Positions 1-62,777 of a stretch of 62,777 bases of DNA are shown in pieces. The position numbers and the translations under genes were made by a program. The stretch lies in IMG/VR virus record IMGVR_UViG_3300013137_002215. The stretch is one strand, 5' to 3'. Positions within the stretch are counted from its first letter, which is position 1, and each line of letters starts with the position of its first letter. Below the pieces are notes generated by a model. That model saw only the letters and a list, made by a program, of their open reading frames with translations, was not told where the DNA came from and did not search any database. Source of the DNA: an uncultured virus (IMG/VR IMGVR_UViG_3300013137_002215) (lineage: Duplodnaviria; Heunggongvirae; Uroviricota; Caudoviricetes).

Positions 1-561
1 TTTATCTTCTAATGTTCTAAAAAACACCTCGTCATAATACTTAAATTTTTTATAATCATTCTTTTTATTCAAATCAAATTTGCCTATACTTTCTTTACCC
101 TTATTTATATCCCAAATTCCACCTAAAAAAACAACTATCTTTTCCAAATGAATTAACGGACTATTCAAAAAAGGATCATAGTCTATGATTATTCTTTTTT
201 CTATATCGCTTAATATCCATTTTTTATAGAAATTAACCCAATATCGCATTTTAACTTTAGCAAAATGTTTCCATGCCTCAATGGAGTCTTGTAATCCAGT
301 TGTTTTAATTTCCAATAAATAATGTGACACAATACTAGACATAGGATCTCGTATTTGAACTAAATAATTTCTATTATTTAATATCGGTGTTTTTAAATCT
401 AAATCATGGTTTTTCTGATAATTAAAATCATTTCTATTTGTCATTATTTGATCGTTATAAACATCGCAATTTTTTAATTCATCGCCAAAATATACTTTTA
501 AAACTCTAAGCAACATTCTATGACCAGAACGCGGAAAGCATATGTTCTCTGTTTTTATCAT
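1..561 (-). CDS. sulfotransferase family protein (partial, runs off window)
   Basis: Manual translation MIKTENICFPRSGHRML...KNHD...VQIRDPMSSIVS; PRSG PAPS-binding loop and RDP motif. Confidence 0.75.
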   Translation of the reverse strand, partial: MIKTENICFPRSGHRMLLRVLKVYFGDELKNCDVYNDQIMTNRNDFNYQKNHDLDLKTPILNNRNYLVQIRDPMSSIVSHYLLEIKTTGLQDSIEAWKHFAKVKMRYWVNFYKKWILSDIEKRIIIDYDPFLNSPLIHLEKIVVFLGGIWDINKGKESIGKFDLNKKNDYKKFKYYDEVFFRTLEDK

Positions 562-1139
562 TAGACCTGTTTATGCCATTTTATTTCTACTTCGCCATTA
601 CCAAGGTCTTCTTCTATTTTTATAATCGTAAGTCCGTATCCATAAGGCAAGGTAACATGTGAATTCTTAACCCACGACAAACTATCAACCGCCTTATATA
701 AGTCGTATTCCTTGTGTGTAGTATCATGTAATAATAAGATTGAACCCTTTTTCATTCTTGGGATAATCATTTTAAAATCATTTATAACCGTAGCAGAATC
801 ATGCGCCCCATCATGTAGAACAAAATCAAATGTTTCTTTTTCTATGTCGGTTTTAATCATATTAGATCGCTTACACAAATATTTAAAATTAGGATATTGT
901 TTTAGTTCATTTAAATCAAAGAAAATAGCGGTTTGATTTAAGGGTCTATAATCGCAAGTAATCAATTTGCCATTTGTTTTTTCTAGTGCCATTAAAATCG
1001 TTTTAGTAGAAAAGCCCGATCCAAATTCAAAGGCAGATTTTGCTTCCATACCCAATACAATGGAATATAGTGTTAAATAATGGCGACAAAAACCGGCATT
1101 ATTAGCATGATGACGATCAAATAATTCTTGTAGGTTCAT
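561..1139 (-). CDS. class I SAM-dependent methyltransferase (Methyltransf_24-like)
   Basis: FEFGSGFST, LHDGAH, LLLHDT motifs. Confidence 0.8.
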   Translation of the reverse strand: MNLQELFDRHHANNAGFCRHYLTLYSIVLGMEAKSAFEFGSGFSTKTILMALEKTNGKLITCDYRPLNQTAIFFDLNELKQYPNFKYLCKRSNMIKTDIEKETFDFVLHDGAHDSATVINDFKMIIPRMKKGSILLLHDTTHKEYDLYKAVDSLSWVKNSHVTLPYGYGLTIIKIEEDLGNGEVEIKWHKQV

Positions 1140-2107
1140 AAATATCCTAGTTTTTTTAACAAGTTAACCGCATCATTATTTTTCATAAACTCATCTATTC
1201 TTTCTTTATATATTTCGTTTTTCCACCTATCAAGTTTATGATTACTGATCGGAGATGGACCGCCTACCCAACCTGGATCACTTATTACCGTTGTTTTTTC
1301 ATAATATTTTAATAACTGTTCGTCAAAATCTTCTTCTAAATATTCACATAGTTTTTTCAACTGCTCTTTTGGATAACTAACAAGGTCTTCATACCTTATT
1401 GCATACACTATATCACAACAACTCAATCCTGCACTTGTATCATTAACCCACCTTTCGACATCCACCCAATACTTCTTATATTTATGATTAGGATGAGATG
1501 ATGTTACAACGTTTCGTCCATCCCTTATAATATGTACCAACTTAACATGCCCGTCAAACAAATTATAAATATCCCTAAAAGCCGTTACATTTTTTGGAGT
1601 TTTTTCACACCAACGTCTTTTATTAAATTCAACCGAAATATTTTTTAAAGAATTTTTTATTATAGACAGTCTAAATGGTTTAGGAGTAAAAGAAAATGAC
1701 TCTCCAGGAATCGAATAAATTTGATTATGGGCACCTAAAATTGATAACAACAGTGTTGTTCCCGATCTTCCGCAACCACCCAATACTATAGGACATTTTT
1801 TATTATAGTTCTTTAAATAATACAATGATGGTAAAAAGAACTTATCTTGTGTTGGATTTTTTACCATATCATCAAATAAAACAACAAAATCTACCCTATT
1901 ATCTATTTCTATTGAATTTAAATCTTCTATGAACCCAATCTCTTGACTTTGAAAAATAATATTGCCCTTTACGTCTAAAAGCAAAAAATATTTATTATTT
2001 TTATTCTGGAACCTATAAATACATTCACCCTTCCAACCATAATATTTATAAGGTTGAACTGTCTGATTATCAGCAATACCTATACTAACAACAAAGTCTA
2101 AAATCAT
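1136..2107 (-). CDS. sulfotransferase (Sulfotransfer_3-like)
   Basis: GGCGRSGTTLL, WCEKTP, HIIRDGR, RYEDLV. Confidence 0.85.
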   Translation of the reverse strand: MILDFVVSIGIADNQTVQPYKYYGWKGECIYRFQNKNNKYFLLLDVKGNIIFQSQEIGFIEDLNSIEIDNRVDFVVLFDDMVKNPTQDKFFLPSLYYLKNYNKKCPIVLGGCGRSGTTLLLSILGAHNQIYSIPGESFSFTPKPFRLSIIKNSLKNISVEFNKRRWCEKTPKNVTAFRDIYNLFDGHVKLVHIIRDGRNVVTSSHPNHKYKKYWVDVERWVNDTSAGLSCCDIVYAIRYEDLVSYPKEQLKKLCEYLEEDFDEQLLKYYEKTTVISDPGWVGGPSPISNHKLDRWKNEIYKERIDEFMKNNDAVNLLKKLGYL

Positions 2108-2829
2108 ATAAAATTTCCCTTTTCCAAATCATCTATAGAAGCAAACTCATCACAAAATCGTCTTAAGGCTAATAATTCTTCAAAGTTCATAGCTCCCACA
2201 TGTGCCTTTTCGTGCGATGATTGAAGCGCGTGTGAAATAGTAAAATGTTTTTCTATATATCGTGCCCCTCTTACTACTGCTACAAAAGCAGATGTTAATC
2301 CAATACTATGATCGCTATAACCCTGATACTTAGAATGTCTAAAATCAGGAACCATTATATTCTCCATCAAATCAGGATAATTAGAATTACAATAAAAATA
2401 AATAACGTTTGGTTGATTGTATGGAAAACTAAAGTGATCTAAACCCGTTGAAATAAAAACAGTTTTTTTAGTATCAATAATAGCATTACACAACTTATTA
2501 TCGTACATGGATCTACTAGCTATTTTATAATTCTTAAATCCTAGTTTCTCACACCATACTATTTTATCATTATCAAATACAGAGGCAAAAACATCTATGC
2601 CCACATTTTCAGAAAAAGACTTAATATGTTGTAACTCATCAAAAGATATTTCAGCATACTTTTTTCTATCATCACCAAATAGTTTTTTAGAAGTATATAG
2701 TTGAACCTTAACCATATCCGCACCACCCATTTTTGATTGTAAAATCATAGTTTCTACTGTCTTCATATCGCCATAATGTTGGGGATGCAGTTCCGAAATT
2801 ATCACAACTCTATTTAATCTGCTTTCCAT
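2104..2829 (-). CDS. neuB: N-acetylneuraminate/nonulosonate synthase family (no C-terminal SAF domain)
   Basis: IISELHPQHYG, GADMVKVQ, YKIASR, GYSDHSIG, YIEKHFT. Confidence 0.85.
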   Translation of the reverse strand: MESRLNRVVIISELHPQHYGDMKTVETMILQSKMGGADMVKVQLYTSKKLFGDDRKKYAEISFDELQHIKSFSENVGIDVFASVFDNDKIVWCEKLGFKNYKIASRSMYDNKLCNAIIDTKKTVFISTGLDHFSFPYNQPNVIYFYCNSNYPDLMENIMVPDFRHSKYQGYSDHSIGLTSAFVAVVRGARYIEKHFTISHALQSSHEKAHVGAMNFEELLALRRFCDEFASIDDLEKGNFI

Positions 2830-3416
2830 TGAACACCTCTAATCTTTTGATATTCCAAATACCACGGAGACCTGTTCTTTTCAACATATTCTAGATCTTC
2901 TATGTTGTGTATATCTACATAATCAGTGACAAAAACTCCACACTTGGTACTTATACTCTTTTGAAACACATAATCACATTTCATAACCCTAAACGCCGCA
3001 TTTTGAATCAAATTACTATCAACAGAGAACACCTCGTTACGATCATATTTAATGAGCTTTTCTAAAGCATTATCTAAGTCAACTGGCCTTACTTCTGGAG
3101 AATTAGGTTGAAGTGAAATAACAATGTCTGGTTTTTCTGCCATCTGTTTAACAGCATGAGCAATAACGTCTTGCTTATATACTTCGTCTCCTGCCAGCTC
3201 TGGAGGTCTATCAATTACTTTTACATTTAAATTTAAAGATATAGTTTTTATCGCAGAATCTTCTGTAGATACAAATACATCACTTATATATAAAGAGCCA
3301 TATTTACATGCCATTATTCCCCAATATATCATTGGCATATCCCAAATACTACATATATTTTTGTTATTCAGTCTTTTAGATCCGCCACGAGCAGGAATAA
3401 CCACATATGTTTTCAT
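2814..3416 (-). CDS. neuA: acylneuraminate cytidylyltransferase family
   Basis: VIPARGGSKRLNNKNI, VSTEDS, RPPELAGD, LQPNSP. Confidence 0.85.
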   Translation of the reverse strand: MKTYVVIPARGGSKRLNNKNICSIWDMPMIYWGIMACKYGSLYISDVFVSTEDSAIKTISLNLNVKVIDRPPELAGDEVYKQDVIAHAVKQMAEKPDIVISLQPNSPEVRPVDLDNALEKLIKYDRNEVFSVDSNLIQNAAFRVMKCDYVFQKSISTKCGVFVTDYVDIHNIEDLEYVEKNRSPWYLEYQKIRGVQWKAD

Positions 3417-4018
3417 TTATTTGCCCTTTTAAAAAACAAACGAAGATTGGGATTTTGTCTTCCAACAACACTAGTTAGTACTATGTCCTTATTATAGTTT
3501 CTATAATCTTCAAAAGATACAAGCCATTCATCCTTATTAAAAACCGTTTTTGTTTTGTTAGAGTATAACTCAAAAAAACATACAAACTTGCACACTCTCA
3601 TTATTTCAGTTACTAATTGCTTTTTGTTATTATTAGGCTCAATATGCATTAGAAATCCCATTGTTATACCCAAATCAAAACTATCATTTTTTAATGTCTT
3701 AAAAAAATCCAATCTTCTTAAATCTTCTTTATAAAAGTTGTCTTTTTTATTAAAAAATTTTTTATTTTTTTCAATACATTCTTCATTAATGTCTATCCCA
3801 TATATGTCACAGCCATATATTTTATACAACTCACGTAAATTTCTTCCCAAGTTACACCCAAATTCAATAACTTTACTTGAGCTTGTTAACGCTAAATTAT
3901 CTTGTATATATTTTATCATTCTTTTTGTAGTTTCTAACTTCTTTTTGTCACACAAATAATGATCCTCTATGGATTCCCTTTTATTCTTATATAAAGCCTT
4001 TTCCCAATGATTAACCAT
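3413..4018 (-). CDS. SAM-dependent methyltransferase
   Basis: IEFGCNLGRNL, GIDIN, FLMHI; likely start MVNHW at 4018 overlapping the upstream stop. Confidence 0.75.
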   Translation of the reverse strand: MVNHWEKALYKNKRESIEDHYLCDKKKLETTKRMIKYIQDNLALTSSSKVIEFGCNLGRNLRELYKIYGCDIYGIDINEECIEKNKKFFNKKDNFYKEDLRRLDFFKTLKNDSFDLGITMGFLMHIEPNNNKKQLVTEIMRVCKFVCFFELYSNKTKTVFNKDEWLVSFEDYRNYNKDIVLTSVVGRQNPNLRLFFKRANK

Positions 4019-4994
4019 AAACCACCTCTTCAATAATATTTTTTGAAACGTTTCCGGATTTAAATAAATGATTAGATATAGACTTCTCAAATGCCAAACT
4101 AAAATCTCCCAATACAAGATGCTCTACTGCCGATTTAAACTCATTAAAATCCATATTACCTTTAAAACTCAAGCAGTAATCATAATTATACAAAAATTGC
4201 ATCGGAATAACCTTGTGAGGTTTTATATTGTAGTTTAATACCGGTTTTTTTAACATAACACACTCTTTAATAGCGGTAGAGTCAAAGTTTATAATAATAT
4301 CCGAAAGCGAAATCAGTTCCATAGTAGTATGAGGATACCAAGAAGTATCTTCAAAGTATATTTTTGGTCTAACTTTTTTATTGGCTGGTTCTTTATTTCT
4401 AGCCTTGAGTATTACAGAATAACCCATTTGTTCTAAATACTTATATATATTTAACAAATTAATCTTTTTCAAATCTCTATATCTAGGAAATAAAACCAAA
4501 GCATATTTTTTATCTGTTAAATTATATTTATTTCTTACATTTTTAGGATCTATAACAACATCATATTTAGGGCATCCAATATAAAGATTTTTAGGACCTG
4601 TTGTTTTATAAAATTCTGCAAAAAACTTACTTGGGAAAATGACTTTATCGACCCTATTGACATAATGACTATAATGAATCCTAAAATCAGTTAGAGTTAC
4701 TAAGGAAATTGACTTGATCTTTTTAGAGAACATAGTTATTCCACTACCCTCAGCAAAAAACGTTGTCCCCGTAGCATTTTGAGCTTCTGTACTATCTAAT
4801 GTTTTAAACCCGTATTTATTAGATAGTTCTCTTACCTTATTAATACTTTTATATGGACACGAACATCTATCTATTTTAAACAAATAAAACAATGAAGATA
4901 TATTAACCCTACTTAATTCCTCAACTATAGGCATAAAATACCTAAGATGAGAGACATTACTTAGTGCAAAATTAACATGTTCTATTTTTGCCAT
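4011..4994 (-). CDS. GT-B fold transferase (glycerophosphotransferase/sialyltransferase-like)
   Basis: YIGCPKYD, SDIIINFDSTAIKECVMLKKPV; adjacent to neuAB. Confidence 0.55.
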   Translation of the reverse strand: MAKIEHVNFALSNVSHLRYFMPIVEELSRVNISSLFYLFKIDRCSCPYKSINKVRELSNKYGFKTLDSTEAQNATGTTFFAEGSGITMFSKKIKSISLVTLTDFRIHYSHYVNRVDKVIFPSKFFAEFYKTTGPKNLYIGCPKYDVVIDPKNVRNKYNLTDKKYALVLFPRYRDLKKINLLNIYKYLEQMGYSVILKARNKEPANKKVRPKIYFEDTSWYPHTTMELISLSDIIINFDSTAIKECVMLKKPVLNYNIKPHKVIPMQFLYNYDYCLSFKGNMDFNEFKSAVEHLVLGDFSLAFEKSISNHLFKSGNVSKNIIEEVVYG

Positions 4995-5503
4995 ATTCTA
5001 GTGTAATGCGGTTCCAAAGAAGAATCTAATACGCACTTAAAAGAAGAAAGCAACTTTAAACATTGAGAATAACAATCTCGTCTAGAATCATCTAATATTA
5101 AAATACCATTATTTTTAACTTTTTTTATAGAATATTCGACACATGATGGCCTTGCTCTTCCATCTATCATAATAATATCAAAATACTCGTCGTTAAATTC
5201 CATAATTTTTTTTACATATTTTTCAAAACTCTTCATTTTTCTGTCCGAATAAAACTTTCTGTTAATTGTTTTATCAGCTTCAATAAAAAAAACTTCTGCG
5301 TTTTTGACATTTTTGTTTAAAATCTCATTTGATACTTTTTCATGCCAAAACCTGTCATGTTCGATGCTAACAATTGACTTACATCTCTGAGCTAACCACA
5401 AAGTAGAATAGCCGCTTCCGTATTCAAAAACACAATGATTTTTGACAATAAAGTTATCTAAATAAGAAATAGCATCTTCGCTTATAAATGGAGATATTTC
5501 CAT
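4982..5503 (-). CDS. SAM-dependent methyltransferase
   Basis: FEYGSGYSTLW, IEHD, IDGRAR, LDDS. Confidence 0.8.
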   Translation of the reverse strand: MEISPFISEDAISYLDNFIVKNHCVFEYGSGYSTLWLAQRCKSIVSIEHDRFWHEKVSNEILNKNVKNAEVFFIEADKTINRKFYSDRKMKSFEKYVKKIMEFNDEYFDIIMIDGRARPSCVEYSIKKVKNNGILILDDSRRDCYSQCLKLLSSFKCVLDSSLEPHYTRIWQK

Positions 5504-5504
5504 C

Positions 5505-6092
5505 TTATTTAAACCTTATTTGAACGCCTTCCCAATCACATACCTTAGACGATCCTAGTGGGTTCCAATCATTTTTCTCGCCAACAAATCTAACAATTTT
5601 AAATCTGTCCTTGTTTTTATCTAAAAAAGATTTAATTCCAGAATCACAAATACCATAATCATGCGCAAAAATAATAGGATTATCGACACACACAGCGATA
5701 CTATTACTAATATCACTTCTAAAAGCCTCTTCCGTATGTACACAATCTATAAATACACATCCTATATTGTTTACTCCCCATTTTTCTTTATAAACATCCT
5801 TTTTTATAACATTACAATTACTATACCCAAAATATTTTATTCTATCTTGTGCTTTCTTTATATTCAATGGGTTTATATCAAAAGAATAAACATTAATTCC
5901 TTTTCTTTTAGCAACTTCAGATAAAATTGTAGTTGTATTCCCCATATTAGTTCCAATTTCAAGTATATCACCACTAAAATTGCTAGACATTATTATATCA
6001 AACATTTCCTTCTTAAAACGACGAGTGGTTGTTCCTTTATTTTCGTTTTTATGTTGCAATTTATCTAAAATACTTTCAATATCAGATTCCAT
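5505..6092 (-). CDS. SAM-dependent methyltransferase (Methyltransf_24-like)
   Basis: LEIGTNMGNTT, FIDCVH, AHDYG. Confidence 0.75.
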   Translation of the reverse strand: MESDIESILDKLQHKNENKGTTTRRFKKEMFDIIMSSNFSGDILEIGTNMGNTTTILSEVAKRKGINVYSFDINPLNIKKAQDRIKYFGYSNCNVIKKDVYKEKWGVNNIGCVFIDCVHTEEAFRSDISNSIAVCVDNPIIFAHDYGICDSGIKSFLDKNKDRFKIVRFVGEKNDWNPLGSSKVCDWEGVQIRFK

Positions 6093-7023
6093 TAATAACC
6101 TCAAAATATTTATTACACATATCGTTAGAAGAATAGTTGTAATTTAAAACTTTATTATAATAATCTAAAAACGAATTATAATTATTATACAGTTCGTTTA
6201 TCTTTAAAATAAATTCTTCATAATTAGAATATGTAATATTAAACCCCTTAGTATAATCAACACACCCGCCCGATTTATCTAAAACAACAGGAATAAGACC
6301 ACAAGATAGTCCTTCTGCAACGTGATATCCTCCTGGTTCATATTGGGAGGCTGTTAAATACACATCACATTTTTTCAATACAGACGGTATTTCTTTATAT
6401 ACTTTTGTTCCGATAATATTACCATATCTGATATAACCTTCAGGAAACCGACCCATATACCAAAAATCAAATTTATCATTATTTCTACAATATGCATCAA
6501 CTTTTTTATATAAATCGAACCCTTTTAAAATGTTATCCGACCAATGATGTGTAATTATTTTAATTTTATCTGTTTTTTTTCTAATATCTTTGTTCAAATC
6601 AGGATAATACATACTCCTATCACAACCATTATAAATAACAACGCTTTTATTATCTAAGCCTTTGTTTTTAAAATATAATTTCAAATAGTCACTTATATAA
6701 ACTGTAAAATCAGACAGTTGATTGTTAGTATTAATTAAAATATTATCTAATTTATTATTACTTCCTCTATGTGCACTATTTTCATTAATTCTATGTATAA
6801 CTTTAATGTTCTTGTTTTTTATTTTATAATTAGAAACATCTTTAATAGAATAGACACAAGTATCGTCCCTAACATCTACTAAAAATATTATATCAACCGA
6901 TCTATTCAGGTCAAAAACAACATTATGTCCTTTATTTATCAAAAAGTCACGAAACAATCTTAAAAAAACATTGCCTCCACCATAAGGGCCGTCTACTAAC
7001 TTTTTATTAAAAGATATTATCAT
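6082..7023 (-). CDS. glycosyltransferase family 4
   Basis: GPYGGG, IYNGCD, YEPGGYHVAEGLSCG. Confidence 0.8.
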   Translation of the reverse strand: MIISFNKKLVDGPYGGGNVFLRLFRDFLINKGHNVVFDLNRSVDIIFLVDVRDDTCVYSIKDVSNYKIKNKNIKVIHRINENSAHRGSNNKLDNILINTNNQLSDFTVYISDYLKLYFKNKGLDNKSVVIYNGCDRSMYYPDLNKDIRKKTDKIKIITHHWSDNILKGFDLYKKVDAYCRNNDKFDFWYMGRFPEGYIRYGNIIGTKVYKEIPSVLKKCDVYLTASQYEPGGYHVAEGLSCGLIPVVLDKSGGCVDYTKGFNITYSNYEEFILKINELYNNYNSFLDYYNKVLNYNYSSNDMCNKYFEVINGI

Positions 7024-7769
7024 AGTATTTTTTTGAAAAATAATTTCCAATCATTCAAACTAACCCTGCCATCTTTACTATATTTTTCATTCGTCTTAGG
7101 TATCCCTCTTCCCAAATGCGCGAATATAATTTCTTTTTTATCACTTACACATAGGCATATTTTTTTACTTCCAAATGGACTTACTATTTCGTTTATAAGA
7201 GAGGGGTCGTTTATAGTATTACGAAAACAATAATGTTCGATTTTATTATCTTGCACATATTTAGTCAAAGAATCACCAACATCCATAACCTGTGTCGTTC
7301 CTACATACTTGGGGTACATGTCTAGGTCTTTAATCAAACTATATTCAGTTAAAAGACCACAAACATGTATCGCCCCAATTCTATCTTTATGCATGTCTTT
7401 TTGAACGCCAATTAGTTTATATCCGGCATCATATTTGCCAATAAAATCATACATAAACGATAAACTTAAAACAGCAACATCGCAATGAACTACAAAAACC
7501 AAACCAGAATCTATGTTTTTTAAACCAATATGTATGGCTTCCGCATTAGCTTCAGAACCCACCTTACGAGTATTGTTATTAATCCATAGTATATTATCGC
7601 TTATTTCCATAATATCATTCTTATAACTACTGTCCAATGAGTTTTCAACCACTATAAAATTAATATTAAAATCATTACAACAATACTTAACAAAACTTTT
7701 TATACAAATAGTTGTCAGTATTTTAGAATGAAAAGATGGTATAATTACGGTTATTTTATGCATTTTCAA
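7020..7769 (-). CDS. glycosyltransferase family 2-like
   Basis: ITVIIPSF, VVENS, VHCDV. Confidence 0.7.
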   Translation of the reverse strand: MKMHKITVIIPSFHSKILTTICIKSFVKYCCNDFNINFIVVENSLDSSYKNDIMEISDNILWINNNTRKVGSEANAEAIHIGLKNIDSGLVFVVHCDVAVLSLSFMYDFIGKYDAGYKLIGVQKDMHKDRIGAIHVCGLLTEYSLIKDLDMYPKYVGTTQVMDVGDSLTKYVQDNKIEHYCFRNTINDPSLINEIVSPFGSKKICLCVSDKKEIIFAHLGRGIPKTNEKYSKDGRVSLNDWKLFFKKIL

Positions 7770-8670
7770 AAAACCTATCCCAAATAGAAATTACACTTTG
7801 AGGCAAATATCTGTCAATAATAGATTTATAATTATAGTCTATTTTGTCTATGTTGCTTAAAACTTTATTTATAAAGTCATTTATATCTAAACAAATACAA
7901 TCTGGATGTAATATCTCTGAGGCAACTCCGACATTAGTAGATAGTATTTTAATTTTCCTATAAGACGCTTCCAAAATAGACTGTGGACCACCTTCATATC
8001 TAGAAGTAACAAAATACCAATCTAAACAGTCATATAAAGACGTTATATCCTTATAATTTTGAAGATACACGTATGCTATATTTTTCTCTTTTAATTTAGA
8101 AATAACATAGTTTCTAGCATATCCAGCTAAAACAACTTTGATTTTAATCTTTTTATTTAATTTATCTAATAAATCAATCAGCACATCTGGTCCCTTTGAC
8201 ATTTTGGGTGAATCACCATTGCGTCCATTGCCATCTTTTTGAAAGGAGCCAACAAGTAACTCGTTATCATCCAGTAACTTACACTTAAGATCCTTAATCC
8301 TATCTTCATCTCTTTCTTTCATATTTTTTGACAATATCCAATAAGACAAGCGATGAATCGGAATCTTAATATATTTAGCGGCTATTTTTTCAACCTGTTT
8401 ATTACAAACAATACATCCATTGGCCTTATTAAAAATATCAAAATTATATTCTTTAATATTGCCTTCATTAATATGGTGTATGTTAATAAAAGACTTACAT
8501 GTTTTGGGAATTCTGCCAAATACTGATGGAAATTCAAATAGATTTAAACACCACAAAGTACTAGGATTATCTTTCAATTTAACTATATTATGACAAGTAT
8601 ATTTCTTAAAATCGTTTTCAATATCGCTTAGAATCCAATTTGATTGTTCGTTTTGAATGGACAAGTTCAT
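7756..8670 (-). CDS. glycosyltransferase family 4
   Basis: KGPD, SRYEGGPQSILEA, STNVG. Confidence 0.8.
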   Translation of the reverse strand: MNLSIQNEQSNWILSDIENDFKKYTCHNIVKLKDNPSTLWCLNLFEFPSVFGRIPKTCKSFINIHHINEGNIKEYNFDIFNKANGCIVCNKQVEKIAAKYIKIPIHRLSYWILSKNMKERDEDRIKDLKCKLLDDNELLVGSFQKDGNGRNGDSPKMSKGPDVLIDLLDKLNKKIKIKVVLAGYARNYVISKLKEKNIAYVYLQNYKDITSLYDCLDWYFVTSRYEGGPQSILEASYRKIKILSTNVGVASEILHPDCICLDINDFINKVLSNIDKIDYNYKSIIDRYLPQSVISIWDRFFENA

Positions 8671-8672
8671 AC

Positions 8673-9689
8673 CTATATTCCTTGAATTAAACGAACAAAA
8701 TCATTAGCCCTGGCTTTTATATCGTGATGTCTAATAAATGTTTCTTGAGCATTATGAATAATTGAATTTAACTCGTCTGGATGACTTAAATAGTATTTGA
8801 TCTTAGATATAAAATTATCTTTGGTTACGGCAATATAATTGTAACCATCCTCTAAAAATAATTCCTTTTCACCATATGGTCTTTCGCCAACATATACAGT
8901 GTTGCAACCCATTGCTTCAAAAATTTTATTCATAGCCACATGATAACGTCCACCACAGCTAGCCAACATGTTTGATTCACTAATTGCAGCAGCATACTTC
9001 TCTCTAACAAAATCATTATGACTAAAATTAACACCACAATGAGGATAGTTTTTATATCTTATCCCCAGTTCTTTATGTGTGCTACTCAATACACCATGCA
9101 TATAGGATCTTAAAGGATAAAAATGCCACATAGCGCCAACAGTTATAACATCATATTTTTTAGGTAAGTTATAGTTTTTATAACAAATAGCATCTACACA
9201 TCTTGGATAACCTATAAACTTCATATTTTTTTGAATATTGGCATCAAAAAAAGAATAAAAATCTTTAGGATTAGAATATGGCGGAGCAAAACAACAAAAA
9301 CAATATTTAAAATCAGAATTATTCAAATCCTTAGAATATTGTTGTGGTCTTCTTGCCCAAAAATCACTTAATGCAAATATTTTCAATACACCTTTAACAC
9401 TTTGAAATCCAGTTGGGAAATATCGCAACTTTTCTGGAATATTATAATACTGCATATACACATCGCCAACTTTTTCATTTGGAGTAAAATAACTATAAAT
9501 AATATCCGGCTTATCATTACCATATAATTTTTTAATAATCGTATCTAAATCAGTAGTATCATAATTTTTCCATCCAGGACCATAAATTTTAGTATCACAA
9601 GCTTCCTGAATAGCTTGCATGTCATAAATCATATTACCACTATGCCAACCTTTACGATTAACATTTAATAACAGTACTTTGGTTTTCAT
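8673..9689 (-). CDS. glycosyltransferase (Glyco_trans_1_2/CgeB-like)
   Basis: KIFEAMGC...LFLEDGYNYI...KIKYYLSHPDE C-terminal signature. Confidence 0.75.
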   Translation of the reverse strand: MKTKVLLLNVNRKGWHSGNMIYDMQAIQEACDTKIYGPGWKNYDTTDLDTIIKKLYGNDKPDIIYSYFTPNEKVGDVYMQYYNIPEKLRYFPTGFQSVKGVLKIFALSDFWARRPQQYSKDLNNSDFKYCFCCFAPPYSNPKDFYSFFDANIQKNMKFIGYPRCVDAICYKNYNLPKKYDVITVGAMWHFYPLRSYMHGVLSSTHKELGIRYKNYPHCGVNFSHNDFVREKYAAAISESNMLASCGGRYHVAMNKIFEAMGCNTVYVGERPYGEKELFLEDGYNYIAVTKDNFISKIKYYLSHPDELNSIIHNAQETFIRHHDIKARANDFVRLIQGI

Positions 9690-10381
9690 ATCGTGTTGGT
9701 TCTTTTATGTCCAAAATTTCTAAAATAAGGGTTTCTATCGCCTCTTGGGTATAATCCAGGAAAAAAGTTAACATCCAATCCACTTTTCCATACTGAATAT
9801 GCCAAACTAACCTGGTCTCTTTTAATATAATATTTATTAAATTGATTCCACCATAAGCTCATTGTTTGTATTACATTATCATTATTATGCTCTCTCAATA
9901 TTACGTTTCCATTAATAATTTTTTTATCAATATCAAATCCGTCACTTGCATAATCAGATGTTTGCGCATTAAGTTTATTTATATCTCTGCACCAACGATT
10001 CATAACACCAATTTCCTGTCTCCAACTACTAGTATGTCTATATACAGCCATCTTTATATTATCAGTGATATAATCAACAAACTCATCTATCGGTTTACGT
10101 ATTAAAATAGATGCATCAACCCACAAACTCACATCATAGTTTGATAAATATAGGTGTGGAAACATTTTATAATGCCTAGACATTTGAATGCTATCAAGTT
10201 TGTCTTTTAGTGGAACATTAATAATATTCCATCTATTAGATTTTAACTTTGCATTTGTAAAAAAACACATATCCCATCCATGTAATTTAACAACAGGATC
10301 GTGAACATCGTCAAATCCTCCAAACATTGCCGTATAAATAACTTTTTTAGGGTTCAATAAAAATACAACCTCTCTGTCCAC
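9686..10381 (-). CDS. DUF616-type glycosyltransferase
   Basis: IYTAMFGGFD, KMFPHLYL, LWVDAS, RDQVSL; true start probably near 10354. Confidence 0.75.
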   Translation of the reverse strand: MDREVVFLLNPKKVIYTAMFGGFDDVHDPVVKLHGWDMCFFTNAKLKSNRWNIINVPLKDKLDSIQMSRHYKMFPHLYLSNYDVSLWVDASILIRKPIDEFVDYITDNIKMAVYRHTSSWRQEIGVMNRWCRDINKLNAQTSDYASDGFDIDKKIINGNVILREHNNDNVIQTMSLWWNQFNKYYIKRDQVSLAYSVWKSGLDVNFFPGLYPRGDRNPYFRNFGHKRTNTI

Positions 10382-10916
10382 TAACGGATCTTTGATTATA
10401 ATAGAAGCTATAACCTCTTGGATAAATGTTTTTTATCAATGGCTCTATGTTTTGTAAACTATAATCCTTACCATCCCACCTATCATACCCCAAGTCTCTT
10501 CTGTTTGGAACTTTAAAGTCATGTATCATAATATAAGGTATAACTTTAGATTCAGCTATAACTTTTAATTCTCTGTCTAACGCCAAATCATTATTAAAGT
10601 GAGCATCTAAAAACAATAAAACCTTTTTATTGTCTAATTTTGTCAACTCCTCTTTTAAAATAGTCGCACTATCCCCCATAAAAAACTGTATATTGGTAAA
10701 ATTTTTCAAGTAATCCTTTGCCTTTTTCAACCACTCTTCCTTAATCTCAGTTGTTATTACATTTTTTACTAATTTAGCAAAAAAACATGTACTATGACCA
10801 ATATGCGTTCCCGTTTCTATAACAGTGTCTATACCGTTCTTATCAATAACCTCTCTAGCCATTCTTTGTACAACAGCATCGCCATTTAAAGCTTTTTTCA
10901 AATATTCTAGAGGCAT
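10347..10916 (-). CDS. SAM-dependent methyltransferase
   Basis: IETGTHIGHS, GDS, FLDAH, IHDF. Confidence 0.75.
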   Translation of the reverse strand: MPLEYLKKALNGDAVVQRMAREVIDKNGIDTVIETGTHIGHSTCFFAKLVKNVITTEIKEEWLKKAKDYLKNFTNIQFFMGDSATILKEELTKLDNKKVLLFLDAHFNNDLALDRELKVIAESKVIPYIMIHDFKVPNRRDLGYDRWDGKDYSLQNIEPLIKNIYPRGYSFYYNQRSVSGQRGCIFIEP

Positions 10917-10930
10917 AAATATCCTTATTT

Positions 10931-11575
10931 TTATAGTTTATTCTTGTCATAACCAAAGTTATCAAAGTCAACAGAATAATATGAAGAAACCAGTTTTAAC
11001 GTTTGGGGATCATAAAAGTCTCTATAATTAAACTCCTTATGGACCTTACTTTCACATATATTACTTAATTGATCGGGAATTTTCATTTTTAACTCTGAAG
11101 CAATTTTTTTTACAGACTCACAATAATTTTCAAATCTTCCAACATAATTACAAAACATTTTCTTATTATATGTAAGCCATGATGTTTGCGTGTTTGCCTG
11201 GCTGTTACCAACCACATTAAAAAGCCCTATTGGACGAATCTTGTTTAGCCCTCCACAAAACAACCTAAATTCAGACATATATTTTTTTAAATCTTCACGA
11301 ATTATTTTTTTATGAGCTGAGACATATTTTATATAAAAAAATAAAGAAACACAGCGATCATATGGATTTCTAACAATACTAAACTTAAAACTATTATTAA
11401 AATAATCCATAGATATTAAATCTTTTTTAATAAGACTTCCTATATAAACGTGTCCAAATGATATTTTACCTTTAATTTTACTTTTTACAAAGTTATCTAA
11501 AATAGTCGTAAAACCTAAATCTGTAACCAGACTTCTACCCCCTGTTTTCGGGACATGAATAAAAATAGCGTTCAT
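10931..11575 (-). CDS. sulfotransferase family 2
   Basis: FIHVPKTGG, VRNPYDRCVS, GRFEN, DFDNFGY. Confidence 0.85.
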   Translation of the reverse strand: MNAIFIHVPKTGGRSLVTDLGFTTILDNFVKSKIKGKISFGHVYIGSLIKKDLISMDYFNNSFKFSIVRNPYDRCVSLFFYIKYVSAHKKIIREDLKKYMSEFRLFCGGLNKIRPIGLFNVVGNSQANTQTSWLTYNKKMFCNYVGRFENYCESVKKIASELKMKIPDQLSNICESKVHKEFNYRDFYDPQTLKLVSSYYSVDFDNFGYDKNKL

Positions 11576-11582
11576 TTACATC

Positions 11583-12182
11583 CTAAATTATGTTTTTATG
11601 TGGATGTTCTATAATTAAAAATGTTTTTATTCCTCTTAACTTCGTGGACATTTGAGGCTTATCTTTAACCACAAATCCACATTCTTTTATAAGAGTTTCG
11701 TATTCTTCCAAGGTTGCACCAAAAGGATCTGTCATATTACTATGCTCTACCAAACTGGCTATAGACCATTCTATTATGCAACAACCGGTTTTCTTAACAC
11801 AAGACATCCATGCTTTTAAACATTTTTTAGGATCGTAACTATGATCAAATGCATTGCTATATATAAAATCAACATTATCAACCCATTCTGGTTTTACCTC
11901 ATGAAAATCCCAACAAATAGTATTTGGATATCTTTCTGCGACATCGGTTATGTCCGTACCTATAACTTTGGCTTTTGTATGCTTTCCAAACCATTTTTGT
12001 TCATTTCCCTGTTTACATCCATGACAAATAGCAAATTTTATATCTCTATAGTTTTTTAATAAATAATTAGATAAAAACTCTATTTCTCTTTCATCACACC
12101 ATTGTCCGTCCGCATTAGCCTTATTACCAGCTATTTGCGTATTAACATAGTGTTTATATGACTTATACTTGTGTATTTTCAT
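11583..12182 (-). CDS. putative methyltransferase
   Basis: ICHG..GNEQ, GTDI, DFH, YSNAFDH. Confidence 0.65.
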   Translation of the reverse strand: MKIHKYKSYKHYVNTQIAGNKANADGQWCDEREIEFLSNYLLKNYRDIKFAICHGCKQGNEQKWFGKHTKAKVIGTDITDVAERYPNTICWDFHEVKPEWVDNVDFIYSNAFDHSYDPKKCLKAWMSCVKKTGCCIIEWSIASLVEHSNMTDPFGATLEEYETLIKECGFVVKDKPQMSTKLRGIKTFLIIEHPHKNII

Positions 12183-12913
12183 ATTATCCCCTTATTTTTT
12201 AATACCAAAACAGGCTGTACCGTTGCAAAACTATTACGACTAGATACTAATAACTCGTCTGACATTCCGTAAGTATCTACACACTCCCACCCATCTAATA
12301 ACAACTTAAGACGCATTTTACCATATACCCTATGCGCATTCCACATAACTCGATCTTCTCCTATAGGAACTGCAAGGAAAAATAAACCATCCTTTTTTAA
12401 GATGTTTTTTACATCTTGCATTGCCCTTATATCTCCCATAGGCGATATATTATCTCCATATCTCCCAAGTCCGGAATGTTCTATGCTGGAGATAGATATA
12501 CACACATCAAATTTAGGAAGGCTATTATAGGAATTATATTGATAATATTTTATTTTATCATAAGCACAAATTCTTTTATTATACTCCAAACAAGAGCATC
12601 CTTTACCGGAATAAACACATGCCATCGTTTCATACCATGGCTTTTCCGAACCAATAATAATAACATCTTTATCTTTTATACTATACTTTTGTAATGCCTG
12701 ATATAACCACATGTCGGTGTCATAATAATATAGGCCCTTTTTATTTTTAATTAGTTCTTCAAAAGATTTTATTTGTTGCAAAGTATATGTCCTAATTGTA
12801 TTACTGGGCCTCTTGGGTTTAAAATAGAACTCTTCTATTTTTATTTTGCCACCCATACTAAATTGTTCTTTTAAAATGCCTGACAACTTCATAATATGTC
12901 CACTTATTTCCAC
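12179..12913 (-). CDS. DUF268-like methyltransferase-fold protein
   Basis: GSEKPWYE, SSIEHSGLGRYGD, WNAHRVYG. Confidence 0.75.
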   Translation of the reverse strand: MEISGHIMKLSGILKEQFSMGGKIKIEEFYFKPKRPSNTIRTYTLQQIKSFEELIKNKKGLYYYDTDMWLYQALQKYSIKDKDVIIIGSEKPWYETMACVYSGKGCSCLEYNKRICAYDKIKYYQYNSYNSLPKFDVCISISSIEHSGLGRYGDNISPMGDIRAMQDVKNILKKDGLFFLAVPIGEDRVMWNAHRVYGKMRLKLLLDGWECVDTYGMSDELLVSSRNSFATVQPVLVLKNKGII

Positions 12914-13455
12914 AGTTCAAAACACAACTTGTTTTTCTTTACAAATTTTCGTATCTTCCTCTCTCTATGTTTAAATACACGCCTATCTTCATATTTCATA
13001 TATTGAGAATGAAATTCACAATATATTTTTTGAACTTTAAAAATTAAACCAGACCGTATCATTGCTTCAAGGATGTCATATTCCGAACTTTCCACGTCAA
13101 ATTTAATAACAACTTCATTATTTTTAGATATTAAATCTTCTATCATTTTCAATATATTAACGCAAGATACCTGTGTTGTATGCACATTCTCCGATAATTT
13201 ACTGTTATGATTACTTATAATACTTCCACCCAAACAAAATTCGCTAGAAAAATAAAACTGTCTGGTACAATCTTCTATATATACAGCACAATTGTAAATT
13301 ACAACATTAGCTTTGCCCCCGTATTGTTCAACTAATTTATTATAACAATTTTTATTAGGTTCAAATAAAATATAATTCCAATCATCACCATATATTTGTT
13401 TAAAATACTCATAACCCTGTCCCAAATTAGAACCACAATCTAAAAAATATTTCAT
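12904..13455 (-). CDS. FkbM family methyltransferase
   Basis: FLDCGSNLGQG, FEPN, KFDVESSEY, CEFH. Confidence 0.85.
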   Translation of the reverse strand: MKYFLDCGSNLGQGYEYFKQIYGDDWNYILFEPNKNCYNKLVEQYGGKANVVIYNCAVYIEDCTRQFYFSSEFCLGGSIISNHNSKLSENVHTTQVSCVNILKMIEDLISKNNEVVIKFDVESSEYDILEAMIRSGLIFKVQKIYCEFHSQYMKYEDRRVFKHRERKIRKFVKKNKLCFELWK

Positions 13456-13457
13456 TA

Positions 13458-14306
13458 TTACTTCCTTTTAGACAAATTGGTTTTTGACATTAATTCAGCA
13501 CACGCCAAAAAACTACTGCCCGAAGTTTTAAGGCGTAATGCAGTACGAGACAATAGAACCATATCACAAAACGCCTCTATACTAGCAGCTTTAGGTCTAT
13601 TAACATTGAAACTAAATACTCTGCCCATATTGTCTGTTATATTACTCTTCCACTCAGCATTAACACGAAGTTTTTCTACGTAGTTCTGCTTTTCAAACAA
13701 TAAAACGTTTCTATATTTTTTAAACCTCATCTCAATTTCTTTTTCATCCGAACACACAAAATACTGTTTGTCCGGATTATTTTTTACTTCGTTCTCTAAT
13801 TTATTTTCTCCAATATATAATGGCCTTCCATAATCCGTTTTTCTAATATGTACCCCATAACAATTTGACACATCATATTTAGATATATCAGTAAATATAT
13901 TGTCGGATATTTTCAATTCATTAATACTGTCTATTATTTCACCAGAATTAATAGAAGAATGCAGACAATTACTATAATAAAAAACATCAGATTCATCCGT
14001 CATTAATTTTACTATATCTTTTTGAGACAATTTACCATTAAGTATTATTTTGTTTTCTTTGTGTTTAATTTGAGACTCATGAACTAATAACACACACTTG
14101 TTTAAAATAAATTTGTCTATAAATTTAATATCAAAATTAGATATATTGTAATTACTAGCAAATATATCTGTAAGGTTACATCCACACCAGTTATTAGATG
14201 GCCAGTGAATAATAAAAGGTTTATTAGCCCTTTTAGCAAAAAATAAAGCAGAAAACATACTTAATAATCTATTCCCCAATCCACCATCACAATATATATG
14301 GATCAT
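13458..14306 (-). CDS. fucosyltransferase-like glycosyltransferase (NodZ/GT11/GT23-type)
   Basis: GGLGNRL, GVHIRKTD, FVCSD, SGSSF. Confidence 0.7.
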   Translation of the reverse strand: MIHIYCDGGLGNRLLSMFSALFFAKRANKPFIIHWPSNNWCGCNLTDIFASNYNISNFDIKFIDKFILNKCVLLVHESQIKHKENKIILNGKLSQKDIVKLMTDESDVFYYSNCLHSSINSGEIIDSINELKISDNIFTDISKYDVSNCYGVHIRKTDYGRPLYIGENKLENEVKNNPDKQYFVCSDEKEIEMRFKKYRNVLLFEKQNYVEKLRVNAEWKSNITDNMGRVFSFNVNRPKAASIEAFCDMVLLSRTALRLKTSGSSFLACAELMSKTNLSKRK

Positions 14307-14929
14307 TATAATCTCTTAAGTTTTTTTGGGTTATTACTACGAGTAAATGGTCCACCCATAAATACAACTATACCCATAAATTCTTCATAGGACATAAAAG
14401 GGATTTTTTCAACTTTTATCATTTTACAAAATACCAAATCATGCCATGTCTTTTCCAGTTTTATTATTTCGTATCCATATTTCTCAAAATAATTAAAAAA
14501 CTCCAAATCATAATACCACCTACAATGTCCATTCCAAGTTCCCACAATTGGCAACGCATGGATTACCAACCCTTTTACCCTTAACATGTTGTGCAAGTTG
14601 ATCCAACAATTATATTGCCCTATTTCTTCTTCTACGTGCTCTACAGTACCATAGTTTATTATTATATCCGCACAATTTTTCTCACTTGTCAATTTACTCA
14701 AATCAAACAATTCTATTCCCTTGCCACCACATAAATCCAAAGTTCTCCAAGTTTTAAATTTATTTTTATACAGCCCTCTTAATCTAGCGGGATTAAATTT
14801 TTTTCCAGAACATTCATCGTCTTGGTTTATTTCCTGATAACCCAATTCTATTATATCTAATTTAGAAGTATTAAGATTCTTTATTGATTGTATAAAATCT
14901 GGCAAAAGTATTTTTCTATCTAATCCCAT
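14306..14929 (-). CDS. putative methyltransferase
   Basis: IELGYQ, LDL, NYGTVEHV, HALP. Confidence 0.65.
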   Translation of the reverse strand: MGLDRKILLPDFIQSIKNLNTSKLDIIELGYQEINQDDECSGKKFNPARLRGLYKNKFKTWRTLDLCGGKGIELFDLSKLTSEKNCADIIINYGTVEHVEEEIGQYNCWINLHNMLRVKGLVIHALPIVGTWNGHCRWYYDLEFFNYFEKYGYEIIKLEKTWHDLVFCKMIKVEKIPFMSYEEFMGIVVFMGGPFTRSNNPKKLKRL

Positions 14930-14967
14930 TACAAATCTCCATCAAACACAGATATCGTATACTTATC
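14911..14967. repeat. 57-bp direct repeat, copy 1
   Basis: tttttctatctaatcccattacaaatctccatcaaacacagatatcgtatacttatc; one mismatch to 15694-15750. Confidence 0.95.
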
Positions 14968-15005
14968 CAATTTCATAACTGTTCCTATTATTTATCAACC
15001 CTATT

Positions 15006-15629
15006 TTAGAAATAAATTCTGTTATATCCAAAATTACTAAAATCTTCTTCAAAAACCATATTTATAGCACTATAATGCTTCTTTTTTAAATAATTAGCAT
15101 AATTTCTCCTATCAGAACGATAATAATGAGGAATGTCAACATTTTTCTTAACACCAAAAAGCAAAAGAATGTCTCTGACTGAGTTTTCAAAATCCTCAAA
15201 CCTGTAAATTTTATACATATTTTTTAATAACTCTAAGTGTTGGGTTTGAGACATAGCAACGTGCCAATATATAAATCTTAATTTTTTTAAATATGAATCA
15301 AAACCACTATTTTTCATAATCTCAGCATCTTTCACTATGAACCTAATCATTCTGTCTAAACTAAAATTACAAAAATTATTTTTTATACAGTATTTCCATC
15401 CAGATATAAATCTATCGTAAGGATTACGTACAATAGAAACAAATCTATAACTATCGCTATTAATTTCAGGATAACATTCCTTAATTTGTCCAAACTGACC
15501 CACTTTGTTTGCACCACCATTAAACACAGTGACATCTGCACAATCATTCAACATCTTGCTAATAGTAGTTCCTCCTGTTTTTGGTATATGAAGAAAAACT
15601 ATTTTTTTATTATGACATATGACGTTCAT
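15006..15629 (-). CDS. sulfotransferase family 2
   Basis: FLHIPKTGGT, VRNPYDRFIS, RFED, DFSNFGY. Confidence 0.85.
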   Translation of the reverse strand: MNVICHNKKIVFLHIPKTGGTTISKMLNDCADVTVFNGGANKVGQFGQIKECYPEINSDSYRFVSIVRNPYDRFISGWKYCIKNNFCNFSLDRMIRFIVKDAEIMKNSGFDSYLKKLRFIYWHVAMSQTQHLELLKNMYKIYRFEDFENSVRDILLLFGVKKNVDIPHYYRSDRRNYANYLKKKHYSAINMVFEEDFSNFGYNRIYF

Positions 15630-15631
15630 AT

Positions 15632-15712
15632 TATTTTATTAATTTATTTTTTGCCATTAAATCTGCACAGGCCTAAAAAACTACTACCAGACGTTTTTCT
15701 ATCTAATCCCAT
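15632..15712 (-). pseudogene. chimeric remnant: methyltransferase start fused to fucosyltransferase-like C-terminus
   Basis: MGLDRK (as in 14929 gene) followed by TSGSSFL and a frameshifted CADLMAK, similar to KTSGSSFLACAELMSK of the 13458 gene. Confidence 0.7.
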
Positions 15713-15750
15713 TACAAATCTCCATCAAACACAAATATCGTATACTTATC
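15694..15750. repeat. 57-bp direct repeat, copy 2
   Basis: matches 14911-14967. Confidence 0.95.
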
Positions 15751-15751
15751 T

Positions 15752-17083
15752 TTAGGGAACAAATCCCGTCTTAATACCCTTATTAAACGGAAACTTTCTA
15801 ATGCTCATCAAATTATGCAAAACATTTTTGTAATGTTTGTTTTTAAGATCAACAGAAAGCCATAAAAATTCTTGCACTACATCTTTATCTAAAAAAGGAT
15901 ATCTTGCCTCTATACCAAAAGATCCCGCAATATATTCTTCTTTGGTTAAATATGAGCGCTGAGAACTTTCATAAAAGCTTGGCCATGGAAATATGGTTTT
16001 AAGATCTTTTGGAAATAAACCACCAAAATTACTATGCCTAAATATTCTTCTGCCATTAAATCCATAATCAGAAAATATTTCATCTGCACCTTGACCAGAC
16101 AAATATATTTTCTTATTGTGTTTTTTAGCCATCATACAAATCATACAAATACCAGCCGAACCATGATCCCGATGCAGATTTAATTTATATTCATTATAAT
16201 CACCTTTTGAACAATATGTAACATAATTATACTCTTCTACGAAATCATTTAAGTGTTTTAGAGCTTTAAGTTTATTAGAAGAATCACTAATAACAATTTC
16301 ACAACCATTATCTATCAAATATTTGCGTCTTTTTTCCATTATATTTTTATCTTCTGAACCAATAACAGTATACGCACTAAATTTAACTTTTTGACTAATT
16401 AGTTCACTGGCAATTGAACCACTATCATACCCACTACTCAAACCTATAAAAATACTTTCCCTAACATTTTTCAAACACCTCTTATTAATAGAGTTATAAA
16501 ACGCAGTGTTCCAATCATCAAAATCTTTCTTATGTTGCTCTAAAGAAAACGAAAACACTTCGTACTTGTCTTTTTGATTTAAATTTGTATCAAAAATCAA
16601 AACATTATTAGGTCCAACTCTTTTTACTTCTTTAAATCCAAGTCTATCTGCGTTACTTTTATAGGAAGAAATACAGAAACCATCTTCGTCTCTGGCAATC
16701 CACATTGGTTTAGTCGCAAAAATATCTGTTGCCAATATAACGATATTTCTTGCAAAATCAAAAAGAACTATTGCGAACTCTCCATCCAGCTTCTTTACAA
16801 AATCTATTCCAAATTTTTTATATAGAGAAATTAAACATTCACCATCGGATTTATAATCACCAAAACTAAATGCATTGTATATTTCTCCGTTATATAGACA
16901 TACAATATTGTTTTCAACAAATGGCTGAACAGTGAAAGCGCCAGTTATGCTTAATAGATTATGTACAAAGGTTACATTGTTCTTTTTAATAATTCCAGTA
17001 TAATCGGGTCCCCTAAGTTTACTATATAAATTGATATAATCCAATTGTTTAATGTCTTTGTTTGTTATAATAAATCCGCACAT
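15752..17083 (-). CDS. asparagine synthetase-like glutamine amidotransferase
   Basis: N-terminal MCG, RGPD, YNGEIYN, LSSGYDS, LSGQGADE, RYPFLD. Confidence 0.9.
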   Translation of the reverse strand: MCGFIITNKDIKQLDYINLYSKLRGPDYTGIIKKNNVTFVHNLLSITGAFTVQPFVENNIVCLYNGEIYNAFSFGDYKSDGECLISLYKKFGIDFVKKLDGEFAIVLFDFARNIVILATDIFATKPMWIARDEDGFCISSYKSNADRLGFKEVKRVGPNNVLIFDTNLNQKDKYEVFSFSLEQHKKDFDDWNTAFYNSINKRCLKNVRESIFIGLSSGYDSGSIASELISQKVKFSAYTVIGSEDKNIMEKRRKYLIDNGCEIVISDSSNKLKALKHLNDFVEEYNYVTYCSKGDYNEYKLNLHRDHGSAGICMICMMAKKHNKKIYLSGQGADEIFSDYGFNGRRIFRHSNFGGLFPKDLKTIFPWPSFYESSQRSYLTKEEYIAGSFGIEARYPFLDKDVVQEFLWLSVDLKNKHYKNVLHNLMSIRKFPFNKGIKTGFVP

Positions 17084-17087
17084 TTTG

Positions 17088-18017
17088 TTAGTTATCTTTT
17101 AATTTAAAATAAACCTCAAACATATCTTTATACTCTTTAATTTTCTCTTTCCATGTCCAATTTTTCATAATTTCTTCATAAAATAGATTGCCACAGGACA
17201 ATCTAAACTCATCATTCTTCATTTTCTCTAAAGCTCCACATAAAACGTTAAAATCTCTTTTAATAATCAACCCACTCTTACCATTTACGATCATCTCTTC
17301 TGCTGCCCCACAATTAGTAGTAATAACGGGAACCTCCATTGCTCCTGCCTCTAGCGTAGGATTTTGAAGTCCCTCTGACTCAGACATACAAACATATAGG
17401 TCTATTTGATTATAAAATTTTGGCATTTGCTCTTTGGTTAATCTTTGACCATCATAACTTGCAAACACCAATTTATATCCAGTTTTTTCACAAGCTTTTT
17501 CAATGATATCAAATCCTTTATTGCCCTGAGAACCACGTCTTCCAACTATTCCAACAACAAGTTTATCGCGTCTTTCTTTTTCTGGATATAGTTTTTTGTC
17601 AAAGCAGGTTTCATCTACACCATGTCTAACCAATAATAATGGTTTATCTTTTACTATCGGTTCAAACACCTTAAATTGTCTTTTATTAACAACATGAAAA
17701 ACACAACACCTGTTTTTTATAGAAGATCCCCAATTAGGCATACCGTTCTCATATAATCCCTTAGCGCCATTAGGATGTTTTAAATACATAAATTCACACC
17801 TTAACCCCATAATAACTTTTTTAGGATCAGGATAACTCATTTGCATAGGGTCCATAATATAAATACAATCATATTGAGGTTCTAATTTAACAACATTAGT
17901 GCCCCTTGAAAAACCAATATCTATTTGATAATCATTACCTAATCGTTTCTTAATTTCTAATGCATGTCTATGAAAAATCCAACCAGGAATATCTGCAACT
18001 ATTAAAATTTTCTTCAT
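17088..18017 (-). CDS. glycosyltransferase family 4
   Basis: HGVD, KGFD, SESEGLQNPTLEAGAM. Confidence 0.85.
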   Translation of the reverse strand: MKKILIVADIPGWIFHRHALEIKKRLGNDYQIDIGFSRGTNVVKLEPQYDCIYIMDPMQMSYPDPKKVIMGLRCEFMYLKHPNGAKGLYENGMPNWGSSIKNRCCVFHVVNKRQFKVFEPIVKDKPLLLVRHGVDETCFDKKLYPEKERRDKLVVGIVGRRGSQGNKGFDIIEKACEKTGYKLVFASYDGQRLTKEQMPKFYNQIDLYVCMSESEGLQNPTLEAGAMEVPVITTNCGAAEEMIVNGKSGLIIKRDFNVLCGALEKMKNDEFRLSCGNLFYEEIMKNWTWKEKIKEYKDMFEVYFKLKDN

Positions 18018-18790
18018 TATAATCCCATATCTCTAACGATTCTAGAAATTGTATCATTGCCTGTTTTTAAAGTTTCCTCTGTATATCTTCTATTAAATTT
18101 TTGTGATGCTTGTAATCCACCAAACCAATGTAAAGCATAAGAGGTTTTAGGAATGTTAAATTTTCCCTCATATACACTTATAATCAAATCAGAAAATGGT
18201 ATTGGATAGAAATATTGTTGTGGAGCATTAAATAATCTGTTTTTATCTAAATGTGAAATCATATCTCGCATCATCCACGGACCCAAACTATTATAGTCAT
18301 TGGGATTATATTTTGAAGGTAAAGCTCTCATAATCGTATGTGTACTTTTAGATCCTTTCTCTGCACCTATTACACCTACTGGGCTATAATTACCATATGA
18401 ACAATAAATCATTTCTTTATCTAATGGCAATGTTTGAAATGATTTTAATATTATTTGATCGTTATCCAAATAAAAACCCCCAAAATTAAACAAATACCAC
18501 CATCTAAAAAAATCTGATTGATAATTTGGAGGATATCTTTTAAATATATCACATGGTACTATCTCTACATTCAAATCCTTTAATTTGTCTAAATAATCTA
18601 TACCTATTATACCGCCTTCAAAATCTTGTTTTTCTCTACCCCATTTAAATCCATCTTGTTTATATTCTTTAGACAAAAACAGTTGGATTTTAGCATCTGG
18701 ATGAAAATGCCGTAATGTCTTAAATGTCAAAAATCTTAAATAAGACAAACTTTTTCCTGCCCAAAATAATCCAAAATTTAAGCTTATCAT
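18017..18790 (-). CDS. DXD sugar-binding glycosyltransferase (GT32-like)
   Basis: SDFFRW..L..FGGFYLDND, GPW, FYP, HWFGG. Confidence 0.8.
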   Translation of the reverse strand: MISLNFGLFWAGKSLSYLRFLTFKTLRHFHPDAKIQLFLSKEYKQDGFKWGREKQDFEGGIIGIDYLDKLKDLNVEIVPCDIFKRYPPNYQSDFFRWWYLFNFGGFYLDNDQIILKSFQTLPLDKEMIYCSYGNYSPVGVIGAEKGSKSTHTIMRALPSKYNPNDYNSLGPWMMRDMISHLDKNRLFNAPQQYFYPIPFSDLIISVYEGKFNIPKTSYALHWFGGLQASQKFNRRYTEETLKTGNDTISRIVRDMGL

Positions 18791-19461
18791 CCCAAAGTCC
18801 CATTAATTCTTCTGTTATTAATTGCTCCAGGACTATTTAATGTCCAAATCGTAGGATGCAATATATGATACAAAAACCTGCCTTCAAATATATTTCTAGT
18901 TAATGACATTATCTTCCTGTGATAGTAAAAGTCCCATTCCGGCTCTCCTAATATCAAATCATTATTAAACCTCTTACTGCACTTTTTCCACCAATTAACA
19001 TTAAAAAATAAGGCATCAAAACCAGGATGATCTTTAACCTTAACTCTGAAGTTATTGGATTGAAATTTTAAGAAATCAACATCCGAAATATCAAACCGTT
19101 TAAATAAATATACATCTTTGTTATGTTTCTCAAATATACTGAATAGATTCTTTTGCACAAATATATCTGAATTTATATAGCCGAATATGTCACAAGGAAT
19201 ATTAGAGCATAAATCAAGAATCTCTTTTATATATGGCAGTGGACGGGGATTTCTAATAGTTACTTTTGAATTCCTTTTTAATGATTTACAAACATGAAAT
19301 TCTGGTGGCAATACGACATTCTCGTCACGATAATTAAAAGAAAATAACTGAACATTGCTGGACTTATTATTAACAAGCGTAATTAGAGCATCACGTTGAA
19401 TTTTAGCTTTCAACGTATTTCTATAATTAACATAATTAACTGCTACTATTATGCGTTTCAT
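18787..19461 (-). CDS. putative nucleotide-diphospho-sugar transferase
   Basis: GYINSDI, GFDALFF, GEPEWD, HILH. Confidence 0.55.
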   Translation of the reverse strand: MKRIIVAVNYVNYRNTLKAKIQRDALITLVNNKSSNVQLFSFNYRDENVVLPPEFHVCKSLKRNSKVTIRNPRPLPYIKEILDLCSNIPCDIFGYINSDIFVQKNLFSIFEKHNKDVYLFKRFDISDVDFLKFQSNNFRVKVKDHPGFDALFFNVNWWKKCSKRFNNDLILGEPEWDFYYHRKIMSLTRNIFEGRFLYHILHPTIWTLNSPGAINNRRINGTLG

Positions 19462-20216
19462 ACTCTTGGTAATATATATTCTGCCTTACCTATAAATCTT
19501 TTAGTTATTTTGGGAAAGTCATTAAATTTAGTAAGCGGATAAGGTTCTTTCTTTTTGTTTAACGTTGATAATGCTCGCTTCATTTTTTCTTGGTATTCTG
19601 GAATATTTACATATAACCTAGCATGTTCTATGTCCTTTATATCATTGTGACTACTAAAGCACCAATTAAAATGATAAACTGGCTTAGGAACATTATCAGG
19701 TCCAAAAGAAGGCTCTGTATCTCCTTCAAAACTCCATGCATCCCCCATTAATTGAATAGTGGCAATATTACGAATCATTCTTATAGCACTTCTATAACCT
19801 TCCTTACTAGGCTCCCATGCTCGTGTAAAATGATGAAATGGAAAAACAACAGAATTATATTTTTTCTCAGAAGCTATTTTTTTAATAAAAGGGATATTTT
19901 GTTCATGAATAACTTCGTCTGCCTGTAAATAATAAACATATTCACATTGCGCTTTTTTAATAGCATTTTGAGATACTATTTTTATTGCTTCGCCTAAATA
20001 AGATTTATCAGGCCACTTCTCTTGAAACAAGTTTATTTTAACTTTGTTTTTATAGTATTTTTTAAACTTAATCAGGTATTGAAGTGTATCGTCTGTAGAA
20101 AATCCCTCACCAATAATTATCTCGTTAGCTATTGGGAGGCAAGAACTTAGAGATTCCCAAAAACAATATCCCTGCTTAATAACATTCTTAGCGATAAATA
20201 CTACAGAGATTGACAT
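19458..20216 (-). CDS. glycosyltransferase family 2
   Basis: ISVVFIAKN, STDDT, YLQADE. Confidence 0.8.
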   Translation of the reverse strand: MSISVVFIAKNVIKQGYCFWESLSSCLPIANEIIIGEGFSTDDTLQYLIKFKKYYKNKVKINLFQEKWPDKSYLGEAIKIVSQNAIKKAQCEYVYYLQADEVIHEQNIPFIKKIASEKKYNSVVFPFHHFTRAWEPSKEGYRSAIRMIRNIATIQLMGDAWSFEGDTEPSFGPDNVPKPVYHFNWCFSSHNDIKDIEHARLYVNIPEYQEKMKRALSTLNKKKEPYPLTKFNDFPKITKRFIGKAEYILPRV

Positions 20217-20224
20217 ATAATGTA

Positions 20225-20527
20225 TTATACATCATTTTTAGGCATATCGTTATTCATCCAATCACGAATTGTTTCAACGCAAAATTTTATATACGATTCT
20301 TCGTCACCCGTTTCATGACAGATTTGGATCGCCGTTTCAACTACAGCCTCACGAAAAGCATGTGTCACCGGATCTGGCAAGTATCCATAGTTGTCCCATA
20401 ATGCGAGACAAATTTTATCAAATGTTAACATGTCTTTGTCGTTACAAAGCGACAGAGAACTATCAGCGACAAGCTTTTTCTGTTGCGGCGGTACTGGATG
20501 CGGATAAACTCTGTGTCCAATTCTCAT
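20225..20527 (-). CDS. hypothetical protein
   Basis: ORF packed in operon. Confidence 0.55.
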   Translation of the reverse strand: MRIGHRVYPHPVPPQQKKLVADSSLSLCNDKDMLTFDKICLALWDNYGYLPDPVTHAFREAVVETAIQICHETGDEESYIKFCVETIRDWMNNDMPKNDV

Positions 20528-20529
20528 TT

Positions 20530-20910
20530 TTATTCCTTCTCATGTTTACAACCATGTTCTTCTTTATATTTGAAATAAGGCGTCATATCGTGTTCTACAA
20601 CATGTTCTTCATTTTTGTATTCTGATTCAACCACTTCCCACACATCTGGATTATTTTTATACATATCTAATTGACTCGCCATAGCTATAACTACTTGTCC
20701 AGTTCTTCTATTTCTAACTACGTGTCTGGTAGTTTTACTAATAGTGCCCGTTTCTCTATCTAATGTCTCAACTTTTCTACCCATGGCATTCAAAATATCA
20801 GGAGAAGCTAAATTGACAGCAATTCCTTTTTCTTCATATGGAATAGAAAATTTTACCTTTTTTATTTCTTTTCCAAATAACTTATTCCATATGCGTTTGA
20901 ATATATTCAT
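20530..20910 (-). CDS. hypothetical protein
   Basis: ORF with ATGA overlap to upstream gene. Confidence 0.6.
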   Translation of the reverse strand: MNIFKRIWNKLFGKEIKKVKFSIPYEEKGIAVNLASPDILNAMGRKVETLDRETGTISKTTRHVVRNRRTGQVVIAMASQLDMYKNNPDVWEVVESEYKNEEHVVEHDMTPYFKYKEEHGCKHEKE

Positions 20911-21470
20911 GACATTTTTCCTCTAATTAATTTTATAACATCTATCGCGTCACTTATAGCATCATGTTTTACCGCCTCTTCCAATCCAGCTCTTTTTTTA
21001 CAATCCAAAGTTCCCATTAGTTCAGTATCGCCCTTTTGATAATACAAAATTGCAGGATCTAATATTTTATGCCTTAAAGCTATGTGTTTTAAAAAATCAG
21101 TTTTTAACTTTAAAAATTGTAAATCAAAAGATCCAAAATTCTTTCCCGCCACATTAATTAACACTCTTCCATGTTTTTCTTCATATCCATTATCTAACAA
21201 AAACTTCTTAAATAAAAATGAGAACTTTTCAGCATTACAATATCTATAGCCGTCTTCACGATTAGCTATCCTTTTAAAAATGGTGCTATGCATTGATAGT
21301 CCATTAGGTTCTCCGCTATATACGTCTTTCACAAAATAACAATGAAATAATGGCAAATCTTCAATTGGGTTTATGTTCTGTAAATCATCCAAAACAGCAC
21401 CGAACTCTAATACATCACAAGTATTAGGATTAATACCCGTTGTTTCAAGATCCAAGCTTACATATCGCAT
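20907..21470 (-). CDS. DEDDh 3'-5' exonuclease
   Basis: LDLETTG, GKNFGSFD, HDAISDA. Confidence 0.85.
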   Translation of the reverse strand: MRYVSLDLETTGINPNTCDVLEFGAVLDDLQNINPIEDLPLFHCYFVKDVYSGEPNGLSMHSTIFKRIANREDGYRYCNAEKFSFLFKKFLLDNGYEEKHGRVLINVAGKNFGSFDLQFLKLKTDFLKHIALRHKILDPAILYYQKGDTELMGTLDCKKRAGLEEAVKHDAISDAIDVIKLIRGKMS

Positions 21471-21646
21471 AAAAACCTTTCTATTTCCCAAACATTTTGC
21501 TCTGAAGAATCTAACAGATCTTCTAATTTAGCTTTTGCCTTATCAAAATCATGAGGCTCACAACGTTTCATTAATACCAATATACTCTCTATTTCCTTCC
21601 ACATGTATCTTATTTCTTTTTTAAATTCTTTCGCAATATTATCCAT
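21458..21646 (-). CDS. hypothetical protein
   Basis: short ORF overlapping both neighbours. Confidence 0.5.
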   Translation of the reverse strand: MDNIAKEFKKEIRYMWKEIESILVLMKRCEPHDFDKAKAKLEDLLDSSEQNVWEIERFLCDM

Positions 21647-24041
21647 TTAGGCTCCTGAACATGCTTTTATTTTCTTCTAATTCATTATAGAAATTCTGAA
21701 AATTAGTATATCGCTTTTTAATAGCACTTCTAACAGGTGAAGTATTTAATATGTCCATTGAACCATAAATACTAAGAAATTTCTCTGCTCTCGTAAGTGC
21801 CGTATAAACCAATTCCTTAGAAAACATAATATTAGCTTCTCGTGACACAATAAACATTATATTTTTCATTTGAGAACCCTGATATTTATGTACCGTACAA
21901 CACCATGCCAAAGTAATCTGTTCTACTTCTTGACCTATATATGTTACAATATCGCCATAATAATTAACAGTTACTACCATATCCTTTTTATCTTCTCTTT
22001 GAGGATCAATAACCTTAATACCAATATCGGTAATTACACCTATATCGCCATTAAATACTTCTTTATCATAATTATTTTCCAATTGAATAACCCTGTCCCC
22101 AACATAGAATTTATGAAACTCCCTTTGTAAAAACCTGTCTTTAGTCCCATTATGTTCCATCATTATATTTTGAACCATTGAGTTCATAGCATCTACACCA
22201 CAATCACCCTTATATTTTGGAGATAACAGTTGTAAATCACTCAAGTTGCCGTTTTTCTTGAGATATTTCATTATATCAGATTCAACAACATTACATATGT
22301 CAGAATCAGCAGAAGAAATCCACCTCATGTCGGTAGCATTATCAGGAATATGAATCGTTTTACCATTAGAAATATCATTTGCAAGCACAGTAATATAGCT
22401 ATTTTCGTCCTGCCTATGAATTTTATCTAGTCGTATAATATTAGCGCAATTAACACTCATTAAATCAAATAAAAAGTTGCCTGGAGATACTGAAGGTAAT
22501 TGATTAGCGTCCCCAACTAATACAATATTTCCCCACATATTTTTCTCAAGAGCTAATGAGATAGCATATAAAGTATCAATTCCAACCATACTAAATTCAT
22601 CAACTATAACAATATCTTCCATTATACTTTCTTTAGGTATTGATTCATTAGGAACCATTCTTAAAGATCTGTGTATTGTAGCAGCATGATGACCGGTTTT
22701 TTCTGCTAAAACCTGAGACGCCTTACCAGTAGGACTCATTAAGCGAATTGCCAATCCTTTTTCATCTGCTATACTACAAATACACCTGCAAATAGTTGAT
22801 TTTCCAGTACCACCAGGACCAGTAATAATAGTAACCTTATGATTAAATGCGCTCATAATTGCTTGTCGTTGAGTTAAATCAAGCACTATATTACGATTAT
22901 TAAATTTAGTCACATCTTCTTGCGCCACATCTACATCATCATCTGTACATTTTTCAATTCTACTATGCTCTAAGTGTCTTCGTTTAAAAAACATGTTGGC
23001 TATTGCTTTTTCATGATTATAAACATGTTTCAAATAAATAAACGCTTCTTTGTTATTTAGATTCTGAATTGCTACAAATCCACTGTTTTCATTCCTAATA
23101 CATTGTGGAATTAACTTGGCATATTCATCAATATTTGTATTTATTTTATAGTCCAAATCACATGTTTTCAATAACTCAAGAACGGTATCTTTTAATATGC
23201 TATAAGGCAAACACAAGTTACTATTTTTTACGAAATTTTCTTTTAATACGTGATAAATACATGCTTTTGTCCTATAATCCATGGGCATATTAGGATTTAT
23301 TTTATAGGCAATAACGTCGGCGGTTTTAAACCCTATACCCTTAACCTCAATTACCCTATAAGGATTTTCTTTTAATATTTCTATACTTGCCTGTTTAAAT
23401 AAATCAAATATTTTTTGTCCTAAAGAAGGAGCTATATCGTGTTCTCCTAAAAAGATATATAATCTCCTCAAAAAAGTATCTCTATCCCATGCCTCTTTTA
23501 TCAATTTGAGCCTATCTTCTGTAATACCATTAATTTCCAATAGTTTCTCAGGAGTCTTGTCTAGCACCTCAATTGTTTCTTCTACGCCAAATTTCTTTAT
23601 TATTTCATTAGAACGAACGTCTTTTATGTGTGGTAGCATCATTAAATAGGTTCTTAATCCATCTATTGTTGTTGGACTATCTCTATAATAAAAATCAGAT
23701 TTAAATTGATTGCCATATTTTTTATTAGCAACGAATTTACCAACGAAAATATATTGACCACCAGCAGGATTTTCTCCAAAATTTAACATAGAAGTAGATA
23801 CAACAAATTGGTTAGGGTCTGCGCATTGTTCTACTAGGGGTTCCAATTCACTTCTATATTTATTAGACTCTTTATCTAAAGTACAATCTAAAATCGCATA
23901 TCCGCTATTTTCACTTCTAAAACGTATATAATTAACAAAACATGGCAATTCTAAATTATCTTTTTGTAATTCTTGCGGAATAGGAGAGTCATTAATAGGC
24001 TTTCTTTCGGTTTTATAAGATAATGGAGAAAAATCAACCAT
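21639..24041 (-). CDS. recD2: RecD2-like SF1B helicase
   Basis: HhH GIGFKTAD, Walker A GPGGTGKS, VDEFSM, GDANQLPSV, TVHKYQGSQ, YTALTRA. Confidence 0.93.
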   Translation of the reverse strand: MVDFSPLSYKTERKPINDSPIPQELQKDNLELPCFVNYIRFRSENSGYAILDCTLDKESNKYRSELEPLVEQCADPNQFVVSTSMLNFGENPAGGQYIFVGKFVANKKYGNQFKSDFYYRDSPTTIDGLRTYLMMLPHIKDVRSNEIIKKFGVEETIEVLDKTPEKLLEINGITEDRLKLIKEAWDRDTFLRRLYIFLGEHDIAPSLGQKIFDLFKQASIEILKENPYRVIEVKGIGFKTADVIAYKINPNMPMDYRTKACIYHVLKENFVKNSNLCLPYSILKDTVLELLKTCDLDYKINTNIDEYAKLIPQCIRNENSGFVAIQNLNNKEAFIYLKHVYNHEKAIANMFFKRRHLEHSRIEKCTDDDVDVAQEDVTKFNNRNIVLDLTQRQAIMSAFNHKVTIITGPGGTGKSTICRCICSIADEKGLAIRLMSPTGKASQVLAEKTGHHAATIHRSLRMVPNESIPKESIMEDIVIVDEFSMVGIDTLYAISLALEKNMWGNIVLVGDANQLPSVSPGNFLFDLMSVNCANIIRLDKIHRQDENSYITVLANDISNGKTIHIPDNATDMRWISSADSDICNVVESDIMKYLKKNGNLSDLQLLSPKYKGDCGVDAMNSMVQNIMMEHNGTKDRFLQREFHKFYVGDRVIQLENNYDKEVFNGDIGVITDIGIKVIDPQREDKKDMVVTVNYYGDIVTYIGQEVEQITLAWCCTVHKYQGSQMKNIMFIVSREANIMFSKELVYTALTRAEKFLSIYGSMDILNTSPVRSAIKKRYTNFQNFYNELEENKSMFRSLNG

Positions 24042-24042
24042 A

Positions 24043-25056
24043 TTAGATCTCTAGTATCACATAACCAACGAAGCTACGACCAATAGTATATACCAAGTGA
24101 ATAAACTTATTGTCATAAAGTGTTGCAAATGGGTAACTTAACTCGCTAGTAAGAGTATCTAAATTATCAGGAACATGATCTTCTATAACCAATGTTTCTT
24201 GCTCATATAAAGCGATATTGCCATTTTTAGCCTCATATTTATATCTACTTGCCACTAAGGGGTGTCTTAATGTTTTACTTGGATTATAAAACAAAATTAT
24301 TTCATCATCTTTTGCTATATATTTTGCGTCTATGCCACTATTAGGATTATCTATGTCTAATTCTTGCACTTTTATATTGGTATCAAATCTATTAATATTA
24401 GAATAACATATTTTGTTGATACCATGTGAAGAACGATAAAAAGCATGTATCCGCTCTTTATCATCTTGTATTAAGGCAGGTTGAATTATGCCTAAAGATT
24501 TTCTAGTAACAGGTCCAGAATATAATTGCGCGGTATATTCTTTTTTCTCTATTGTTATTGGAAGTGTTCTATTACTGAAACTTAATTTATTATTATTTAT
24601 ATTGTAACACTCAATGTAACTAGTCCAATCCCAAAATGTTTCTACAGATGAACCACAATATAGTTCATTTCCTACTCTAATTGGTTGTGTTTTTACTGCG
24701 CCATTCAATCCGGCAGGTAGTATTATGTCTTGTGTTTCATTACACATATTATCAAAAGTTTTTATATATGTTTGCCAACGATCACAAAAAAGTCCGACCT
24801 TATAAAACATCATTAAATTATCATCCAACGTAAACAAAACAGGATTCCAGTAGGGCGTACTATATTCTTTTTTAAGCTTTTTTAACTTATTTTGATGATA
24901 TAAATATAATGCCACATCGTCTTTACCTTCATAAGATCCACCAAACCAAGAAACAACATAGTCATCGTTATATATAGCAATAGAAGCAGCATGACAAGAT
25001 CTGGTTTCGGGCAATAAAATAGATTTATGCAATATTTTCACTATTATATTATACAC
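24043..25056 (-). CDS. BNR-repeat sialidase/neuraminidase-like protein
   Basis: CHAASI, WFGGSYEG, WNPVL, IQPAL, NPNSGID, SYP; true start may be GTG near 25041. Confidence 0.75.
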   Translation of the reverse strand: MYNIIVKILHKSILLPETRSCHAASIAIYNDDYVVSWFGGSYEGKDDVALYLYHQNKLKKLKKEYSTPYWNPVLFTLDDNLMMFYKVGLFCDRWQTYIKTFDNMCNETQDIILPAGLNGAVKTQPIRVGNELYCGSSVETFWDWTSYIECYNINNNKLSFSNRTLPITIEKKEYTAQLYSGPVTRKSLGIIQPALIQDDKERIHAFYRSSHGINKICYSNINRFDTNIKVQELDIDNPNSGIDAKYIAKDDEIILFYNPSKTLRHPLVASRYKYEAKNGNIALYEQETLVIEDHVPDNLDTLTSELSYPFATLYDNKFIHLVYTIGRSFVGYVILEI

Positions 25057-25070
25057 GAAGAATTAAAAAG

Positions 25071-25436
25071 TCAATGGTTATGTGTTTCAGAATGACAATT
25101 CAAACACAGCAGCTCACACTTTTTAGCTTCTTTAACTACCATGTCCCAATCATTCAAAATTCCACCATTATGAGATATGTCAAAACTTTTTTCTGATTGA
25201 TTTTTGTGATGAAACGATAATGCCTCTATGCACTTACTATACCCACAACGAATACAATGCCCACCCAACATTTTAACCAATAATTCTTTTCTTCTTTTTC
25301 TTTCAGATATTTCACTGGTTATAGGACGACAAACATAACAATATTTACGATCCCTACTTGTTTTTTTAGAGTTTCCAGAATCATTAACATACTTACGGGG
25401 TATTTTGTTTCCACACTTACGACAATATCTTGCCAT
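25071..25436 (-). CDS. HNH endonuclease
   Basis: CIRCGY...LSFHH...KCELLCLNCH. Confidence 0.8.
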   Translation of the reverse strand: MARYCRKCGNKIPRKYVNDSGNSKKTSRDRKYCYVCRPITSEISERKRRKELLVKMLGGHCIRCGYSKCIEALSFHHKNQSEKSFDISHNGGILNDWDMVVKEAKKCELLCLNCHSETHNH

Positions 25437-25439
25437 ATA

Positions 25440-26216
25440 TTATATTTCTATATAATCTCTTACTTTGCCTTCTATTTTTTTATCCCAAATAGTACCATAA
25501 TCAGGGTTTATTTTAACCAAATAATCTCTAACCTCTTTCCAATAATCGCGTTGAAATCGTGGCTTCAATATAATCTCACCCGTAATATCTTTATAATAAT
25601 TAATTGATTTATTCCAAGATTCCTTTTCATCTCTTAAGCCACTGACATGATGAGTGTTTCCCCAACGATAAATATAATGAGAGAAAAATCCAACATCTAT
25701 ATTCAGTATTTTAGCATTCTTTTCAAATTCTCTATCTTCACCCACAGAAATATTAGGATAACTTGTTTTATTCATATATTCTTTAGTAATAATAGCTTGT
25801 GAATGGAAAAGATTATTAGCTACTTTATAGTCAACATTATTAGTACTTATAATGGCATTTATAGCTTTGCCAATATCGTATCCTTTATGACTTTCCATTG
25901 CTTCTACTGACTCTTTAATACGATAAGGCATGTATAAATCATCATCATCAAACACACAAAAATATTCAGTGTTTTTTGATGCTAAAGTTTTTATATAGTT
26001 TCTTTTTTCACCCAAAGAATTAAATCTCGTTGGATTATTAAATATCCTTACATCGTCTTGTTTAGGAAGTCTTAATATTACATCTGGTTTGTCGTTTAAA
26101 ATAATCAATTCTTTATTAGGATAATCTTGATCTAAATAGCATTTTATAGCTTCTTCCAACAATAAAATGCGTCCATAACTGCAACATAAACAACTAACTA
26201 GTGGTTTATTCTCCAT
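25440..26216 (-). CDS. glycosyltransferase family 2
   Basis: QDYPNKELIILND, LGEKRN, FDDDD, GED. Confidence 0.85.
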   Translation of the reverse strand: MENKPLVSCLCCSYGRILLLEEAIKCYLDQDYPNKELIILNDKPDVILRLPKQDDVRIFNNPTRFNSLGEKRNYIKTLASKNTEYFCVFDDDDLYMPYRIKESVEAMESHKGYDIGKAINAIISTNNVDYKVANNLFHSQAIITKEYMNKTSYPNISVGEDREFEKNAKILNIDVGFFSHYIYRWGNTHHVSGLRDEKESWNKSINYYKDITGEIILKPRFQRDYWKEVRDYLVKINPDYGTIWDKKIEGKVRDYIEI

Positions 26217-27450
26217 CAGTCATCACCGCCCAATTATAATCAGAATTTAATATTGCTTCACTAACACTATTACAATCATTTAATGTCACATTTTTAATAT
26301 CTTTAATTCTATCTTCTATTTTTTTATGATTATCAAATAATAAACGCTCTATCATAAAACTAGTAGTGGACATAGTTGTTTCAGACACAGACATTAAAAC
26401 AGAAATTAAACTATTTTTAGCACATTCAAATAAATCATTAGAAATGCCGTCTTTTATAACTTTTTTAAATATATTCTCTGTTTCTTCTATAAATAAGCCT
26501 ATATGCTCTTTAGATGTTTCGCCACCAACACAATAAGAAATATGGTCAGGAAAAGCCATTGTTATATGGGTTAAATAAATACTATAACATAATCCTAGTT
26601 CTTCCCTTATTCTTTCAAATAATAAAGAATATGAACCACCACCTAATGCCCTTAAAAAGACACTTATTTCTGGAGCTTTTAAATCAAATAAAGACAACCC
26701 TCTAAAAACACGTCCCATATATGCTTGTTTTAGATTGTCTTTAACTATCTTTAAATAATTTTTACTATTTAGTGGTTTATTACGCCAAAATTCATCTGTA
26801 ACAATATTCCTTTTAGTTTTCTTCAAAAAATCATGTTGTGAGGGTATGTTTTTCTCAATACATTTACATAAATCAACAAAATCAATATCGCCACAACATA
26901 CAAATATTAAATTTTCATAACTTATTGAGGTTTTCAAATATTCAAAAATGTGATTTTGTTTTATGTTCGCAATTGTTTCAAAAGTACCAATTGTATCATG
27001 TCCTTTTTCCCAACAGAATAAATTATCGCCTATTTGATTATAGAAGTAATTATAAGGTTCATCTATGGTCATTTTCTTTTCTTCAGTTATTACATTTCTT
27101 TCTTTTTCAATTTCGTCAACAGGATAGGTAGAATTAAAAAACATGTCTAACATCAATTCTACGATATTAAACATGTTATAAGTGGGACAAGTTGCATGAT
27201 AAAATACTTCGGTATTTGAGGTGTAGGCATTGTGGTTTGCGCCATTTTTAGCAAAGATATAATTAATGTCTTTCCATGTTCTAGTAGTCGTTCCCTTAAA
27301 ATAAAGATGTTCTGCAAAATGACTAATTCCAGCATAAGGCGAATTCTCAAAATTACTTCCATTTAGTGTTCCAATACCAAAAGTAACTAGTTGGCTAGGA
27401 TGTGGGATATGAATTACCTTTATATTGTTTATAACGGTAAAATTTAGCAT
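26206..27450 (-). CDS. M16 family zinc peptidase
   Basis: GISHFAEHLYFKGT (HxxEH), NAYT, LFERIREELGLCYSI. Confidence 0.9.
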   Translation of the reverse strand: MLNFTVINNIKVIHIPHPSQLVTFGIGTLNGSNFENSPYAGISHFAEHLYFKGTTTRTWKDINYIFAKNGANHNAYTSNTEVFYHATCPTYNMFNIVELMLDMFFNSTYPVDEIEKERNVITEEKKMTIDEPYNYFYNQIGDNLFCWEKGHDTIGTFETIANIKQNHIFEYLKTSISYENLIFVCCGDIDFVDLCKCIEKNIPSQHDFLKKTKRNIVTDEFWRNKPLNSKNYLKIVKDNLKQAYMGRVFRGLSLFDLKAPEISVFLRALGGGSYSLLFERIREELGLCYSIYLTHITMAFPDHISYCVGGETSKEHIGLFIEETENIFKKVIKDGISNDLFECAKNSLISVLMSVSETTMSTTSFMIERLLFDNHKKIEDRIKDIKNVTLNDCNSVSEAILNSDYNWAVMTDGE

Positions 27451-27523
27451 AATTAGTCCCTTTTAATGCTGTTCTGTTAAATAGTCACATTGATTATACA
27501 TGTGAATATTAGAATTGCTACAA

Positions 27524-27558
27524 AAAATAAGGGGCAGATAAAAATCTGCCCCTTATTT
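27524..27558. terminator. intrinsic terminator
   Basis: aaataaggggcagat-aaaa-atctgccccttattt inverted repeat with A/T tracts. Confidence 0.85.
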
Positions 27559-27573
27559 AATATTCGTATTCTA

Positions 27574-28851
27574 CTACGAAGAACTTGAAGAACTACTCCA
27601 GTTTTCTATATAACTTGTAGAACTAGAACTTGAAGTAGAACTACTGCTGCTACTCTTTGAAGAACTACTGCTACTGCTCTTTGACGAACTTGACGAACTT
27701 GATTGTGAAGAACTAGAAGTAGAAGAACTACTAGAGCTAGACATTTCCTGATAGTAATTACCGCTAAATACTACATATATTTTTTGAGAACGAGTAACAG
27801 TACAATCATATGCAAACCAGCTTTCAGTCAAGGCGTTGAAGTCGGCTATAACAAAGGGTCTTCCATCAGCATCCAAACGTAACAAACGACCCCATGCTCC
27901 ACCAACAGGCCAACCCATATCTACAACATATAAGCAACCTGACGCATCGATATCAAATCCCTGAACGGCTTGATAACTGCAATTATCTGAATAGGTATAG
28001 CCATTTGCGGGATCATTCGTTCCTAAACTCTTACCAGATACGCCACTACCAGAGAAGCGATAAATCCAACCATTAGGCGTAATCTTTTTAATTATACGGT
28101 TTACAACTGTATCCAATACGAAAATATTGCCCTTAGCATCTGTTCTAACACCCGTTGGTTCACAGAAAGTAGGGATATATTTACTAGCTCTTACGTTGGT
28201 TGCATTTCCTGCCATTCCGTTTCCAGCAATCGTTAATACCTGTCCACCCTTCCAAATCTTTCTAATTGCGTGGTTTTGAGTGTCTGCAACGAATATATTT
28301 CCTGAACGGTCTACACAAATACCACGAGGACGATTAAAACGAGCATTTTTACCATCTTCTGCATCAAGAAATCCTGGTAAAGCTCCACCAGCTAACAGTT
28401 TGATTTTCCCATCAGATATTACTTTGATCGTATTGTTATTAGTATCGGAAACATAAATATTACCAGACCTATCAACACAAATACCTTGAGGACTATTAAA
28501 TGCGGCCCTATTTAATCCTGCAGTATCTTTTATACTTACATCAACTAGATTGCCAGATGTTCCTGGTAATCCGGCTATTAAAGTAAGTTTATTTTCTTCT
28601 TCTATCTTGTAAACTGCATGTACCGCTCCATCTACAAAATACACATTTCCAGATTCATCATGGCAAATGTTACCAACCTGAGAGCTGCCCATTGGAACTG
28701 CAGCTTGCCCAACAATATACGTAGAACCGGTATTTAAATCATTTGCGCCTTTTTCTTTTACTGAATCAAAAAATGTCTGAGTAAGGTTTACGCCAGCAGC
28801 AGCAGTAGCACCAGTATTACTCAAACTTAATTTACTTATAAGGTTAACCAT
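27574..28851 (-). CDS. NHL-repeat beta-propeller protein with poly-Ser tail
   Basis: repeated FNSPQGICVDRSGNIYVSDT-type units; C-terminal Ser tract. Confidence 0.85.
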   Translation of the reverse strand: MVNLISKLSLSNTGATAAAGVNLTQTFFDSVKEKGANDLNTGSTYIVGQAAVPMGSSQVGNICHDESGNVYFVDGAVHAVYKIEEENKLTLIAGLPGTSGNLVDVSIKDTAGLNRAAFNSPQGICVDRSGNIYVSDTNNNTIKVISDGKIKLLAGGALPGFLDAEDGKNARFNRPRGICVDRSGNIFVADTQNHAIRKIWKGGQVLTIAGNGMAGNATNVRASKYIPTFCEPTGVRTDAKGNIFVLDTVVNRIIKKITPNGWIYRFSGSGVSGKSLGTNDPANGYTYSDNCSYQAVQGFDIDASGCLYVVDMGWPVGGAWGRLLRLDADGRPFVIADFNALTESWFAYDCTVTRSQKIYVVFSGNYYQEMSSSSSSSTSSSSQSSSSSSSKSSSSSSSKSSSSSSTSSSSSTSYIENWSSSSSSS

Positions 28852-28970
28852 TTTAACTTCCTCCCATTAATCATTACGCATTAAATTAATTATTCTATAT
28901 TAATTTTTTATATCCTCTTTTATAATTTATTCTTTATTTTTACCCGTTTTCCTTTATAACTTGTTATTTT

Positions 28971-30200
28971 TTATGACGATGACGAAGATGAACGGCTTGT
29001 TGAACTACTAGTAGATACATTAGCTTCTGTTTCACTACTAGAACTTGAACTATTACTAGAACTGCTTGAACTACTTCTACTAGAAACTGAACTTTCTGAA
29101 CTAGATGTATTACCAATAGATTCACTACTATGGCTTGAACTGCTCGTGCTAGAACTACTGGAACTGCTAAATTCAAGTTTGTTATATTCAGATTCAATAA
29201 TAACCAATTTATTCATATGATCGACCGCAACAGAAACCACATATTGTCCATTATCTAATCCGTTCCAATCTAAAACATTTCCTGGACGACCCTCTCTATC
29301 TATTCTAACTAGTCTGCTTGGACCACCTTCGTTATAATCAATTATAAATAAATTCCCAGATTTATCTACATCTGAAAATCTTAAATATTGATATTTGCAA
29401 GTTTTGGCATACAAAGGAGAAGTACCTAAAGATCTTCCAAATGTACTATCGCCACTATATACTCTAACATTACCGGCCTGATCAATGCGCTTAATACAAT
29501 AATTACCAGTATCACCAACATAGATATATCCATTATAATCTACCGCAATAGATTCTGGACGAGTAAAACGTGTATTCACTCCAGAAATTCCTACTGCAGT
29601 TGTCATATCTGCCCATAAAGGTAGGTTTCCAGAAGTTCCACGTAATCCTGCAAAATTCTGTACTACTCCGCCTTTAATTCTTCTAACTGCATGATTATAT
29701 GTGTCTGCTACAAATAAATTACCTGCACTATCTATATCTATATCATAAGGACGATTAAATCTTGCCGCACTTCCAACACCATCAGCAGTTCCACTAGCAC
29801 CATTTGCAGCACCAGCAACTAAACTTACCTTGTTATTTGAAATTTTTCTTATTTGGTTATTGCCAGTATCACAAATATATAAATCACCATTTCTATCACA
29901 ACAAATTCCTCTTGGAGAATTAAAACGAGAAGCGGCAGCAGTTACAGTCTGATCCGTATTACTTCCAGAAGCCCCAGCTAATCCGCCAATAACACTTATA
30001 GCATCGTTTTGAGTTATTTTTAAAACAATATGACGCGACACATCTGTTACATAAATGTTTCCAGAAGGATCAATACATACTCCAGTGGCATTAACAGAAC
30101 CCTTCAATAATAATCCATATAATCCAGCTATATTACTGCCAGTTTGACCAGCACTAACAACATATCCATGATGAAAACTGACTACTTGATTGAAAGCCAT
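28971..30200 (-). CDS. NHL-repeat beta-propeller protein with poly-Ser tail
   Basis: FNSPRGICCDRNGDLYICDTGN-type repeats; Ser tract. Confidence 0.85.
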   Translation of the reverse strand: MAFNQVVSFHHGYVVSAGQTGSNIAGLYGLLLKGSVNATGVCIDPSGNIYVTDVSRHIVLKITQNDAISVIGGLAGASGSNTDQTVTAAASRFNSPRGICCDRNGDLYICDTGNNQIRKISNNKVSLVAGAANGASGTADGVGSAARFNRPYDIDIDSAGNLFVADTYNHAVRRIKGGVVQNFAGLRGTSGNLPLWADMTTAVGISGVNTRFTRPESIAVDYNGYIYVGDTGNYCIKRIDQAGNVRVYSGDSTFGRSLGTSPLYAKTCKYQYLRFSDVDKSGNLFIIDYNEGGPSRLVRIDREGRPGNVLDWNGLDNGQYVVSVAVDHMNKLVIIESEYNKLEFSSSSSSSTSSSSHSSESIGNTSSSESSVSSRSSSSSSSNSSSSSSETEANVSTSSSTSRSSSSSS

Positions 30201-30254
30201 TATAGAACCTCCGAATTGTTTTTTATTTCATAAATATAAATTACGAATCCTCTA

Positions 30255-30665
30255 TTATAATATATCCTCTTTTGTATTCACCCATTCAGGCTTTTGTAAT
30301 TCAATTAATATCTGTTCATAGGTATATTCATTATATTTCAAAAACACTGCCGGAACAGTTTCGTGTGCGTGATCATAAACAGAAAATTGTTTATTATAAT
30401 CTAAAACATCTGCAGAATAATCAATTTTAGTTACTTCTTTACCATCAACAGTTATCGTAGAAGTATTATAATCAACTACGCCTATTACGGGCTTAATATT
30501 GTTTTTGGTTGTTTTATATTTAATATATTTTAAAATTACCTTGTCTTCACCAGAAACAGTATGTCGTAAAGTATCCATAGATGTTTCTGCTGCATTTTCT
30601 ACCATTTCTTTTGTTACACTTGCAAACGGAACGATTATATAAGTAACAGTACCATGATTATCCAT
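30255..30665 (-). CDS. hypothetical phage protein
   Basis: ORF with SD-like GGGAA, within the structural-like block. Confidence 0.65.
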   Translation of the reverse strand: MDNHGTVTYIIVPFASVTKEMVENAAETSMDTLRHTVSGEDKVILKYIKYKTTKNNIKPVIGVVDYNTSTITVDGKEVTKIDYSADVLDYNKQFSVYDHAHETVPAVFLKYNEYTYEQILIELQKPEWVNTKEDIL

Positions 30666-30676
30666 AATAATTCCCT

Positions 30677-32857
30677 TTAACTAAATTTAGAATAATATTG
30701 GAAAGTAATATCTCCTAATAAGAAATCACCATCATAAGTATCAGATACATTTGTTCCATTACGCTTAAATCCAATTAATACCACATCATTAGTTCCATAA
30801 CCCGAAATATCAACTTCTTGAGAAACAACAGTAAAACTATTAGCGACACCAGCCACATTAGTAAATTGATTATAAACTGTTTCTGGCAAAGCACCAGCAA
30901 CTATCAATACAGCAGAGGCGTCAATTCTTGATACGTATGCAGTTGTGGAAATTGCACCGGTATTCGCACTACTAGCTATCCCATCAAAATAACATGTTAA
31001 TGGACTTGCAGTATCTATATCATAAGGAACTAAAAAGGCCGTAGTAATCTCGCTAACCATATTGTTATTAAAACTTGGAATTAATTGATAAGAAATATTA
31101 GCAGACATTCTCAAAGGAACATCTGAGGGTGGATAATCTACGCTTTTATCTAATCCTGCTGAATCAACATAAATTGTTTTCTTTGCTCTAAATTTACCCC
31201 ATCTTATAGTTTTGGCGCTAGTAGTAGAAACCTGATGTCCGTCGCCTCTAACTTCGCCACTTCTAAAAGTCATTCCAGTTACTAACGCACCATTATTTCT
31301 AAATCTTAAAGGATATAAATCATATCCTACTGTCCAATCAGGAACTTCGTCTAAAATGTTTCTATCGCTATTCCATCCACTTACAGTATCTACATTTTCC
31401 AGTACTTTTTGAGAAATTTCTACATAATGATCTTCCACGCTTTCAAATGGTCTATTACTACTTCTATCCATTGTTTCACGATTATATGCACACATAGTTG
31501 TAGATTGCCACGCAGAACCATCCCAATATTCTGCTACAATAGTGTTAGAGCCAACATTAGCAGCACTTAATATTTCCAATCTAATAGCGGGAAACGGATA
31601 TTTTGACCCGATAATTATAGCGTCATTATTATCCGCTAATTGAGAGCCTGCATAGTCAACATATTGAGTAAATCTTGAGCCAGAAGCGTTAGAAGCATTA
31701 TAATACCAATATTCAGCGATAGTATCTCCAAATTGATCTAAATAATAACTTCTTGCGTCTCCTACATTAAAAACAATATCCTCTTGTTCATAAGTAGCTC
31801 CTGGTCTTCCCATACCAAAAGCGCCTTCAAGATTACTTTCACCAACAAATTTCGCCCCATCTAATCCTTCATCATCAGCTACTATGTCAACTGTTGCACC
31901 ACTAACAATAGAACGCTTATATGAATTAAAATGTCCACCGGAAAATGAAAATCTTGCATTTGGAGATAGTATTTTAACGTCATAAACAACCGAATCTTCT
32001 ATAATTATTCCGCTAGATTTAAAATAAGAACTGCCTGTAGTATCTATAAAAATAGCATTATCGGCGCTTTCTATATGACATGAAAGAACGTCTATATATC
32101 CATCAGAATTTACATATACTCCATTAATACAATTATTGACAGCACAAGTAAACAAATATAATTGTGAATCGGTATCTTCACAATGATATGTATAAGTGGG
32201 GCGAGTTATGGTTCCAGTAACAGAACAATCCACACATGATAAAAACCCGCCATTAATACAACTTACGAACTTACTGAATACCTTAACAGTAGAAATTCCA
32301 GTTATATTATTACAGGTTATAGATCCGCCTTGAGATAATACACCTATATCACAATTATAAATTAAACAACGAGTTATTTCACTGTTTGTATATGTAGTAG
32401 ATTTATAAGCAACATTGGAAAAAGCATTAGCGCCATAAATAGTAAATCCATTTAATATAGAACTACCAGAAGCAGAAAACACTACTCCGTCGTTACTGGG
32501 AATTACTTCGGCACTATAATAATCTCCTTCAGCATAAAGAGTGACCCAAGGAGGAATAGCTATAGGATTATCTTCGGTATATTGTCCAGGAGATACTTGA
32601 ACCGCTACAGGATCAGCTTGTGTAGGAGATAAAGCACTTGCAAGAGCTATTCCTGTTTTAATTGTTGTTGCATCGGACACTCCATCTTTTGCAACCACTA
32701 TCGTTCTAGAAGAAGCGACTAAAGACTTTAATAAATTAGCGGCGGTTATTGATTTTGACTGCCATAATCCTCCACCCATACTTTTAGATAGAGGAAACAA
32801 ATCGGCATTAGCAACCGAAGAGACATTAGATAGTTCTGATATTTTAACATTAGACAT
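30677..32857 (-). CDS. putative tail fibre/spike with pectin-lyase-like beta-helix
   Basis: N-terminal KISEL, TIKTGI..A and VSPGQYTE helix cap, beta-rich repeats. Confidence 0.6.
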   Translation of the reverse strand: MSNVKISELSNVSSVANADLFPLSKSMGGGLWQSKSITAANLLKSLVASSRTIVVAKDGVSDATTIKTGIALASALSPTQADPVAVQVSPGQYTEDNPIAIPPWVTLYAEGDYYSAEVIPSNDGVVFSASGSSILNGFTIYGANAFSNVAYKSTTYTNSEITRCLIYNCDIGVLSQGGSITCNNITGISTVKVFSKFVSCINGGFLSCVDCSVTGTITRPTYTYHCEDTDSQLYLFTCAVNNCINGVYVNSDGYIDVLSCHIESADNAIFIDTTGSSYFKSSGIIIEDSVVYDVKILSPNARFSFSGGHFNSYKRSIVSGATVDIVADDEGLDGAKFVGESNLEGAFGMGRPGATYEQEDIVFNVGDARSYYLDQFGDTIAEYWYYNASNASGSRFTQYVDYAGSQLADNNDAIIIGSKYPFPAIRLEILSAANVGSNTIVAEYWDGSAWQSTTMCAYNRETMDRSSNRPFESVEDHYVEISQKVLENVDTVSGWNSDRNILDEVPDWTVGYDLYPLRFRNNGALVTGMTFRSGEVRGDGHQVSTTSAKTIRWGKFRAKKTIYVDSAGLDKSVDYPPSDVPLRMSANISYQLIPSFNNNMVSEITTAFLVPYDIDTASPLTCYFDGIASSANTGAISTTAYVSRIDASAVLIVAGALPETVYNQFTNVAGVANSFTVVSQEVDISGYGTNDVVLIGFKRNGTNVSDTYDGDFLLGDITFQYYSKFS

Positions 32858-32907
32858 AACAATTACCCTTTCTCAATATTTCAAATAAAATATGACAATT
32901 TCCTTTT

Positions 32908-35900
32908 TCAATAAACAGTATCAAATAGTGCATTATTACTATCTTCCCAAATTACATTATCACCATTTTCCCAAATCCAGTTATAATCATCGTAACTACT
33001 GCTAGAACTGCTGCTAGAGCTACTGCTAGAACTGCTGCTAGAGGTAAATATAACTTCTACTTCAGATTCTGTTACATAAATAGAACCAGAATTATCTACA
33101 GCTACACCAACAACATATAGTCCCTCTTCTGTACCAGTATAATCTTTAATTAATGAAGGTATACCATTTTGATTAATTCGTAGTATTCTTGTTTGCGTAA
33201 CTGTATCATAATCAACGACATATAAATTACCAGAACGATCCACGTCAGAATATAATAAATAATTATATTGAGAAGTTGTAGCATCGCCTAAATAATATCC
33301 TTTTGTTCCACTTCCAGAGAATCTTAATACATTGAAATTTCTATCTAATAATTTAATCTTAAAATTGCCAGTATCAAATATAAATATTTTACCCGATCCA
33401 TCTATACAAATTGAAAAAGGAGAACTTAATTGAGCATTAGTAGAAACTCCATAACTATCTCCTGCAATACCATTTCCCGCAACTGTTATTACCTGTGATG
33501 TTCCAGCCATTATATATCTAATAGCATGGTTATTAGTATCTGCAACAAATATATTACCCGACAAATCAACTGCCACATCTGATGGGCTATTAAATCTGGC
33601 ATTTTTCCCAACACCACCAACAAATCCACTTGCACCCGTAATACTTCCTGCTATCAACGTCACATATTGATCCGGTGTTATTTTACGTATTTGATTATTG
33701 CCAGTATCTGCAACATATAAATTTCCACTTGCATCAACAGTTAATCCCAGTGGTCCATTAAATCTTGCTAGACTTGCTTTAACACGATTATTTCCATTAT
33801 TACCAGATTGACCATTGATACCTGCCCATTGTCTTACTTCACCACTTGCAGATACTTTTAGAATAACATGTCTAACTGGATCTGAAACATAAATATTACC
33901 AGATTTATCAATACAAATCCCACTAATATCTGCACTATTAATAGAATATAATTGATTTTTACCGGCTAATAAGAATCCTTTATTACCTTCGCTACTAATA
34001 TAAGATAAACCATATTTCTTCAACTGATTCCATTTAGAAAGTACAAAACTGCTAGAAGAACTGGAAAATGTTGAAGAGGTAGACGAACTAAATCCAAACG
34101 AACTGCTGGAAGAACTAGAAGTAGACGAGCTGCTCCAATTTTCTACATACGAACTGCTGCTACTTGTTGAACTGGAACTAGTTGAACTTGAAGTAGAACT
34201 TGAACTTAAACTTGTTGAGGTAGATTGAGAAGATTTAGAACTCGTTGATCTGGAACTATGACTAGAAGAAAGAGAAGTACTTGAAGAAGAACTAAAACCA
34301 AATGAACTTGTAGAAGAACTAGAACTTGAACTGGATTTTGAACTAGAACTTGAACTGACACTTGAAGATGTAGAACTGCTGGAAGAACTCGTACTAGAAC
34401 TGGAACTAGAACTATACCCATAGGAACTGCTAGAACTCGTACTTGAACTTGAACTGGAACTATAACCATAAGAGCTGGATGAGCTTGTTGAGCTACTAGT
34501 AGAACTTGAACTTGAAAGAGTAGAACTGCTACTTGAAGTTGAACTGCTGCTTGAAGACGTAGAACTGCTTGTAGAACTACTTGAAGAACTAGAACTATAC
34601 CCATAGGAACTAGAAGAACTCGTTGAACTGCTCGTTGAACTGGAACTGCTTGACGTGCTGGACGAAGAAGAGCTACTACTTGAATGACTAGAAGAACTCG
34701 TACTAGAACTAGAACTAGAACTATAACCATAAGAACTGCTAGAAGAACTGGAAGAACTTGTAGAGCTAGAAGTATTTCCAATTGATTCGCTACTAGCAGA
34801 ACTACTGGAAGTTGATTCTCCCCCAATGCTTTCACTACTGGAACTTGATGTAGAAGTGCTACTTGACGAGCTTGAACTATGAGAACTTGACGATTCACTA
34901 CTACTACTGCTTAAAGCCATACTACTAGACGAACTTGAAGAACTACTACTAGAACTAAACGAACTACTTGAAGAACTAGATATACTAGAAGAACTATATT
35001 CATAACTACTAGAACTGCTTGTAGAACTACTTGAAGAAATACTAGAAGAACTACTAATGGTACTAGAAGAACTACTAGTAGAACTACTTGAAGAACTATA
35101 ACCAAAACTACTTGAAGAACTAGAAGAAGTAGACGTCGAGCTAGCACTGGACAAACTACTCAAGGTACTAGATGAACTACTTGTAGAACTTGAAGAACTA
35201 CTTGTAGAACTTGAAGTAGAACTACTAGAACTATACATCAAACTACTAGAACTGCTTGTAGAACTACTTGTAGAACTTGAAGAGCTGCTTGTAGAACTTG
35301 AAGTACTACTTGAAGTACTACTTGAAGAACTACTGGTAGAACTACTGGTACTGGAAGAAGAACTGCTTGAATAACTACTAGAACTGGAAGAACTATACAT
35401 CAAACTACTAGAACTGCTTGTACTGCTTGATGTAGAACTACTTGTACTGGAACTACTTGTAGAACTGTTTGAAGATTTGCTACTACTAGAACTACTAGAA
35501 CTACTAGAAACACTAGAACTTGAACTTAAATCATATTCGTCGCCATAATACAACAAATTATCAATGCCGCTATAATAATCTGCCTGAATCCATGCTGCAC
35601 CAATAGCATTTACATGAATTCTAATTTCATCTATAATTCCATTAAAATTATCAGTTAATCCAGTATTACCACCTAATATCACATCATAAACACTACCCGC
35701 AGCTAATGAACCCGCATACCCACTATCATATGTGCCATTAAAATAGAAACTATAGTCTGTACCATCAAAAACAACAGTAATAAAATATCTTGTACCCGAA
35801 ACAATAGTATTACTTAGAGCCTTATCTCCAGGTGTAGAAAAATTATAAACATATACTTTATTAGTACTTCCTACTCCCAAAGCAATACTTGAACCGCCAG

Positions 35901-37497
35901 CATCAAGCCTATGAAAAGTTAAAACCCTATCATTGTCAGCACCGGCATCTATTGTTTCAGGTTTTATCCATGCAGAAAAAGAAATGGGATAGTCTGCAGT
36001 AGGAATATAGACACTAGAAGGTCTTAAATCTATAAAATCTTGTGTTGCATTATCAAAATCCTGCGCCCATCCAGCAATTGCATCTGTTGTTCTTGCTGGA
36101 ACGTTTGATATACGACCTCCACCGCCACGACCATGATAGGCATTTGCAGTACTATCTTTAAATTCTCCCTCTGTTCCATTTCCACTTTCGGCTAAGTGAT
36201 ATACAGCCCTGTATGTACCTGCAGACCATACCGCCTTACCTGGAGTAGAAGTAATATCTCCGACATAAGTAATATTATCTGGTTTGGCGTTATCATAGTA
36301 CAAATATAAATAAGCAGCTTCATTGGCGGTCATTTCTTCTGCTACGTTTACCCATAACCATGCCTCAGAAGTAGCAGGTGTTCCAGTATAATTCCAACGT
36401 TCTATTTCTACAAATGTTTGTGTTTCACCATCACACAAGGTTACTGCAATTTTATATTTGTTATTTCCAATTTCAGAAAAAATACCAGTAATGTCTTTGT
36501 TATTAACTCCAGAAGAACCAGAAATGTGCACCAAAACAGGATAGTCTATAATTCTTTCTAATATTTTTGAGTTATCAACTTTAATTTCTATTCGTTTATT
36601 CCAACTATCAAGCCATCTATATCCACAATTTAAAGAAGAACTTGAACTTGTACTGCTGGAAGAAAAACTAGAACTACTCGTTGAACTAGAAGACATAGAA
36701 CTGCTTGTAGAACTAGAACTTACAGAAGAACTAGAAGAACTTGAAGAACTTGATGAACTGCTCCAGTTTTTTACATATGATGTGCTGGACGAACTACTTG
36801 TGGAACTACTCGTAGAACTACTTGATGTGGAACTTGAAGTACTAGAAGAACTGCTGCTGGACCACGTAGACGGTTTTAAGGCAATTTGATAACTTATATT
36901 CCTTGCAACCGTAGCAGAAGTTATATTACCCGTACCAGTAGCGGTACTTTCTGGGCGCAAAGCATAACCCATTGCTCCACTAATTGTTGTACTATAAGAT
37001 GCGTCAAAAGCTTCAAGCCACGTTGCAGGATTTGAGGTGGTAACACTATACCCACTATAAGTAGTATTAATTACTTTCATACCGGTCAATAAAATCATAC
37101 AATTAGCTTCAGGTCTGATTGTTGCTGGTGCTAAATTAGCCGAATTTTGTGTTTTAATACTACTTGCGCTTATTGGACCAGTAGGATTTTCTATTTCACA
37201 ATCTATCCATGCAGTTATCCAACCAATATTAGAAGATGAGGTTCCTGTAAAAGTAAAACTAACAGCAGCAACATCTGTAGAAGTAGCAATTTTATAAAAA
37301 GTTGCACTTCTAAAAGTATTACTTCCTTGCCGTATTTGTGTCCAACCAACAGGAGCAGTAATTACAGTTGTTGTGCTAGTAAACCCACAAACCGCAATCA
37401 TTAAGTCATTAACTGTTAGTCCTACAGGTTTTGTAATAACACAACTGGCAGACGTTGCGCCTGGACTAGAGCCTGTTGATCTAAACGATATTGCCAT
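32908..37497 (-). CDS. large virion/surface protein: DUF2341-like + LamG + poly-Ser + NHL
   Basis: WNKRIEI..DYPVLV, EIERW..AWLWV, YRAVYHL, FNGIIDEIRI; several hundred Ser residues; C-terminal NHL repeats. Confidence 0.8.
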   Translation of the reverse strand: MAISFRSTGSSPGATSASCVITKPVGLTVNDLMIAVCGFTSTTTVITAPVGWTQIRQGSNTFRSATFYKIATSTDVAAVSFTFTGTSSSNIGWITAWIDCEIENPTGPISASSIKTQNSANLAPATIRPEANCMILLTGMKVINTTYSGYSVTTSNPATWLEAFDASYSTTISGAMGYALRPESTATGTGNITSATVARNISYQIALKPSTWSSSSSSSTSSSTSSSSTSSSTSSSSSTSYVKNWSSSSSSSSSSSSSVSSSSTSSSMSSSSTSSSSFSSSSTSSSSSLNCGYRWLDSWNKRIEIKVDNSKILERIIDYPVLVHISGSSGVNNKDITGIFSEIGNNKYKIAVTLCDGETQTFVEIERWNYTGTPATSEAWLWVNVAEEMTANEAAYLYLYYDNAKPDNITYVGDITSTPGKAVWSAGTYRAVYHLAESGNGTEGEFKDSTANAYHGRGGGGRISNVPARTTDAIAGWAQDFDNATQDFIDLRPSSVYIPTADYPISFSAWIKPETIDAGADNDRVLTFHRLDAGGSSIALGVGSTNKVYVYNFSTPGDKALSNTIVSGTRYFITVVFDGTDYSFYFNGTYDSGYAGSLAAGSVYDVILGGNTGLTDNFNGIIDEIRIHVNAIGAAWIQADYYSGIDNLLYYGDEYDLSSSSSVSSSSSSSSSSKSSNSSTSSSSTSSSTSSSTSSSSSLMYSSSSSSSYSSSSSSSTSSSTSSSSSSTSSSTSSSTSSSSSSTSSSTSSSSSLMYSSSSSTSSSTSSSSSSTSSSSSTLSSLSSASSTSTSSSSSSSFGYSSSSSSTSSSSSTISSSSSISSSSSTSSSSSYEYSSSSISSSSSSSFSSSSSSSSSSSSMALSSSSSESSSSHSSSSSSSTSTSSSSSESIGGESTSSSSASSESIGNTSSSTSSSSSSSSSYGYSSSSSSSTSSSSHSSSSSSSSSTSSSSSSTSSSTSSSSSYGYSSSSSSSSTSSSTSSSSSSTSSSSSTLSSSSSTSSSTSSSSSYGYSSSSSSSTSSSSSYGYSSSSSSSTSSSSSSTSSSVSSSSSSKSSSSSSSSTSSFGFSSSSSTSLSSSHSSRSTSSKSSQSTSTSLSSSSTSSSTSSSSTSSSSSYVENWSSSSTSSSSSSSFGFSSSTSSTFSSSSSSFVLSKWNQLKKYGLSYISSEGNKGFLLAGKNQLYSINSADISGICIDKSGNIYVSDPVRHVILKVSASGEVRQWAGINGQSGNNGNNRVKASLARFNGPLGLTVDASGNLYVADTGNNQIRKITPDQYVTLIAGSITGASGFVGGVGKNARFNSPSDVAVDLSGNIFVADTNNHAIRYIMAGTSQVITVAGNGIAGDSYGVSTNAQLSSPFSICIDGSGKIFIFDTGNFKIKLLDRNFNVLRFSGSGTKGYYLGDATTSQYNYLLYSDVDRSGNLYVVDYDTVTQTRILRINQNGIPSLIKDYTGTEEGLYVVGVAVDNSGSIYVTESEVEVIFTSSSSSSSSSSSSSSSSYDDYNWIWENGDNVIWEDSNNALFDTVY

Positions 37498-37565
37498 TAA
37501 ATAAGCCTATTTTTGATACAAAATCCCATTATTATTTCTTAAAATAAAACACATATTCCTATAAA

Positions 37566-37605
37566 AAAATAAAAGAACGAGAAATCAATCTCGCTCTTTT
37601 ATTTT
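37566..37605. terminator. intrinsic terminator
   Basis: aaaataaaagaacgaga...tctcgctcttttatttt. Confidence 0.75.
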
Positions 37606-37623
37606 AACAATGATATCCGTGTA

Positions 37624-39009
37624 TTATTTTGCGCTTGTACTTGAGCTATGTGAACTGGAACTGGTACTCTTACTGGATTGAGAACTTCTACTCTGACTTG
37701 AACTTGATGTAGAACTTGATGTAGAACTTGATGTAGAACTTGAACTAGAACTGGAGCTTTTTGAACTTGATGTAGAACTTGAACTGGAACTGGAGCTTTT
37801 TGAACTTGAACTAGAACTAGAGCTAGAACAATTACCAGCCGCTATACTTCCAGACTCATTCTCATAAGTACCATCTGGGCAACCACCCGCCACATCCTTA
37901 TTAGTTACCCAATTAATTTCCGCAGTAGGATAAGTTAAAGAAACTGCCCAATAATCGGCACCAACAGTACTAAACCATAAATAATATGTACCATTATTAT
38001 AAACCGCTTCATTATTATAATATGCGCCTGTCCAGCTATATGTACCATTTATATTGTTTGTTGCAAAACTATTAGCACAATATTCAGATTCACAACCTTG
38101 CAAACTACTACTTGAGGAACTGGTACTTGAAGAACTGCTGGTAGAACTACTGCTGGTAGAACTACTAGAAGAAGTAGAAGAGCTGTTTGTAGAACTTGAA
38201 GAACTTGTAGTAGAACTACTTGAAGAACTTGATAAAGACGACATAGTACTACTAGAACTGCTTAAAGTGCTGCTCGAAGAACTAGTAGAAGAACTACTGG
38301 TAGAACTAGAACTACTACTCCAATTTTCTATATATGAACTACTTGAAGAACTACTGGTAGAACTAGAACTACTACTCCAATTTTCTATATATGAACTACT
38401 TGAAGAACTACTGGAAGACGAAGTACTTGAAGACGTGCTTGAACTACTTGAACTGCTCCAACCCAACATATAGGAACTGCTTGACGAACTACTGGAAGAC
38501 GTACTAGAACTACTTGTTGAGCTACTTGAACTGCTACTCTTAGAGCTTGACGAAGTACTTGAAGAACTTGAAGTGCTAGAACTTGAACTGCTCCTAGAAC
38601 TACTACTGCTAGAACTGCTTTGCGAACTACTGGAAGTACTACTAGAACTACTGGAACTGCTGCTTGAACTACCCGCCGCATCAAATTGAGGCGTTCCGGT
38701 TGCTTCTTCACCGGAACCAGGAAAACCAGCTAAACTTTTCCAACTACTAGAAATAGGAGTTGTACCACTTACCATATATAATGGCTTCTCAATTCTTACA
38801 CATTCTTGAGTACCACCATATGTTTTAAATATATAATAAGCGGGACTGAAAGAATAAGGACCATATTGTGCAGCATATCCTATAAACAAAGAAGAATCAG
38901 TAATTTTTGTATATAACGGATAACCATTCCAATCTCTTGTATAAAGATAGGTTCCGTTAACTTCATTATTACCGAACCCTAGAACCTTAACTTTGTCACC
39001 TGTTCCCAT
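37624..39009 (-). CDS. poly-Ser protein with two related small beta domains
   Basis: NNEVNGTYLY..NGYPLY and NNINGTYSW..NNEAVY domains separated by Ser tracts. Confidence 0.75.
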   Translation of the reverse strand: MGTGDKVKVLGFGNNEVNGTYLYTRDWNGYPLYTKITDSSLFIGYAAQYGPYSFSPAYYIFKTYGGTQECVRIEKPLYMVSGTTPISSSWKSLAGFPGSGEEATGTPQFDAAGSSSSSSSSSSSTSSSSQSSSSSSSSRSSSSSSTSSSSSTSSSSKSSSSSSSTSSSSTSSSSSSSSSYMLGWSSSSSSSTSSSTSSSSSSSSSSYIENWSSSSSSTSSSSSSSYIENWSSSSSSTSSSSTSSSSSTLSSSSSTMSSLSSSSSSSTTSSSSSTNSSSTSSSSSTSSSSTSSSSSTSSSSSSLQGCESEYCANSFATNNINGTYSWTGAYYNNEAVYNNGTYYLWFSTVGADYWAVSLTYPTAEINWVTNKDVAGGCPDGTYENESGSIAAGNCSSSSSSSSSKSSSSSSSSTSSSKSSSSSSSSTSSSTSSSTSSSSQSRSSQSSKSTSSSSHSSSTSAK

Positions 39010-39066
39010 AATATATCCTATTATTTAGTAAAATTTAAATTAATTTCCTGCATTTATTTAATCTTA

Positions 39067-39309
39067 TCATTTTTTATCTTTGTTTTCCTCTATTTCTTTA
39101 CCATTACTTTCGCCATTTCCATTAAATATTCTGCTTTTACTGAAATAAGCATATAATACTATTAATGTTATTTCATTTATTCTATCATCTGACAGCATTC
39201 CATTTAAAGCCAAATAAGCATAGACATACGCAACTACAAGAGTAAAAATGAAACGCCCAGAAGTTACTTTCAGAATAAATCTTTCCAAGATATCCCATCC
39301 ATTTTTCAT
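39067..39309 (-). CDS. small membrane protein (holin-like)
   Basis: two hydrophobic segments and a charged C-terminus. Confidence 0.5.
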   Translation of the reverse strand: MKNGWDILERFILKVTSGRFIFTLVVAYVYAYLALNGMLSDDRINEITLIVLYAYFSKSRIFNGNGESNGKEIEENKDKK

Positions 39310-39375
39310 AAAAAGACTCCTATGTATATATTATTTTTCAATAATATATTTATAGAATCCTTTATTGGAAAAAGA

Positions 39376-39465
39376 TTATTTAGGAAGATTTATCTTTGTA
39401 ACTTTGCCGAAGATCCTATGTGTCCATCCATTATCGTGGCCATGATTATTAGATATCAGATAACC
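39376..39465 (-). pseudogene. 3' gene fragment (S24/S26-like C-terminus) abutting the IS607 right end
   Basis: GYLISNNHGHDNGWTHRIFGKVTKINLPK* with no start codon. Confidence 0.55.
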
Positions 39466-39470
39466 GTTCC

Positions 39471-40727
39471 TTATAAACGAGACAATTCTGGACATGCCAA
39501 AATCGTCTGATTTTCTGGTTTGTAACAGGAACCGTATTTTCCTGTAAGAAATCGCTGAACTATATTCAAGGCTGCATTTATGTCAGCATTGTCAGTATAA
39601 CCACAAGCCTGACACTTGAACACTTCACCATTACGATTTCTACTATCGGCTAAGTTACAGACTGGACATGTTATACTAGTATTATAAGGCAAAACTGTAC
39701 GAAAGGAAGTACGACTTTCTTCACACAGTTGTTCCAGCCTCATTAACCAGTAAGCATAATTCCAGCTACCGATAGAAGAACGAATATTTTTACTCAATCG
39801 TCCTTTGAGTTTTGAATTTGAGTTCAAATTACTAAGTTTCTCTACTACAACCAAATCCTTATCTTTAAGAACTTCTTTTGCTACTTCATTAATTCTTTGT
39901 TTAATAGTATTAATTGCTCTTTTCTTTCCCTTTGACCCTTTTTGACAGCGTTTAGATTTTTCAATTAGTTGTTTGATATCTGTTCCAAATTGTTCTTTTT
40001 CAGATGTTGAAGCTAAAGCATTAATTCCAGTATCAATTCCAATAATGTTTTTGACTTCTTTTTTAGGTCCAGTTTCTTTTTCAAAACCAAATTGAACATA
40101 ATCTTTAGTGATTATATAAGAATTAAGTCTTTGTGCTTTTTGTTGTAACTCTCTGTAGTGTTTATGGAATTTAATAGGAATATCAAGTGTTATCTTATTA
40201 CCAATAGAGGCTAAATGCAACCAAGCGTCAAATTCTTTAGTTTGTCTTTTAGGTTTCTGTAACTCTCCAATAGTACAAGAAACCGACATCTTTGTTCCTT
40301 TATGTTTTGGTTTATGTGGCTGAATCATTAATATCTTAGATTTGTTAGCTTTGAGTTTTTTATGCCAATTATTAATTTTTCTTCTGTTCTCTTTTGTATT
40401 TGGTTGGGTAATCTTAATCTTCTTTTCTAAAGCATCAATGGTATTTTGTATTTGTTCTTTGTTCCATTCAAAAACATTCTTAACTGAACTAACCATATCT
40501 ATTGCTTCTCTTGCTGCTACCTTTCTTAAACGAGCAGACAACCAAGTATCTTTAGGAATATCCACAATAGGTTTAAGCAATTGAGTCTTATCTACTTTCT
40601 TATCCCAAAAATAATCAATGAAGATATTAACTATTTTACCATACTCTTGAAGTATAGTTTGTAGTTCTATCTTCTTTTTATTTGTAGCGAATTTAACACT
40701 ACATTTACTTGACCTGATTATTTTCAT
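39471..40727 (-). CDS. tnpB: TnpB RNA-guided endonuclease
   Basis: RuvC GIDTG / VVEKL / NADINAA; Zn finger CPVC..CQAC. Confidence 0.92.
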   Translation of the reverse strand: MKIIRSSKCSVKFATNKKKIELQTILQEYGKIVNIFIDYFWDKKVDKTQLLKPIVDIPKDTWLSARLRKVAAREAIDMVSSVKNVFEWNKEQIQNTIDALEKKIKITQPNTKENRRKINNWHKKLKANKSKILMIQPHKPKHKGTKMSVSCTIGELQKPKRQTKEFDAWLHLASIGNKITLDIPIKFHKHYRELQQKAQRLNSYIITKDYVQFGFEKETGPKKEVKNIIGIDTGINALASTSEKEQFGTDIKQLIEKSKRCQKGSKGKKRAINTIKQRINEVAKEVLKDKDLVVVEKLSNLNSNSKLKGRLSKNIRSSIGSWNYAYWLMRLEQLCEESRTSFRTVLPYNTSITCPVCNLADSRNRNGEVFKCQACGYTDNADINAALNIVQRFLTGKYGSCYKPENQTILACPELSRL

Positions 40728-41110
40728 TATGTATCTAACAATATTACTTTGTCACTATCTTCATCATACATTTCTATTCTAACAATAGCATCCCTTATAT
40801 TACCAGAAAAGTAAAACTGTCCAATTTGTTCTTCTTCGTCTCCAATAACACTATGAAAATCTTGTTGCAAATTTCCCATTTTTCTCTGATCCAAAACAAT
40901 TGTTACTTGAGGTGAATTATCTATATTTGATTGTTTTTCGGCATAATGATTAGTTATATTTTCTTGATTGTCGCCAACATAAAGATTATTTACATTATAA
41001 TCATTCGATTTAATTTTTTCAAATTGTTTCAAAGAAGTTCCATGATATAATAATTTGAGGACATATTGCTCACACAATTTTTCAAACTTGCTTGTTTTGT
41101 AAATCTTCAT
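40727..41110 (-). CDS. cargo protein, possible ADP-ribosyltransferase-like fold
   Basis: MKIYKTSK start; LLYHGTS ... HYA pattern. Confidence 0.55.
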   Translation of the reverse strand: MKIYKTSKFEKLCEQYVLKLLYHGTSLKQFEKIKSNDYNVNNLYVGDNQENITNHYAEKQSNIDNSPQVTIVLDQRKMGNLQQDFHSVIGDEEEQIGQFYFSGNIRDAIVRIEMYDEDSDKVILLDT

Positions 41111-41714
41111 TTTTCTTTTTTCTCCTATCACCACTACGTTTCCCGTAAAATTTGCCACTAAAAGATGATATTAATGCCATAATATCTCTTGCAAATTCCT
41201 GTTCGTATGGCAAGTTTTCTCCATCGTCAACATATTCAATTTTAACATCAAAAGCTCCAAAGAATTCCTCAAAAACATTAAACTGAAATCTTGTCAGCCT
41301 GTCCTTGTGCTCAATAATAACTTTTGAAATCTGTTTTTCTACTACTAATTTGAATAATTTTTGTAATTTAGGTCTTGTTCCAGAAAGACCAGAACCAACA
41401 TCTTCTAATATATGTTCTACCTTATATCCTTGTTTTACACAATATTCTACCATTCTATTTCTTTGTCGTTCTAAATCGCCCTTTGCCTTCTGCTCATGAC
41501 TACTTACTCTAACATAAATGCAACATGGTCTATTTTTAATAGGTTTGGGATTATATTGACCTAAAAATTTCTCCACAACATCAGAATCATATCGTCTAGT
41601 TCCTTTAGTAACTCTAATAGACGGGAGCGTTCCATCTTCGTCCCATCTATGAAGAGTTTTATATGTTACACCTACTAAAGATGCAACTTCTTTAATTGTT
41701 AGAACTTTTTTCAT
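41082..41714 (-). CDS. tnpA: IS607 serine recombinase TnpA
   Basis: MerR-like HTH (TLHRWDEDG), YVRVSS..QK.DLERQ, EDVGSG, DRLTRF, SFSGKFYGKRS. Confidence 0.93.
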   Translation of the reverse strand: MKKVLTIKEVASLVGVTYKTLHRWDEDGTLPSIRVTKGTRRYDSDVVEKFLGQYNPKPIKNRPCCIYVRVSSHEQKAKGDLERQRNRMVEYCVKQGYKVEHILEDVGSGLSGTRPKLQKLFKLVVEKQISKVIIEHKDRLTRFQFNVFEEFFGAFDVKIEYVDDGENLPYEQEFARDIMALISSFSGKFYGKRSGDRRKKKNEDLQNKQV

Positions 41715-41919
41715 CAGTTTTAGTAAAATTCTTATTTCTACTCTGCATAACAAGAGTATCAACCAAAATTTTAGAATTAGCATATATCTCATTAAATTCT
41801 TTTAATGACAACGCTTCATCTAATTCAAATGGCAATGGATATATATCTCCATTATCCAATTCAAACTCTGTTTTAGTTACTCTTACAACTTTCATTCCTG
41901 TTACCTTTTTAGACTTCAT
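41692..41919 (-). CDS. small ORF upstream of tnpA inside IS607
   Basis: SD GGAGA; MKVVRVTKTEFELDNG; overlaps tnpA start. Confidence 0.6.
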   Translation of the reverse strand: MKSKKVTGMKVVRVTKTEFELDNGDIYPLPFELDEALSLKEFNEIYANSKILVDTLVMQSRNKNFTKTDEKSSNN

Positions 41920-42029
41920 TTAGTCTTCTCCTAATTATTTACTCAAATGGATGTCAAAATCCTCTATTTATTTTTAACTATTTTATAGTATTATACAGAA
42001 ATGTCAAGATTTATAAGAAACGGTTTCAA

Positions 42030-42091
42030 CCCCTAAAGAAATCCCACCTACAATCTTGAGCAGTTACAGAAAATAACAGTTTTTTGCTCAT
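42030..42091 (-). pseudogene. 5' fragment of RF-1/GGQ-domain (release-factor-like) gene cut by IS607
   Basis: MSKKLLFSVTAQDCRWDFFRG truncated where SGxGGQ would be expected; TGTATAAT directly upstream. Confidence 0.6.
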
Positions 42092-42130
42092 ATAATTATT
42101 ATACAAAATTTAAGAATTAGAAAACAATAA

Positions 42131-42613
42131 TTAATCTTTACCGCGCATTAACAACCATTTTTCGTCGCCAATATTAACCAACGTCCATTTACCTTTATAT
42201 TTGCCAGTTAATACTTCAAATTTCCATTTTTTATTGTCTTTTTCTATTGTTTTATATTCGGACTTGGCATCTATTATTACTTTACCTGCGCCATAACCTT
42301 CTGGGAGAGTACCTTCAAAATTGGAATATGATAATGGATGTGATTCAACGGAAATTGCAAGATGTTTATTACCTTTTTCCGGCATTCCTTTTCTAACTGC
42401 CCAAGATTCTAACACCCCATTATTTTCTAATCTTAAATCGTAGTGAAGATGGGCTTTATGTGCATCGTGTTTTTGGACAACAAATATGGGGTTTTTTGTT
42501 TGTTTTATAGCGCCATTTTCAGGTTCTGGAGTTATATTAAAATCACGTTTCTCTTTGTATTCTTTAAGCGATTCTTTAGATTCTATATGGCGCTTTAGAT
42601 TAAATTGTGACAT
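42131..42613 (-). CDS. LigD 3'-phosphoesterase domain protein
   Basis: YKEKRDFNITPEP, FVVQKHDA..LHYDLRLE, SWAVRKG, GYGAG. Confidence 0.9.
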   Translation of the reverse strand: MSQFNLKRHIESKESLKEYKEKRDFNITPEPENGAIKQTKNPIFVVQKHDAHKAHLHYDLRLENNGVLESWAVRKGMPEKGNKHLAISVESHPLSYSNFEGTLPEGYGAGKVIIDAKSEYKTIEKDNKKWKFEVLTGKYKGKWTLVNIGDEKWLLMRGKD

Positions 42614-42658
42614 GATGGATATTTCTGGAAAAGATTATGAAGTTCCTGTGATAAAATT

Positions 42659-42732
42659 TCAGGGCGGAGGGGATCGAACCCTCGTAACCATGGTCCCAAG
42701 CCATGTGGACAACCAACTGTCTCCACGCCCTG
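42659..42732 (-). tRNA. tRNA-Pro(UGG)
   Basis: cloverleaf; anticodon arm CATGG-CT TGG GA-CCATG; TTCGA T-loop. Confidence 0.9.
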
Positions 42733-42738
42733 TTAAAT

Positions 42739-42816
42739 TGGCACGGCAGAGGGGACTCGAACCCCCAAAGTTCGGGATGAAAACCCGATGAAGTTAGCCA
42801 ATTTTTCTACTGCCGC
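42739..42816 (-). tRNA. tRNA-Glu(UUC)
   Basis: TCGGG-TT TTC AT-CCCGA; encoded CCA. Confidence 0.9.
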
Positions 42817-42829
42817 ATATAAATTATTT

Positions 42830-42905
42830 TGGTAGGCGCATCCAGAATTGAACTGGAAACTAAACCGTATCAGGATTTCGTGATGGACCTTTTCACCATG
42901 CGCCC
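42830..42905 (-). tRNA. tRNA-Ile(GAU)
   Basis: AAATC-CT GAT AC-GGTTT; encoded CCA. Confidence 0.88.
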
Positions 42906-42909
42906 ATAC

Positions 42910-43071
42910 TTAATTTTTCTCTTTTTTCATATTTTTTATAAATAAAACTGCTTCTTTCGCGCAATCTTTTATATTACATCTGCCATCACGAACAAATATA
43001 CCTATACCAATTGCGCCACGATTTCTCAACTTATTCAACTCTTTATTTAACCCTTTCACTACTGTTTTCAT
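42910..43071 (-). CDS. small hypothetical protein within the tRNA cluster (53 aa)
   Basis: SD AGGAG; MKTVVKGLNKEL... Confidence 0.5.
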   Translation of the reverse strand: MKTVVKGLNKELNKLRNRGAIGIGIFVRDGRCNIKDCAKEAVLFIKNMKKEKN

Positions 43072-43133
43072 TTTTCTCCTTTTTCAATTCCCATATCGTA
43101 GTGTTGTACGCTTCAATCTATAAAGCAAAATTT

Positions 43134-43207
43134 TGGGCGGGTGATGGGTATTGAACCCACTTAAACGGCTCCACAGACCGTCGCATTACCTTTATGCTAC
43201 ACTCGCC
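43134..43207 (-). tRNA. tRNA-His(GUG)
   Basis: ACGGT-CT GTG GA-GCCGT; encoded G-1 and C73. Confidence 0.88.
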
Positions 43208-43263
43208 ATTTTTGACTATTTATACACTTTCTTCTCTTTAATTCGCCATATTTGACGAAATAT

Positions 43264-43379
43264 TAGTGGGGTAAATAGGAATCAAACCTACACTCGTTGG
43301 TTGCCTTTTTATTTGCTGAAAGTAACCTTTAAACAGATTCATTTTTATACCCACTGTGCTTCCGTTACACCACCGCCCC
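43264..43379 (-). ncRNA. tRNA-like RNA with a 49-nt anticodon loop
   Basis: acceptor GGGGCGG/TTACCCC, D arm GTGT/GCAC, T arm GTAGG TTTGATT CCTAT; loop 43301-43349. Confidence 0.6.
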
Positions 43380-43402
43380 TATATTTTCAAAGAACGATCA
43401 CT

Positions 43403-43441
43403 AAAAACAAAAAACCCTTCCAGATTATCTCTGAAAGGGTT
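43403..43441 (-). terminator. attenuator terminator of tRNA operon 1
   Basis: AACCCTTTCAGA-GATAA-TCTGGAAGGGTT + TTTTGTTTTT. Confidence 0.85.
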
Positions 43442-43464
43442 AGCGATCCAAATTTTGGGTTAGA

Positions 43465-43533
43465 TTAGATCGTACCCCCTTCCAGATGTTCTTCTGGAAT
43501 CTCAATCATGGGGATATGAATTCTAATCGTCAT
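43465..43533 (-). CDS. leader peptide MTIRIHIPMIEIPEEHLEGGTI
   Basis: SD AAGGA and ATGA overlap with upstream ORF; Ile/His/Pro/Glu-rich; contains antiterminator TCTGGAAGGG. Confidence 0.8.
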   Translation of the reverse strand: MTIRIHIPMIEIPEEHLEGGTI

Positions 43534-43718
43534 ATTGTTTCCTTATTCTCCAAATTATTCTTAATTTCCTTTTTATTTCTTATAAAATAATGTGTTTCTC
43601 TGCATTTTGGCTTACATTTGTGACATTCTTTTCTATTAGAACTATGTGTAGAAAACTCCTTACCACATATCCTGCAATTAAGTCTTACCCTACCTGGAAA
43701 TTTAATCTTTTCTTTCAT
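43530..43718 (-). CDS. small Zn-finger protein
   Basis: CRICG...CHKCKPKC; SD AAAGGA. Confidence 0.6.
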   Translation of the reverse strand: MKEKIKFPGRVRLNCRICGKEFSTHSSNRKECHKCKPKCRETHYFIRNKKEIKNNLENKETI

Positions 43719-43745
43719 AGTTCCTTTCGCATCTTTGTAACACTT

Positions 43746-43774
43746 ATATTATACACACAAAAATCACATGTCAA
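43746..43774 (-). promoter_or_regulatory. sigma70-type promoter of tRNA operon 1
   Basis: TTGACA-17-TAATAT (overlapping TGTATAAT). Confidence 0.7.
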
Positions 43775-43817
43775 TATTTATTTTTTTATGTTTCGGAAGA
43801 CTAAAGAGAACAAAAGA

Positions 43818-44450
43818 CTAACCTAAAAATTGCGTTTTTAAGTCTTCAAACACATTAGGACACTTTTCGCATAGTTGTCTTAACATTTCTTTAGCGATAT
43901 CTCTTATTTCCCATTGAGCATGTTTATCACATCTTACTTTAAATATATTCCTATATTCTCTAAAATTAGCACTCATAACTATTTCGGTATGACAAGCATT
44001 GGGAAGAACAAAACGGGCATCTTCATTTTTCAACCCGAATTTCTTCCATTTATCATACATTCGTTGTATTTTAGTCATATCCTGCCTAAACTCATCTGTT
44101 GCCGCACAATATCCCTCAACATAATCCGACACAATGCTTTTTTCTGATTTTAATATTGCCTCTGGAACAACATAATCAAATTGATCTTCTTTTACGTATC
44201 TCTGGCTTTGCTGAGAATAAGATGCAATGCGATGTCTAACAAGCTGATGAGTTAACGCCCTAGACACCTCACCAATCCTAAAAGTAGCATATCCGTGTTC
44301 TAAAACCGACTCGTGACCGCTTTTAATTAGTGATTTTATTAGAGTTCCAACGACATACCCATCTTTAGAAACACTTTGATAACATGTCCTACCAGCGTTT
44401 TCTATAAGCTCTTCTGCATTAGGCGTAATAGATAGCAATTCAACTTTCAT
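43818..44450 (-). CDS. thyX: FAD-dependent thymidylate synthase
   Basis: GHESVLEH, HQLVRHRIASYSQQSQRY, EDARFVLP, AQWEIR. Confidence 0.95.
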   Translation of the reverse strand: MKVELLSITPNAEELIENAGRTCYQSVSKDGYVVGTLIKSLIKSGHESVLEHGYATFRIGEVSRALTHQLVRHRIASYSQQSQRYVKEDQFDYVVPEAILKSEKSIVSDYVEGYCAATDEFRQDMTKIQRMYDKWKKFGLKNEDARFVLPNACHTEIVMSANFREYRNIFKVRCDKHAQWEIRDIAKEMLRQLCEKCPNVFEDLKTQFLG

Positions 44451-44481
44451 AGTATCTCCTTATATCTCAATTATACAAATT

Positions 44482-44646
44482 TTAATTATCGCTCCACGCC
44501 TTATAATCTTTAGTTGCCTTACTTACATCTACTTTTTCTCCATGTTTATATCTATATTGTTTATGTTTATAGTCATAATCATAACAATGCGTACTAGAAC
44601 AGCCTATTATGCCAATTAAACATAAAATCATAATAATTCTATACAT
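44482..44646 (-). CDS. small putative lipoprotein
   Basis: MYRIIMILCLIGIIGC lipobox-like. Confidence 0.45.
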   Translation of the reverse strand: MYRIIMILCLIGIIGCSSTHCYDYDYKHKQYRYKHGEKVDVSKATKDYKAWSDN

Positions 44647-44660
44647 GTCTTTATAATACA

Positions 44661-44702
44661 AAAAATAAAGGGCTGAAAATTTAATTTCAGCCCTTTATTT
44701 TA
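44661..44702. terminator. intrinsic terminator
   Basis: aaaaataaagggctgaaa...tttcagccctttattttt. Confidence 0.85.
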
Positions 44703-44716
44703 ATCTCTTATGCTAC

Positions 44717-45253
44717 TTATTTTCCCATTTTATACCAAGGACGAGCATCATCAAATACCTTACTACGACTTATTGCTGTTTTTCTAGCTTGTATCATTAT
44801 TGCATTCTTTTCTTCCATGCCTAATCCTGCTTCAGCACCTAATATATACGCATCTACTATTTGAATAGCTACATCCTGTTTTTCTTTCCATTCAGGGTGA
44901 GTAGCAAACAGCATATCTATCCCACCAAGTAATGATAATGCACCAGCTTTACATAATGGACGATATTGCGCCTCTATCTTAGTATCAATAAATATAACCA
45001 AAGCAGGATAGATCGTTTCAGTATATGTAGAACCAGCCTGTACTTCGTCTGCCTTATCCTTAATTATACTTAGTAATAATTTAACACCGGCTATTTCTTC
45101 GGTTGTTGGATTATCCATAGCTATCCAACCCACAGCAGTAAACAATCCTGCATTCTGTGCTACCACTTTAATTTGTTCAGTTTGGCATCCGGTGAATAAT
45201 AACGTCGATAAACATAACACCCCAACTAACACACTACTTGCTAACTGTTTCAT
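44717..45253 (-). CDS. putative lipoprotein
   Basis: signal peptide ending LLFTGC. Confidence 0.65.
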   Translation of the reverse strand: MKQLASSVLVGVLCLSTLLFTGCQTEQIKVVAQNAGLFTAVGWIAMDNPTTEEIAGVKLLLSIIKDKADEVQAGSTYTETIYPALVIFIDTKIEAQYRPLCKAGALSLLGGIDMLFATHPEWKEKQDVAIQIVDAYILGAEAGLGMEEKNAIMIQARKTAISRSKVFDDARPWYKMGK

Positions 45254-45798
45254 TTGTATCCCCTTCCTTTTTTTTCTTGTTTTGTTTTAACCATTTTAAC
45301 CGTAATATTGCGTTCAGTTTTTTTCCTAGAAACCTCTTTTCCTGCCACACATAGACTTACAATACTATTAAATTTCTCTTCTGCCAAGTTAAAAAAGTTG
45401 ATTTGCCTTCCTCTTAAGTTCATTTCCACCAACACATCGTCGCCCTCATTTAAAAACTCATTAATTTGTTTGACCTTATAATCTATATCGTGTTGTGCAA
45501 TATCTGGAGTGAACTTCATTTCTTTTAAATGTCTTTTACCGTGTTTTTCGTTTTCTTTTTGTTTCTTATCCTGTTCATATTTCCATTTGCCATAATTCAT
45601 CATTTTACAAAGTGGCAACTTGTTATTATCGCCTTTATCAATACATACGAGATCTAATCCATTATCATGTGCTTCGTGCATTGCAGTATATAAATCCATA
45701 TCTTCTTTATAACCACCTGACACATCTATAAGTCTTATTTTCCTGCTTAAACGAGTATTATTGGTAATTATAAATGCTGAATTAGAACCGTTATTCAT
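45250..45798 (-). CDS. infC: translation initiation factor IF-3
   Basis: IRLID, GLDLV, PLCKMMNYGKWKYE, LKEMKF.P.IAQHD, FL.EGD.V..RGRQ. Confidence 0.9.
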   Translation of the reverse strand: MNNGSNSAFIITNNTRLSRKIRLIDVSGGYKEDMDLYTAMHEAHDNGLDLVCIDKGDNNKLPLCKMMNYGKWKYEQDKKQKENEKHGKRHLKEMKFTPDIAQHDIDYKVKQINEFLNEGDDVLVEMNLRGRQINFFNLAEEKFNSIVSLCVAGKEVSRKKTERNITVKMVKTKQEKKGRGYK

Positions 45799-46051
45799 TA
45801 TTTTTTATTTCCTTAATTTCTTTTATCATATCCTCCAACCTATCTTCATAAATCTTCATATCACTTATGTTGCTGATTAAATTACTTGTATCTTGACCTG
45901 AAATCCAAAAACCATTCTCAAAAGGAACAAATTCTACACGGTATGGTTTTAGCTTTTTAGGCAGTTCCCATTTTACATCTGTTTTTGCTGGAGAAAAACA
46001 AGAACAACACGACAGAACAAGTAAAACAAAAAATGCTTTTAAAATAGACAT
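45791..46051 (-). CDS. small lipoprotein (possibly spanin-like)
   Basis: hydrophobic N-terminus with SCCSC; coiled C-terminus. Confidence 0.45.
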   Translation of the reverse strand: MSILKAFFVLLVLSCCSCFSPAKTDVKWELPKKLKPYRVEFVPFENGFWISGQDTSNLISNISDMKIYEDRLEDMIKEIKEIKNNE

Positions 46052-46207
46052 ATAGCAATTAATAATTATTGGTATCCATGTATTCTAATCCAATTCGTCT
46101 TGCCACTTTATTTGCTCTTAGTTTTTCTTCATTTAGTTTAGTTTTCTTCATATAGCCAAAAAACCCAAATATATATTGTAAAAATTTCAACAGTGTTTTG
46201 ACGATTC

Positions 46208-46672
46208 TCATTTTTTGTTTTCTTTAATTTCTATTAATTCTATTTGTCGGGGTCTCCATCCTATTAAGTTGGCAGCATGAAAAGAACTTGCGGCATATAA
46301 TTCAGCTATTTGTCCTGTTCTTTTATTTCTAATAATAAACTTTTTATCAAACTTAGAAATAACACTATTATAATTATTCTCTTTAAGATGTTGTAAGTCC
46401 TTGTTAGTTAAAGGTAGATTTTCGGGTCTTTCAGAACTCATTATATTCTTTTCAATAGCAATCGTTTTTGTTTTGTCAGGAGGATTAAAAACAGACGTAC
46501 TTGTTTCCTCACTTACTTCTACATTAGTATTAGAAGTAATAGCAGAATTTGAGACGGTAGAATTAACAGCAGAACTTGAGACATCGTTTTCAACAATATC
46601 ACCAAATTTTATAGAAACATTTGAAGTATTATTATCACTATCACTTATTACCTTTATTTTATCATTTTCCAT
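46208..46672 (-). CDS. hypothetical protein
   Basis: ORF with SD GAGG. Confidence 0.65.
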   Translation of the reverse strand: MENDKIKVISDSDNNTSNVSIKFGDIVENDVSSSAVNSTVSNSAITSNTNVEVSEETSTSVFNPPDKTKTIAIEKNIMSSERPENLPLTNKDLQHLKENNYNSVISKFDKKFIIRNKRTGQIAELYAASSFHAANLIGWRPRQIELIEIKENKK

Positions 46673-46681
46673 AATTATCCC

Positions 46682-47617
46682 TCAAAAATACCTTGATAAA
46701 TATAAACTACTAAATTCCGTGTCATATTCTTGCGCCTTAAACTCATCTGATTTATAATTATACATATAAATAATCTCGTTTCCACAAAAATAAACACATG
46801 CGCCTAAAGACAAACTAAATATAACATTATTTTTCTCTACAGACGGACTTTCTTTAAAAGTATTGCCATCTAAAAATATATTGCGCATCATGCATTTCCC
46901 ATCAACACTTGTAAAAACATAACTATAAAACTTCTTTTTTTCTCTGGTTGTTGGTTCCATATGATACGTCCCAAAATCATCGGGCAGTCTATATCCGATT
47001 CTAAAAGTAGAACCGCAATTCAAATAATCATATATGTTCCCAACACACGCACCATAATTAGGAATAATATCATAGTAATCTTTTTTTATCTTATATTTCT
47101 TTTGGTAAATTAAATCTGCTCCAAGCTCGTCACGTATTTGATATTTCCAACCATTAGGATGTTGTGCGCCAAATTGTTTATGCATCCATATTTGCGTTTC
47201 ATCAGAATAAGAAGATTTACCTGTTGTTCCGATATCCAACTCCCAAAAATCCAATTCTTTACTATCATAAGCTATTAAGGAATATCCTCCATATAGCCAA
47301 CCACCATAAGGACGATCTTCAGGTAGAAATTCCGTCGCTTTTAAATCTGAAGGGGTATACATATATTGTGCAACCGAATAGCCACTTTGACTATTTTTGT
47401 TTGGATATAAGTTTTCAAACCATTTATATGATCCCTCTTTAACATATAAAATTCTGGTGCCATGAGTATAATACCTGTCATGATAATATAAAATATCGTT
47501 TTCAAAAGAAACATTTACCATGTTTGCCGAACCAGCAGCAGTCAAAAACATCAATAAAAACAAAATATAAAAAACTATCATAATTATTCTATTCATCACA
47601 ATCGCGCTATCTATCAT
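46682..47617 (-). CDS. lpxR: lipid A deacylase LpxR family (DUF2219) beta-barrel
   Basis: signal peptide, FEND..DRYYTHG, QYMYTPSD, DRPYGGWLY, GWKYQI, NIFLDGN, terminal F. Confidence 0.82.
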   Translation of the reverse strand: MIDSAIVMNRIIMIVFYILFLLMFLTAAGSANMVNVSFENDILYYHDRYYTHGTRILYVKEGSYKWFENLYPNKNSQSGYSVAQYMYTPSDLKATEFLPEDRPYGGWLYGGYSLIAYDSKELDFWELDIGTTGKSSYSDETQIWMHKQFGAQHPNGWKYQIRDELGADLIYQKKYKIKKDYYDIIPNYGACVGNIYDYLNCGSTFRIGYRLPDDFGTYHMEPTTREKKKFYSYVFTSVDGKCMMRNIFLDGNTFKESPSVEKNNVIFSLSLGACVYFCGNEIIYMYNYKSDEFKAQEYDTEFSSLYLSRYF

Positions 47618-47618
47618 A

Positions 47619-48251
47619 TTAATATACCGTTTTAATATTTTTAACCTTAATTCTGTCTTCTATAAAACCCATTTGCCTTAATTTCTTTTTTTGCCTCTCA
47701 TCCCTGCATATTATTTGTTTAGCAGTTTTCAAATTCAATGACGAAACAACCACCTGATCATTTTCTACAAACACATATTTCTTTAAGAAAATATTGATAT
47801 CCCTATTACTATTTATCCAACAATCTACCTCTTTATCTTTAATCTTATAGGAAATGCTGTCAAGATACATTTCTTCCATAAATTTTGCAATAGACACATT
47901 AATTTCTTTAACAGTATTTCCTTCCATACAACATAAAATTAATTCCCATAAATTAAAATCTACAGGAAATCCAATTACGTTTTCAAATCCGAATAATATT
48001 TTATCTTTATTTGTTCTAGCATCTTCTCTGGTACGCAAAATATATTTTCGTTTCTTTAAATTAATACCATTTTTAAAACCTGTAATTTCGGATCTACTTC
48101 GTGAAAGCCATATTTGAGGTGAGAAACCACAATAACTACCTAGCCAATTATACGCCTCATAAAATATATCGTCTTTACCTTCTTCGGGATCTTCATACGG
48201 AAATACCTTATCATACACTACATATTTCAATGGGCGACAATGATAGTACAT
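47619..48251 (-). CDS. hypothetical protein
   Basis: ORF packed in operon. Confidence 0.65.
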   Translation of the reverse strand: MYYHCRPLKYVVYDKVFPYEDPEEGKDDIFYEAYNWLGSYCGFSPQIWLSRSRSEITGFKNGINLKKRKYILRTREDARTNKDKILFGFENVIGFPVDFNLWELILCCMEGNTVKEINVSIAKFMEEMYLDSISYKIKDKEVDCWINSNRDINIFLKKYVFVENDQVVVSSLNLKTAKQIICRDERQKKKLRQMGFIEDRIKVKNIKTVY

Positions 48252-48252
48252 A

Positions 48253-49062
48253 TCACTTTATTCTATTAGTGAGTATATTTTTATCTATATTTTTAATCAA
48301 AGAAGTTTCAACCATATTCTTTTTATCTTCTATTGTGCTCATTCCTTCAGGTGTTTTTATCCATTTTAAAAATCCATCATAATTCTTCGCAAATACTACG
48401 TCGTCTTTCTTATCATAAGCAACCAATCTCATACACATGTCATAAACTCGCGTATTAAAATCAGGAATATGATCTAGTGCTCCATCTACGCTATGCAACA
48501 AATAAACAAAACGAGATACACATTCGGCACTGAAACCATTTAAACTTGGAATTCCGTTAAAATTCTTAAGCGCCACACTCCATTGCTTATTGCGTTTGGA
48601 CCATTCTTTTTCATTAATAAAATCGGGTTTAATTTCTTTTTCCCAATAAATATATGGTTCTACAAACTTAGTATCGTCCATAAAAATATTAGCAATATCG
48701 CTGTGTTCAGTATATAAAATACCAAAGACTTTATTTTTAACAGGTATAACCATGATAGTACAGGCAAAATCTATATTGGGGTCTCTTATTCCTGTTGCCC
48801 ACAATGTACCAACTCGTAATGATATAATTTCTGTTGCACAACTATAAGGACTAACACCAGCAGGAATTGTATGATCTAATCCAACAGTATATAAATCTAA
48901 AACATTAGTGGCGACATAAGCAAAAGCACCATAAACCTTTTCAAGTATAATAGGATGTATTCTTAATCTGAATTTATTAATTTTATTATGTATTGTGTTT
49001 AAATTGGGCGTCTTAAATATGAAGCCAGTATCTATCTTTGGGAGCATAACAATATTATACAA
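48253..49062 (-). CDS. hypothetical protein
   Basis: ORF; true start likely MLPKID just after TGTATAAT. Confidence 0.65.
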   Translation of the reverse strand: MYNIVMLPKIDTGFIFKTPNLNTIHNKINKFRLRIHPIILEKVYGAFAYVATNVLDLYTVGLDHTIPAGVSPYSCATEIISLRVGTLWATGIRDPNIDFACTIMVIPVKNKVFGILYTEHSDIANIFMDDTKFVEPYIYWEKEIKPDFINEKEWSKRNKQWSVALKNFNGIPSLNGFSAECVSRFVYLLHSVDGALDHIPDFNTRVYDMCMRLVAYDKKDDVVFAKNYDGFLKWIKTPEGMSTIEDKKNMVETSLIKNIDKNILTNRIK

Positions 49063-49083
49063 ATAATTTTAACAGTATCAAGT

Positions 49084-49515
49084 CTATTTATTAACTTCTT
49101 GCTCTAGTTCTGGCCATCTGCTCAAATATTCATCATAGTGCTCAAGAATATTCAAATATTTCTCTCTAGAAACACCCATTAATCGCATAACAATATTGCC
49201 ATCAGTTATCATATTATATCTACCACCAAATTGAATTTCCAAATATTTTCTCATATCATCTCTAGTAACTGTATTTTTATCTAAAGCTTCCATTAATTTA
49301 TCTTCAGCGGTTTTTATTTGTTTTGTAGAACCGCTTTCTATATCCTGTTCTTTATCCAGTTTTGCACCACATTCATCACAAACCTTACCACCGGCTTCCC
49401 ACGCCTTTTTAGACATCGTACCCATTAATTTTTTACAAATCTCGCAGAATCTTTCTTCCATTTCATCAGCTATTTTTATTTGTACCCATTCTTTTTGACT
49501 GATTTTAATATTCAT
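49084..49515 (-). CDS. hypothetical Zn-ribbon protein
   Basis: CEIC..CDEC; SD GGAGGAGG; KIA/KTA motifs. Confidence 0.6.
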   Translation of the reverse strand: MNIKISQKEWVQIKIADEMEERFCEICKKLMGTMSKKAWEAGGKVCDECGAKLDKEQDIESGSTKQIKTAEDKLMEALDKNTVTRDDMRKYLEIQFGGRYNMITDGNIVMRLMGVSREKYLNILEHYDEYLSRWPELEQEVNK

Positions 49516-49516
49516 T

Positions 49517-49852
49517 CTATTCCTCCTCCACCTGTCCAATAGCTGTATTAATTATTACAACAGTATCAGGTATAGATGATTTAACAGACACAGATATCAC
49601 TTTACCATATTCATTCTGCAACAATTCGTCCTCATAATATTTCTCTACCGAAAACGCCCCTGTTACACGATCATAAGAAACCTGTATATATGCCTGTCCG
49701 ACATCATGATAATCACATTCTATATAATTAATTTTACCAGTAATGGTGTCCCTATTAATATGATATTCGGGGTGCATTCTAGCTAGCTCTATAAAAATTT
49801 TTTCTATCATATCTGTCAAATTAGTATCCTGCGCTATTTTATAAATCTTCAT
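49517..49852 (-). CDS. hypothetical protein with MKIYKIAQ N-terminus
   Basis: ORF. Confidence 0.65.
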   Translation of the reverse strand: MKIYKIAQDTNLTDMIEKIFIELARMHPEYHINRDTITGKINYIECDYHDVGQAYIQVSYDRVTGAFSVEKYYEDELLQNEYGKVISVSVKSSIPDTVVIINTAIGQVEEE

Positions 49853-49853
49853 G

Positions 49854-50279
49854 TTAACGAATAACTGTTGAACGTCTTATTTTCGCAAACTCATCAATAT
49901 GACCAACCTCATCTGTTAAAATATCCTCTATAAGCTGTTGTGTAGCACGATCCTTAGATTGTTCACATAAATCTAAAATCTGTGAATATAAATCAATAGC
50001 ACCTTGTTCACCTATTATATCTTGCTTTAGAGCTTCATCAATATCTTCAGTATAATTTGCCACTTTTTCTGTATCAATAGTAGGCGTTCCACCCATTATA
50101 TAAATTCTAGCAACAAGTCTATTGGCATGATCTTGTTCGTCACCCATATGCTCTTTAAAATGATCAATAACATCGGTATTTTTACTTCTTACGTTATTAT
50201 AGTGTTGAAGATATTGCATTGAAGCGTGATATTCATCTGCCAATGCTTTATTTAATAGTGTTATTAGTTGTTCGTTCAT
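49854..50279 (-). CDS. ferritin-like (bacterioferritin/DPS-like) protein
   Basis: LADEYHA..QY, DEQDHA, GEQGAI..Y, DEVGH di-iron motifs; SD GGAGGAG. Confidence 0.85.
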   Translation of the reverse strand: MNEQLITLLNKALADEYHASMQYLQHYNNVRSKNTDVIDHFKEHMGDEQDHANRLVARIYIMGGTPTIDTEKVANYTEDIDEALKQDIIGEQGAIDLYSQILDLCEQSKDRATQQLIEDILTDEVGHIDEFAKIRRSTVIR

Positions 50280-50344
50280 AATTATCTCCTCCCTCAACCC
50301 AAAAATAGACACTATTATATTTCACTAAAATAATCCAAAGTCCT

Positions 50345-50911
50345 ATGTTAATGTATAATAATTTTATGAACGCTTTATATGTTAGAACCTCTGTGTCTTG
50401 CTATTTCAGATATAAATTGCAATGTCCATTAATATCCTATGAGAGATCTACGAAATATGATTATCTATATTTTCCAGATATTTTAATAATTAACAAAAAC
50501 AGATATCCAATTGAAGTAGAAATTAAAGTATCATTATCTGATTTAAAAAACGATATGAAAAAGAGAATATGGACATTTAGAAAACTATGTGACTACCAAC
50601 ATCCAATGCCATATCAATTTTATTATGCAGTACCTGAAAAACTAACCGAAAAAGCTAGAGAGATAATAAAAATATGGAAAAAAGAAGAGCAACCAAATAA
50701 AAATGCTGGATTATTAACAGTTATTGAAAAAGATACGATTCTTGATAATGTTTATGTCTCCATTCCGGCAATTATAAATAAAGAAAGCAAAAGGTTATCT
50801 ATACATGACATTATACATATGGTTAGAAATCAAAGTGGCACTATTTGCTCTTTAGGTAAAAAGATATGTCAATTACAAAAAATCAAGAATCGTAACCCTG
50901 AGAACGCTTGA
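50345..50911 (+). CDS. PD-(D/E)xK nuclease (MmcB-like)
   Basis: FPDIL..IEVEIKVSLSDLKND..FYYAVP. Confidence 0.7.
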   Translation: MLMYNNFMNALYVRTSVSCYFRYKLQCPLISYERSTKYDYLYFPDILIINKNRYPIEVEIKVSLSDLKNDMKKRIWTFRKLCDYQHPMPYQFYYAVPEKLTEKAREIIKIWKKEEQPNKNAGLLTVIEKDTILDNVYVSIPAIINKESKRLSIHDIIHMVRNQSGTICSLGKKICQLQKIKNRNPENA

Positions 50912-51266
50912 AATTAGCAACAAAATTATCATCCTGAATTATTCCACTATTGTCAGCATCTTCTCCATAATCTATCTCGTCATCAATATTATCTTTATGC
51001 TTAAATTTCTTTCTAACCATTTCTAAACTATGATCATAATTTTTAAGTTTAGGGTGTGCAACTGTTTTTTGATTTAATTCGCCCTCTTTTAGTCGTGTTG
51101 GAATATTGGCATAATCTGAAATATTTTGAGATCGTAAAATTAACTGTTTGGCTTTTTTGCTATTTTCACTCTTTTTATCTTCTATTGAATTTAGGATTGC
51201 AATAGCTTCTTTATCAGTATATTTCTGTTGTTTTAAAAATGCCTCTAACATTGGACTTTTTGACAT
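50883..51266 (-). CDS. hypothetical protein
   Basis: ORF downstream of AGGA-N18-GAAT motif. Confidence 0.6.
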   Translation of the reverse strand: MSKSPMLEAFLKQQKYTDKEAIAILNSIEDKKSENSKKAKQLILRSQNISDYANIPTRLKEGELNQKTVAHPKLKNYDHSLEMVRKKFKHKDNIDDEIDYGEDADNSGIIQDDNFVANFKRSQGYDS

Positions 51267-51298
51267 GACTAGTTATTCTTAAAATAATACAAAAAATC

Positions 51299-51991
51299 CT
51301 ATTTCCATACTTCTCGCAAATTAGGATAGATTTTTTCTATATTATATTGCAGTGTGTTTTTGATTTCTTGTATATTTTTATTAATTACTTTATTATCTCT
51401 ATATTTGTCTTTAATATTTTTGTCATTATTAAACAAAATACGATTCAAAATATCATCCATTACTATGTTATATTCAACCTGTCTTTTTTTAGCCAAATAG
51501 ACAATACTTCTAATATAAGAATCTATTTCGGTACTGGACAAAATATAGTTTCTAACCTGATTAGATTTTTCTTCTATATTTTTATCTTCAAAATTATTAT
51601 TATAATCATCTTCTGGCCAAAATCCCTTGTTATACTTATGATAGTGTTCTAACTCATGTCTAACTACTTCATACACATTATAATAGAACTGTTGAAAATG
51701 CTTTGAAGAGAAATAAGAGTTATATTTAATTATAACACTTATATTTTCAGTTTTATTTAATATAGAGGGATAATTAAAAGAGGCAACGATATTATATACG
51801 CCAAATTTAAGTTTGTTAGAATTATCCAAATATGTCTTTAAAATTATATTATAATCTTTGATCTTCAAACTAGTATCTGTGTTTCTATTCAAGTTACTTT
51901 TGAATAAATTAAATATTTCTTTAGATATCTCGTTGGACAAAATATCAAATTCGTTTCTAAAAGATAATTTATTTAAAAATATAATATTCAT
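51299..51991 (-). CDS. HExxH-motif hypothetical protein
   Basis: VRHELEH ... EIDSY. Confidence 0.55.
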   Translation of the reverse strand: MNIIFLNKLSFRNEFDILSNEISKEIFNLFKSNLNRNTDTSLKIKDYNIILKTYLDNSNKLKFGVYNIVASFNYPSILNKTENISVIIKYNSYFSSKHFQQFYYNVYEVVRHELEHYHKYNKGFWPEDDYNNNFEDKNIEEKSNQVRNYILSSTEIDSYIRSIVYLAKKRQVEYNIVMDDILNRILFNNDKNIKDKYRDNKVINKNIQEIKNTLQYNIEKIYPNLREVWK

Positions 51992-52341
51992 ATCAATATT
52001 ATTCTTTTATTATCTTTTTCTGCCTTTTTTATCGTATCTTCTGTTCCACCAGTTCTATCGTTTGCTACTAAGGCGATTATAACATCTGCATCTTGGGCAA
52101 TATAGGTATTTCTAGCAAATCCAGCCCTTTTACCTAATTTATTCCATTGGGCATAATATATTTTAATAGGTACTTGATATTTCTTGGCTATTATTTCTGC
52201 AAACTTATCGCCACCAGCATAACAGCCACCAGAAACCACCTCGTCGCCATCTTCATATATCTCTAAGAACTTATTTTCACACAATTTATAATCTTCTTCA
52301 CTATTGCGCCTTCTAGAACCAACTATTCCAATTGTTTTCAT
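51988..52341 (-). CDS. SLOG superfamily (YspA/DUF2493-like) protein
   Basis: IGIVGSR, VSGGC..GGD, AGFARN, GGTEDT. Confidence 0.8.
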   Translation of the reverse strand: MKTIGIVGSRRRNSEEDYKLCENKFLEIYEDGDEVVSGGCYAGGDKFAEIIAKKYQVPIKIYYAQWNKLGKRAGFARNTYIAQDADVIIALVANDRTGGTEDTIKKAEKDNKRIILI

Positions 52342-52374
52342 AACTTGCCTTCTAACACTTTTATTATATTCATT

Positions 52375-53733
52375 AAACGTGAGCAGAAACCCCGACATCT
52401 TTAGTGTCGGGGAGGTAAGCGAATTACTTAACCCGCTTCCTTCCACTTCTCCTTTGCTATTTATTATACCTAAAATATTTTAAGATTCAAGCAGGATTTT
52501 TCTTAAAAATATAGAATAACATAATTATGAACATATTAACATATAATATTAAATTAGAGTTTCAGAATCAAAAAGACAAAGATTCTCTGATTGATTTACT
52601 ATTAGAACATCAAAAAGTATGGAACTATATGTCAGAATATGTTTTTAAATCCAAAAAGGTAGATAAAAAGTTAATTCACGATAAAAACTATAAGAAATGC
52701 AGAAAACTGTTCCCAAATTGTCCTTCCCAAGTAGTTATCAGAGCAAAAGATTCGGTCTACGCTACCTATAGAACAATTCAGTCTAACAAACATAAATTAG
52801 AAGAATCCGCTAAACAAGAAAATCTATCAATAAGATTAGATAAGAGAATTTATACTTTTCTTCCAGATAATAAAATTAAACTAACAACCACTGGGAAAAG
52901 AATAACCTGCTCCTATACTCCTTATGACAAATTCAGAGATATGTTCTCTAAATATTCTGTTTGTGACCCATTACTTTTTGTTAGAAATAATGAAGTTTGG
53001 CTTTCGGTATCATTTGAAGTTTCAACCCCTACCCTTATAGAAGGTAGTTGTATCGGAGTGGATTTAGGCATAAAAAGATTAGCAACTACCTCTGAGGGAT
53101 TAACAATTACAGATAAGAAGTTCCTTAAAGAAAAAAGACAAATAAGACATCTAAAGAGTATATTAAAATCAAAAAGCAAAACTACTTTTTCCCGTTCTGC
53201 CCAAAGAAAACTAAAAAAACTAAAAAGAAAAGAGCATAACAAAAACAAGAACCAATCACATCTTATTGCTAACAAAATATTAGAAACCAAATCTAATGTT
53301 ATTGTTATGGAAGATTTGACTAAAATAAAGTCAGAAAATAAGGGAAAGAGATTTAATAATAGACAATCTCAAGTTCCCTATTTTGAGTTAAGAAAAATAC
53401 TAACCTACAAGGCACCATTATTAGGCAAAATAGTGGTAACGGTTGACCCTGCCTATACTTCTAAGAACGATTATAGAGGCATAGAAAAAGGCAAAAGACA
53501 GGGATGTAGGTATTACACAAGCGATAACAATGTTTTTGATGCTGATTGGAATGCGGCTATAAACATTGCTAATCGTTACGCCATGAGAAAGAAAGTTAAG
53601 GGCGTAGAACTCCCTGTTTCGTTTAATATACCTATTGATGGTAGATTAAACCTAATAGGCAAGCCATATCAACTGGCTAATTGTGAGATAAGGTCTTGCA
53701 AACCCAATGATCTTCAGTCATTAGGTAGTTGAT
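52375..53733 (+). mobile_element. IS200/IS605-type tnpB-only element
   Basis: left hairpin CCCCGACA-TCTTTAG-TGTCGGGG (52390-52412); right hairpin ACCCAATGA..TCATTAGGT followed by AGTTGAT; left boundary approximate. Confidence 0.8.
52527..53732 (+). CDS. tnpB: TnpB/Cas12f-like nuclease lacking the C-terminal Zn finger
   Basis: GVDLG, VMEDL, DPAYTS, DADWNAAINIA; no CxxC pairs. Confidence 0.88.
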   Translation: MNILTYNIKLEFQNQKDKDSLIDLLLEHQKVWNYMSEYVFKSKKVDKKLIHDKNYKKCRKLFPNCPSQVVIRAKDSVYATYRTIQSNKHKLEESAKQENLSIRLDKRIYTFLPDNKIKLTTTGKRITCSYTPYDKFRDMFSKYSVCDPLLFVRNNEVWLSVSFEVSTPTLIEGSCIGVDLGIKRLATTSEGLTITDKKFLKEKRQIRHLKSILKSKSKTTFSRSAQRKLKKLKRKEHNKNKNQSHLIANKILETKSNVIVMEDLTKIKSENKGKRFNNRQSQVPYFELRKILTYKAPLLGKIVVTVDPAYTSKNDYRGIEKGKRQGCRYYTSDNNVFDADWNAAINIANRYAMRKKVKGVELPVSFNIPIDGRLNLIGKPYQLANCEIRSCKPNDLQSLGS

Positions 53734-54255
53734 AACTCTATTATTGTCCAAAAACCCTTTCTTATCTACAATATAACTTCTAATATCTATAAATTTAAAA
53801 CCATACTTGTTACATAAATCAAAAAGACACTTGTTCATGATGTTATTATAATCCAATAGCTCATAATCGCTTCCATTAACAGGACACTCATACTGTTTTA
53901 GTTTTTCTATATATAAAGGCGGAGGAATTACATTATAAATAAATATATTCTTATAATTTAATTGATTAATAGCATCAATGTATTTATCGCACAAACCAAA
54001 TATAATTTCAAGTTTATTTTTGCCATTTTTAACATATGTATTAATATGATTTCTAACATCTATTTCACCAAAACAAAATAAGAAGTAATCTCGTTTGTTT
54101 TTAATAGTATTTATTTTATTTTTGTCTAAAAGAGAGAATATGCCATCTCTACCAACCCTGTGCACTGTAACGGGACCCAAATGATTAATTTTGCACTTAT
54201 TAATAGATAAAAATATAGATGTGTGACTGTCTCCAAATACATGTATATTTTTCAT
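53677..54255 (-). CDS. SGNH/GDSL-like protein, 3' end replaced by IS sequence
   Basis: VFGDSH, FGEIDVR; C-terminus runs into the tnpB right end. Confidence 0.65.
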   Translation of the reverse strand: MKNIHVFGDSHTSIFLSINKCKINHLGPVTVHRVGRDGIFSLLDKNKINTIKNKRDYFLFCFGEIDVRNHINTYVKNGKNKLEIIFGLCDKYIDAINQLNYKNIFIYNVIPPPLYIEKLKQYECPVNGSDYELLDYNNIMNKCLFDLCNKYGFKFIDIRSYIVDKKGFLDNNRVINYLMTEDHWVCKTLSHN

Positions 54256-54292
54256 GAAAGGAATTATTAATTATCTATTAGAATTATACAAC

Positions 54293-54478
54293 ATGAAGAT
54301 ATATAAGATAGCTAATGTGCCCAAATTGAAAAAAAGACCAAAAAGCCATGTTGGAAAAATTGAACCCGCACAAGTTGGCAAAGGATGGAAAAAACATAAG
54401 AAATTAGATACTAGATTATTACCGGTTCATAGATATACTTTAGAAGAAGCAGAATTTCCTATTGTAATAAAAAGTTAA
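54293..54478 (+). CDS. small basic protein with MKIYKIAN N-terminus
   Basis: ATG 8 nt after AGGA-N18-GAAT. Confidence 0.55.
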   Translation: MKIYKIANVPKLKKRPKSHVGKIEPAQVGKGWKKHKKLDTRLLPVHRYTLEEAEFPIVIKS

Positions 54479-54654
54479 TTATTGTACAAGTCTTTCCCAC
54501 AATTTTCTATAATAACATTTTTAATTGTTTCTGTTAATTGATCTTCAGGAACAGAATCAACATCTATCTCGTCGCAAAAATTAGAAGTTATAACAACATC
54601 ATACTCTTCTTTTACTTTTTCTGCTATTTTTCTTGCTAATATTTCTGCTTTCAT
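54475..54654 (-). CDS. small hypothetical protein
   Basis: SD AGGAG; MKAEILARKI... Confidence 0.55.
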   Translation of the reverse strand: MKAEILARKIAEKVKEEYDVVITSNFCDEIDVDSVPEDQLTETIKNVIIENCGKDLYNN

Positions 54655-54670
54655 GTTTCTCCTTTTAAAT

Positions 54671-54877
54671 CTACCATATTTCTACATCTGTTAAATCTAA
54701 TTTTTCTTTCGTGACACCGTGAATAACCTCAACAATACATCCTAAACCGGTTGGAGTGAAAGAATAAGTAAGTTGACCGCCGATTGCTCCATAATAATCA
54801 GTACCAGTTTTCTTATTCTGTTTTTTATTCCACTCTTTAATTTTTTTCATGTCTTCATCTGATATGTTGAATTGCAT
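54671..54877 (-). CDS. small phage protein
   Basis: SD AGGAG; GAIGGQLTYSFTPTGLG..LDLTD. Confidence 0.7.
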   Translation of the reverse strand: MQFNISDEDMKKIKEWNKKQNKKTGTDYYGAIGGQLTYSFTPTGLGCIVEVIHGVTKEKLDLTDVEIW

Positions 54878-54895
54878 ATATATCTCCTGTTTAAA

Positions 54896-54993
54896 GGCTG
54901 GAGAGACAGGCTTCGCTCCTGCACACACACCCGATTAGAGGTGTCATGATCGGCTTAACAGGCCGACCCCTTGCTAGTTAGGGCAACTCTCCA
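54896..54993 (-). tRNA. tRNA-Asn(GUU), atypical (27-nt variable region, T-loop AGCGAAG)
   Basis: TGGAGAG/CTCTCCA, G73; TCGGC-CT GTT AA-GCCGA. Confidence 0.75.
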
Positions 54994-55000
54994 ATAAATT

Positions 55001-55071
55001 TTGTCTCGTCGGGACTTGAACCCAAACTAGGACCTCCAAAGGGTCCGGTGCTGCCATTACACTACGAGACA
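55001..55071 (-). tRNA. tRNA-Gln(UUG)
   Basis: GGACC-CT TTG GA-GGTCC; U1-A72. Confidence 0.9.
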
Positions 55072-55538
55072 TTATTTTTCTTTTTTAATATCTCCCTTAA
55101 TCTCATCAATCTCCCACAAAATTCGCTTCTTGTCAATATTGTTTCTTTAGAATTTGATCTACCAATATTGTGTGTTAAAACCGCATCTCCACTTGCTAAT
55201 AAAGCCCTCCTAAAAGAGTCAGATTGTTCCATTAATGCCATATAAGCCCTATCTAACAATATTTGGTATTCATCGCTCTGCCTATCAATTTCTTTATCTT
55301 CCCAATATAATGTTTGTGTTTTCCACCATTTCTTTTCTTTACCTGATTTTTTAGCACTATATCCAACAAGTTTGCATATCTCTTTTTGCATTTCTGGATT
55401 TTTAAATTTTAAACTCTGCAAAAATCCCTCCATACTATTAATAGGAATTTCATCAAAAACAAAAGGGTGTGGTGCAAAATTTGATAATGCACTTGACGGA
55501 TAACCATGTTTTGATCCTATATCCATTTTTACCTCCAT
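55062..55538 (-). CDS. T4 Gp30.3-like NADAR family protein
   Basis: YPSSALSNFAPHPF, SMEGFLQSLKF, QTLYW, LTHNIG, TILT..EF. Confidence 0.8.
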   Translation of the reverse strand: MEVKMDIGSKHGYPSSALSNFAPHPFVFDEIPINSMEGFLQSLKFKNPEMQKEICKLVGYSAKKSGKEKKWWKTQTLYWEDKEIDRQSDEYQILLDRAYMALMEQSDSFRRALLASGDAVLTHNIGRSNSKETILTRSEFCGRLMRLREILKKKNNVS

Positions 55539-55553
55539 ACTTATTAATAATAT

Positions 55554-55597
55554 AAATAAAAAGCCCCCTTCAAGATATTTTATCCTAAAGAGGGCAA
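55554..55597 (-). terminator. attenuator terminator of tRNA operon 2
   Basis: GCCCTCTTTAGGATA...TATCTTGAAGGGGGC + TTTTTATTT. Confidence 0.8.
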
Positions 55598-55613
55598 GAT
55601 AGTAGAATAACTA

Positions 55614-55667
55614 TCAGTGCCCTTTCAGGCATTGATTATTTTGGTTATTCTGTTGATTCATTTTCAT
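55614..55667 (-). CDS. leader peptide MKMNQQNNQNNQCLKGH
   Basis: nine consecutive Asn/Gln codons; antiterminator CCTGAAAGGGCA. Confidence 0.85.
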   Translation of the reverse strand: MKMNQQNNQNNQCLKGH

Positions 55668-55673
55668 ACTATT

Positions 55674-55701
55674 AATATACACAAATTTTATTGTTTGTCA
55701 A
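55674..55701 (-). promoter_or_regulatory. sigma70-type promoter of tRNA operon 2
   Basis: TTGACA-16-TATATT with TG; ATG 6 nt downstream. Confidence 0.7.
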
Positions 55702-55711
55702 CTTATTATTG

Positions 55712-56515
55712 CTAATTTTTATTTTTTCCTTTATTTCTCTTAAACTCATCGTGTCTTTTTTCTATCCATTCCAATAATTCTTTATCCTTAATATTTATTT
55801 CATTTAACATATCATATAAAGTTGATTTGTAAGGATAATCACACATTATTTTCATGGCGTCTATTTTTTTAGAAGACTCGATAAAATAAATACAAAAAAG
55901 AACCCAATTACGAACCATCTTATAATTCTTAGTGCCTTCTGCAACACGAATTTCAACAGTCTTTCTCTTTTTGTTTTTAATATAATCAACAATACTGAAA
56001 CTTATAGCACTATGATGATCTTCTGTTGAATTTAGTGCATCTTTAAAGAAACTTGCGGTATTCTTTTTACTTCCTTTGCTTTTTATGCTTCTTTCACAAT
56101 AAAAACAATTTCTTCTACGTAATGGAAATAAAGAGAATATCACAGGTTCATATTTAAGCCATAATGCCAATACTTTTTCTTTATCTATACCGGCAATATC
56201 TAAATGAACATGCAAAGAATCCTTATCTGTTATTTTTATATCATTTCTATCTATTTCTTTAATAACGTCGCATATTTTATCCATTTGTTTTAAAGTAGAA
56301 ATTGGCGTACATAATTCGCTTTCTGTTGTAGCATCGGTTTTTAAGTTCCATTTGATATTATTAATTGATTGATAGGCTTCTTCTTTACAATATAAACTAT
56401 TATTACCAAAGTATTTATGTATTATTTTAGATATAATTGGCTTAATTTGATCATATCTCGTAGAAAACTCAAATTCACAACCAAACTTCCTAGAAAAGAA
56501 TATTTTGGGGAACAT
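55712..56515 (-). CDS. putative amidoligase (COOH-NH2 ligase type 2)
   Basis: FGCEFEF, ELCTP, SLHVHL, TVEIR. Confidence 0.8.
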   Translation of the reverse strand: MFPKIFFSRKFGCEFEFSTRYDQIKPIISKIIHKYFGNNSLYCKEEAYQSINNIKWNLKTDATTESELCTPISTLKQMDKICDVIKEIDRNDIKITDKDSLHVHLDIAGIDKEKVLALWLKYEPVIFSLFPLRRRNCFYCERSIKSKGSKKNTASFFKDALNSTEDHHSAISFSIVDYIKNKKRKTVEIRVAEGTKNYKMVRNWVLFCIYFIESSKKIDAMKIMCDYPYKSTLYDMLNEINIKDKELLEWIEKRHDEFKRNKGKNKN

Positions 56516-56677
56516 ACATATTAATTCAAAGAAATTAAAAAATATCCTGTGGTTATAAAGAATATCAACAAAAACAATAATCTAATAAGAATTATGTTCT
56601 TTTGTTTTAATATATTTTTATTAATCTTCATTGAATTTATATATATTTCAAAAAACTGTCAATTATTCCTTGATAAG

Positions 56678-56751
56678 TGGCAGATAAGGGACTTGAACCC
56701 ATACTTTCACGGATTATGATTCCGTAGCACTAGCCATTATGCTAATCTGCC
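56678..56751 (-). tRNA. tRNA-Met(CAU) elongator (or Ile2)
   Basis: ACGGA-AT CAT AA-TCCGT. Confidence 0.85.
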
Positions 56752-56756
56752 TTAAT

Positions 56757-56827
56757 CAGGAGCACTCCGACTTGAACGGAGACAAAAAATTTTGGAGATT
56801 TTTATGCTACCATTACATCATGCCCCT
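56757..56827 (-). tRNA. tRNA-Trp(CCA)
   Basis: AAAAT-CT CCA AA-ATTTT; G73. Confidence 0.88.
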
Positions 56828-56831
56828 AAGT

Positions 56832-56926
56832 TGGTGCGGGTAACAGGACTCGAACCTGCATTAGCCATAAGGCATCAGTTTCCACTTATCCTTATCTACT
56901 TAGAAGGTAGATGGAACTATACCCGC
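56832..56926 (-). tRNA. tRNA-Arg(UCU)-like RNA with rearranged D region
   Basis: GCGGGTA/TACCCGC-ACCA, canonical T arm, TCTAC-CT TCT AA-GTAGA nested within a GTTCCA/TGGAAAC stem. Confidence 0.65.
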
Positions 56927-56931
56927 AAAAA

Positions 56932-57007
56932 TGGTGCCCCTAGAAAGATTTCAACTTTCAACTATTTCTTAGGACGAAATTATTATGTGCAATTTCACTA
57001 TAGGGGC
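56932..57007 (-). tRNA. tRNA-Arg(CCU)
   Basis: ATTTC-GT CCT AA-GAAAT; encoded CCA. Confidence 0.85.
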
Positions 57008-57010
57008 AAT

Positions 57011-57086
57011 TGGCGGAGCCAGCGAAAGGTCGAATTCGCTATTTATCCGTGACAGGGATATGTTTTTCCACTTAAACTATGGCTCC
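57011..57086 (-). tRNA. tRNA-Asp(GUC)
   Basis: TATCC-CT GTC AC-GGATA; GCCA end. Confidence 0.88.
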
Positions 57087-57092
57087 AAAAAC

Positions 57093-57170
57093 TGGTAGCG
57101 GGTAAAAGGTATCGCGCCTTTTGTAGAGTAGCTTATGAGACTACCGCTGGTCTCTCCAGTCTAACCCGCA
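57093..57170 (-). tRNA. initiator-like tRNA-Met(CAU)
   Basis: U1-U72 mismatch; GTAGT-CT CAT AA-GCTAC; encoded CCA. Confidence 0.8.
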
Positions 57171-57178
57171 AAAATATC

Positions 57179-57253
57179 TGGTATTCTCTGTAGGATTTCA
57201 ACCTACAACTTCAAGTTCGTAGCCTGATATGATATGCATTTCACCAAGAGAAT
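57179..57253 (-). tRNA. tRNA-Arg(ACG)
   Basis: TCAGG-CT ACG AA-CTTGA; encoded CCA. Confidence 0.87.
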
Positions 57254-57261
57254 AAAAATCT

Positions 57262-57360
57262 TGCCGTAATGATCGCTTCGGTGCAATTTTAGAGATTTGC
57301 AAAACTCTATCTTTATTTCCGATACTGATTCCGGCTCATTATTCGAGCGATCTATCAGAA
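57262..57360 (-). ncRNA. candidate structured RNA
   Basis: GATCGCT/AGCGATC closing stem enclosing CCGG/TCGG and TAGAG/CTCTA hairpins. Confidence 0.4.
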
Positions 57361-57387
57361 ATCACTAATATTAATTTATCAAAGAAC

Positions 57388-57424
57388 AAAAAAAAGCCCG
57401 TATCACTTGTCTGATACGGGCTTT
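57388..57424 (-). terminator. attenuator terminator of tRNA operon 3
   Basis: AAAGCCCGTATCA-GACAAG-TGATACGGGCTTT + T tract. Confidence 0.9.
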
Positions 57425-57444
57425 CCTTTTCTATGTCCCATTAG

Positions 57445-57516
57445 CTAGACAAAATGGGACAAAAGAATGCCCGTATAAGGCATCCTATCCCAACGATCTT
57501 GTCTTAGCGATATCAT
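57445..57516 (-). CDS. leader peptide MISLRQDRWDRMPYTGILLSHFV
   Basis: SD GAGGTG; AGA CAA GAT CGT TGG GAT AGG ATG; antiterminator ATACGGGC. Confidence 0.82.
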   Translation of the reverse strand: MISLRQDRWDRMPYTGILLSHFV

Positions 57517-57545
57517 TCTTAATACACCTCTATATCTTTGTTCTA

Positions 57546-57574
57546 AGATTATATAACTTTATCCTGCCTGTCAA
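57546..57574 (-). promoter_or_regulatory. sigma70-type promoter of tRNA operon 3
   Basis: TTGACA-17-TAATCT (or 15-TATAAT). Confidence 0.7.
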
Positions 57575-57582
57575 CATCTTTT

Positions 57583-58059
57583 TCACAAAATATCTTCTTT
57601 AACAATTGCAACTGCTTTAAGTGCTCTTTCTAATAATATATCATGGTCTTTTTCAATTATTATATCTTTCATAACAATACAATTTTCAAAATCAACAGGA
57701 ATCATTTTTATATTAAATACCTCTAATGTTTTTTCATTTATTTCATTAGCCACAGAAACAAATCCAAAATCAACCACATTTTTACTAATAGATCTTTCGG
57801 GTTCGCTTCTAAAATCAACAGGTATAATCTTATCCTTTGAAATATTTATACACGTTTGTTCTTTAATTGTTCTAAGTGCCGCAAATTGTATTGTTTCTAT
57901 ACCCGCTTTCACATAATCAGTTGGAAATCTAAATTTATTACCAATATCTTTATTACCAATATCTTTTAATAGCACCATATTCTCATAAATAATCACAGTA
58001 GAAACGGTAATAGCAAACATTGGATATTTGTACTGATAATATGTAGTGAAATCGTACAT
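57583..58059 (-). CDS. NUDIX-like protein (degenerate Nudix box)
   Basis: YKYPMFAITV, FP..V..GIET..AALRTIKEQT, DH. Confidence 0.6.
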   Translation of the reverse strand: MYDFTTYYQYKYPMFAITVSTVIIYENMVLLKDIGNKDIGNKFRFPTDYVKAGIETIQFAALRTIKEQTCINISKDKIIPVDFRSEPERSISKNVVDFGFVSVANEINEKTLEVFNIKMIPVDFENCIVMKDIIIEKDHDILLERALKAVAIVKEDIL

Positions 58060-58667
58060 TAGAACAAACTTGTCATTTTCTTTTTAGGAGTAAGTGCTAA
58101 TTCAAACCATATAGTAAATCCTTCCGGTATAACATAAGAATTAACAACTTGCCCCGTAATCTTGTCTTTAATATCTACTTTAACGTCAAATGGTTCATAA
58201 TCAAAGTTCAATATTTCTACTACGCCTTCTTTTTCTTGAATTAATGGAACGCCTTTATAAATTCCTTCAACCTCATAATAGAATACAAGTCGTTTAAATA
58301 ATTGTTCTTTCTTATCTTTGTTATTGCACATTATTTCCAAAATATCTTTAGTAATCTTTATGAATTTATCTCTGCATTCTGATATTTGTGCTTCTTTTTC
58401 AGGAATATCGGGCATACTCTTATACATATCTTGCATTCTTTTTGTTTCTTTTAATGTTAAGTCAGTGTCTACTATCAAATTAAGTTTAAATGTTTTTTGA
58501 CTATTATCTATATAGTTCTCAACATTAACAATTAGCCAATCAAGTATTTCGTCGGCTATTTTTTGTTTATCTATTGTATCTAAATCCTGCTGTATGTCAT
58601 TTAGTTCTCTTTTTGGGAAATTATCTTCTTTACGTGTTAGTATGGCATCTGATTGTTCAGTTTGCAT
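58059..58667 (-). CDS. hypothetical protein
   Basis: ORF. Confidence 0.65.
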   Translation of the reverse strand: MQTEQSDAILTRKEDNFPKRELNDIQQDLDTIDKQKIADEILDWLIVNVENYIDNSQKTFKLNLIVDTDLTLKETKRMQDMYKSMPDIPEKEAQISECRDKFIKITKDILEIMCNNKDKKEQLFKRLVFYYEVEGIYKGVPLIQEKEGVVEILNFDYEPFDVKVDIKDKITGQVVNSYVIPEGFTIWFELALTPKKKMTSLF

Positions 58668-59136
58668 TTTGTGTGAACCACCTTTTCTCTTTTAATAACT
58701 CATGACACACTGGACATTCTATACCAAAATTCAAAGCATCATCAAAACTTATTAATGGATTTTGACATACTTCACATAATGCGGGAGTATCTATTTCAAC
58801 TGTTTCTAATGGCTTGTCTATTATATGCCAATTATATATACGCTTACATTTGCTACAATATTTATTAACACGATAACCTTTTATTTCTATCTCATCAATA
58901 TTTGGATAATCAATACAGGCATACTTGATATTATCTTCTACACATTTTTTCAGCCATTCTATGTGCTCTTCTAGTTGTTTTTTTAAATCTTCTTTGTCTG
59001 TAGAATTCTTCTTATTATTTTTAGTTTCTATTATTTTATCAATATCCCCTATTCCCCACGGAGCAGTCATATTAAAACCTGTCATAAAATTAGAACAAGT
59101 TTGATTTTCGCAACTAAATTCACATCCTATTGGCAT
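58657..59136 (-). CDS. hypothetical Zn-ribbon protein
   Basis: several CxxC pairs. Confidence 0.65.
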   Translation of the reverse strand: MPIGCEFSCENQTCSNFMTGFNMTAPWGIGDIDKIIETKNNKKNSTDKEDLKKQLEEHIEWLKKCVEDNIKYACIDYPNIDEIEIKGYRVNKYCSKCKRIYNWHIIDKPLETVEIDTPALCEVCQNPLISFDDALNFGIECPVCHELLKEKRWFTQNAN

Positions 59137-59187
59137 ATATCAACCTTTCCTAAAGGATTTAATATATTATACATTGAAATATATATT

Positions 59188-59577
59188 GTGAAAATATTTA
59201 AAATAGCTCAACCAGTTGCAGATCCAGAGGCTATGGAATCTCAAAGACAGGCAATGGAAGCTCAAATGCAGCAAATAAACAGCTTACTATCTTCTTTACA
59301 ACAATTTATGACAACTGTTCCCAACACACAAAGTCAATTTAATAAAGTAAATAATGATACAAAAATTGGAATAGCGAATATCCAAAAAGAACTTAATCTT
59401 ATTAACAATACCCTTTCAACATTTATGAATAATCTAAATACACAATTAAGCGGATTAGAAAAACTGTCTGTGCAAATGTCTGAAGTGTCCAGTTCCGTTT
59501 CGCATCAACAAATAGGTCCATTTAATGTTCAAAACACCGGTCCAATAACACCAGTACCTGGACCAATGACACGCTAG
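59188..59577 (+). CDS. coiled-coil protein with MKIFKIAQ N-terminus
   Basis: GTG start 7 nt after AGGA-N18-GAAAT; Gln/Asn-rich heptads. Confidence 0.65.
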   Translation: MKIFKIAQPVADPEAMESQRQAMEAQMQQINSLLSSLQQFMTTVPNTQSQFNKVNNDTKIGIANIQKELNLINNTLSTFMNNLNTQLSGLEKLSVQMSEVSSSVSHQQIGPFNVQNTGPITPVPGPMTR

Positions 59578-59975
59578 ATATTTAAATTCTGTATATAATT
59601 CTTATTAATTTCTTCTTGTTTTCTATTTATTTCTTGTAATGCTTTGTTTCTAGCAGCAACTCTTCTACTACGTGCAATTATTCTTAAACGACGAGCTTCA
59701 ATTCTTTCACCTCTTGTCATTCTTTTTTTTTCAGTAATTCCGGTAGCTTTTTCTATAGCTCTCTGTTCTTTTTCTTTTTGAATTTTTGCTAAATCTTGAA
59801 TTTCTTTATGTTTTTCCAATGCAAACTTATGACGATCAATAATATCCAGTTCTTGTTTAATACGAGCGTCTGTGGGATTAGCTTTATTTAATTCAATTAA
59901 CTTGTTTTTTCTGTCTTCTATCTTCTTTATTTGATCTAATAATGTTATTTTATTTTTACCACACTTACAGCCCAT
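59574..59975 (-). CDS. hypothetical basic coiled protein
   Basis: MGCKCGK start; SD GAGGGG. Confidence 0.6.
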   Translation of the reverse strand: MGCKCGKNKITLLDQIKKIEDRKNKLIELNKANPTDARIKQELDIIDRHKFALEKHKEIQDLAKIQKEKEQRAIEKATGITEKKRMTRGERIEARRLRIIARSRRVAARNKALQEINRKQEEINKNYIQNLNI

Positions 59976-59989
59976 AATTGCCCCTCAAA

Positions 59990-60733
59990 TTACTTGTTTT
60001 TCTTTTTATTAATCTCTTTAATCTTCTTATTAATATCTGCTTTTACCTTCTCCCAAGGTACGGTTATTTTATCTATTGTGCCATTATCAATAGCTTTTTT
60101 TATTTTTTCTGAACGCCCTTTTATTACTTTCCATTCTTTATCACGATTTTCAGGAGAACCACAAAATGTCAATTCATAAAAAACAGCATATAATAATTCT
60201 ATCAAAGTAATAGATGGTTTAAAATCAATGTTCTTGATAAAATGCTTGGCGTCTACATCCAAGTCCTCTATTGTAATTTTATCATCAATAATAATTTTAT
60301 AATCTGCCAATTTATAAACAGGCGTAAATTCTATTGCATATCCTTGAATCCAATCTTTACGAATCTTCTTCTTCATATCTTTAAATATTTTTTTAGTGTC
60401 TTCTGGCATTTCACCTTTTTTACCCTTACCATCAAACTGCCAACCTAAAGAAGTATCTGTTTTGTTTTTATATGTATGTTTAGAGCCACCCAAACTTAAA
60501 CACAAACAATTAATATTACTATCACACTTTTTAAATTTTTTACTGTTCATTTCTTTATATAAATCTTCAATATAATCACAATGTAAAATAATTCCTAATA
60601 ATTCTTCAGGAATCTCAGAATTAACACAACAACTTATAACATCTCTTAAAGTAAATTCATGAGATAAATCAACCTGTTTCATTAAATCACAAAATTTTAC
60701 CTTATATTTTGAAGTAATTTTAACATTATCCAT
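59990..60733 (-). CDS. hypothetical protein
   Basis: ORF; ELTFCGSPENRD. Confidence 0.65.
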   Translation of the reverse strand: MDNVKITSKYKVKFCDLMKQVDLSHEFTLRDVISCCVNSEIPEELLGIILHCDYIEDLYKEMNSKKFKKCDSNINCLCLSLGGSKHTYKNKTDTSLGWQFDGKGKKGEMPEDTKKIFKDMKKKIRKDWIQGYAIEFTPVYKLADYKIIIDDKITIEDLDVDAKHFIKNIDFKPSITLIELLYAVFYELTFCGSPENRDKEWKVIKGRSEKIKKAIDNGTIDKITVPWEKVKADINKKIKEINKKKNK

Positions 60734-60742
60734 ATTAATCCC

Positions 60743-61243
60743 CTATATCCCACACTCTATTTTTTCCCAAGGATGAACAACCCATTCATCTTTTTTAGCA
60801 ACATAATAGTAATAATCAACATTATGCTGCAAACTATCTATTGAATCACTTTTAATCGTTAATACAGCTATTTTATAATCGATAAGACCTTTATAATCAT
60901 TATCCATTCTTGTTTTTAATGCTTTCAAAGTACTTCCACTATCATAAATATCATCTACAATCAAAGCCTTTTTATTTATATATTCACTTAGTTGCTCCAT
61001 ATCGTGTCCATCTATAATCACTTGTTTTTTACTTTCATTTACCTTGTCATAAAGACTAGTTTCAATAATTACCATGTTTTTGACACGTAAGCAATCACTT
61101 AAAATTCTAGCGGGTATTAATCCGCCTCTAGACAAAGCGATTATAAAATCAGGATTAAATTCATTTTTTTCCAATATTTGATATTTTATGCTATAACACG
61201 CTTCTTCTATAGCGTTCCAACTAAAAACTCTAAAATTTGTCAT
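60743..61243 (-). CDS. purine phosphoribosyltransferase-like protein
   Basis: LSRGGLIPA, LIVDDIYDSGSTL, WVVHPWE. Confidence 0.88.
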   Translation of the reverse strand: MTNFRVFSWNAIEEACYSIKYQILEKNEFNPDFIIALSRGGLIPARILSDCLRVKNMVIIETSLYDKVNESKKQVIIDGHDMEQLSEYINKKALIVDDIYDSGSTLKALKTRMDNDYKGLIDYKIAVLTIKSDSIDSLQHNVDYYYYVAKKDEWVVHPWEKIECGI

Positions 61244-61472
61244 TTGTGTGTCCTAATATCAATATGTTTTTATCGTTATCAAAAATAAAAGAAAAACCGT
61301 TAAATAATAATTCATTGGTAAACATATTTGTGTCATAAACGTGTTCTAATTCTTTATAAGAAAAAAATGGACTTTCAATATTCTTATTTACTGGCGGCAT
61401 ATATAGCTTTAAGTTAAATGAACTTGCTATCTTGTCTAATTTGTTTATAGATACTTCATTCAATTCTAACAT
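61230..61472 (-). CDS. hypothetical protein
   Basis: ORF overlapping both neighbours. Confidence 0.5.
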   Translation of the reverse strand: MLELNEVSINKLDKIASSFNLKLYMPPVNKNIESPFFSYKELEHVYDTNMFTNELLFNGFSFIFDNDKNILILGHTNDKF

Positions 61473-62154
61473 GTTTGTCTTGCCCTTCTTTGGATAACAC
61501 GTATTTATTGCTTGTTTTTTTAAACGAACCTATTATTTTACCATAAATTTCATTAGGAACAATTAAACCTAAATTTTTTGATATTATATATGCTTGTAAC
61601 TCATCTAATAATACAGCCTTATTATACCCATTATTTAATATAGCCTGAACATTTTGATTATATATCTTCCTATACTTGTTTTTAAATAATTTTAACGCAT
61701 CATTAACTTCTTTTTTATAAGAATCGTATAAATAATAAAAAGCATGGGCTATTTCGTGTTCTTTTACTTCTTTATTTATGCCTGTTTCTTTACAAAAAGC
61801 TATGATATAAAAACTACCCATGCCATTATAATGATTTGTAATATTATCACATATAATAGACTCTAATACTCTTTCTTTTTTCCTCAAATGCTTAAAATAT
61901 AAATCACTCCATTTGTCAAATATCTTACTAGAAATATTAAATCCTTTCCACCTTTTTACATAATCAAAAACACCGTTATGATTTTTACTCCACCAATCAA
62001 TATAATCTTCCAATTCAAAATATTTATTTCTGAATTTTTTACTAGAACTCTCATAGAATTCTTGAAGTCTTACAAAAGTCATACACAAATCATATTGGGT
62101 ATCAAAAGTAAGAGAAATAGTTCTATCAGTTGGATTGTATACTTCTATTTTCAT
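61456..62154 (-). CDS. HExxH-motif hypothetical protein
   Basis: RLQEFYES, WKGFNI, EHEIAH, DELQAY. Confidence 0.65.
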   Translation of the reverse strand: MKIEVYNPTDRTISLTFDTQYDLCMTFVRLQEFYESSSKKFRNKYFELEDYIDWWSKNHNGVFDYVKRWKGFNISSKIFDKWSDLYFKHLRKKERVLESIICDNITNHYNGMGSFYIIAFCKETGINKEVKEHEIAHAFYYLYDSYKKEVNDALKLFKNKYRKIYNQNVQAILNNGYNKAVLLDELQAYIISKNLGLIVPNEIYGKIIGSFKKTSNKYVLSKEGQDKHVRIE

Positions 62155-62185
62155 ACCTAGGATTATAGCTGTATTTAATAATTCG

Positions 62186-62632
62186 TCAATTTTTTTCTAT
62201 TTTTGACAAATATTTTTGAATAGCTTCGTCAATTGAATTAACTATTTCGGCATTATCCAAACAGCCCAATGTCCATGAAGGAATATTTTTCTCTTTAATC
62301 TTGTCAATAAACACCATAATATTTTTACTCAGCCACGCTGCCGTAGAAATTTCTGAAAGAGTCCCTGCGCCATCAAATACAGCTTTATCCACCTTAACAA
62401 AAAAATATTGAGAAGTGGCAACATTAACCATATCGGGCATTATAAATTTTTCTTTCATCCATGTTTTGAATTCGGGATCTGTTTTCTCAAATGGACAACT
62501 ACTAGAAGCTTTATCGGGAATTATGACATTATAATATTTATGAAGTTCTTTATACATTTTGTTGCGCCAAGAATATGGACTCTTAGAATATTCGATACTG
62601 CCGGAAAGATAAATTGACGGCTTTGAATGCAT
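62186..62632 (-). CDS. nucleoside 2-deoxyribosyltransferase-like protein
   Basis: IYLSGSIE..WR, GAGTLSEI. Confidence 0.7.
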   Translation of the reverse strand: MHSKPSIYLSGSIEYSKSPYSWRNKMYKELHKYYNVIIPDKASSSCPFEKTDPEFKTWMKEKFIMPDMVNVATSQYFFVKVDKAVFDGAGTLSEISTAAWLSKNIMVFIDKIKEKNIPSWTLGCLDNAEIVNSIDEAIQKYLSKIEKN

Positions 62633-62655
62633 CTGTAATATTATACAGAAAAAAA

Positions 62656-62777
62656 TTAGCTCCAAGTAATAAATGCATCACTATTTGAACCATAATCCGC
62701 TTTGATCCATTCGGCAGGACGTTGAATATTAGAAACCCTTACCTCTTCCATTATTCCGTTAGTATAAAATAGTGCAT
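62656..62777 (-). CDS. C-terminus of a LamG-domain protein (partial)
   Basis: NGIMEEVRVSNIQRPAEWIKADY, similar to the LamG end in the 32908 gene. Confidence 0.65.
   Translation of the reverse strand, partial: ALFYTNGIMEEVRVSNIQRPAEWIKADYGSNSDAFITWS

What the first reader, a model, noticed from the sequence alone, without database searches (positions are those of the whole stretch)
56832..56926. tRNA-Arg(UCU)-like RNA with the anticodon arm nested in a non-canonical stem
The acceptor stem, CCA and T arm are perfect, but there is no D arm ahead of the anticodon arm. GTTCCA precedes the anticodon hairpin and pairs with TGGAAAC after it, and an extra GCC-TTAT-GGC hairpin follows. The AGA codon in the operon's leader hints that this RNA is treated as an AGA decoder; alternatively it is a decoy for tRNases.
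Basis: partly seen in the sequence, partly recalled or inferred. Interest (0 to 1): 0.72.

Follow-up and report, generated by a model that had tools for sequence, protein, structure and literature searches.

The report
Rearranged tRNA-like gene in phage cluster
A 95-base gene inside a lake phage's tRNA cluster has the ends of a leucine tRNA and the anticodon hairpin of an arginine tRNA but cannot fold into a cloverleaf, so it is most likely a rearranged tRNA whose use, if any, is unproven.

Summary
The described anatomy is real. Window 56832-56926 (- strand) encodes a 95-nt RNA with a 7-bp acceptor stem, A73, CCA, a T arm, a GCC-UUAU-GGC hairpin, no D hairpin, and a UCU hairpin enclosed by GUUCCA/UGGAAAC. 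It sits 3-5 nt from its neighbours in a seven-gene phage tRNA cluster.

It is a mosaic. The frame matches class II bacterial tRNA-Leu(UAG). The 17-nt hairpin is letter for letter the anticodon arm of canonical phage tRNA-Arg(UCU). A D-arm-like sequence is split around that hairpin.

ARAGORN (all modes tried) and the Rfam tRNA model do not call it; tRNA-Sec scores 25.2 bits against a cut-off of 47. Folding favours a long rod in which UCU is paired.

I found no homologue in any collection searched, so covariation cannot be tested. The only syntenic relative lacks it.

AGA is the phage's main Arg codon and stands in the cluster's leader peptide. However, it lies outside the six-codon cognate run, and AGA also occurs in another cluster's leader that has no Arg tRNA.

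Most likely this is a rearranged tRNA gene that is still excised as a tRNA-like RNA. An AGA decoder or a nuclease decoy is not excluded.

In passing: leader-peptide attenuators whose codons match the tRNAs downstream.

The parts
56832..56926 (-). The whole 95-nt tRNA-like RNA (5' G at 56926, 3' A of CCA at 56832)
   Evidence: Not called by ARAGORN or by Rfam at gathering scores.
56920..56926 (-). Acceptor 5' strand GCGGGUA (RNA positions 1-7)
   Evidence: Pairs 7 of 7 with 56836-56842 (pair probability 0.87-1.0). Identical to the 5' end of the bacterial tRNA-Leu genes.
56912..56919 (-). UA + GUUCCA (positions 8-15): 5' strand of the enclosing stem. UAGUU resembles positions 8-12 of the neighbouring tRNA-Asp.
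56895..56911 (-). UCUAC-CUUCUAA-GUAGA (positions 16-32): anticodon-arm hairpin. The anticodon UCU is at 56902-56904.
   Evidence: The same 17-mer is the anticodon arm of ARAGORN-called tRNA-Arg(UCU) genes in 5 of 9 IMG/VR loci. Predicted pair probability here is only 0.03-0.04.
56885..56894 (-). Its GG can pair with CC 13-14 as an alternative.
56878..56884 (-). UGGAAAC (positions 43-49): 3' strand of the enclosing stem. With the preceding AAG it reads AAGUGGAAAC, like the D loop and 3' D stem of tRNA-Asp at 57011-57086.
   Evidence: (tRNA-Asp alignment).
56864..56873 (-). GCC-UUAU-GGC hairpin (positions 54-63), in the place and of the form of a class II variable arm
   Evidence: Pair probability 0.99. 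Bacterial tRNA-Leu genes have UGCCUUUCGGC at the same place (L012).
56843..56859 (-). T arm GCAGG-UUCGAGU-CCUGU (positions 68-84)
   Evidence: Lies within the stretch that is identical in the 39 genome loci (25-mer pattern and printed flanks).
56832..56842 (-). Acceptor 3' strand UACCCGC, discriminator A, encoded CCA
56677..57253 (-). The tRNA cluster that holds it, in order: Arg(ACG), an atypical CAU tRNA (57097-57169), Asp, Arg(CCU), this RNA, Trp, Met. Spacers next to this RNA are 5 and 3 nt.
57388..57574 (-). Leader of the cluster. Promoter-like TTGACA 57574-57569 / N15 / TATAAT 57553-57548; SD 57530-57525; leader ORF 57516-57445 with AGA at 57502-57504; terminator 57429-57388.
   Evidence: Terminator from the tool. 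ORF and folds. Codon enrichment. The promoter is my reading and was not called by the scan.

Best explanation
This is a tRNA-derived mosaic gene inside a phage tRNA operon.

Anatomy:
- The frame is that of a class II tRNA-Leu(UAG)-type gene: the first 8 nt, the variable-arm hairpin, the T arm, the 3' acceptor strand, A73 and CCA.
- The 17-nt hairpin is a genuine tRNA-Arg(UCU) anticodon arm.
- A D-arm-like sequence (UAGUU ... AAGUGGAAAC) is split around that hairpin. The old D-stem strands therefore now enclose the anticodon arm instead of closing a D loop.

Inferred origin: an internal rearrangement of a long-variable-arm tRNA gene. A tandem duplication followed by deletions, or a template switch on the anticodon-arm palindrome, would do it.

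Inferred behaviour: it is transcribed with the cluster from the attenuator-controlled promoter. Because the acceptor/T minihelix and CCA are intact, it is probably cut out by RNase P and 3' processing as a stable ~95-nt tRNA-like RNA. It cannot form the cloverleaf or the D-loop/T-loop elbow, so it is most likely not an efficient AGA decoder. It would be a recent relic, or a by-product the phage tolerates.

Shown: the anatomy, the mosaic origin of the parts, and the failure of every tRNA model tried. Inferred: transcription, processing, loss of decoding and the route of rearrangement.
For: Failure of tRNA models:
- No tRNA call in six ARAGORN modes, including the intron and mitochondrial D-armless modes, nor at an 80% threshold over the whole window.
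- The Rfam tRNA model gives nothing on this RNA even at E <= 10. Only tRNA-Sec matches, at 25.2 bits against a cut-off of 47.

Mosaic origin:
- The 25-mer of T arm plus acceptor is identical in 39 genome loci. Of these, 36 are tRNA-Leu (34 UAG, 2 CAG), 2 are 3' fragments and 1 is cut by a contig end. One IMG/VR phage tRNA-Leu also has it.
- The 17-mer hairpin is the anticodon arm of tRNA-Arg(UCU) in 5 of 9 IMG/VR loci.
- The D-arm-like letters match the neighbouring tRNA-Asp.

Fold: the ensemble favours a rod with UCU paired. The anticodon-hairpin pairs have probability 0.03-0.04.

Conservation:
- The only syntenic relative, L050 (neighbouring amidoligase 52% identical), has Met-Asp-Trp at this place and no such RNA.
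- The covariance model finds only the RNA itself (125.5 bits). The next best hits are ordinary tRNAs: at most 29.7 bits in 282,426 bases of related loci, and at most 42.5 bits in four viral records.

A second degenerate tRNA-like gene lies in the same phage at 43267-43379, with about 41 extra nt in the anticodon loop and z = +0.44.
Against: - Every helix is intact: acceptor 7 of 7 pairs, T arm, variable hairpin, anticodon hairpin.
- GC is 0.46 in a 0.27-0.37 GC genome.
- It keeps the 3-5 nt spacing and the U-rich 5' spacer of the cluster.
- The sequence is identical in a second sample.
- The phage uses AGA for 55% of its Arg codons, yet no canonical tRNA-Arg(UCU) was found in the 62.8 kb seen.
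- The leader carries AGA next to the cognate run.
- This lineage keeps other odd but conserved tRNAs, for example tRNA-Asn with a long variable arm and atypical D and T loops in both the window and L050. Odd shape alone is therefore no proof of decay.
- A recent relic and a selected RNA cannot be told apart from a single sequence.
Confidence: 0.45

Rival explanations
1. It is a working, non-canonical tRNA that reads AGA. It would be a D-arm-less tRNA with a long composite anticodon branch (6+6 bp, or 4-5+9 bp). One of two GG-containing loops (UAAGGAU or AAGUGGAA) would stand in for the D loop against the canonical T loop, and ArgRS would charge it through C35/U36 and A73.
For: - Exact tRNA-Arg(UCU) anticodon arm with U33 and A37.
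- AGA is the main Arg codon and means Arg.
- No canonical Arg(UCU) in the window, beside Arg(ACG) and Arg(CCU).
- The leader holds AGA, CGT and AGG once each, while the relative without Arg tRNAs has no Arg codon in its leader.
- Acceptor, T arm and CCA are intact.
- The lineage has other conserved atypical tRNAs.
- D-arm-less tRNAs do work in mitochondria (PMC7609411, passages seen).
Against: - ARAGORN's mitochondrial modes do not call it.
- The anticodon branch is longer than the usual D stem plus anticodon stem, and its topology differs: the arm is enclosed by the D-stem strands.
- The predicted ensemble buries UCU.
- The frame is Leu-like, not Arg-like.
- AGA lies outside the six-codon cognate run and also occurs in a leader whose cluster has no Arg tRNA.
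- There are no homologues, so no covariation.
Confidence: 0.2
2. It is a functional tRNA-like RNA that does not decode. The tRNA frame would give processing and stability. The displayed Arg(UCU) anticodon stem-loop, or the long rod, would act as a decoy or sponge for a host anticodon nuclease or a tRNA-binding defence or modification protein.
For: - A stable frame with an exact anticodon stem-loop.
- Placement in an operon that responds to decoding shortage.
- A bacterial pseudo-tRNA with a non-translational role is on record: tRNAOther of Bacillus cereus (PMC3399842; only the abstract start in the listing was seen).
- Phage tRNA sets as counter-defence to tRNA nucleases is from my recall, not from a call.
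Against: - No partner protein or nuclease is identified. The 78 ORFs scanned with Pfam or PHROGs show no RNA-repair or tRNA enzyme; only an IF3 homologue relates to translation.
- No conservation.
- One copy among seven genes is a weak sponge.
Confidence: 0.2
3. It is chance or an artefact: a mis-assembly, or a random sequence that happens to fold.
For: It is a singleton, and the enclosing stem alone is only modestly better than chance.
Against: - Identical sequence in a contig of a second study.
- A stretch of about 28 nt identical to tRNA-Leu genes and a 17-mer identical to tRNA-Arg arms.
- Whole-RNA z = -3.06.
- Exact fit in the cluster's spacing.
Confidence: 0.03

Closest known systems
Class II bacterial tRNA-Leu(UAG), as in Oscillospiraceae, other Clostridia and Acholeplasmatales genomes
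   Same: The first 8 nt, the T arm, the 3' acceptor strand, A73 and CCA are identical. The variable-arm hairpin is the same type: UGCCUUAUGGC here, UGCCUUUCGGC in L012.
   Different: The D arm and anticodon arm (about 35 nt) are replaced by a 44-nt composite arm, and the anticodon is UCU rather than UAG.
Canonical phage tRNA-Arg(UCU)
   Same: The 17-nt anticodon arm is identical in 5 IMG/VR genes, and A precedes the stem as A26 does there.
   Different: The acceptor, D arm, variable region and T arm are unrelated. Here the arm is enclosed by a stem rather than following a closed D arm.
D-arm-lacking mitochondrial tRNA-Ser(AGY/AGN) (type III mt-tRNA; PMC7609411, passages)
   Same: No D hairpin, and the acceptor runs almost directly into an extended anticodon branch.
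   Different: Those are short (about 60 nt) and have no variable hairpin. This RNA is 95 nt and comes from a phage of bacteria. ARAGORN's mitochondrial modes do not call it.
tRNA-Sec and allo-tRNAs (PMC5389517, abstract and passages)
   Same: About 95 nt, a possible 6-bp anticodon stem and an extra arm. The weak Rfam tRNA-Sec match scores 25.2 bits.
   Different: The acceptor/T split is 7/5, not 8/5, 8/4 or 9/3. There is no closed 6-bp D arm, the anticodon is not UCA, and the score is below the cut-off of 47.
Non-decoding tRNA-like RNAs: tRNAOther of Bacillus cereus (PMC3399842, abstract start seen), and the stable RNAs encoded in the T4 tRNA region (recalled, not checked here)
   Same: A tRNA-like gene that is probably processed like a tRNA without serving in translation. 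The T4 case also lies within a phage tRNA cluster.
   Different: No sequence relation was tested or found, and no role is known here.

Membership tests
Canonical tRNA (Rfam RF00005) | Cloverleaf with a closed D arm between the acceptor and anticodon arms | tested here: not met
   Only 8 nt (UAGUUCCA) lie between the acceptor stem and the UCU hairpin. No RF00005 match on this RNA at gathering score or at E <= 10. No ARAGORN call.
Canonical tRNA (Rfam RF00005) | 7-bp acceptor stem, 5-bp T stem with a UUCRANY-type loop, and a discriminator followed by CCA | tested here: met
Canonical tRNA (Rfam RF00005) | A short intron whose removal restores a cloverleaf | tested here: not met
   Of 1580 single-deletion variants, 37 are called by ARAGORN. 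All are 'tRNA-Ile(GAU)' using an anticodon stem with only 2 Watson-Crick pairs and 1 G.U out of 5.
tRNA-Sec (Rfam RF01852) | Score at or above the gathering cut-off, UCA anticodon, 8/5-type acceptor/T split, closed 6-bp D arm | tested here: not met
   25.2 bits against 47. The anticodon is UCU, the split is 7/5, and the D arm is reduced to 3 nt in the alignment.
allo-tRNA (8/4 or 9/3; PMC5389517) | A 12-bp acceptor branch split 8/4 or 9/3 | tested here: not met
   The split is 7/5. An eighth pair would be U8 opposite U84, which the T stem already uses.
D-arm-less (mitochondrial type) tRNA | Recognised by a detector built for D-armless tRNAs | tested here: not met
   ARAGORN -mt and -mtx give no call at this place.
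D-arm-less (mitochondrial type) tRNA | Aminoacylation and decoding | not testable with these tools
   No RNA run holds the stretch and there is no biochemistry.
tmRNA | tRNA-like domain with G3.U70 and a tag reading frame | tested here: not met
   ARAGORN finds no tmRNA. Pair 3-70 is G-C. The 95 nt leave no room for a tag frame.
Class II tRNA-Leu | Leu anticodon and a closed 3-bp D arm with a GG-bearing loop ahead of the anticodon arm | tested here: not met
   The anticodon is UCU. GUU/AAC closes a 34-nt loop that holds the anticodon hairpin. The frame is otherwise identical to tRNA-Leu.

The most novel reading that the evidence does not exclude
This is a working AGA-reading tRNA of a new architecture: a bacterial-virus tRNA with no D arm. 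Its anticodon arm would be nested between the former D-stem strands on a class II (Leu-type) frame, and it would be made under a leader-peptide attenuator that senses shortage of the very codons the operon's tRNAs read. It would be the first D-arm-less decoder outside mitochondria.
Probability: 0.13. Interest if true: 0.85.

Novelty: new variant of a known kind. Interest (0 to 1): 0.5.

Why it matters
If it is only a relic, it is a clean example of how phage tRNA genes are rebuilt from parts of different tRNAs. It is also a warning that tRNA counts from standard tools miss or mislabel such genes.

If it decodes or acts as a decoy, it widens the range of shapes that the translation or defence machinery accepts.

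The locus matters more for its context. The same operon, a second operon in this phage and two operons in its relative are each preceded by a short reading frame enriched in the codons of the tRNAs downstream. Each frame is followed by a terminator/antiterminator pair. This suggests that the phage makes its tRNAs on demand, and a reporter assay can test it directly.

Tried and rejected
**Searches for homologues (none found)**
- blastn of 701 bases against GenBank phages gave no match.
- IMG/VR pattern scans with three pieces of the RNA: the 25-mer found one ordinary tRNA-Leu; the 17-mer of the bulge and stem found 7 loci, all unrelated sequence; the hairpin 17-mer found tRNA-Arg genes and coding sequence.
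- Two neighbouring proteins used as single queries in IMG/VR returned no confirmed relatives.
- An alignment of amidoligase relatives returned 53 metagenome loci and 7 IMG/VR loci. None holds the RNA by blastn-short (53 metagenome loci) or by the covariance model (one search covered the window and 25 of the 53 loci, chosen for length or for carrying tRNAs; of the 7 IMG/VR loci only the whole record behind L117 was searched, and L118-L123 were not).

**Readings rejected**
- Intron: rejected.
- tRNA-Sec, allo-tRNA, mitochondrial type, tmRNA: rejected.
- AGA read as Leu through a Leu-type frame: rejected. Three of the four invariant Arg positions of the amidoligase alignment are AGA codons.
- CRISPR-repeat mimic: the UCUAC/GUAGA stem recalled to me a Cas12a repeat. 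This is recall only. No CRISPR-DR family matched in the E <= 10 scan, and the loop is a perfect tRNA-Arg loop, so I dropped the idea.
- Kinship with the phage of L001: rejected. Its best match to the window's helicase has E = 2e-4.

**Checks that could not be made**
- Expression: no RNA holder is listed among the public runs.
- Strain variation: the two runs show no differences over the RNA, so there is no population signal.
- Whole genome and earlier findings: not available.

Full report
**Setting**

The window is phage-like. GC is 0.27-0.37. Of the 65 ORFs of 150 aa or more, 62 lie on the - strand, often overlapping end to start. There are PHROG and Pfam hits to a RecD/Dda-type helicase, ThyX, gp30.3, LpxR, two TnpB-like proteins, many glycosyl-, sulfo- and methyltransferases, and an IF3 homologue.

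No whole genome is held. The protein collection records the source contig as 124,777 bases. The same DNA occurs in two lake-water runs from two studies. The nearest GenBank phages share 30% identity or less with the helicase.

**The observation**

On the - strand, 56926 to 56832 reads GCGGGUA UA GUUCCA UCUAC CUUCUAA GUAGA UAAGGAUAAG UGGAAAC UGAU GCC UUAU GGC UAAU GCAGG UUCGAGU CCUGU UACCCGC A CCA.

The gene lies between tRNA-Arg(CCU) (57007-56932) and tRNA-Trp (56828-56756), with spacers of 5 and 3 nt. The cluster reads Arg(ACG), an atypical CAU tRNA, Asp, Arg(CCU), this RNA, Trp, Met.

- The whole RNA folds better than all of 200 shuffles (z = -3.06).
- The enclosing stem by itself is only modestly unusual: 893 of 20000 flank shuffles and 379 of 20000 random flanks match it.
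- The ensemble prefers a continuous rod in which UCU pairs with AGA.
- CC(13-14) can pair with either GG(36-37) or GG(44-45). Either way, one UAAG..GGA loop stays single-stranded.

**It is not a recognisable tRNA**

- ARAGORN does not call it in default, intron, 80%-threshold or mitochondrial modes.
- Rfam gives no tRNA match at gathering score or at E <= 10. The only hit is tRNA-Sec at 25.2 bits against a cut-off of 47.
- Removing any single segment does not restore a credible cloverleaf. Of 1580 variants, 37 are called, all through a stem with 2 Watson-Crick pairs and 1 G.U out of 5.

**It is a mosaic of real tRNA parts**

- The 25-mer covering the T loop, the 3' acceptor strand and CCA is identical in 39 loci of bacterial genomes. 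Of these, 36 are full class II tRNA-Leu genes (34 UAG, 2 CAG) that also begin GCGGGUAU; 2 are 3' fragments and 1 is cut by a contig end.
- One IMG/VR phage, unrelated by its helicase, has the same frame in an ordinary tRNA-Leu.
- The small hairpin UGCCUUAUGGC stands where those genes have their variable arm, for example UGCCUUUCGGC.
- The 17-mer UCUACCUUCUAAGUAGA is the exact anticodon arm of ARAGORN-called tRNA-Arg(UCU) genes in 5 of 9 IMG/VR loci. The other 4 are unrelated sequence.
- UAGUU and AAGUGGAAAC resemble the D arm of the neighbouring tRNA-Asp, UAGUUUAAGUGGAAAAAC, but lie on either side of the anticodon hairpin.

The simplest reading is therefore a long-variable-arm tRNA gene in which the anticodon arm and the D-loop/3' D-stem segment have changed places. 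On that reading the 'enclosing stem' is largely the old D stem. This is inference; I have no intermediate form.

**No relatives**

- blastn against GenBank phages gave nothing.
- Three pattern scans of IMG/VR gave nothing of this kind.
- The neighbouring amidoligase has relatives of at most 58% identity.
- An alignment of those relatives fetched 53 metagenome loci and 7 IMG/VR loci.
- Only L050 (52% identity) is syntenic. It has tRNAs Met-Asp-Trp just upstream of the amidoligase, and Asn and Gln downstream. It has no Arg tRNA and nothing like this RNA.
Everything else is an ordinary tRNA: at most 29.7 bits in 282,426 bases (the window and 25 of the 53 loci), and at most 42.5 and 24.1 bits in four viral records.
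- The second run carries the identical sequence over 86 of the 95 nt.

**The AGA argument**

AGA is the commonest Arg codon: 343 of 620 in 59 long ORFs. It encodes three of the four invariant Arg positions of the amidoligase alignment, so it means Arg.

Upstream of the cluster lie, in order:
- a TTGACA/N15/TATAAT pair (my reading; the scan did not call it);
- a Shine-Dalgarno sequence;
- a 23-codon frame, MISLRQDRWDRMPYTGILLSHFV;
- a strong terminator at 57429-57388.

Codons 7-12, GAT CGT TGG GAT AGG ATG, are all read by tRNAs the cluster encodes. Only 1 of 16,277 six-codon windows in the phage's own ORFs does as well.

The frame also contains AUACGGGC, a copy of the terminator's 3' strand. 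With the first 40 nt masked, as by a stalled ribosome, the rest folds into an antiterminator of -29.1 kcal/mol. Unmasked, a 1:2 hairpin and the terminator form.

The same design recurs three times:
- Window 43533-43465: Ile, His, Pro and Glu codons before tRNAs His, Ile, Glu and Pro. Twelve of 14 codons are cognate, matched by 0 of 15,805 background windows. The tool calls the terminator.
- L050 4927-5013: Met, Asp and Trp codons before tRNAs Met, Asp and Trp. The hairpin with its U run comes from folding only; the scan did not call it.
- L050 8078-8137: Asn and Gln codons before tRNAs Asn and Gln, with a tool-called terminator.

Of 65 clusters or single tRNAs examined in all fetched loci, only these four have an upstream short frame with at least 5 of 6 cognate codons.

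So the leader does track the operon's tRNAs. In addition, the window's leader has three Arg codons (AGA, CGT, AGG) where the relative, which lacks Arg tRNAs, has none.

The link to this RNA is weak, for four reasons:
- One each of the three codon classes is expected about 15% of the time from usage alone (my arithmetic on the counts).
- AGA is codon 5, separated from the run by CAA.
- A ribosome paused at codon 5 would hardly reach the inner 1:2 hairpin (inference).
- AGA is also codon 4 of the other window leader, whose cluster has no Arg tRNA.

**Verdict**

- Most likely (0.45): a rearranged tRNA gene that is still transcribed and excised as a tRNA-like RNA but no longer decodes.
- A non-canonical AGA decoder: 0.2.
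- A non-decoding decoy or scaffolded hairpin: 0.2.
- Chance or artefact: largely excluded.

**Literature**

- Non-canonical natural tRNAs on record include Sec, allo-, Pyl and D-arm-less mitochondrial tRNAs (PMC7609411, passages; PMC5389517, abstract and passages).
- I saw no D-arm-less or nested-arm tRNA of a phage in four searches (and the passages above).
- I saw no leader-peptide attenuation of a tRNA operon in two searches. The library lacks most subscription journals, so this is not proof of absence.

Noticed in passing
window 57388-57574 (-); window 43413-43533 (-); L050 4830-5075 (+); L050 8043-8178 (+): Leader-peptide attenuators stand in front of phage tRNA clusters. Each has a short frame rich in exactly the codons read by the tRNAs downstream. 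Each frame holds a copy of the terminator's 3' strand, which gives an antiterminator. Four cases occur in two related phages, and none at the other 61 tRNA sites examined. Cognate runs: 6 of 6 codons (1 of 16,277 background windows) and 12 of 14 codons (0 of 15,805). This looks like on-demand control of tRNA synthesis by ribosome stalling. Two literature searches listed nothing like it.
   Followed up: partly
window 54896-54993 (-); L050 8204-8288 (+): A tRNA-Asn(GUU) with U1-A72 and G73 but a long variable arm (class II-like), no GG in the D loop and no UUC in the T loop (AGCGAAG and GGCGGAG). It is kept in both phages, with different stem sequences.
   Followed up: partly
window 57097-57169 (-); L050 5259-5345 (+): An atypical CAU tRNA-like gene. 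In the window it has T loop CGCGAUA, a CUGG-AGAGA-CCAG D arm and a U.U at the top of the acceptor stem, and ARAGORN calls it only at an 80% threshold. The L050 counterpart is 87 nt, with a long variable arm and T loop AUCGUAC.
   Followed up: partly
window 43267-43379 (-): A 113-nt tRNA-like gene, the first after the cluster-1 terminator. It scores 29.9 bits on the Rfam tRNA model with about 41 extra nt in the anticodon loop. The acceptor stem is weak and the fold is no better than shuffles (z = +0.44).
   Followed up: partly
window 45250-45798 (-): A phage-encoded homologue of translation initiation factor IF3, with both the N and C domains.
   Followed up: no
window 39471-40727 (-), 52527-53732 (+); L050 up to about 4790 (+): TnpB/Cas12f-like genes, two in the window. 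In L050, what I read as the 3' end of another (no family scan was run) ends about 40 nt before the promoter of the tRNA-cluster leader.
   Followed up: no
window 561-20216 (-): A run of about 20 genes for glycosyl-, sulfo- and methyltransferases, NeuB, a cytidylyltransferase and an asparagine-synthase-like enzyme. This is a large glycan-building block in a phage.
   Followed up: no
L019, L047 (genome contigs): Isolated 3' halves of tRNA-Leu(UAG), from the variable arm to CCA, beside unrelated sequence in Oscillospiraceae MAGs. They look like att-site remnants of integrated elements.
   Followed up: no

Follow-up and report, generated by a model that had tools for sequence, protein, structure and literature searches.

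Organization of the locus

The window analysed here is a stretch of 62,777 nucleotides from an uncultured virus of the class Caudoviricetes (IMG/VR IMGVR_UViG_3300013137_002215). On the minus strand, positions 57574-57388 contain, in this order, a promoter, a Shine-Dalgarno site, a 23-codon ORF, a predicted protector hairpin, a predicted antiterminator and an 18-bp terminator, in front of a tRNA gene cluster (cluster 3). All features of this element, denoted attenuator 3, are on the minus strand.

57548..57574 (-): promoter, read from the sequence (-35 box TTGACA at 57574-57569, 15-nt spacer, -10 box TATAAT at 57553-57548)
57525..57530 (-): Shine-Dalgarno site GAGGTG, read from the sequence, 8 nt ahead of the ATG
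57445..57516 (-): leader ORF, 23 codons followed by TAG, encoding MISLRQDRWDRMPYTGILLSHFV
57481..57504 (-): regulatory codons 5-12 of the leader, AGA CAA GAT CGT TGG GAT AGG ATG
57456..57491 (-): protector (1:2) hairpin, GGGAUAGGAUGCC with GGCAUUCUUUUGUCCC, from minimum-free-energy folds
57412..57480 (-): antiterminator, the 5' strand of which pairs with the 5' arm of the terminator in a helix that encloses the stop-spanning hairpin
57434..57461 (-): stop-spanning hairpin TGTCCCATT/AATGGGACA, that is, UGUCCCAUU/AAUGGGACA, with arms at 57461-57453 and 57442-57434
57388..57429 (-): intrinsic terminator, 18 pairs, 6 of them G-C, with a 6-nt loop and a T8 run
57268..57355 (-): element X, conserved, between the terminator and the first tRNA gene, defined by comparison with positions 5135-5236 of the metagenome relative L001
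57179..57253 (-): tRNA-Arg(ACG), reads CGT (ARAGORN; Rfam 52.8 bits)
~57093..57169 (-): atypical tRNA-like cloverleaf with the anticodon loop CUCAUAA (CAU), from a minimum-free-energy fold only
57011..57086 (-): tRNA-Asp(GTC), reads GAT (ARAGORN; Rfam 37.1 bits)
56932..57007 (-): tRNA-Arg(CCT), reads AGG (ARAGORN; Rfam 43.7 bits)
56835..56927 (-): atypical UCU-like tRNA gene with the anticodon loop CUUCUAA, which would read AGA (sub-threshold in Rfam)
56756..56828 (-): tRNA-Trp(CCA), reads TGG (ARAGORN; Rfam 54.4 bits)
56677..56751 (-): tRNA-Met(CAT), reads ATG (ARAGORN; Rfam 56.2 bits)

The promoter scan accepted only spacers of 16-18 nt and so does not list the promoter of attenuator 3. The order of genes behind the element is Arg(ACG), CAU-like, Asp, Arg(CCU), UCU-like, Trp and Met, and ARAGORN calls Arg(ACG), Asp(GTC), Arg(CCT), Trp(CCA) and Met(CAT) among them. 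The CAU-like and UCU-like genes, 2/7 of the cluster, are atypical. The former (~57093-57169) receives no ARAGORN call and no Rfam tRNA match; its minimum-free-energy fold is nevertheless a clean cloverleaf. The latter (56835-56927), likewise without an ARAGORN call, scores 25.2 bits against the Rfam tRNA-Sec model, under the cut-off of 47, in an alignment with a 6-bp stem, a D arm that is nearly absent and an extra arm of 27 nt. Both may perhaps be non-functional. A sequence-only reading of this DNA had matched the three Arg codons of the leader one-to-one with downstream tRNA genes and had placed Asp, Trp and CAU tRNAs there as well; the calls of Arg(ACG), Arg(CCU), Asp, Trp and Met(CAT) bear this out, whereas the UCU-like gene is a weak, atypical candidate and the second CAU gene is recovered by folding only.

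The unit contains no biosynthetic genes but seven tRNA or tRNA-like genes instead. Element X shares identical blocks and covarying helices with its counterpart in L001, and has no Rfam or ARAGORN call. Inspection by eye and folding of this element and of the first element of cluster 1 (43265-43385) yielded no tRNA reading for either.

Leader codons and the tRNA genes behind each leader

As in leader-peptide attenuators, the promoter of attenuator 3 is separated from the terminator by a short ORF that has translation signals, and the regulatory codons of this ORF correspond to the products of the tRNA genes behind it. Codons 5-12 are those listed by the sequence-only reading, and 7/8 of them are decoded by downstream tRNAs (binomial tail 4e-6). 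When all 1,223 small ORFs of the window are ranked by their match to the codons of cluster 3, the leader comes first. The sole mismatch is codon 6, CAA (Gln), for which the cognate tRNA is absent from cluster 3; a tRNA-Gln(TTG) gene is located ~1.6 kb further downstream, behind attenuator 2. The fractions of Arg codons in the window are 0.556 for AGA, 0.175 for AGG and 0.258 for CGT/C/A, and this phage uses AGG (0.67%) and CGT (0.61%) as minor codons. In E. coli, the Arg tRNAs that decode AGA and AGG are naturally scarce.

Two further elements of this kind are present in the window.

55555..55701 (-): attenuator 2, with the promoter TTGACA-16-TATATT, the leader MKMNQQNNQNNQCLKGH at 55666-55613 and the terminator at 55595-55563
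43405..43532 (-): attenuator 1, with the leader MTIRIHIPMIEIPEEHLEGGTI at 43532-43464 and the terminator at ~43439-43407

Attenuator 2 precedes a gp30.3-like gene, tRNA-Gln(TTG) and tRNA-Asn(GTT), and 9/9 codons of its leader match this Gln/Asn cluster (tail 6e-10); its ATG lies ~7 nt past the -10 box, both in the window and in L001. Attenuator 1 precedes tRNA-His, Ile, Glu and Pro genes, and 12/16 of its leader codons match its own cluster (tail 2e-8). The best-window codon tails for the own cluster (2e-8, 6e-10 and 4e-6 for attenuators 1, 2 and 3) are set against p > 0.1 in all 6 cross-pairings; each leader ranks 1/1,223 for its own cluster, and the observed score is equalled by 0, 0 and 1 per 20,000 random leaders, respectively.

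Predicted RNA structures

The 161-nt leader region folds at -59 kcal/mol, compared to -33.0 +/- 3.7 for shuffled sequences (n=200; z = -7.08; 0/200 as stable). The region scanned for terminators contains 6 terminator-like sites compared to 1.8 +/- 1.3 in shuffles. About six strong minus-strand terminators were found in the window, and 3 of these are the terminators of the three attenuators. The sequence-only reading had further proposed a pairing with the terminator arm and a hairpin across the stop, and both are recovered: ATACGGGC (in the folds, AUACGGGC) at 57476-57469 is complementary to GCCCGTAT (GCCCGUAU) at 57421-57414 within the 5' arm of the terminator, and the TAG codon (57447-57445) falls in the loop of the stop-spanning hairpin, which forms the apical helix of the antiterminator. 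The folds make the antiterminator mutually exclusive with both the terminator and the protector, and the intrinsic terminator lies upstream of the tRNA genes. The protector hairpin, which a terminator scan also flags as terminator-like, is directly followed on its 3' side by UUUUGU, a possible pause site.

In folds of the growing transcript with the ribosome absent, the protector forms first and the terminator next; without a stalled ribosome, the protector would sequester the 5' strand of the antiterminator. The ribosome was represented by masking the A-site codon plus 12 nt, and the resulting geometry depends on this assumed footprint. With this masking, the antiterminator reaches 11 pairs and -31.6 kcal/mol in co-transcriptional folds; all 11 pairs form with the A site at codons 4-8, and their number drops to 10 at codon 9, 8 at codon 10 and 5 at codon 11. 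Once the A site reaches codon 12, the antiterminator no longer forms, and the weak folds that remain (codon 12, -15 kcal/mol; stop codon, -1.3 kcal/mol) retain only 2-6 of its pairs, so that codon 12 (ATG) is just beyond the modelled sensitive window. In silico, then, the antiterminator is free while a ribosome is stalled on the regulatory codons and is blocked by a ribosome that has reached the stop codon. Masked folds of attenuators 1 and 2, and of the L001 copy of attenuator 2, give the same geometry. In equilibrium folds the terminator always wins, so the modelled switch would have to be kinetic.

A proposed ribosome-mediated switch

We consider it likely, from sequence and modelled folds, that attenuator 3 is a trp-style leader-peptide attenuator of transcription, mediated by the ribosome, and that it gates a cluster of phage tRNA genes; the phage probably makes the tRNAs of cluster 3 only when ribosomes slow on the matched codons. 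In the scheme that we infer, RNA polymerase would start at the promoter at 57574, followed by a ribosome translating the 23-codon leader. If AGA, (CAA), GAT, CGT, TGG, GAT and AGG were decoded promptly, the ribosome would reach the stop codon, cover the 5' strand of the antiterminator and melt the stop-spanning hairpin; the 18-bp terminator would then form, and termination at the T8 run would leave the tRNA genes unmade. If a charged tRNA were scarce, its codon would be slow, and a ribosome stalled on codons 5-11 would disrupt the protector helix; AUACGGGC could then pair with the emerging terminator arm, and polymerase would read through into the seven tRNA or tRNA-like genes. The new tRNAs would relieve the stall, and decoding capacity would in this way be under negative feedback. 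In the complete absence of a ribosome, the protector hairpin would form first and the terminator would win. The physiological signal could be a host pool poor in tRNA, the decay of host tRNA in the course of infection, or host defences that cleave tRNA.

A relative with a different tRNA set

The search for orthologous relatives found L001 alone, that is, one orthologous pair. The device is present twice in L001, and both leaders rank 1/271 among its small ORFs. In the copy that corresponds to attenuator 3, the architecture is kept and the helix sequences differ; the helices of the two elements were compared as separate folds, given that MAFFT misaligns hairpin arms when loop lengths differ. 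The promoter ahead of the L001 leader is TTGACA-17-GATAAT. The antiterminator is built from a different sequence, with CGGGUUUUCUUG pairing with UAAGAAAACCCG over 12 bp, and the stop-spanning hairpin, UCCAAUU/AAUUGGA around TAG, has one C-G pair replaced by A-U. In masked folds, the L001 antiterminator has 9 pairs as long as the A site is at codons 4-9; at codon 10 it has 8, and from codon 11 onwards none.

The tRNAs of the L001 cluster are CAU, Asp and Trp only, with no Arg tRNA. The L001 leader has the same length, 23 codons, and carries D, D and M where the window leader has R5, R8 and R11; by arithmetic from the codon usage of the window (3.8% Arg), three of 8 codons would be Arg by chance with a probability of ~0.003. 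The sequence-only reading would have been contradicted by relatives that keep their leader despite a different tRNA content, and the L001 leader differs. This comparison of sequences supports the view that the leader changes along with the tRNA set, at the amino-acid level only: L001 lacks all three Arg tRNAs at once, so that codon-level and amino-acid-level matching are inseparable there.

Alternative explanations

Several observations were counted against the attenuator reading, namely the 15-nt promoter spacer, which is suboptimal, the CAA codon without a tRNA in the unit, the position of codon 12 outside the modelled window, the two atypical genes of the cluster, the single orthologous relative, the restricted occurrence of the device (see below) and the dominance of the terminator in equilibrium folds. 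The element might be an ordinary terminator or insulator, with an untranslated short ORF in which the codon match arose by chance: the case for leader translation rests on sequence signals, the promoter has a 15-nt spacer, and the window contains 1,223 small ORFs. Such a coincidence appears very improbable in view of the first rank attained three times among 1,223 ORFs and twice among 271, the presence of a Shine-Dalgarno site, and the conservation of the frame, the 23-codon length and the stop-in-hairpin geometry while the helix sequences changed; besides, a terminator downstream of its own promoter would be pointless as a plain terminator. A switch independent of translation, either a T-box-like RNA that binds tRNA directly or a protein-bound leader, has a precedent in T-box elements, which likewise couple tRNA status to termination, but is the least credible of the options: no T-box or other riboswitch matches at E <= 1, the matched triplets share the reading frame of an ORF that has both a Shine-Dalgarno site and a start codon, and one short RNA would need to read several different tRNAs. 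The same hardware could also respond to amino-acid starvation or general translational stress, the tRNA genes being merely stress-induced. A missing tRNA and an uncharged one are indistinguishable to the sensor, and known attenuators operate in this manner. Nevertheless, extra tRNA does not relieve amino-acid starvation, and the specificity of each leader for its cluster, as well as the covariation with the tRNA set, make sense only with feedback on the sensed codons, so that we judge this signal improbable.

A separate issue is whether AGA, CGT and AGG were each selected as a probe for one Arg tRNA species, as implied by the sequence-only reading, in which the sensor reads individual tRNA species. 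The codons do mirror the tRNA genes behind the leader, with a one-to-one assignment of AGA to the UCU-like gene, CGT to Arg(ACG) and AGG to Arg(CCU); AGG and CGT are minor codons of the phage, and stalling is codon-specific in principle. By inspection, AGG forms a G-U pair in the protector helix where AGA would give A-U, and accordingly the choice of AGG is not forced by RNA structure. Selection at the isoacceptor level is another matter. At the Arg codon usage of the window, three random Arg codons cover all three classes with p ~0.15, so the one-to-one assignment does not reach significance; in the fold without a ribosome, AGA is paired to a UCU close to the stop codon, so that structure may influence this codon; the tRNA that would read it is the atypical UCU-like one; and L001, where all Arg tRNAs are missing together, does not discriminate. 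The leaders of attenuators 1 and 2 give no isoacceptor test because their clusters encode one tRNA per amino acid, and a candidate leader at another locus (L028, see below) contains GAA twice and GAG never despite the presence of both Glu(CTC) and Glu(TTC) tRNAs. Taken together, isoacceptor tuning is a tenable idea to which we give somewhat less than an even chance.

Occurrence in other phages

A search of IMG/VR with the attenuator 3 leader, and a pattern search for element X, returned 0 matches each. The pattern of leader 2 hit 8 loci with tRNAs at 0/8, and these were rejected as chance matches inside genes. A single amidoligase query found 0 relatives; an amidoligase profile found 7 IMG/VR loci, with tRNAs at 0/6 scanned (L056 left out); and ThyX relatives occur at 4 loci, none with adjacent tRNAs. 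In two records with 2-3 tRNAs, attenuators were not found, and among GenBank phages there was nothing close. The sequence itself is present in DNA runs of lake-water metagenomes, where contigs from 3 runs are identical pieces without variants.

A related 231-kb phage (G001) encodes 21 tRNAs according to ARAGORN and 23 according to Rfam, interleaved with protein genes, and a codon-matched leader precedes 0/5 of the terminators found by the scan. In the L022-L031 group, most tRNA genes directly follow protein genes, with one candidate leader (L028, 6140-6226). Thus, the device is not general among the tRNA-carrying phages examined, G001 and the L022-L031 group.

Possible roles

The reasons why phages carry tRNAs are an open question, on which these elements bear; the roles usually proposed are to compensate for codon usage, to replace host tRNA as it decays and to evade defences that cleave tRNA. 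Each of these hypotheses would predict a different condition inducing read-through. If the mechanism is as proposed, tRNA supply would be set by the speed of ribosomes on particular codons, and the leaders would be compact natural sensors of the decoding speed of single codons. Carried further, the three leaders would constitute a codon-resolved monitor of host decoding capacity, in which each in-frame codon probes one tRNA species, including three Arg isoacceptors, and the phage switches on exactly the replacements for tRNAs that run short; the clusters would then be inducible counter-measures under feedback and not constitutive supplements to codon usage. We regard this extension as possible but rather doubtful. 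A tRNA shortage could stem from host tRNA decay in infection or from cleavage by anticodon nucleases.

A rule for annotation can also be derived, namely to look ahead of tRNA clusters for a short ORF written in the codons of the cluster that follows. The pair formed by the window and L001, in which the leader was rewritten along with the tRNA set, is evolutionary evidence for function.

Comparison with known attenuation systems

To our knowledge, the genes described as controlled by leader-peptide attenuation, a textbook mechanism, are those for amino-acid synthesis and for one synthetase. No published description of such a leader gating tRNA genes was found in full-text literature outside subscription journals. 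Here, the same hardware is predicted to control tRNA genes.

T-box riboswitches bind tRNA directly, without translation, and combine codon-specific sensing with a terminator/antiterminator switch. Attenuator 3 resembles them in its predicted switch between terminator and antiterminator on tRNA status, and differs in that its codons are in the frame of an ORF; the T-box covariance model (Rfam) has no match at E <= 1 in 54500-57700, nor at E <= 10 in 56825-57370. The similarity to the Rfam family Thr_leader (RF00506) is weak and architectural, the codons and the regulated genes being different: attenuator 3 scores 28.5 bits (E = 0.016) against a gathering threshold of 55 and is not a member, and the candidate in L028, which is unrelated to the window element, scores 36 bits, also below 55. 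Leaderless polycysteine short ORFs are reported to attenuate cysteine-related operons in mycobacteria (bioRxiv 10.1101/834739), by a different mechanism. The near-leaderless ATG of attenuator 2 is comparable with these short ORFs, unlike attenuator 3, which has a Shine-Dalgarno site.

The attenuator of pheST (pheM leader), the phenylalanyl-tRNA synthetase operon of E. coli, responds to the charging of tRNA-Phe and, similarly to attenuator 3, represents leader-peptide attenuation of a gene of the translation apparatus; unlike attenuator 3, it controls a synthetase and is specific for a single amino acid, and its output is not tRNA.

The enterobacterial leader-peptide attenuators of amino-acid operons include trpL, hisL, pheL and leuL, as well as the multivalent thrL and ilvL. 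Like thrL and ilvL, attenuator 3 is multivalent in that its codons specify several amino acids. With the amino-acid operon attenuators in general, of which PMC1183508 gives a description, it shares the promoter, the short ORF with a run of regulatory codons, the protector/antiterminator/terminator arrangement, the U-run terminator and what would be a kinetic race between ribosome and polymerase. Unlike in the trp, his, leu, thr and ilv systems, the genes behind attenuator 3 do not make the amino acids of the leader: the output is tRNAs rather than biosynthetic enzymes, and the loop would close on tRNA supply. In place of a single-codon repeat, its regulatory codons specify 5 amino acids, with 3 synonymous codons for Arg. 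Finally, and again unlike the amino-acid operon attenuators, the device is phage-borne and present in three copies in the window, each matched to its own tRNA cluster.

Candidate attenuator 3 and the genes behind it

The analysis supports the prediction that attenuator 3 gates the tRNA genes of cluster 3 and co-evolves with them. The window, which is AT-rich, belongs to a lake-water metagenome contig of 124,777 bp and looks like a large uncultured phage, with no close relative among GenBank phages or in IMG/VR. The few PHROG matches include an exonuclease V/Dda-like helicase, TnpB-like transposases and a T4 gp30.3-like protein. ARAGORN identifies 11 tRNA genes, all on the minus strand and grouped in three clusters; two TnpB-like transposase ORFs (phrog_506) are located near the tRNA regions, at 39471-40727 (minus strand, E = 7e-24) and 52527-53732 (plus strand, E = 5e-38). 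The relevant features, in minus-strand order, are the following.

57574-57569 and 57553-57548, minus strand: promoter TTGACA, 15-nt spacer, TATAAT (read from sequence)
8 nt upstream of the leader ATG, minus strand: GAGGTG (read from sequence)
57516-57445, minus strand: leader ORF, 23 codons, MISLRQDRWDRMPYTGILLSHFV
57429-57388, minus strand: terminator, 18-bp stem and T8
57268-57355, minus strand: element X, 88 nt (counterpart in the metagenome relative L001: 5135-5236, plus strand)
After element X, minus strand: tRNA-Arg(ACG), first of cluster 3
57093-57169, minus strand: clean cloverleaf with CAU anticodon, atypical D and T loops (folding only)
Between this cloverleaf and tRNA-Arg(CCT), minus strand: tRNA-Asp(GTC)
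Between tRNA-Asp(GTC) and the UCU-like gene, minus strand: tRNA-Arg(CCT)
56835-56927, minus strand: UCU tRNA-like gene, canonical CUUCUAA loop, D arm nearly missing, 27-nt extra arm
Between the UCU-like gene and tRNA-Met(CAT), minus strand: tRNA-Trp(CCA)
Last of cluster 3, minus strand: tRNA-Met(CAT)
55712-56515, minus strand: Amidoligase_2 (PF12224) gene, embedded between tRNA clusters 3 and 2
55666-55701, minus strand (L001: 8044-8081, plus strand): -10/ATG stretch of attenuator 2, geometry kept in both
55062-55538, minus strand: T4 gp30.3-like gene (PF08010, 183 bits), between the attenuator-2 terminator and tRNA-Gln/Asn
L001, 5259-5345 and 8204-8288: atypical tRNA genes

Attenuator 3 has, at the sequence level, all the parts by which a candidate leader-peptide attenuator is recognized. 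Leader codons 5-12, the pairing of ATACGGGC with GCCCGTAT and the hairpin TGTCCCATT/AATGGGACA flanking the stop codon are all present as the sequence-only reading described them, and its list of downstream tRNAs holds as well, with two unusual members, the UCU gene and the second CAU gene. The CAU cloverleaf is called by neither ARAGORN nor Rfam, and the UCU-like gene reaches 25.2 bits against the tRNA-Sec model, under the cut-off of that model. The 161-nt leader region folds at -59 kcal/mol (z = -7.08; 0 of 200 shuffles equal it). The window has approximately six strong terminators on the minus strand, of which three belong to attenuators 1-3; the rest lie downstream of long genes.

Atypical tRNAs of these phages also include a 98-nt Asn(GTT) gene with a long extra arm in the window (54896-54993, minus strand), CAU genes with non-canonical D and T loops and, in L001, Asn and Met genes of 85-87 nt.

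Leader codons match the tRNAs downstream

The tRNAs of cluster 3 read codons that account for 12.8% of codon usage in the window (59 long ORFs, 16,973 codons); seven of the eight codons 5-12 of leader 3 belong to this set (tail 4e-6), and 1 of 20,000 random 23-codon leaders matches its best-window score. The odd codon out is CAA (Gln), with a tRNA-Gln about 1.6 kb downstream, past the next attenuator. The window holds two further units of the same build. The leader of attenuator 1, MTIRIHIPMIEIPEEHLEGGTI, located upstream of His/Ile/Glu/Pro, matches at 12 of 16 codons (tail 2e-8), and that of attenuator 2, MKMNQQNNQNNQCLKGH, matches Gln/Asn at 9 of 9 (tail 6e-10). Among 1,223 small ORFs of 10-45 codons from either strand of the whole 62.8-kb window, leader 3 takes first rank for the codon set of cluster 3, and each of the other two leaders does so for its own cluster; all six pairings of a leader with a foreign cluster give p > 0.1.

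In attenuator 2 the leader lacks a Shine-Dalgarno site, and its ATG is about 7 nt past the -10 box, which reads TATATT in the window and GATAAT in L001; this arrangement suggests that its mRNA is leaderless. In the first element past the attenuator-1 terminator (43265-43385, minus strand), the T arm, GTAGGTTTGATTCCTAT, resembles that of a tRNA and the ends are acceptor-like; the element receives no tRNA call and folding yields no cloverleaf. This element may explain the unmatched codons of leader 1.

A natural comparison in a related locus

A metagenome scan with the amidoligase profile yields 53 loci (L001-L053), 16 of which contain tRNA genes within the fetched flanks, a hint that the amidoligase is repeatedly associated with phage tRNA regions. 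The closest, L001 (52% amino-acid identity), is syntenic with the window: promoter, leader, terminator, element X, tRNAs for CAU, Asp and Trp only, the amidoligase, and a second promoter-leader-terminator unit directly ahead of Asn and Gln. The Asp, Trp, Asn and Gln tRNAs are borne out by Rfam, and the locus leaves no space for extra tRNAs.

The first L001 leader, MMLQDIMDWDMMTFGFSCPISFI, has 23 codons, as does leader 3, and shares ..TGGGAT..GATG.. with it. The sequence-only reading had proposed comparing leaders between relatives with different tRNA sets, and here the leader is indeed changed: the Arg codons at positions 5, 8 and 11 in the window are replaced by Asp, Asp and Met, AGG and ATG being one base apart. 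With Arg at 3.8% of usage, simple arithmetic puts the chance of three Arg codons among eight at about 0.003, so the Arg run is a real enrichment, and of the two leaders it is found only in the one where Arg tRNAs occur. Of the 271 small ORFs in L001, each of the two leaders is the top-ranked one for its own cluster (tails 2.2e-7 and 5.8e-6). The second leader, MKINQQNNSQSSEGHGGFL, keeps the Asn/Gln run. In the window, the gp30.3-like gene is placed under the Asn/Gln leader; L001 lacks this gene at the equivalent place, and therefore the leader is tied to the tRNAs, not to the protein.

Blocks CGCTCGAATAAT, TATCGGAAA, TTGCA and TGCACCGAAGCG of element X, which separates the attenuator-3 terminator from the first tRNA, are identical in the window and L001 while the flanking tRNAs have diverged. 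Its closing helix and inner hairpin covary between the two; the fold z-score is only -1.0 to -1.9, and there is no Rfam match or ARAGORN call. In L001, about five tandem copies of GTCGTTTAT (5085-5130, plus strand) lie between the terminator and element X; this repeat is not in the window.

Predicted switch

Folds of the growing transcript without a ribosome form first a long protector hairpin (GGGAUAGGAUGCC with GGCAUUCUUUUGUCCC, lengthened by AGACAAG/UUUUGUCU; -33 kcal/mol) and later the terminator. When the A-site codon and 12 nt are masked and the RNA ends before the 3' arm of the terminator, 11 upstream pairs hold the 5' arm with the A site on codons 4-8, and 10, 8 and 5 pairs with the A site on codons 9, 10 and 11, respectively. 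From codon 12 onward the antiterminator is lost (2-6 residual pairs); the residual folds have -15 kcal/mol with the A site on codon 12 and weaken to -1.3 by the time it is on the stop codon. In these models, the stop-spanning hairpin is the apical helix of the antiterminator; a ribosome at the stop codon would occupy its loop and destroy the antiterminator.

The L001 antiterminator (CGGGUUUUCUUG with UAAGAAAACCCG, 12 bp, plus an apical UCCAAUU/AAUUGGA around TAG) has the same two-storey design in a different sequence, with a sensitive window at codons 4-10; the masked folds of attenuators 1 and 2, and of the attenuator-2 copy in L001, follow this pattern as well. Equilibrium folds always favour the terminator, so the switch would have to be kinetic, as in the trp attenuator, where the terminator is likewise favoured at equilibrium.

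Amino acids or isoacceptors

The sequence-only reading went further and proposed that the sensor reads individual tRNA species. The part that stands is the one-to-one mapping of the three leader Arg codons onto three Arg-type genes downstream; by simple arithmetic from Arg usage in the window (AGA 0.556, AGG 0.175, CGT/C/A 0.258), however, such a pattern has a chance probability of about 0.15, and since L001 lacks all the Arg tRNAs together, its covariation is at the amino-acid level only. In favour of the proposal, inspection of the protector helix shows AGG in a G-U pair where AGA would make A-U, so that structure does not compel this codon; ribosome-stalling sensors of any kind are, moreover, inherently codon-specific. 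Against it, the leader AGA is paired to a UCU close to the stop codon when the RNA is folded with no ribosome, and structure may have had a part in its choice; the more distant locus L028 encodes both Glu(CTC) and Glu(TTC), and GAA is the only Glu codon in its leader. Deliberate sampling of separate isoacceptors by the three Arg codons is accordingly possible, if somewhat short of probable.

Occurrence and relation to known attenuators

Codon-matched leader attenuation of phage tRNAs is not universal. In the GC-richer phage group of L028 and L029, there is one candidate, unrelated in sequence (L028, 6140-6226), with a promoter and leader MLTFTAQPTSPETQPWYIYQEPRNCGLG, in which GGCCUCGGG complements the arm of the terminator. 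The sensitive window of this candidate stops at codon 21, the last six sensitive codons are UGG UAU AUU UAU CAG GAA, and the tRNAs downstream are Glu, Tyr, Glu, Tyr, Ile, Arg and Gln; it scores a sub-threshold 36 bits on Thr_leader. A related 231-kb phage with 21-23 tRNAs shows no codon-matched leader attenuator, and in the L022-L031 group most tRNAs are directly downstream of protein genes. Between the L028 tRNAs there are two sub-threshold Y RNA-like matches (6524-6586 and 7317-7391, plus strand; YrlA 36.6 bits, cut-off 69; YrlB 33.9 bits, cut-off 97), the second immediately preceded by an ARAGORN 'tRNA-???'.

Attenuator 3 itself does not belong to Rfam Thr_leader (28.5 bits, cut-off 55), has no T-box match, and is not an amino-acid operon attenuator because its unit holds no biosynthetic gene. 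A full-text literature search, with most subscription journals outside its scope, returned no description of leader-peptide attenuators that control tRNA genes. What distinguishes this system from known leader-peptide attenuators is the controlled genes, tRNAs; a near functional analogue is the pheST leader, where attenuation governs a synthetase.
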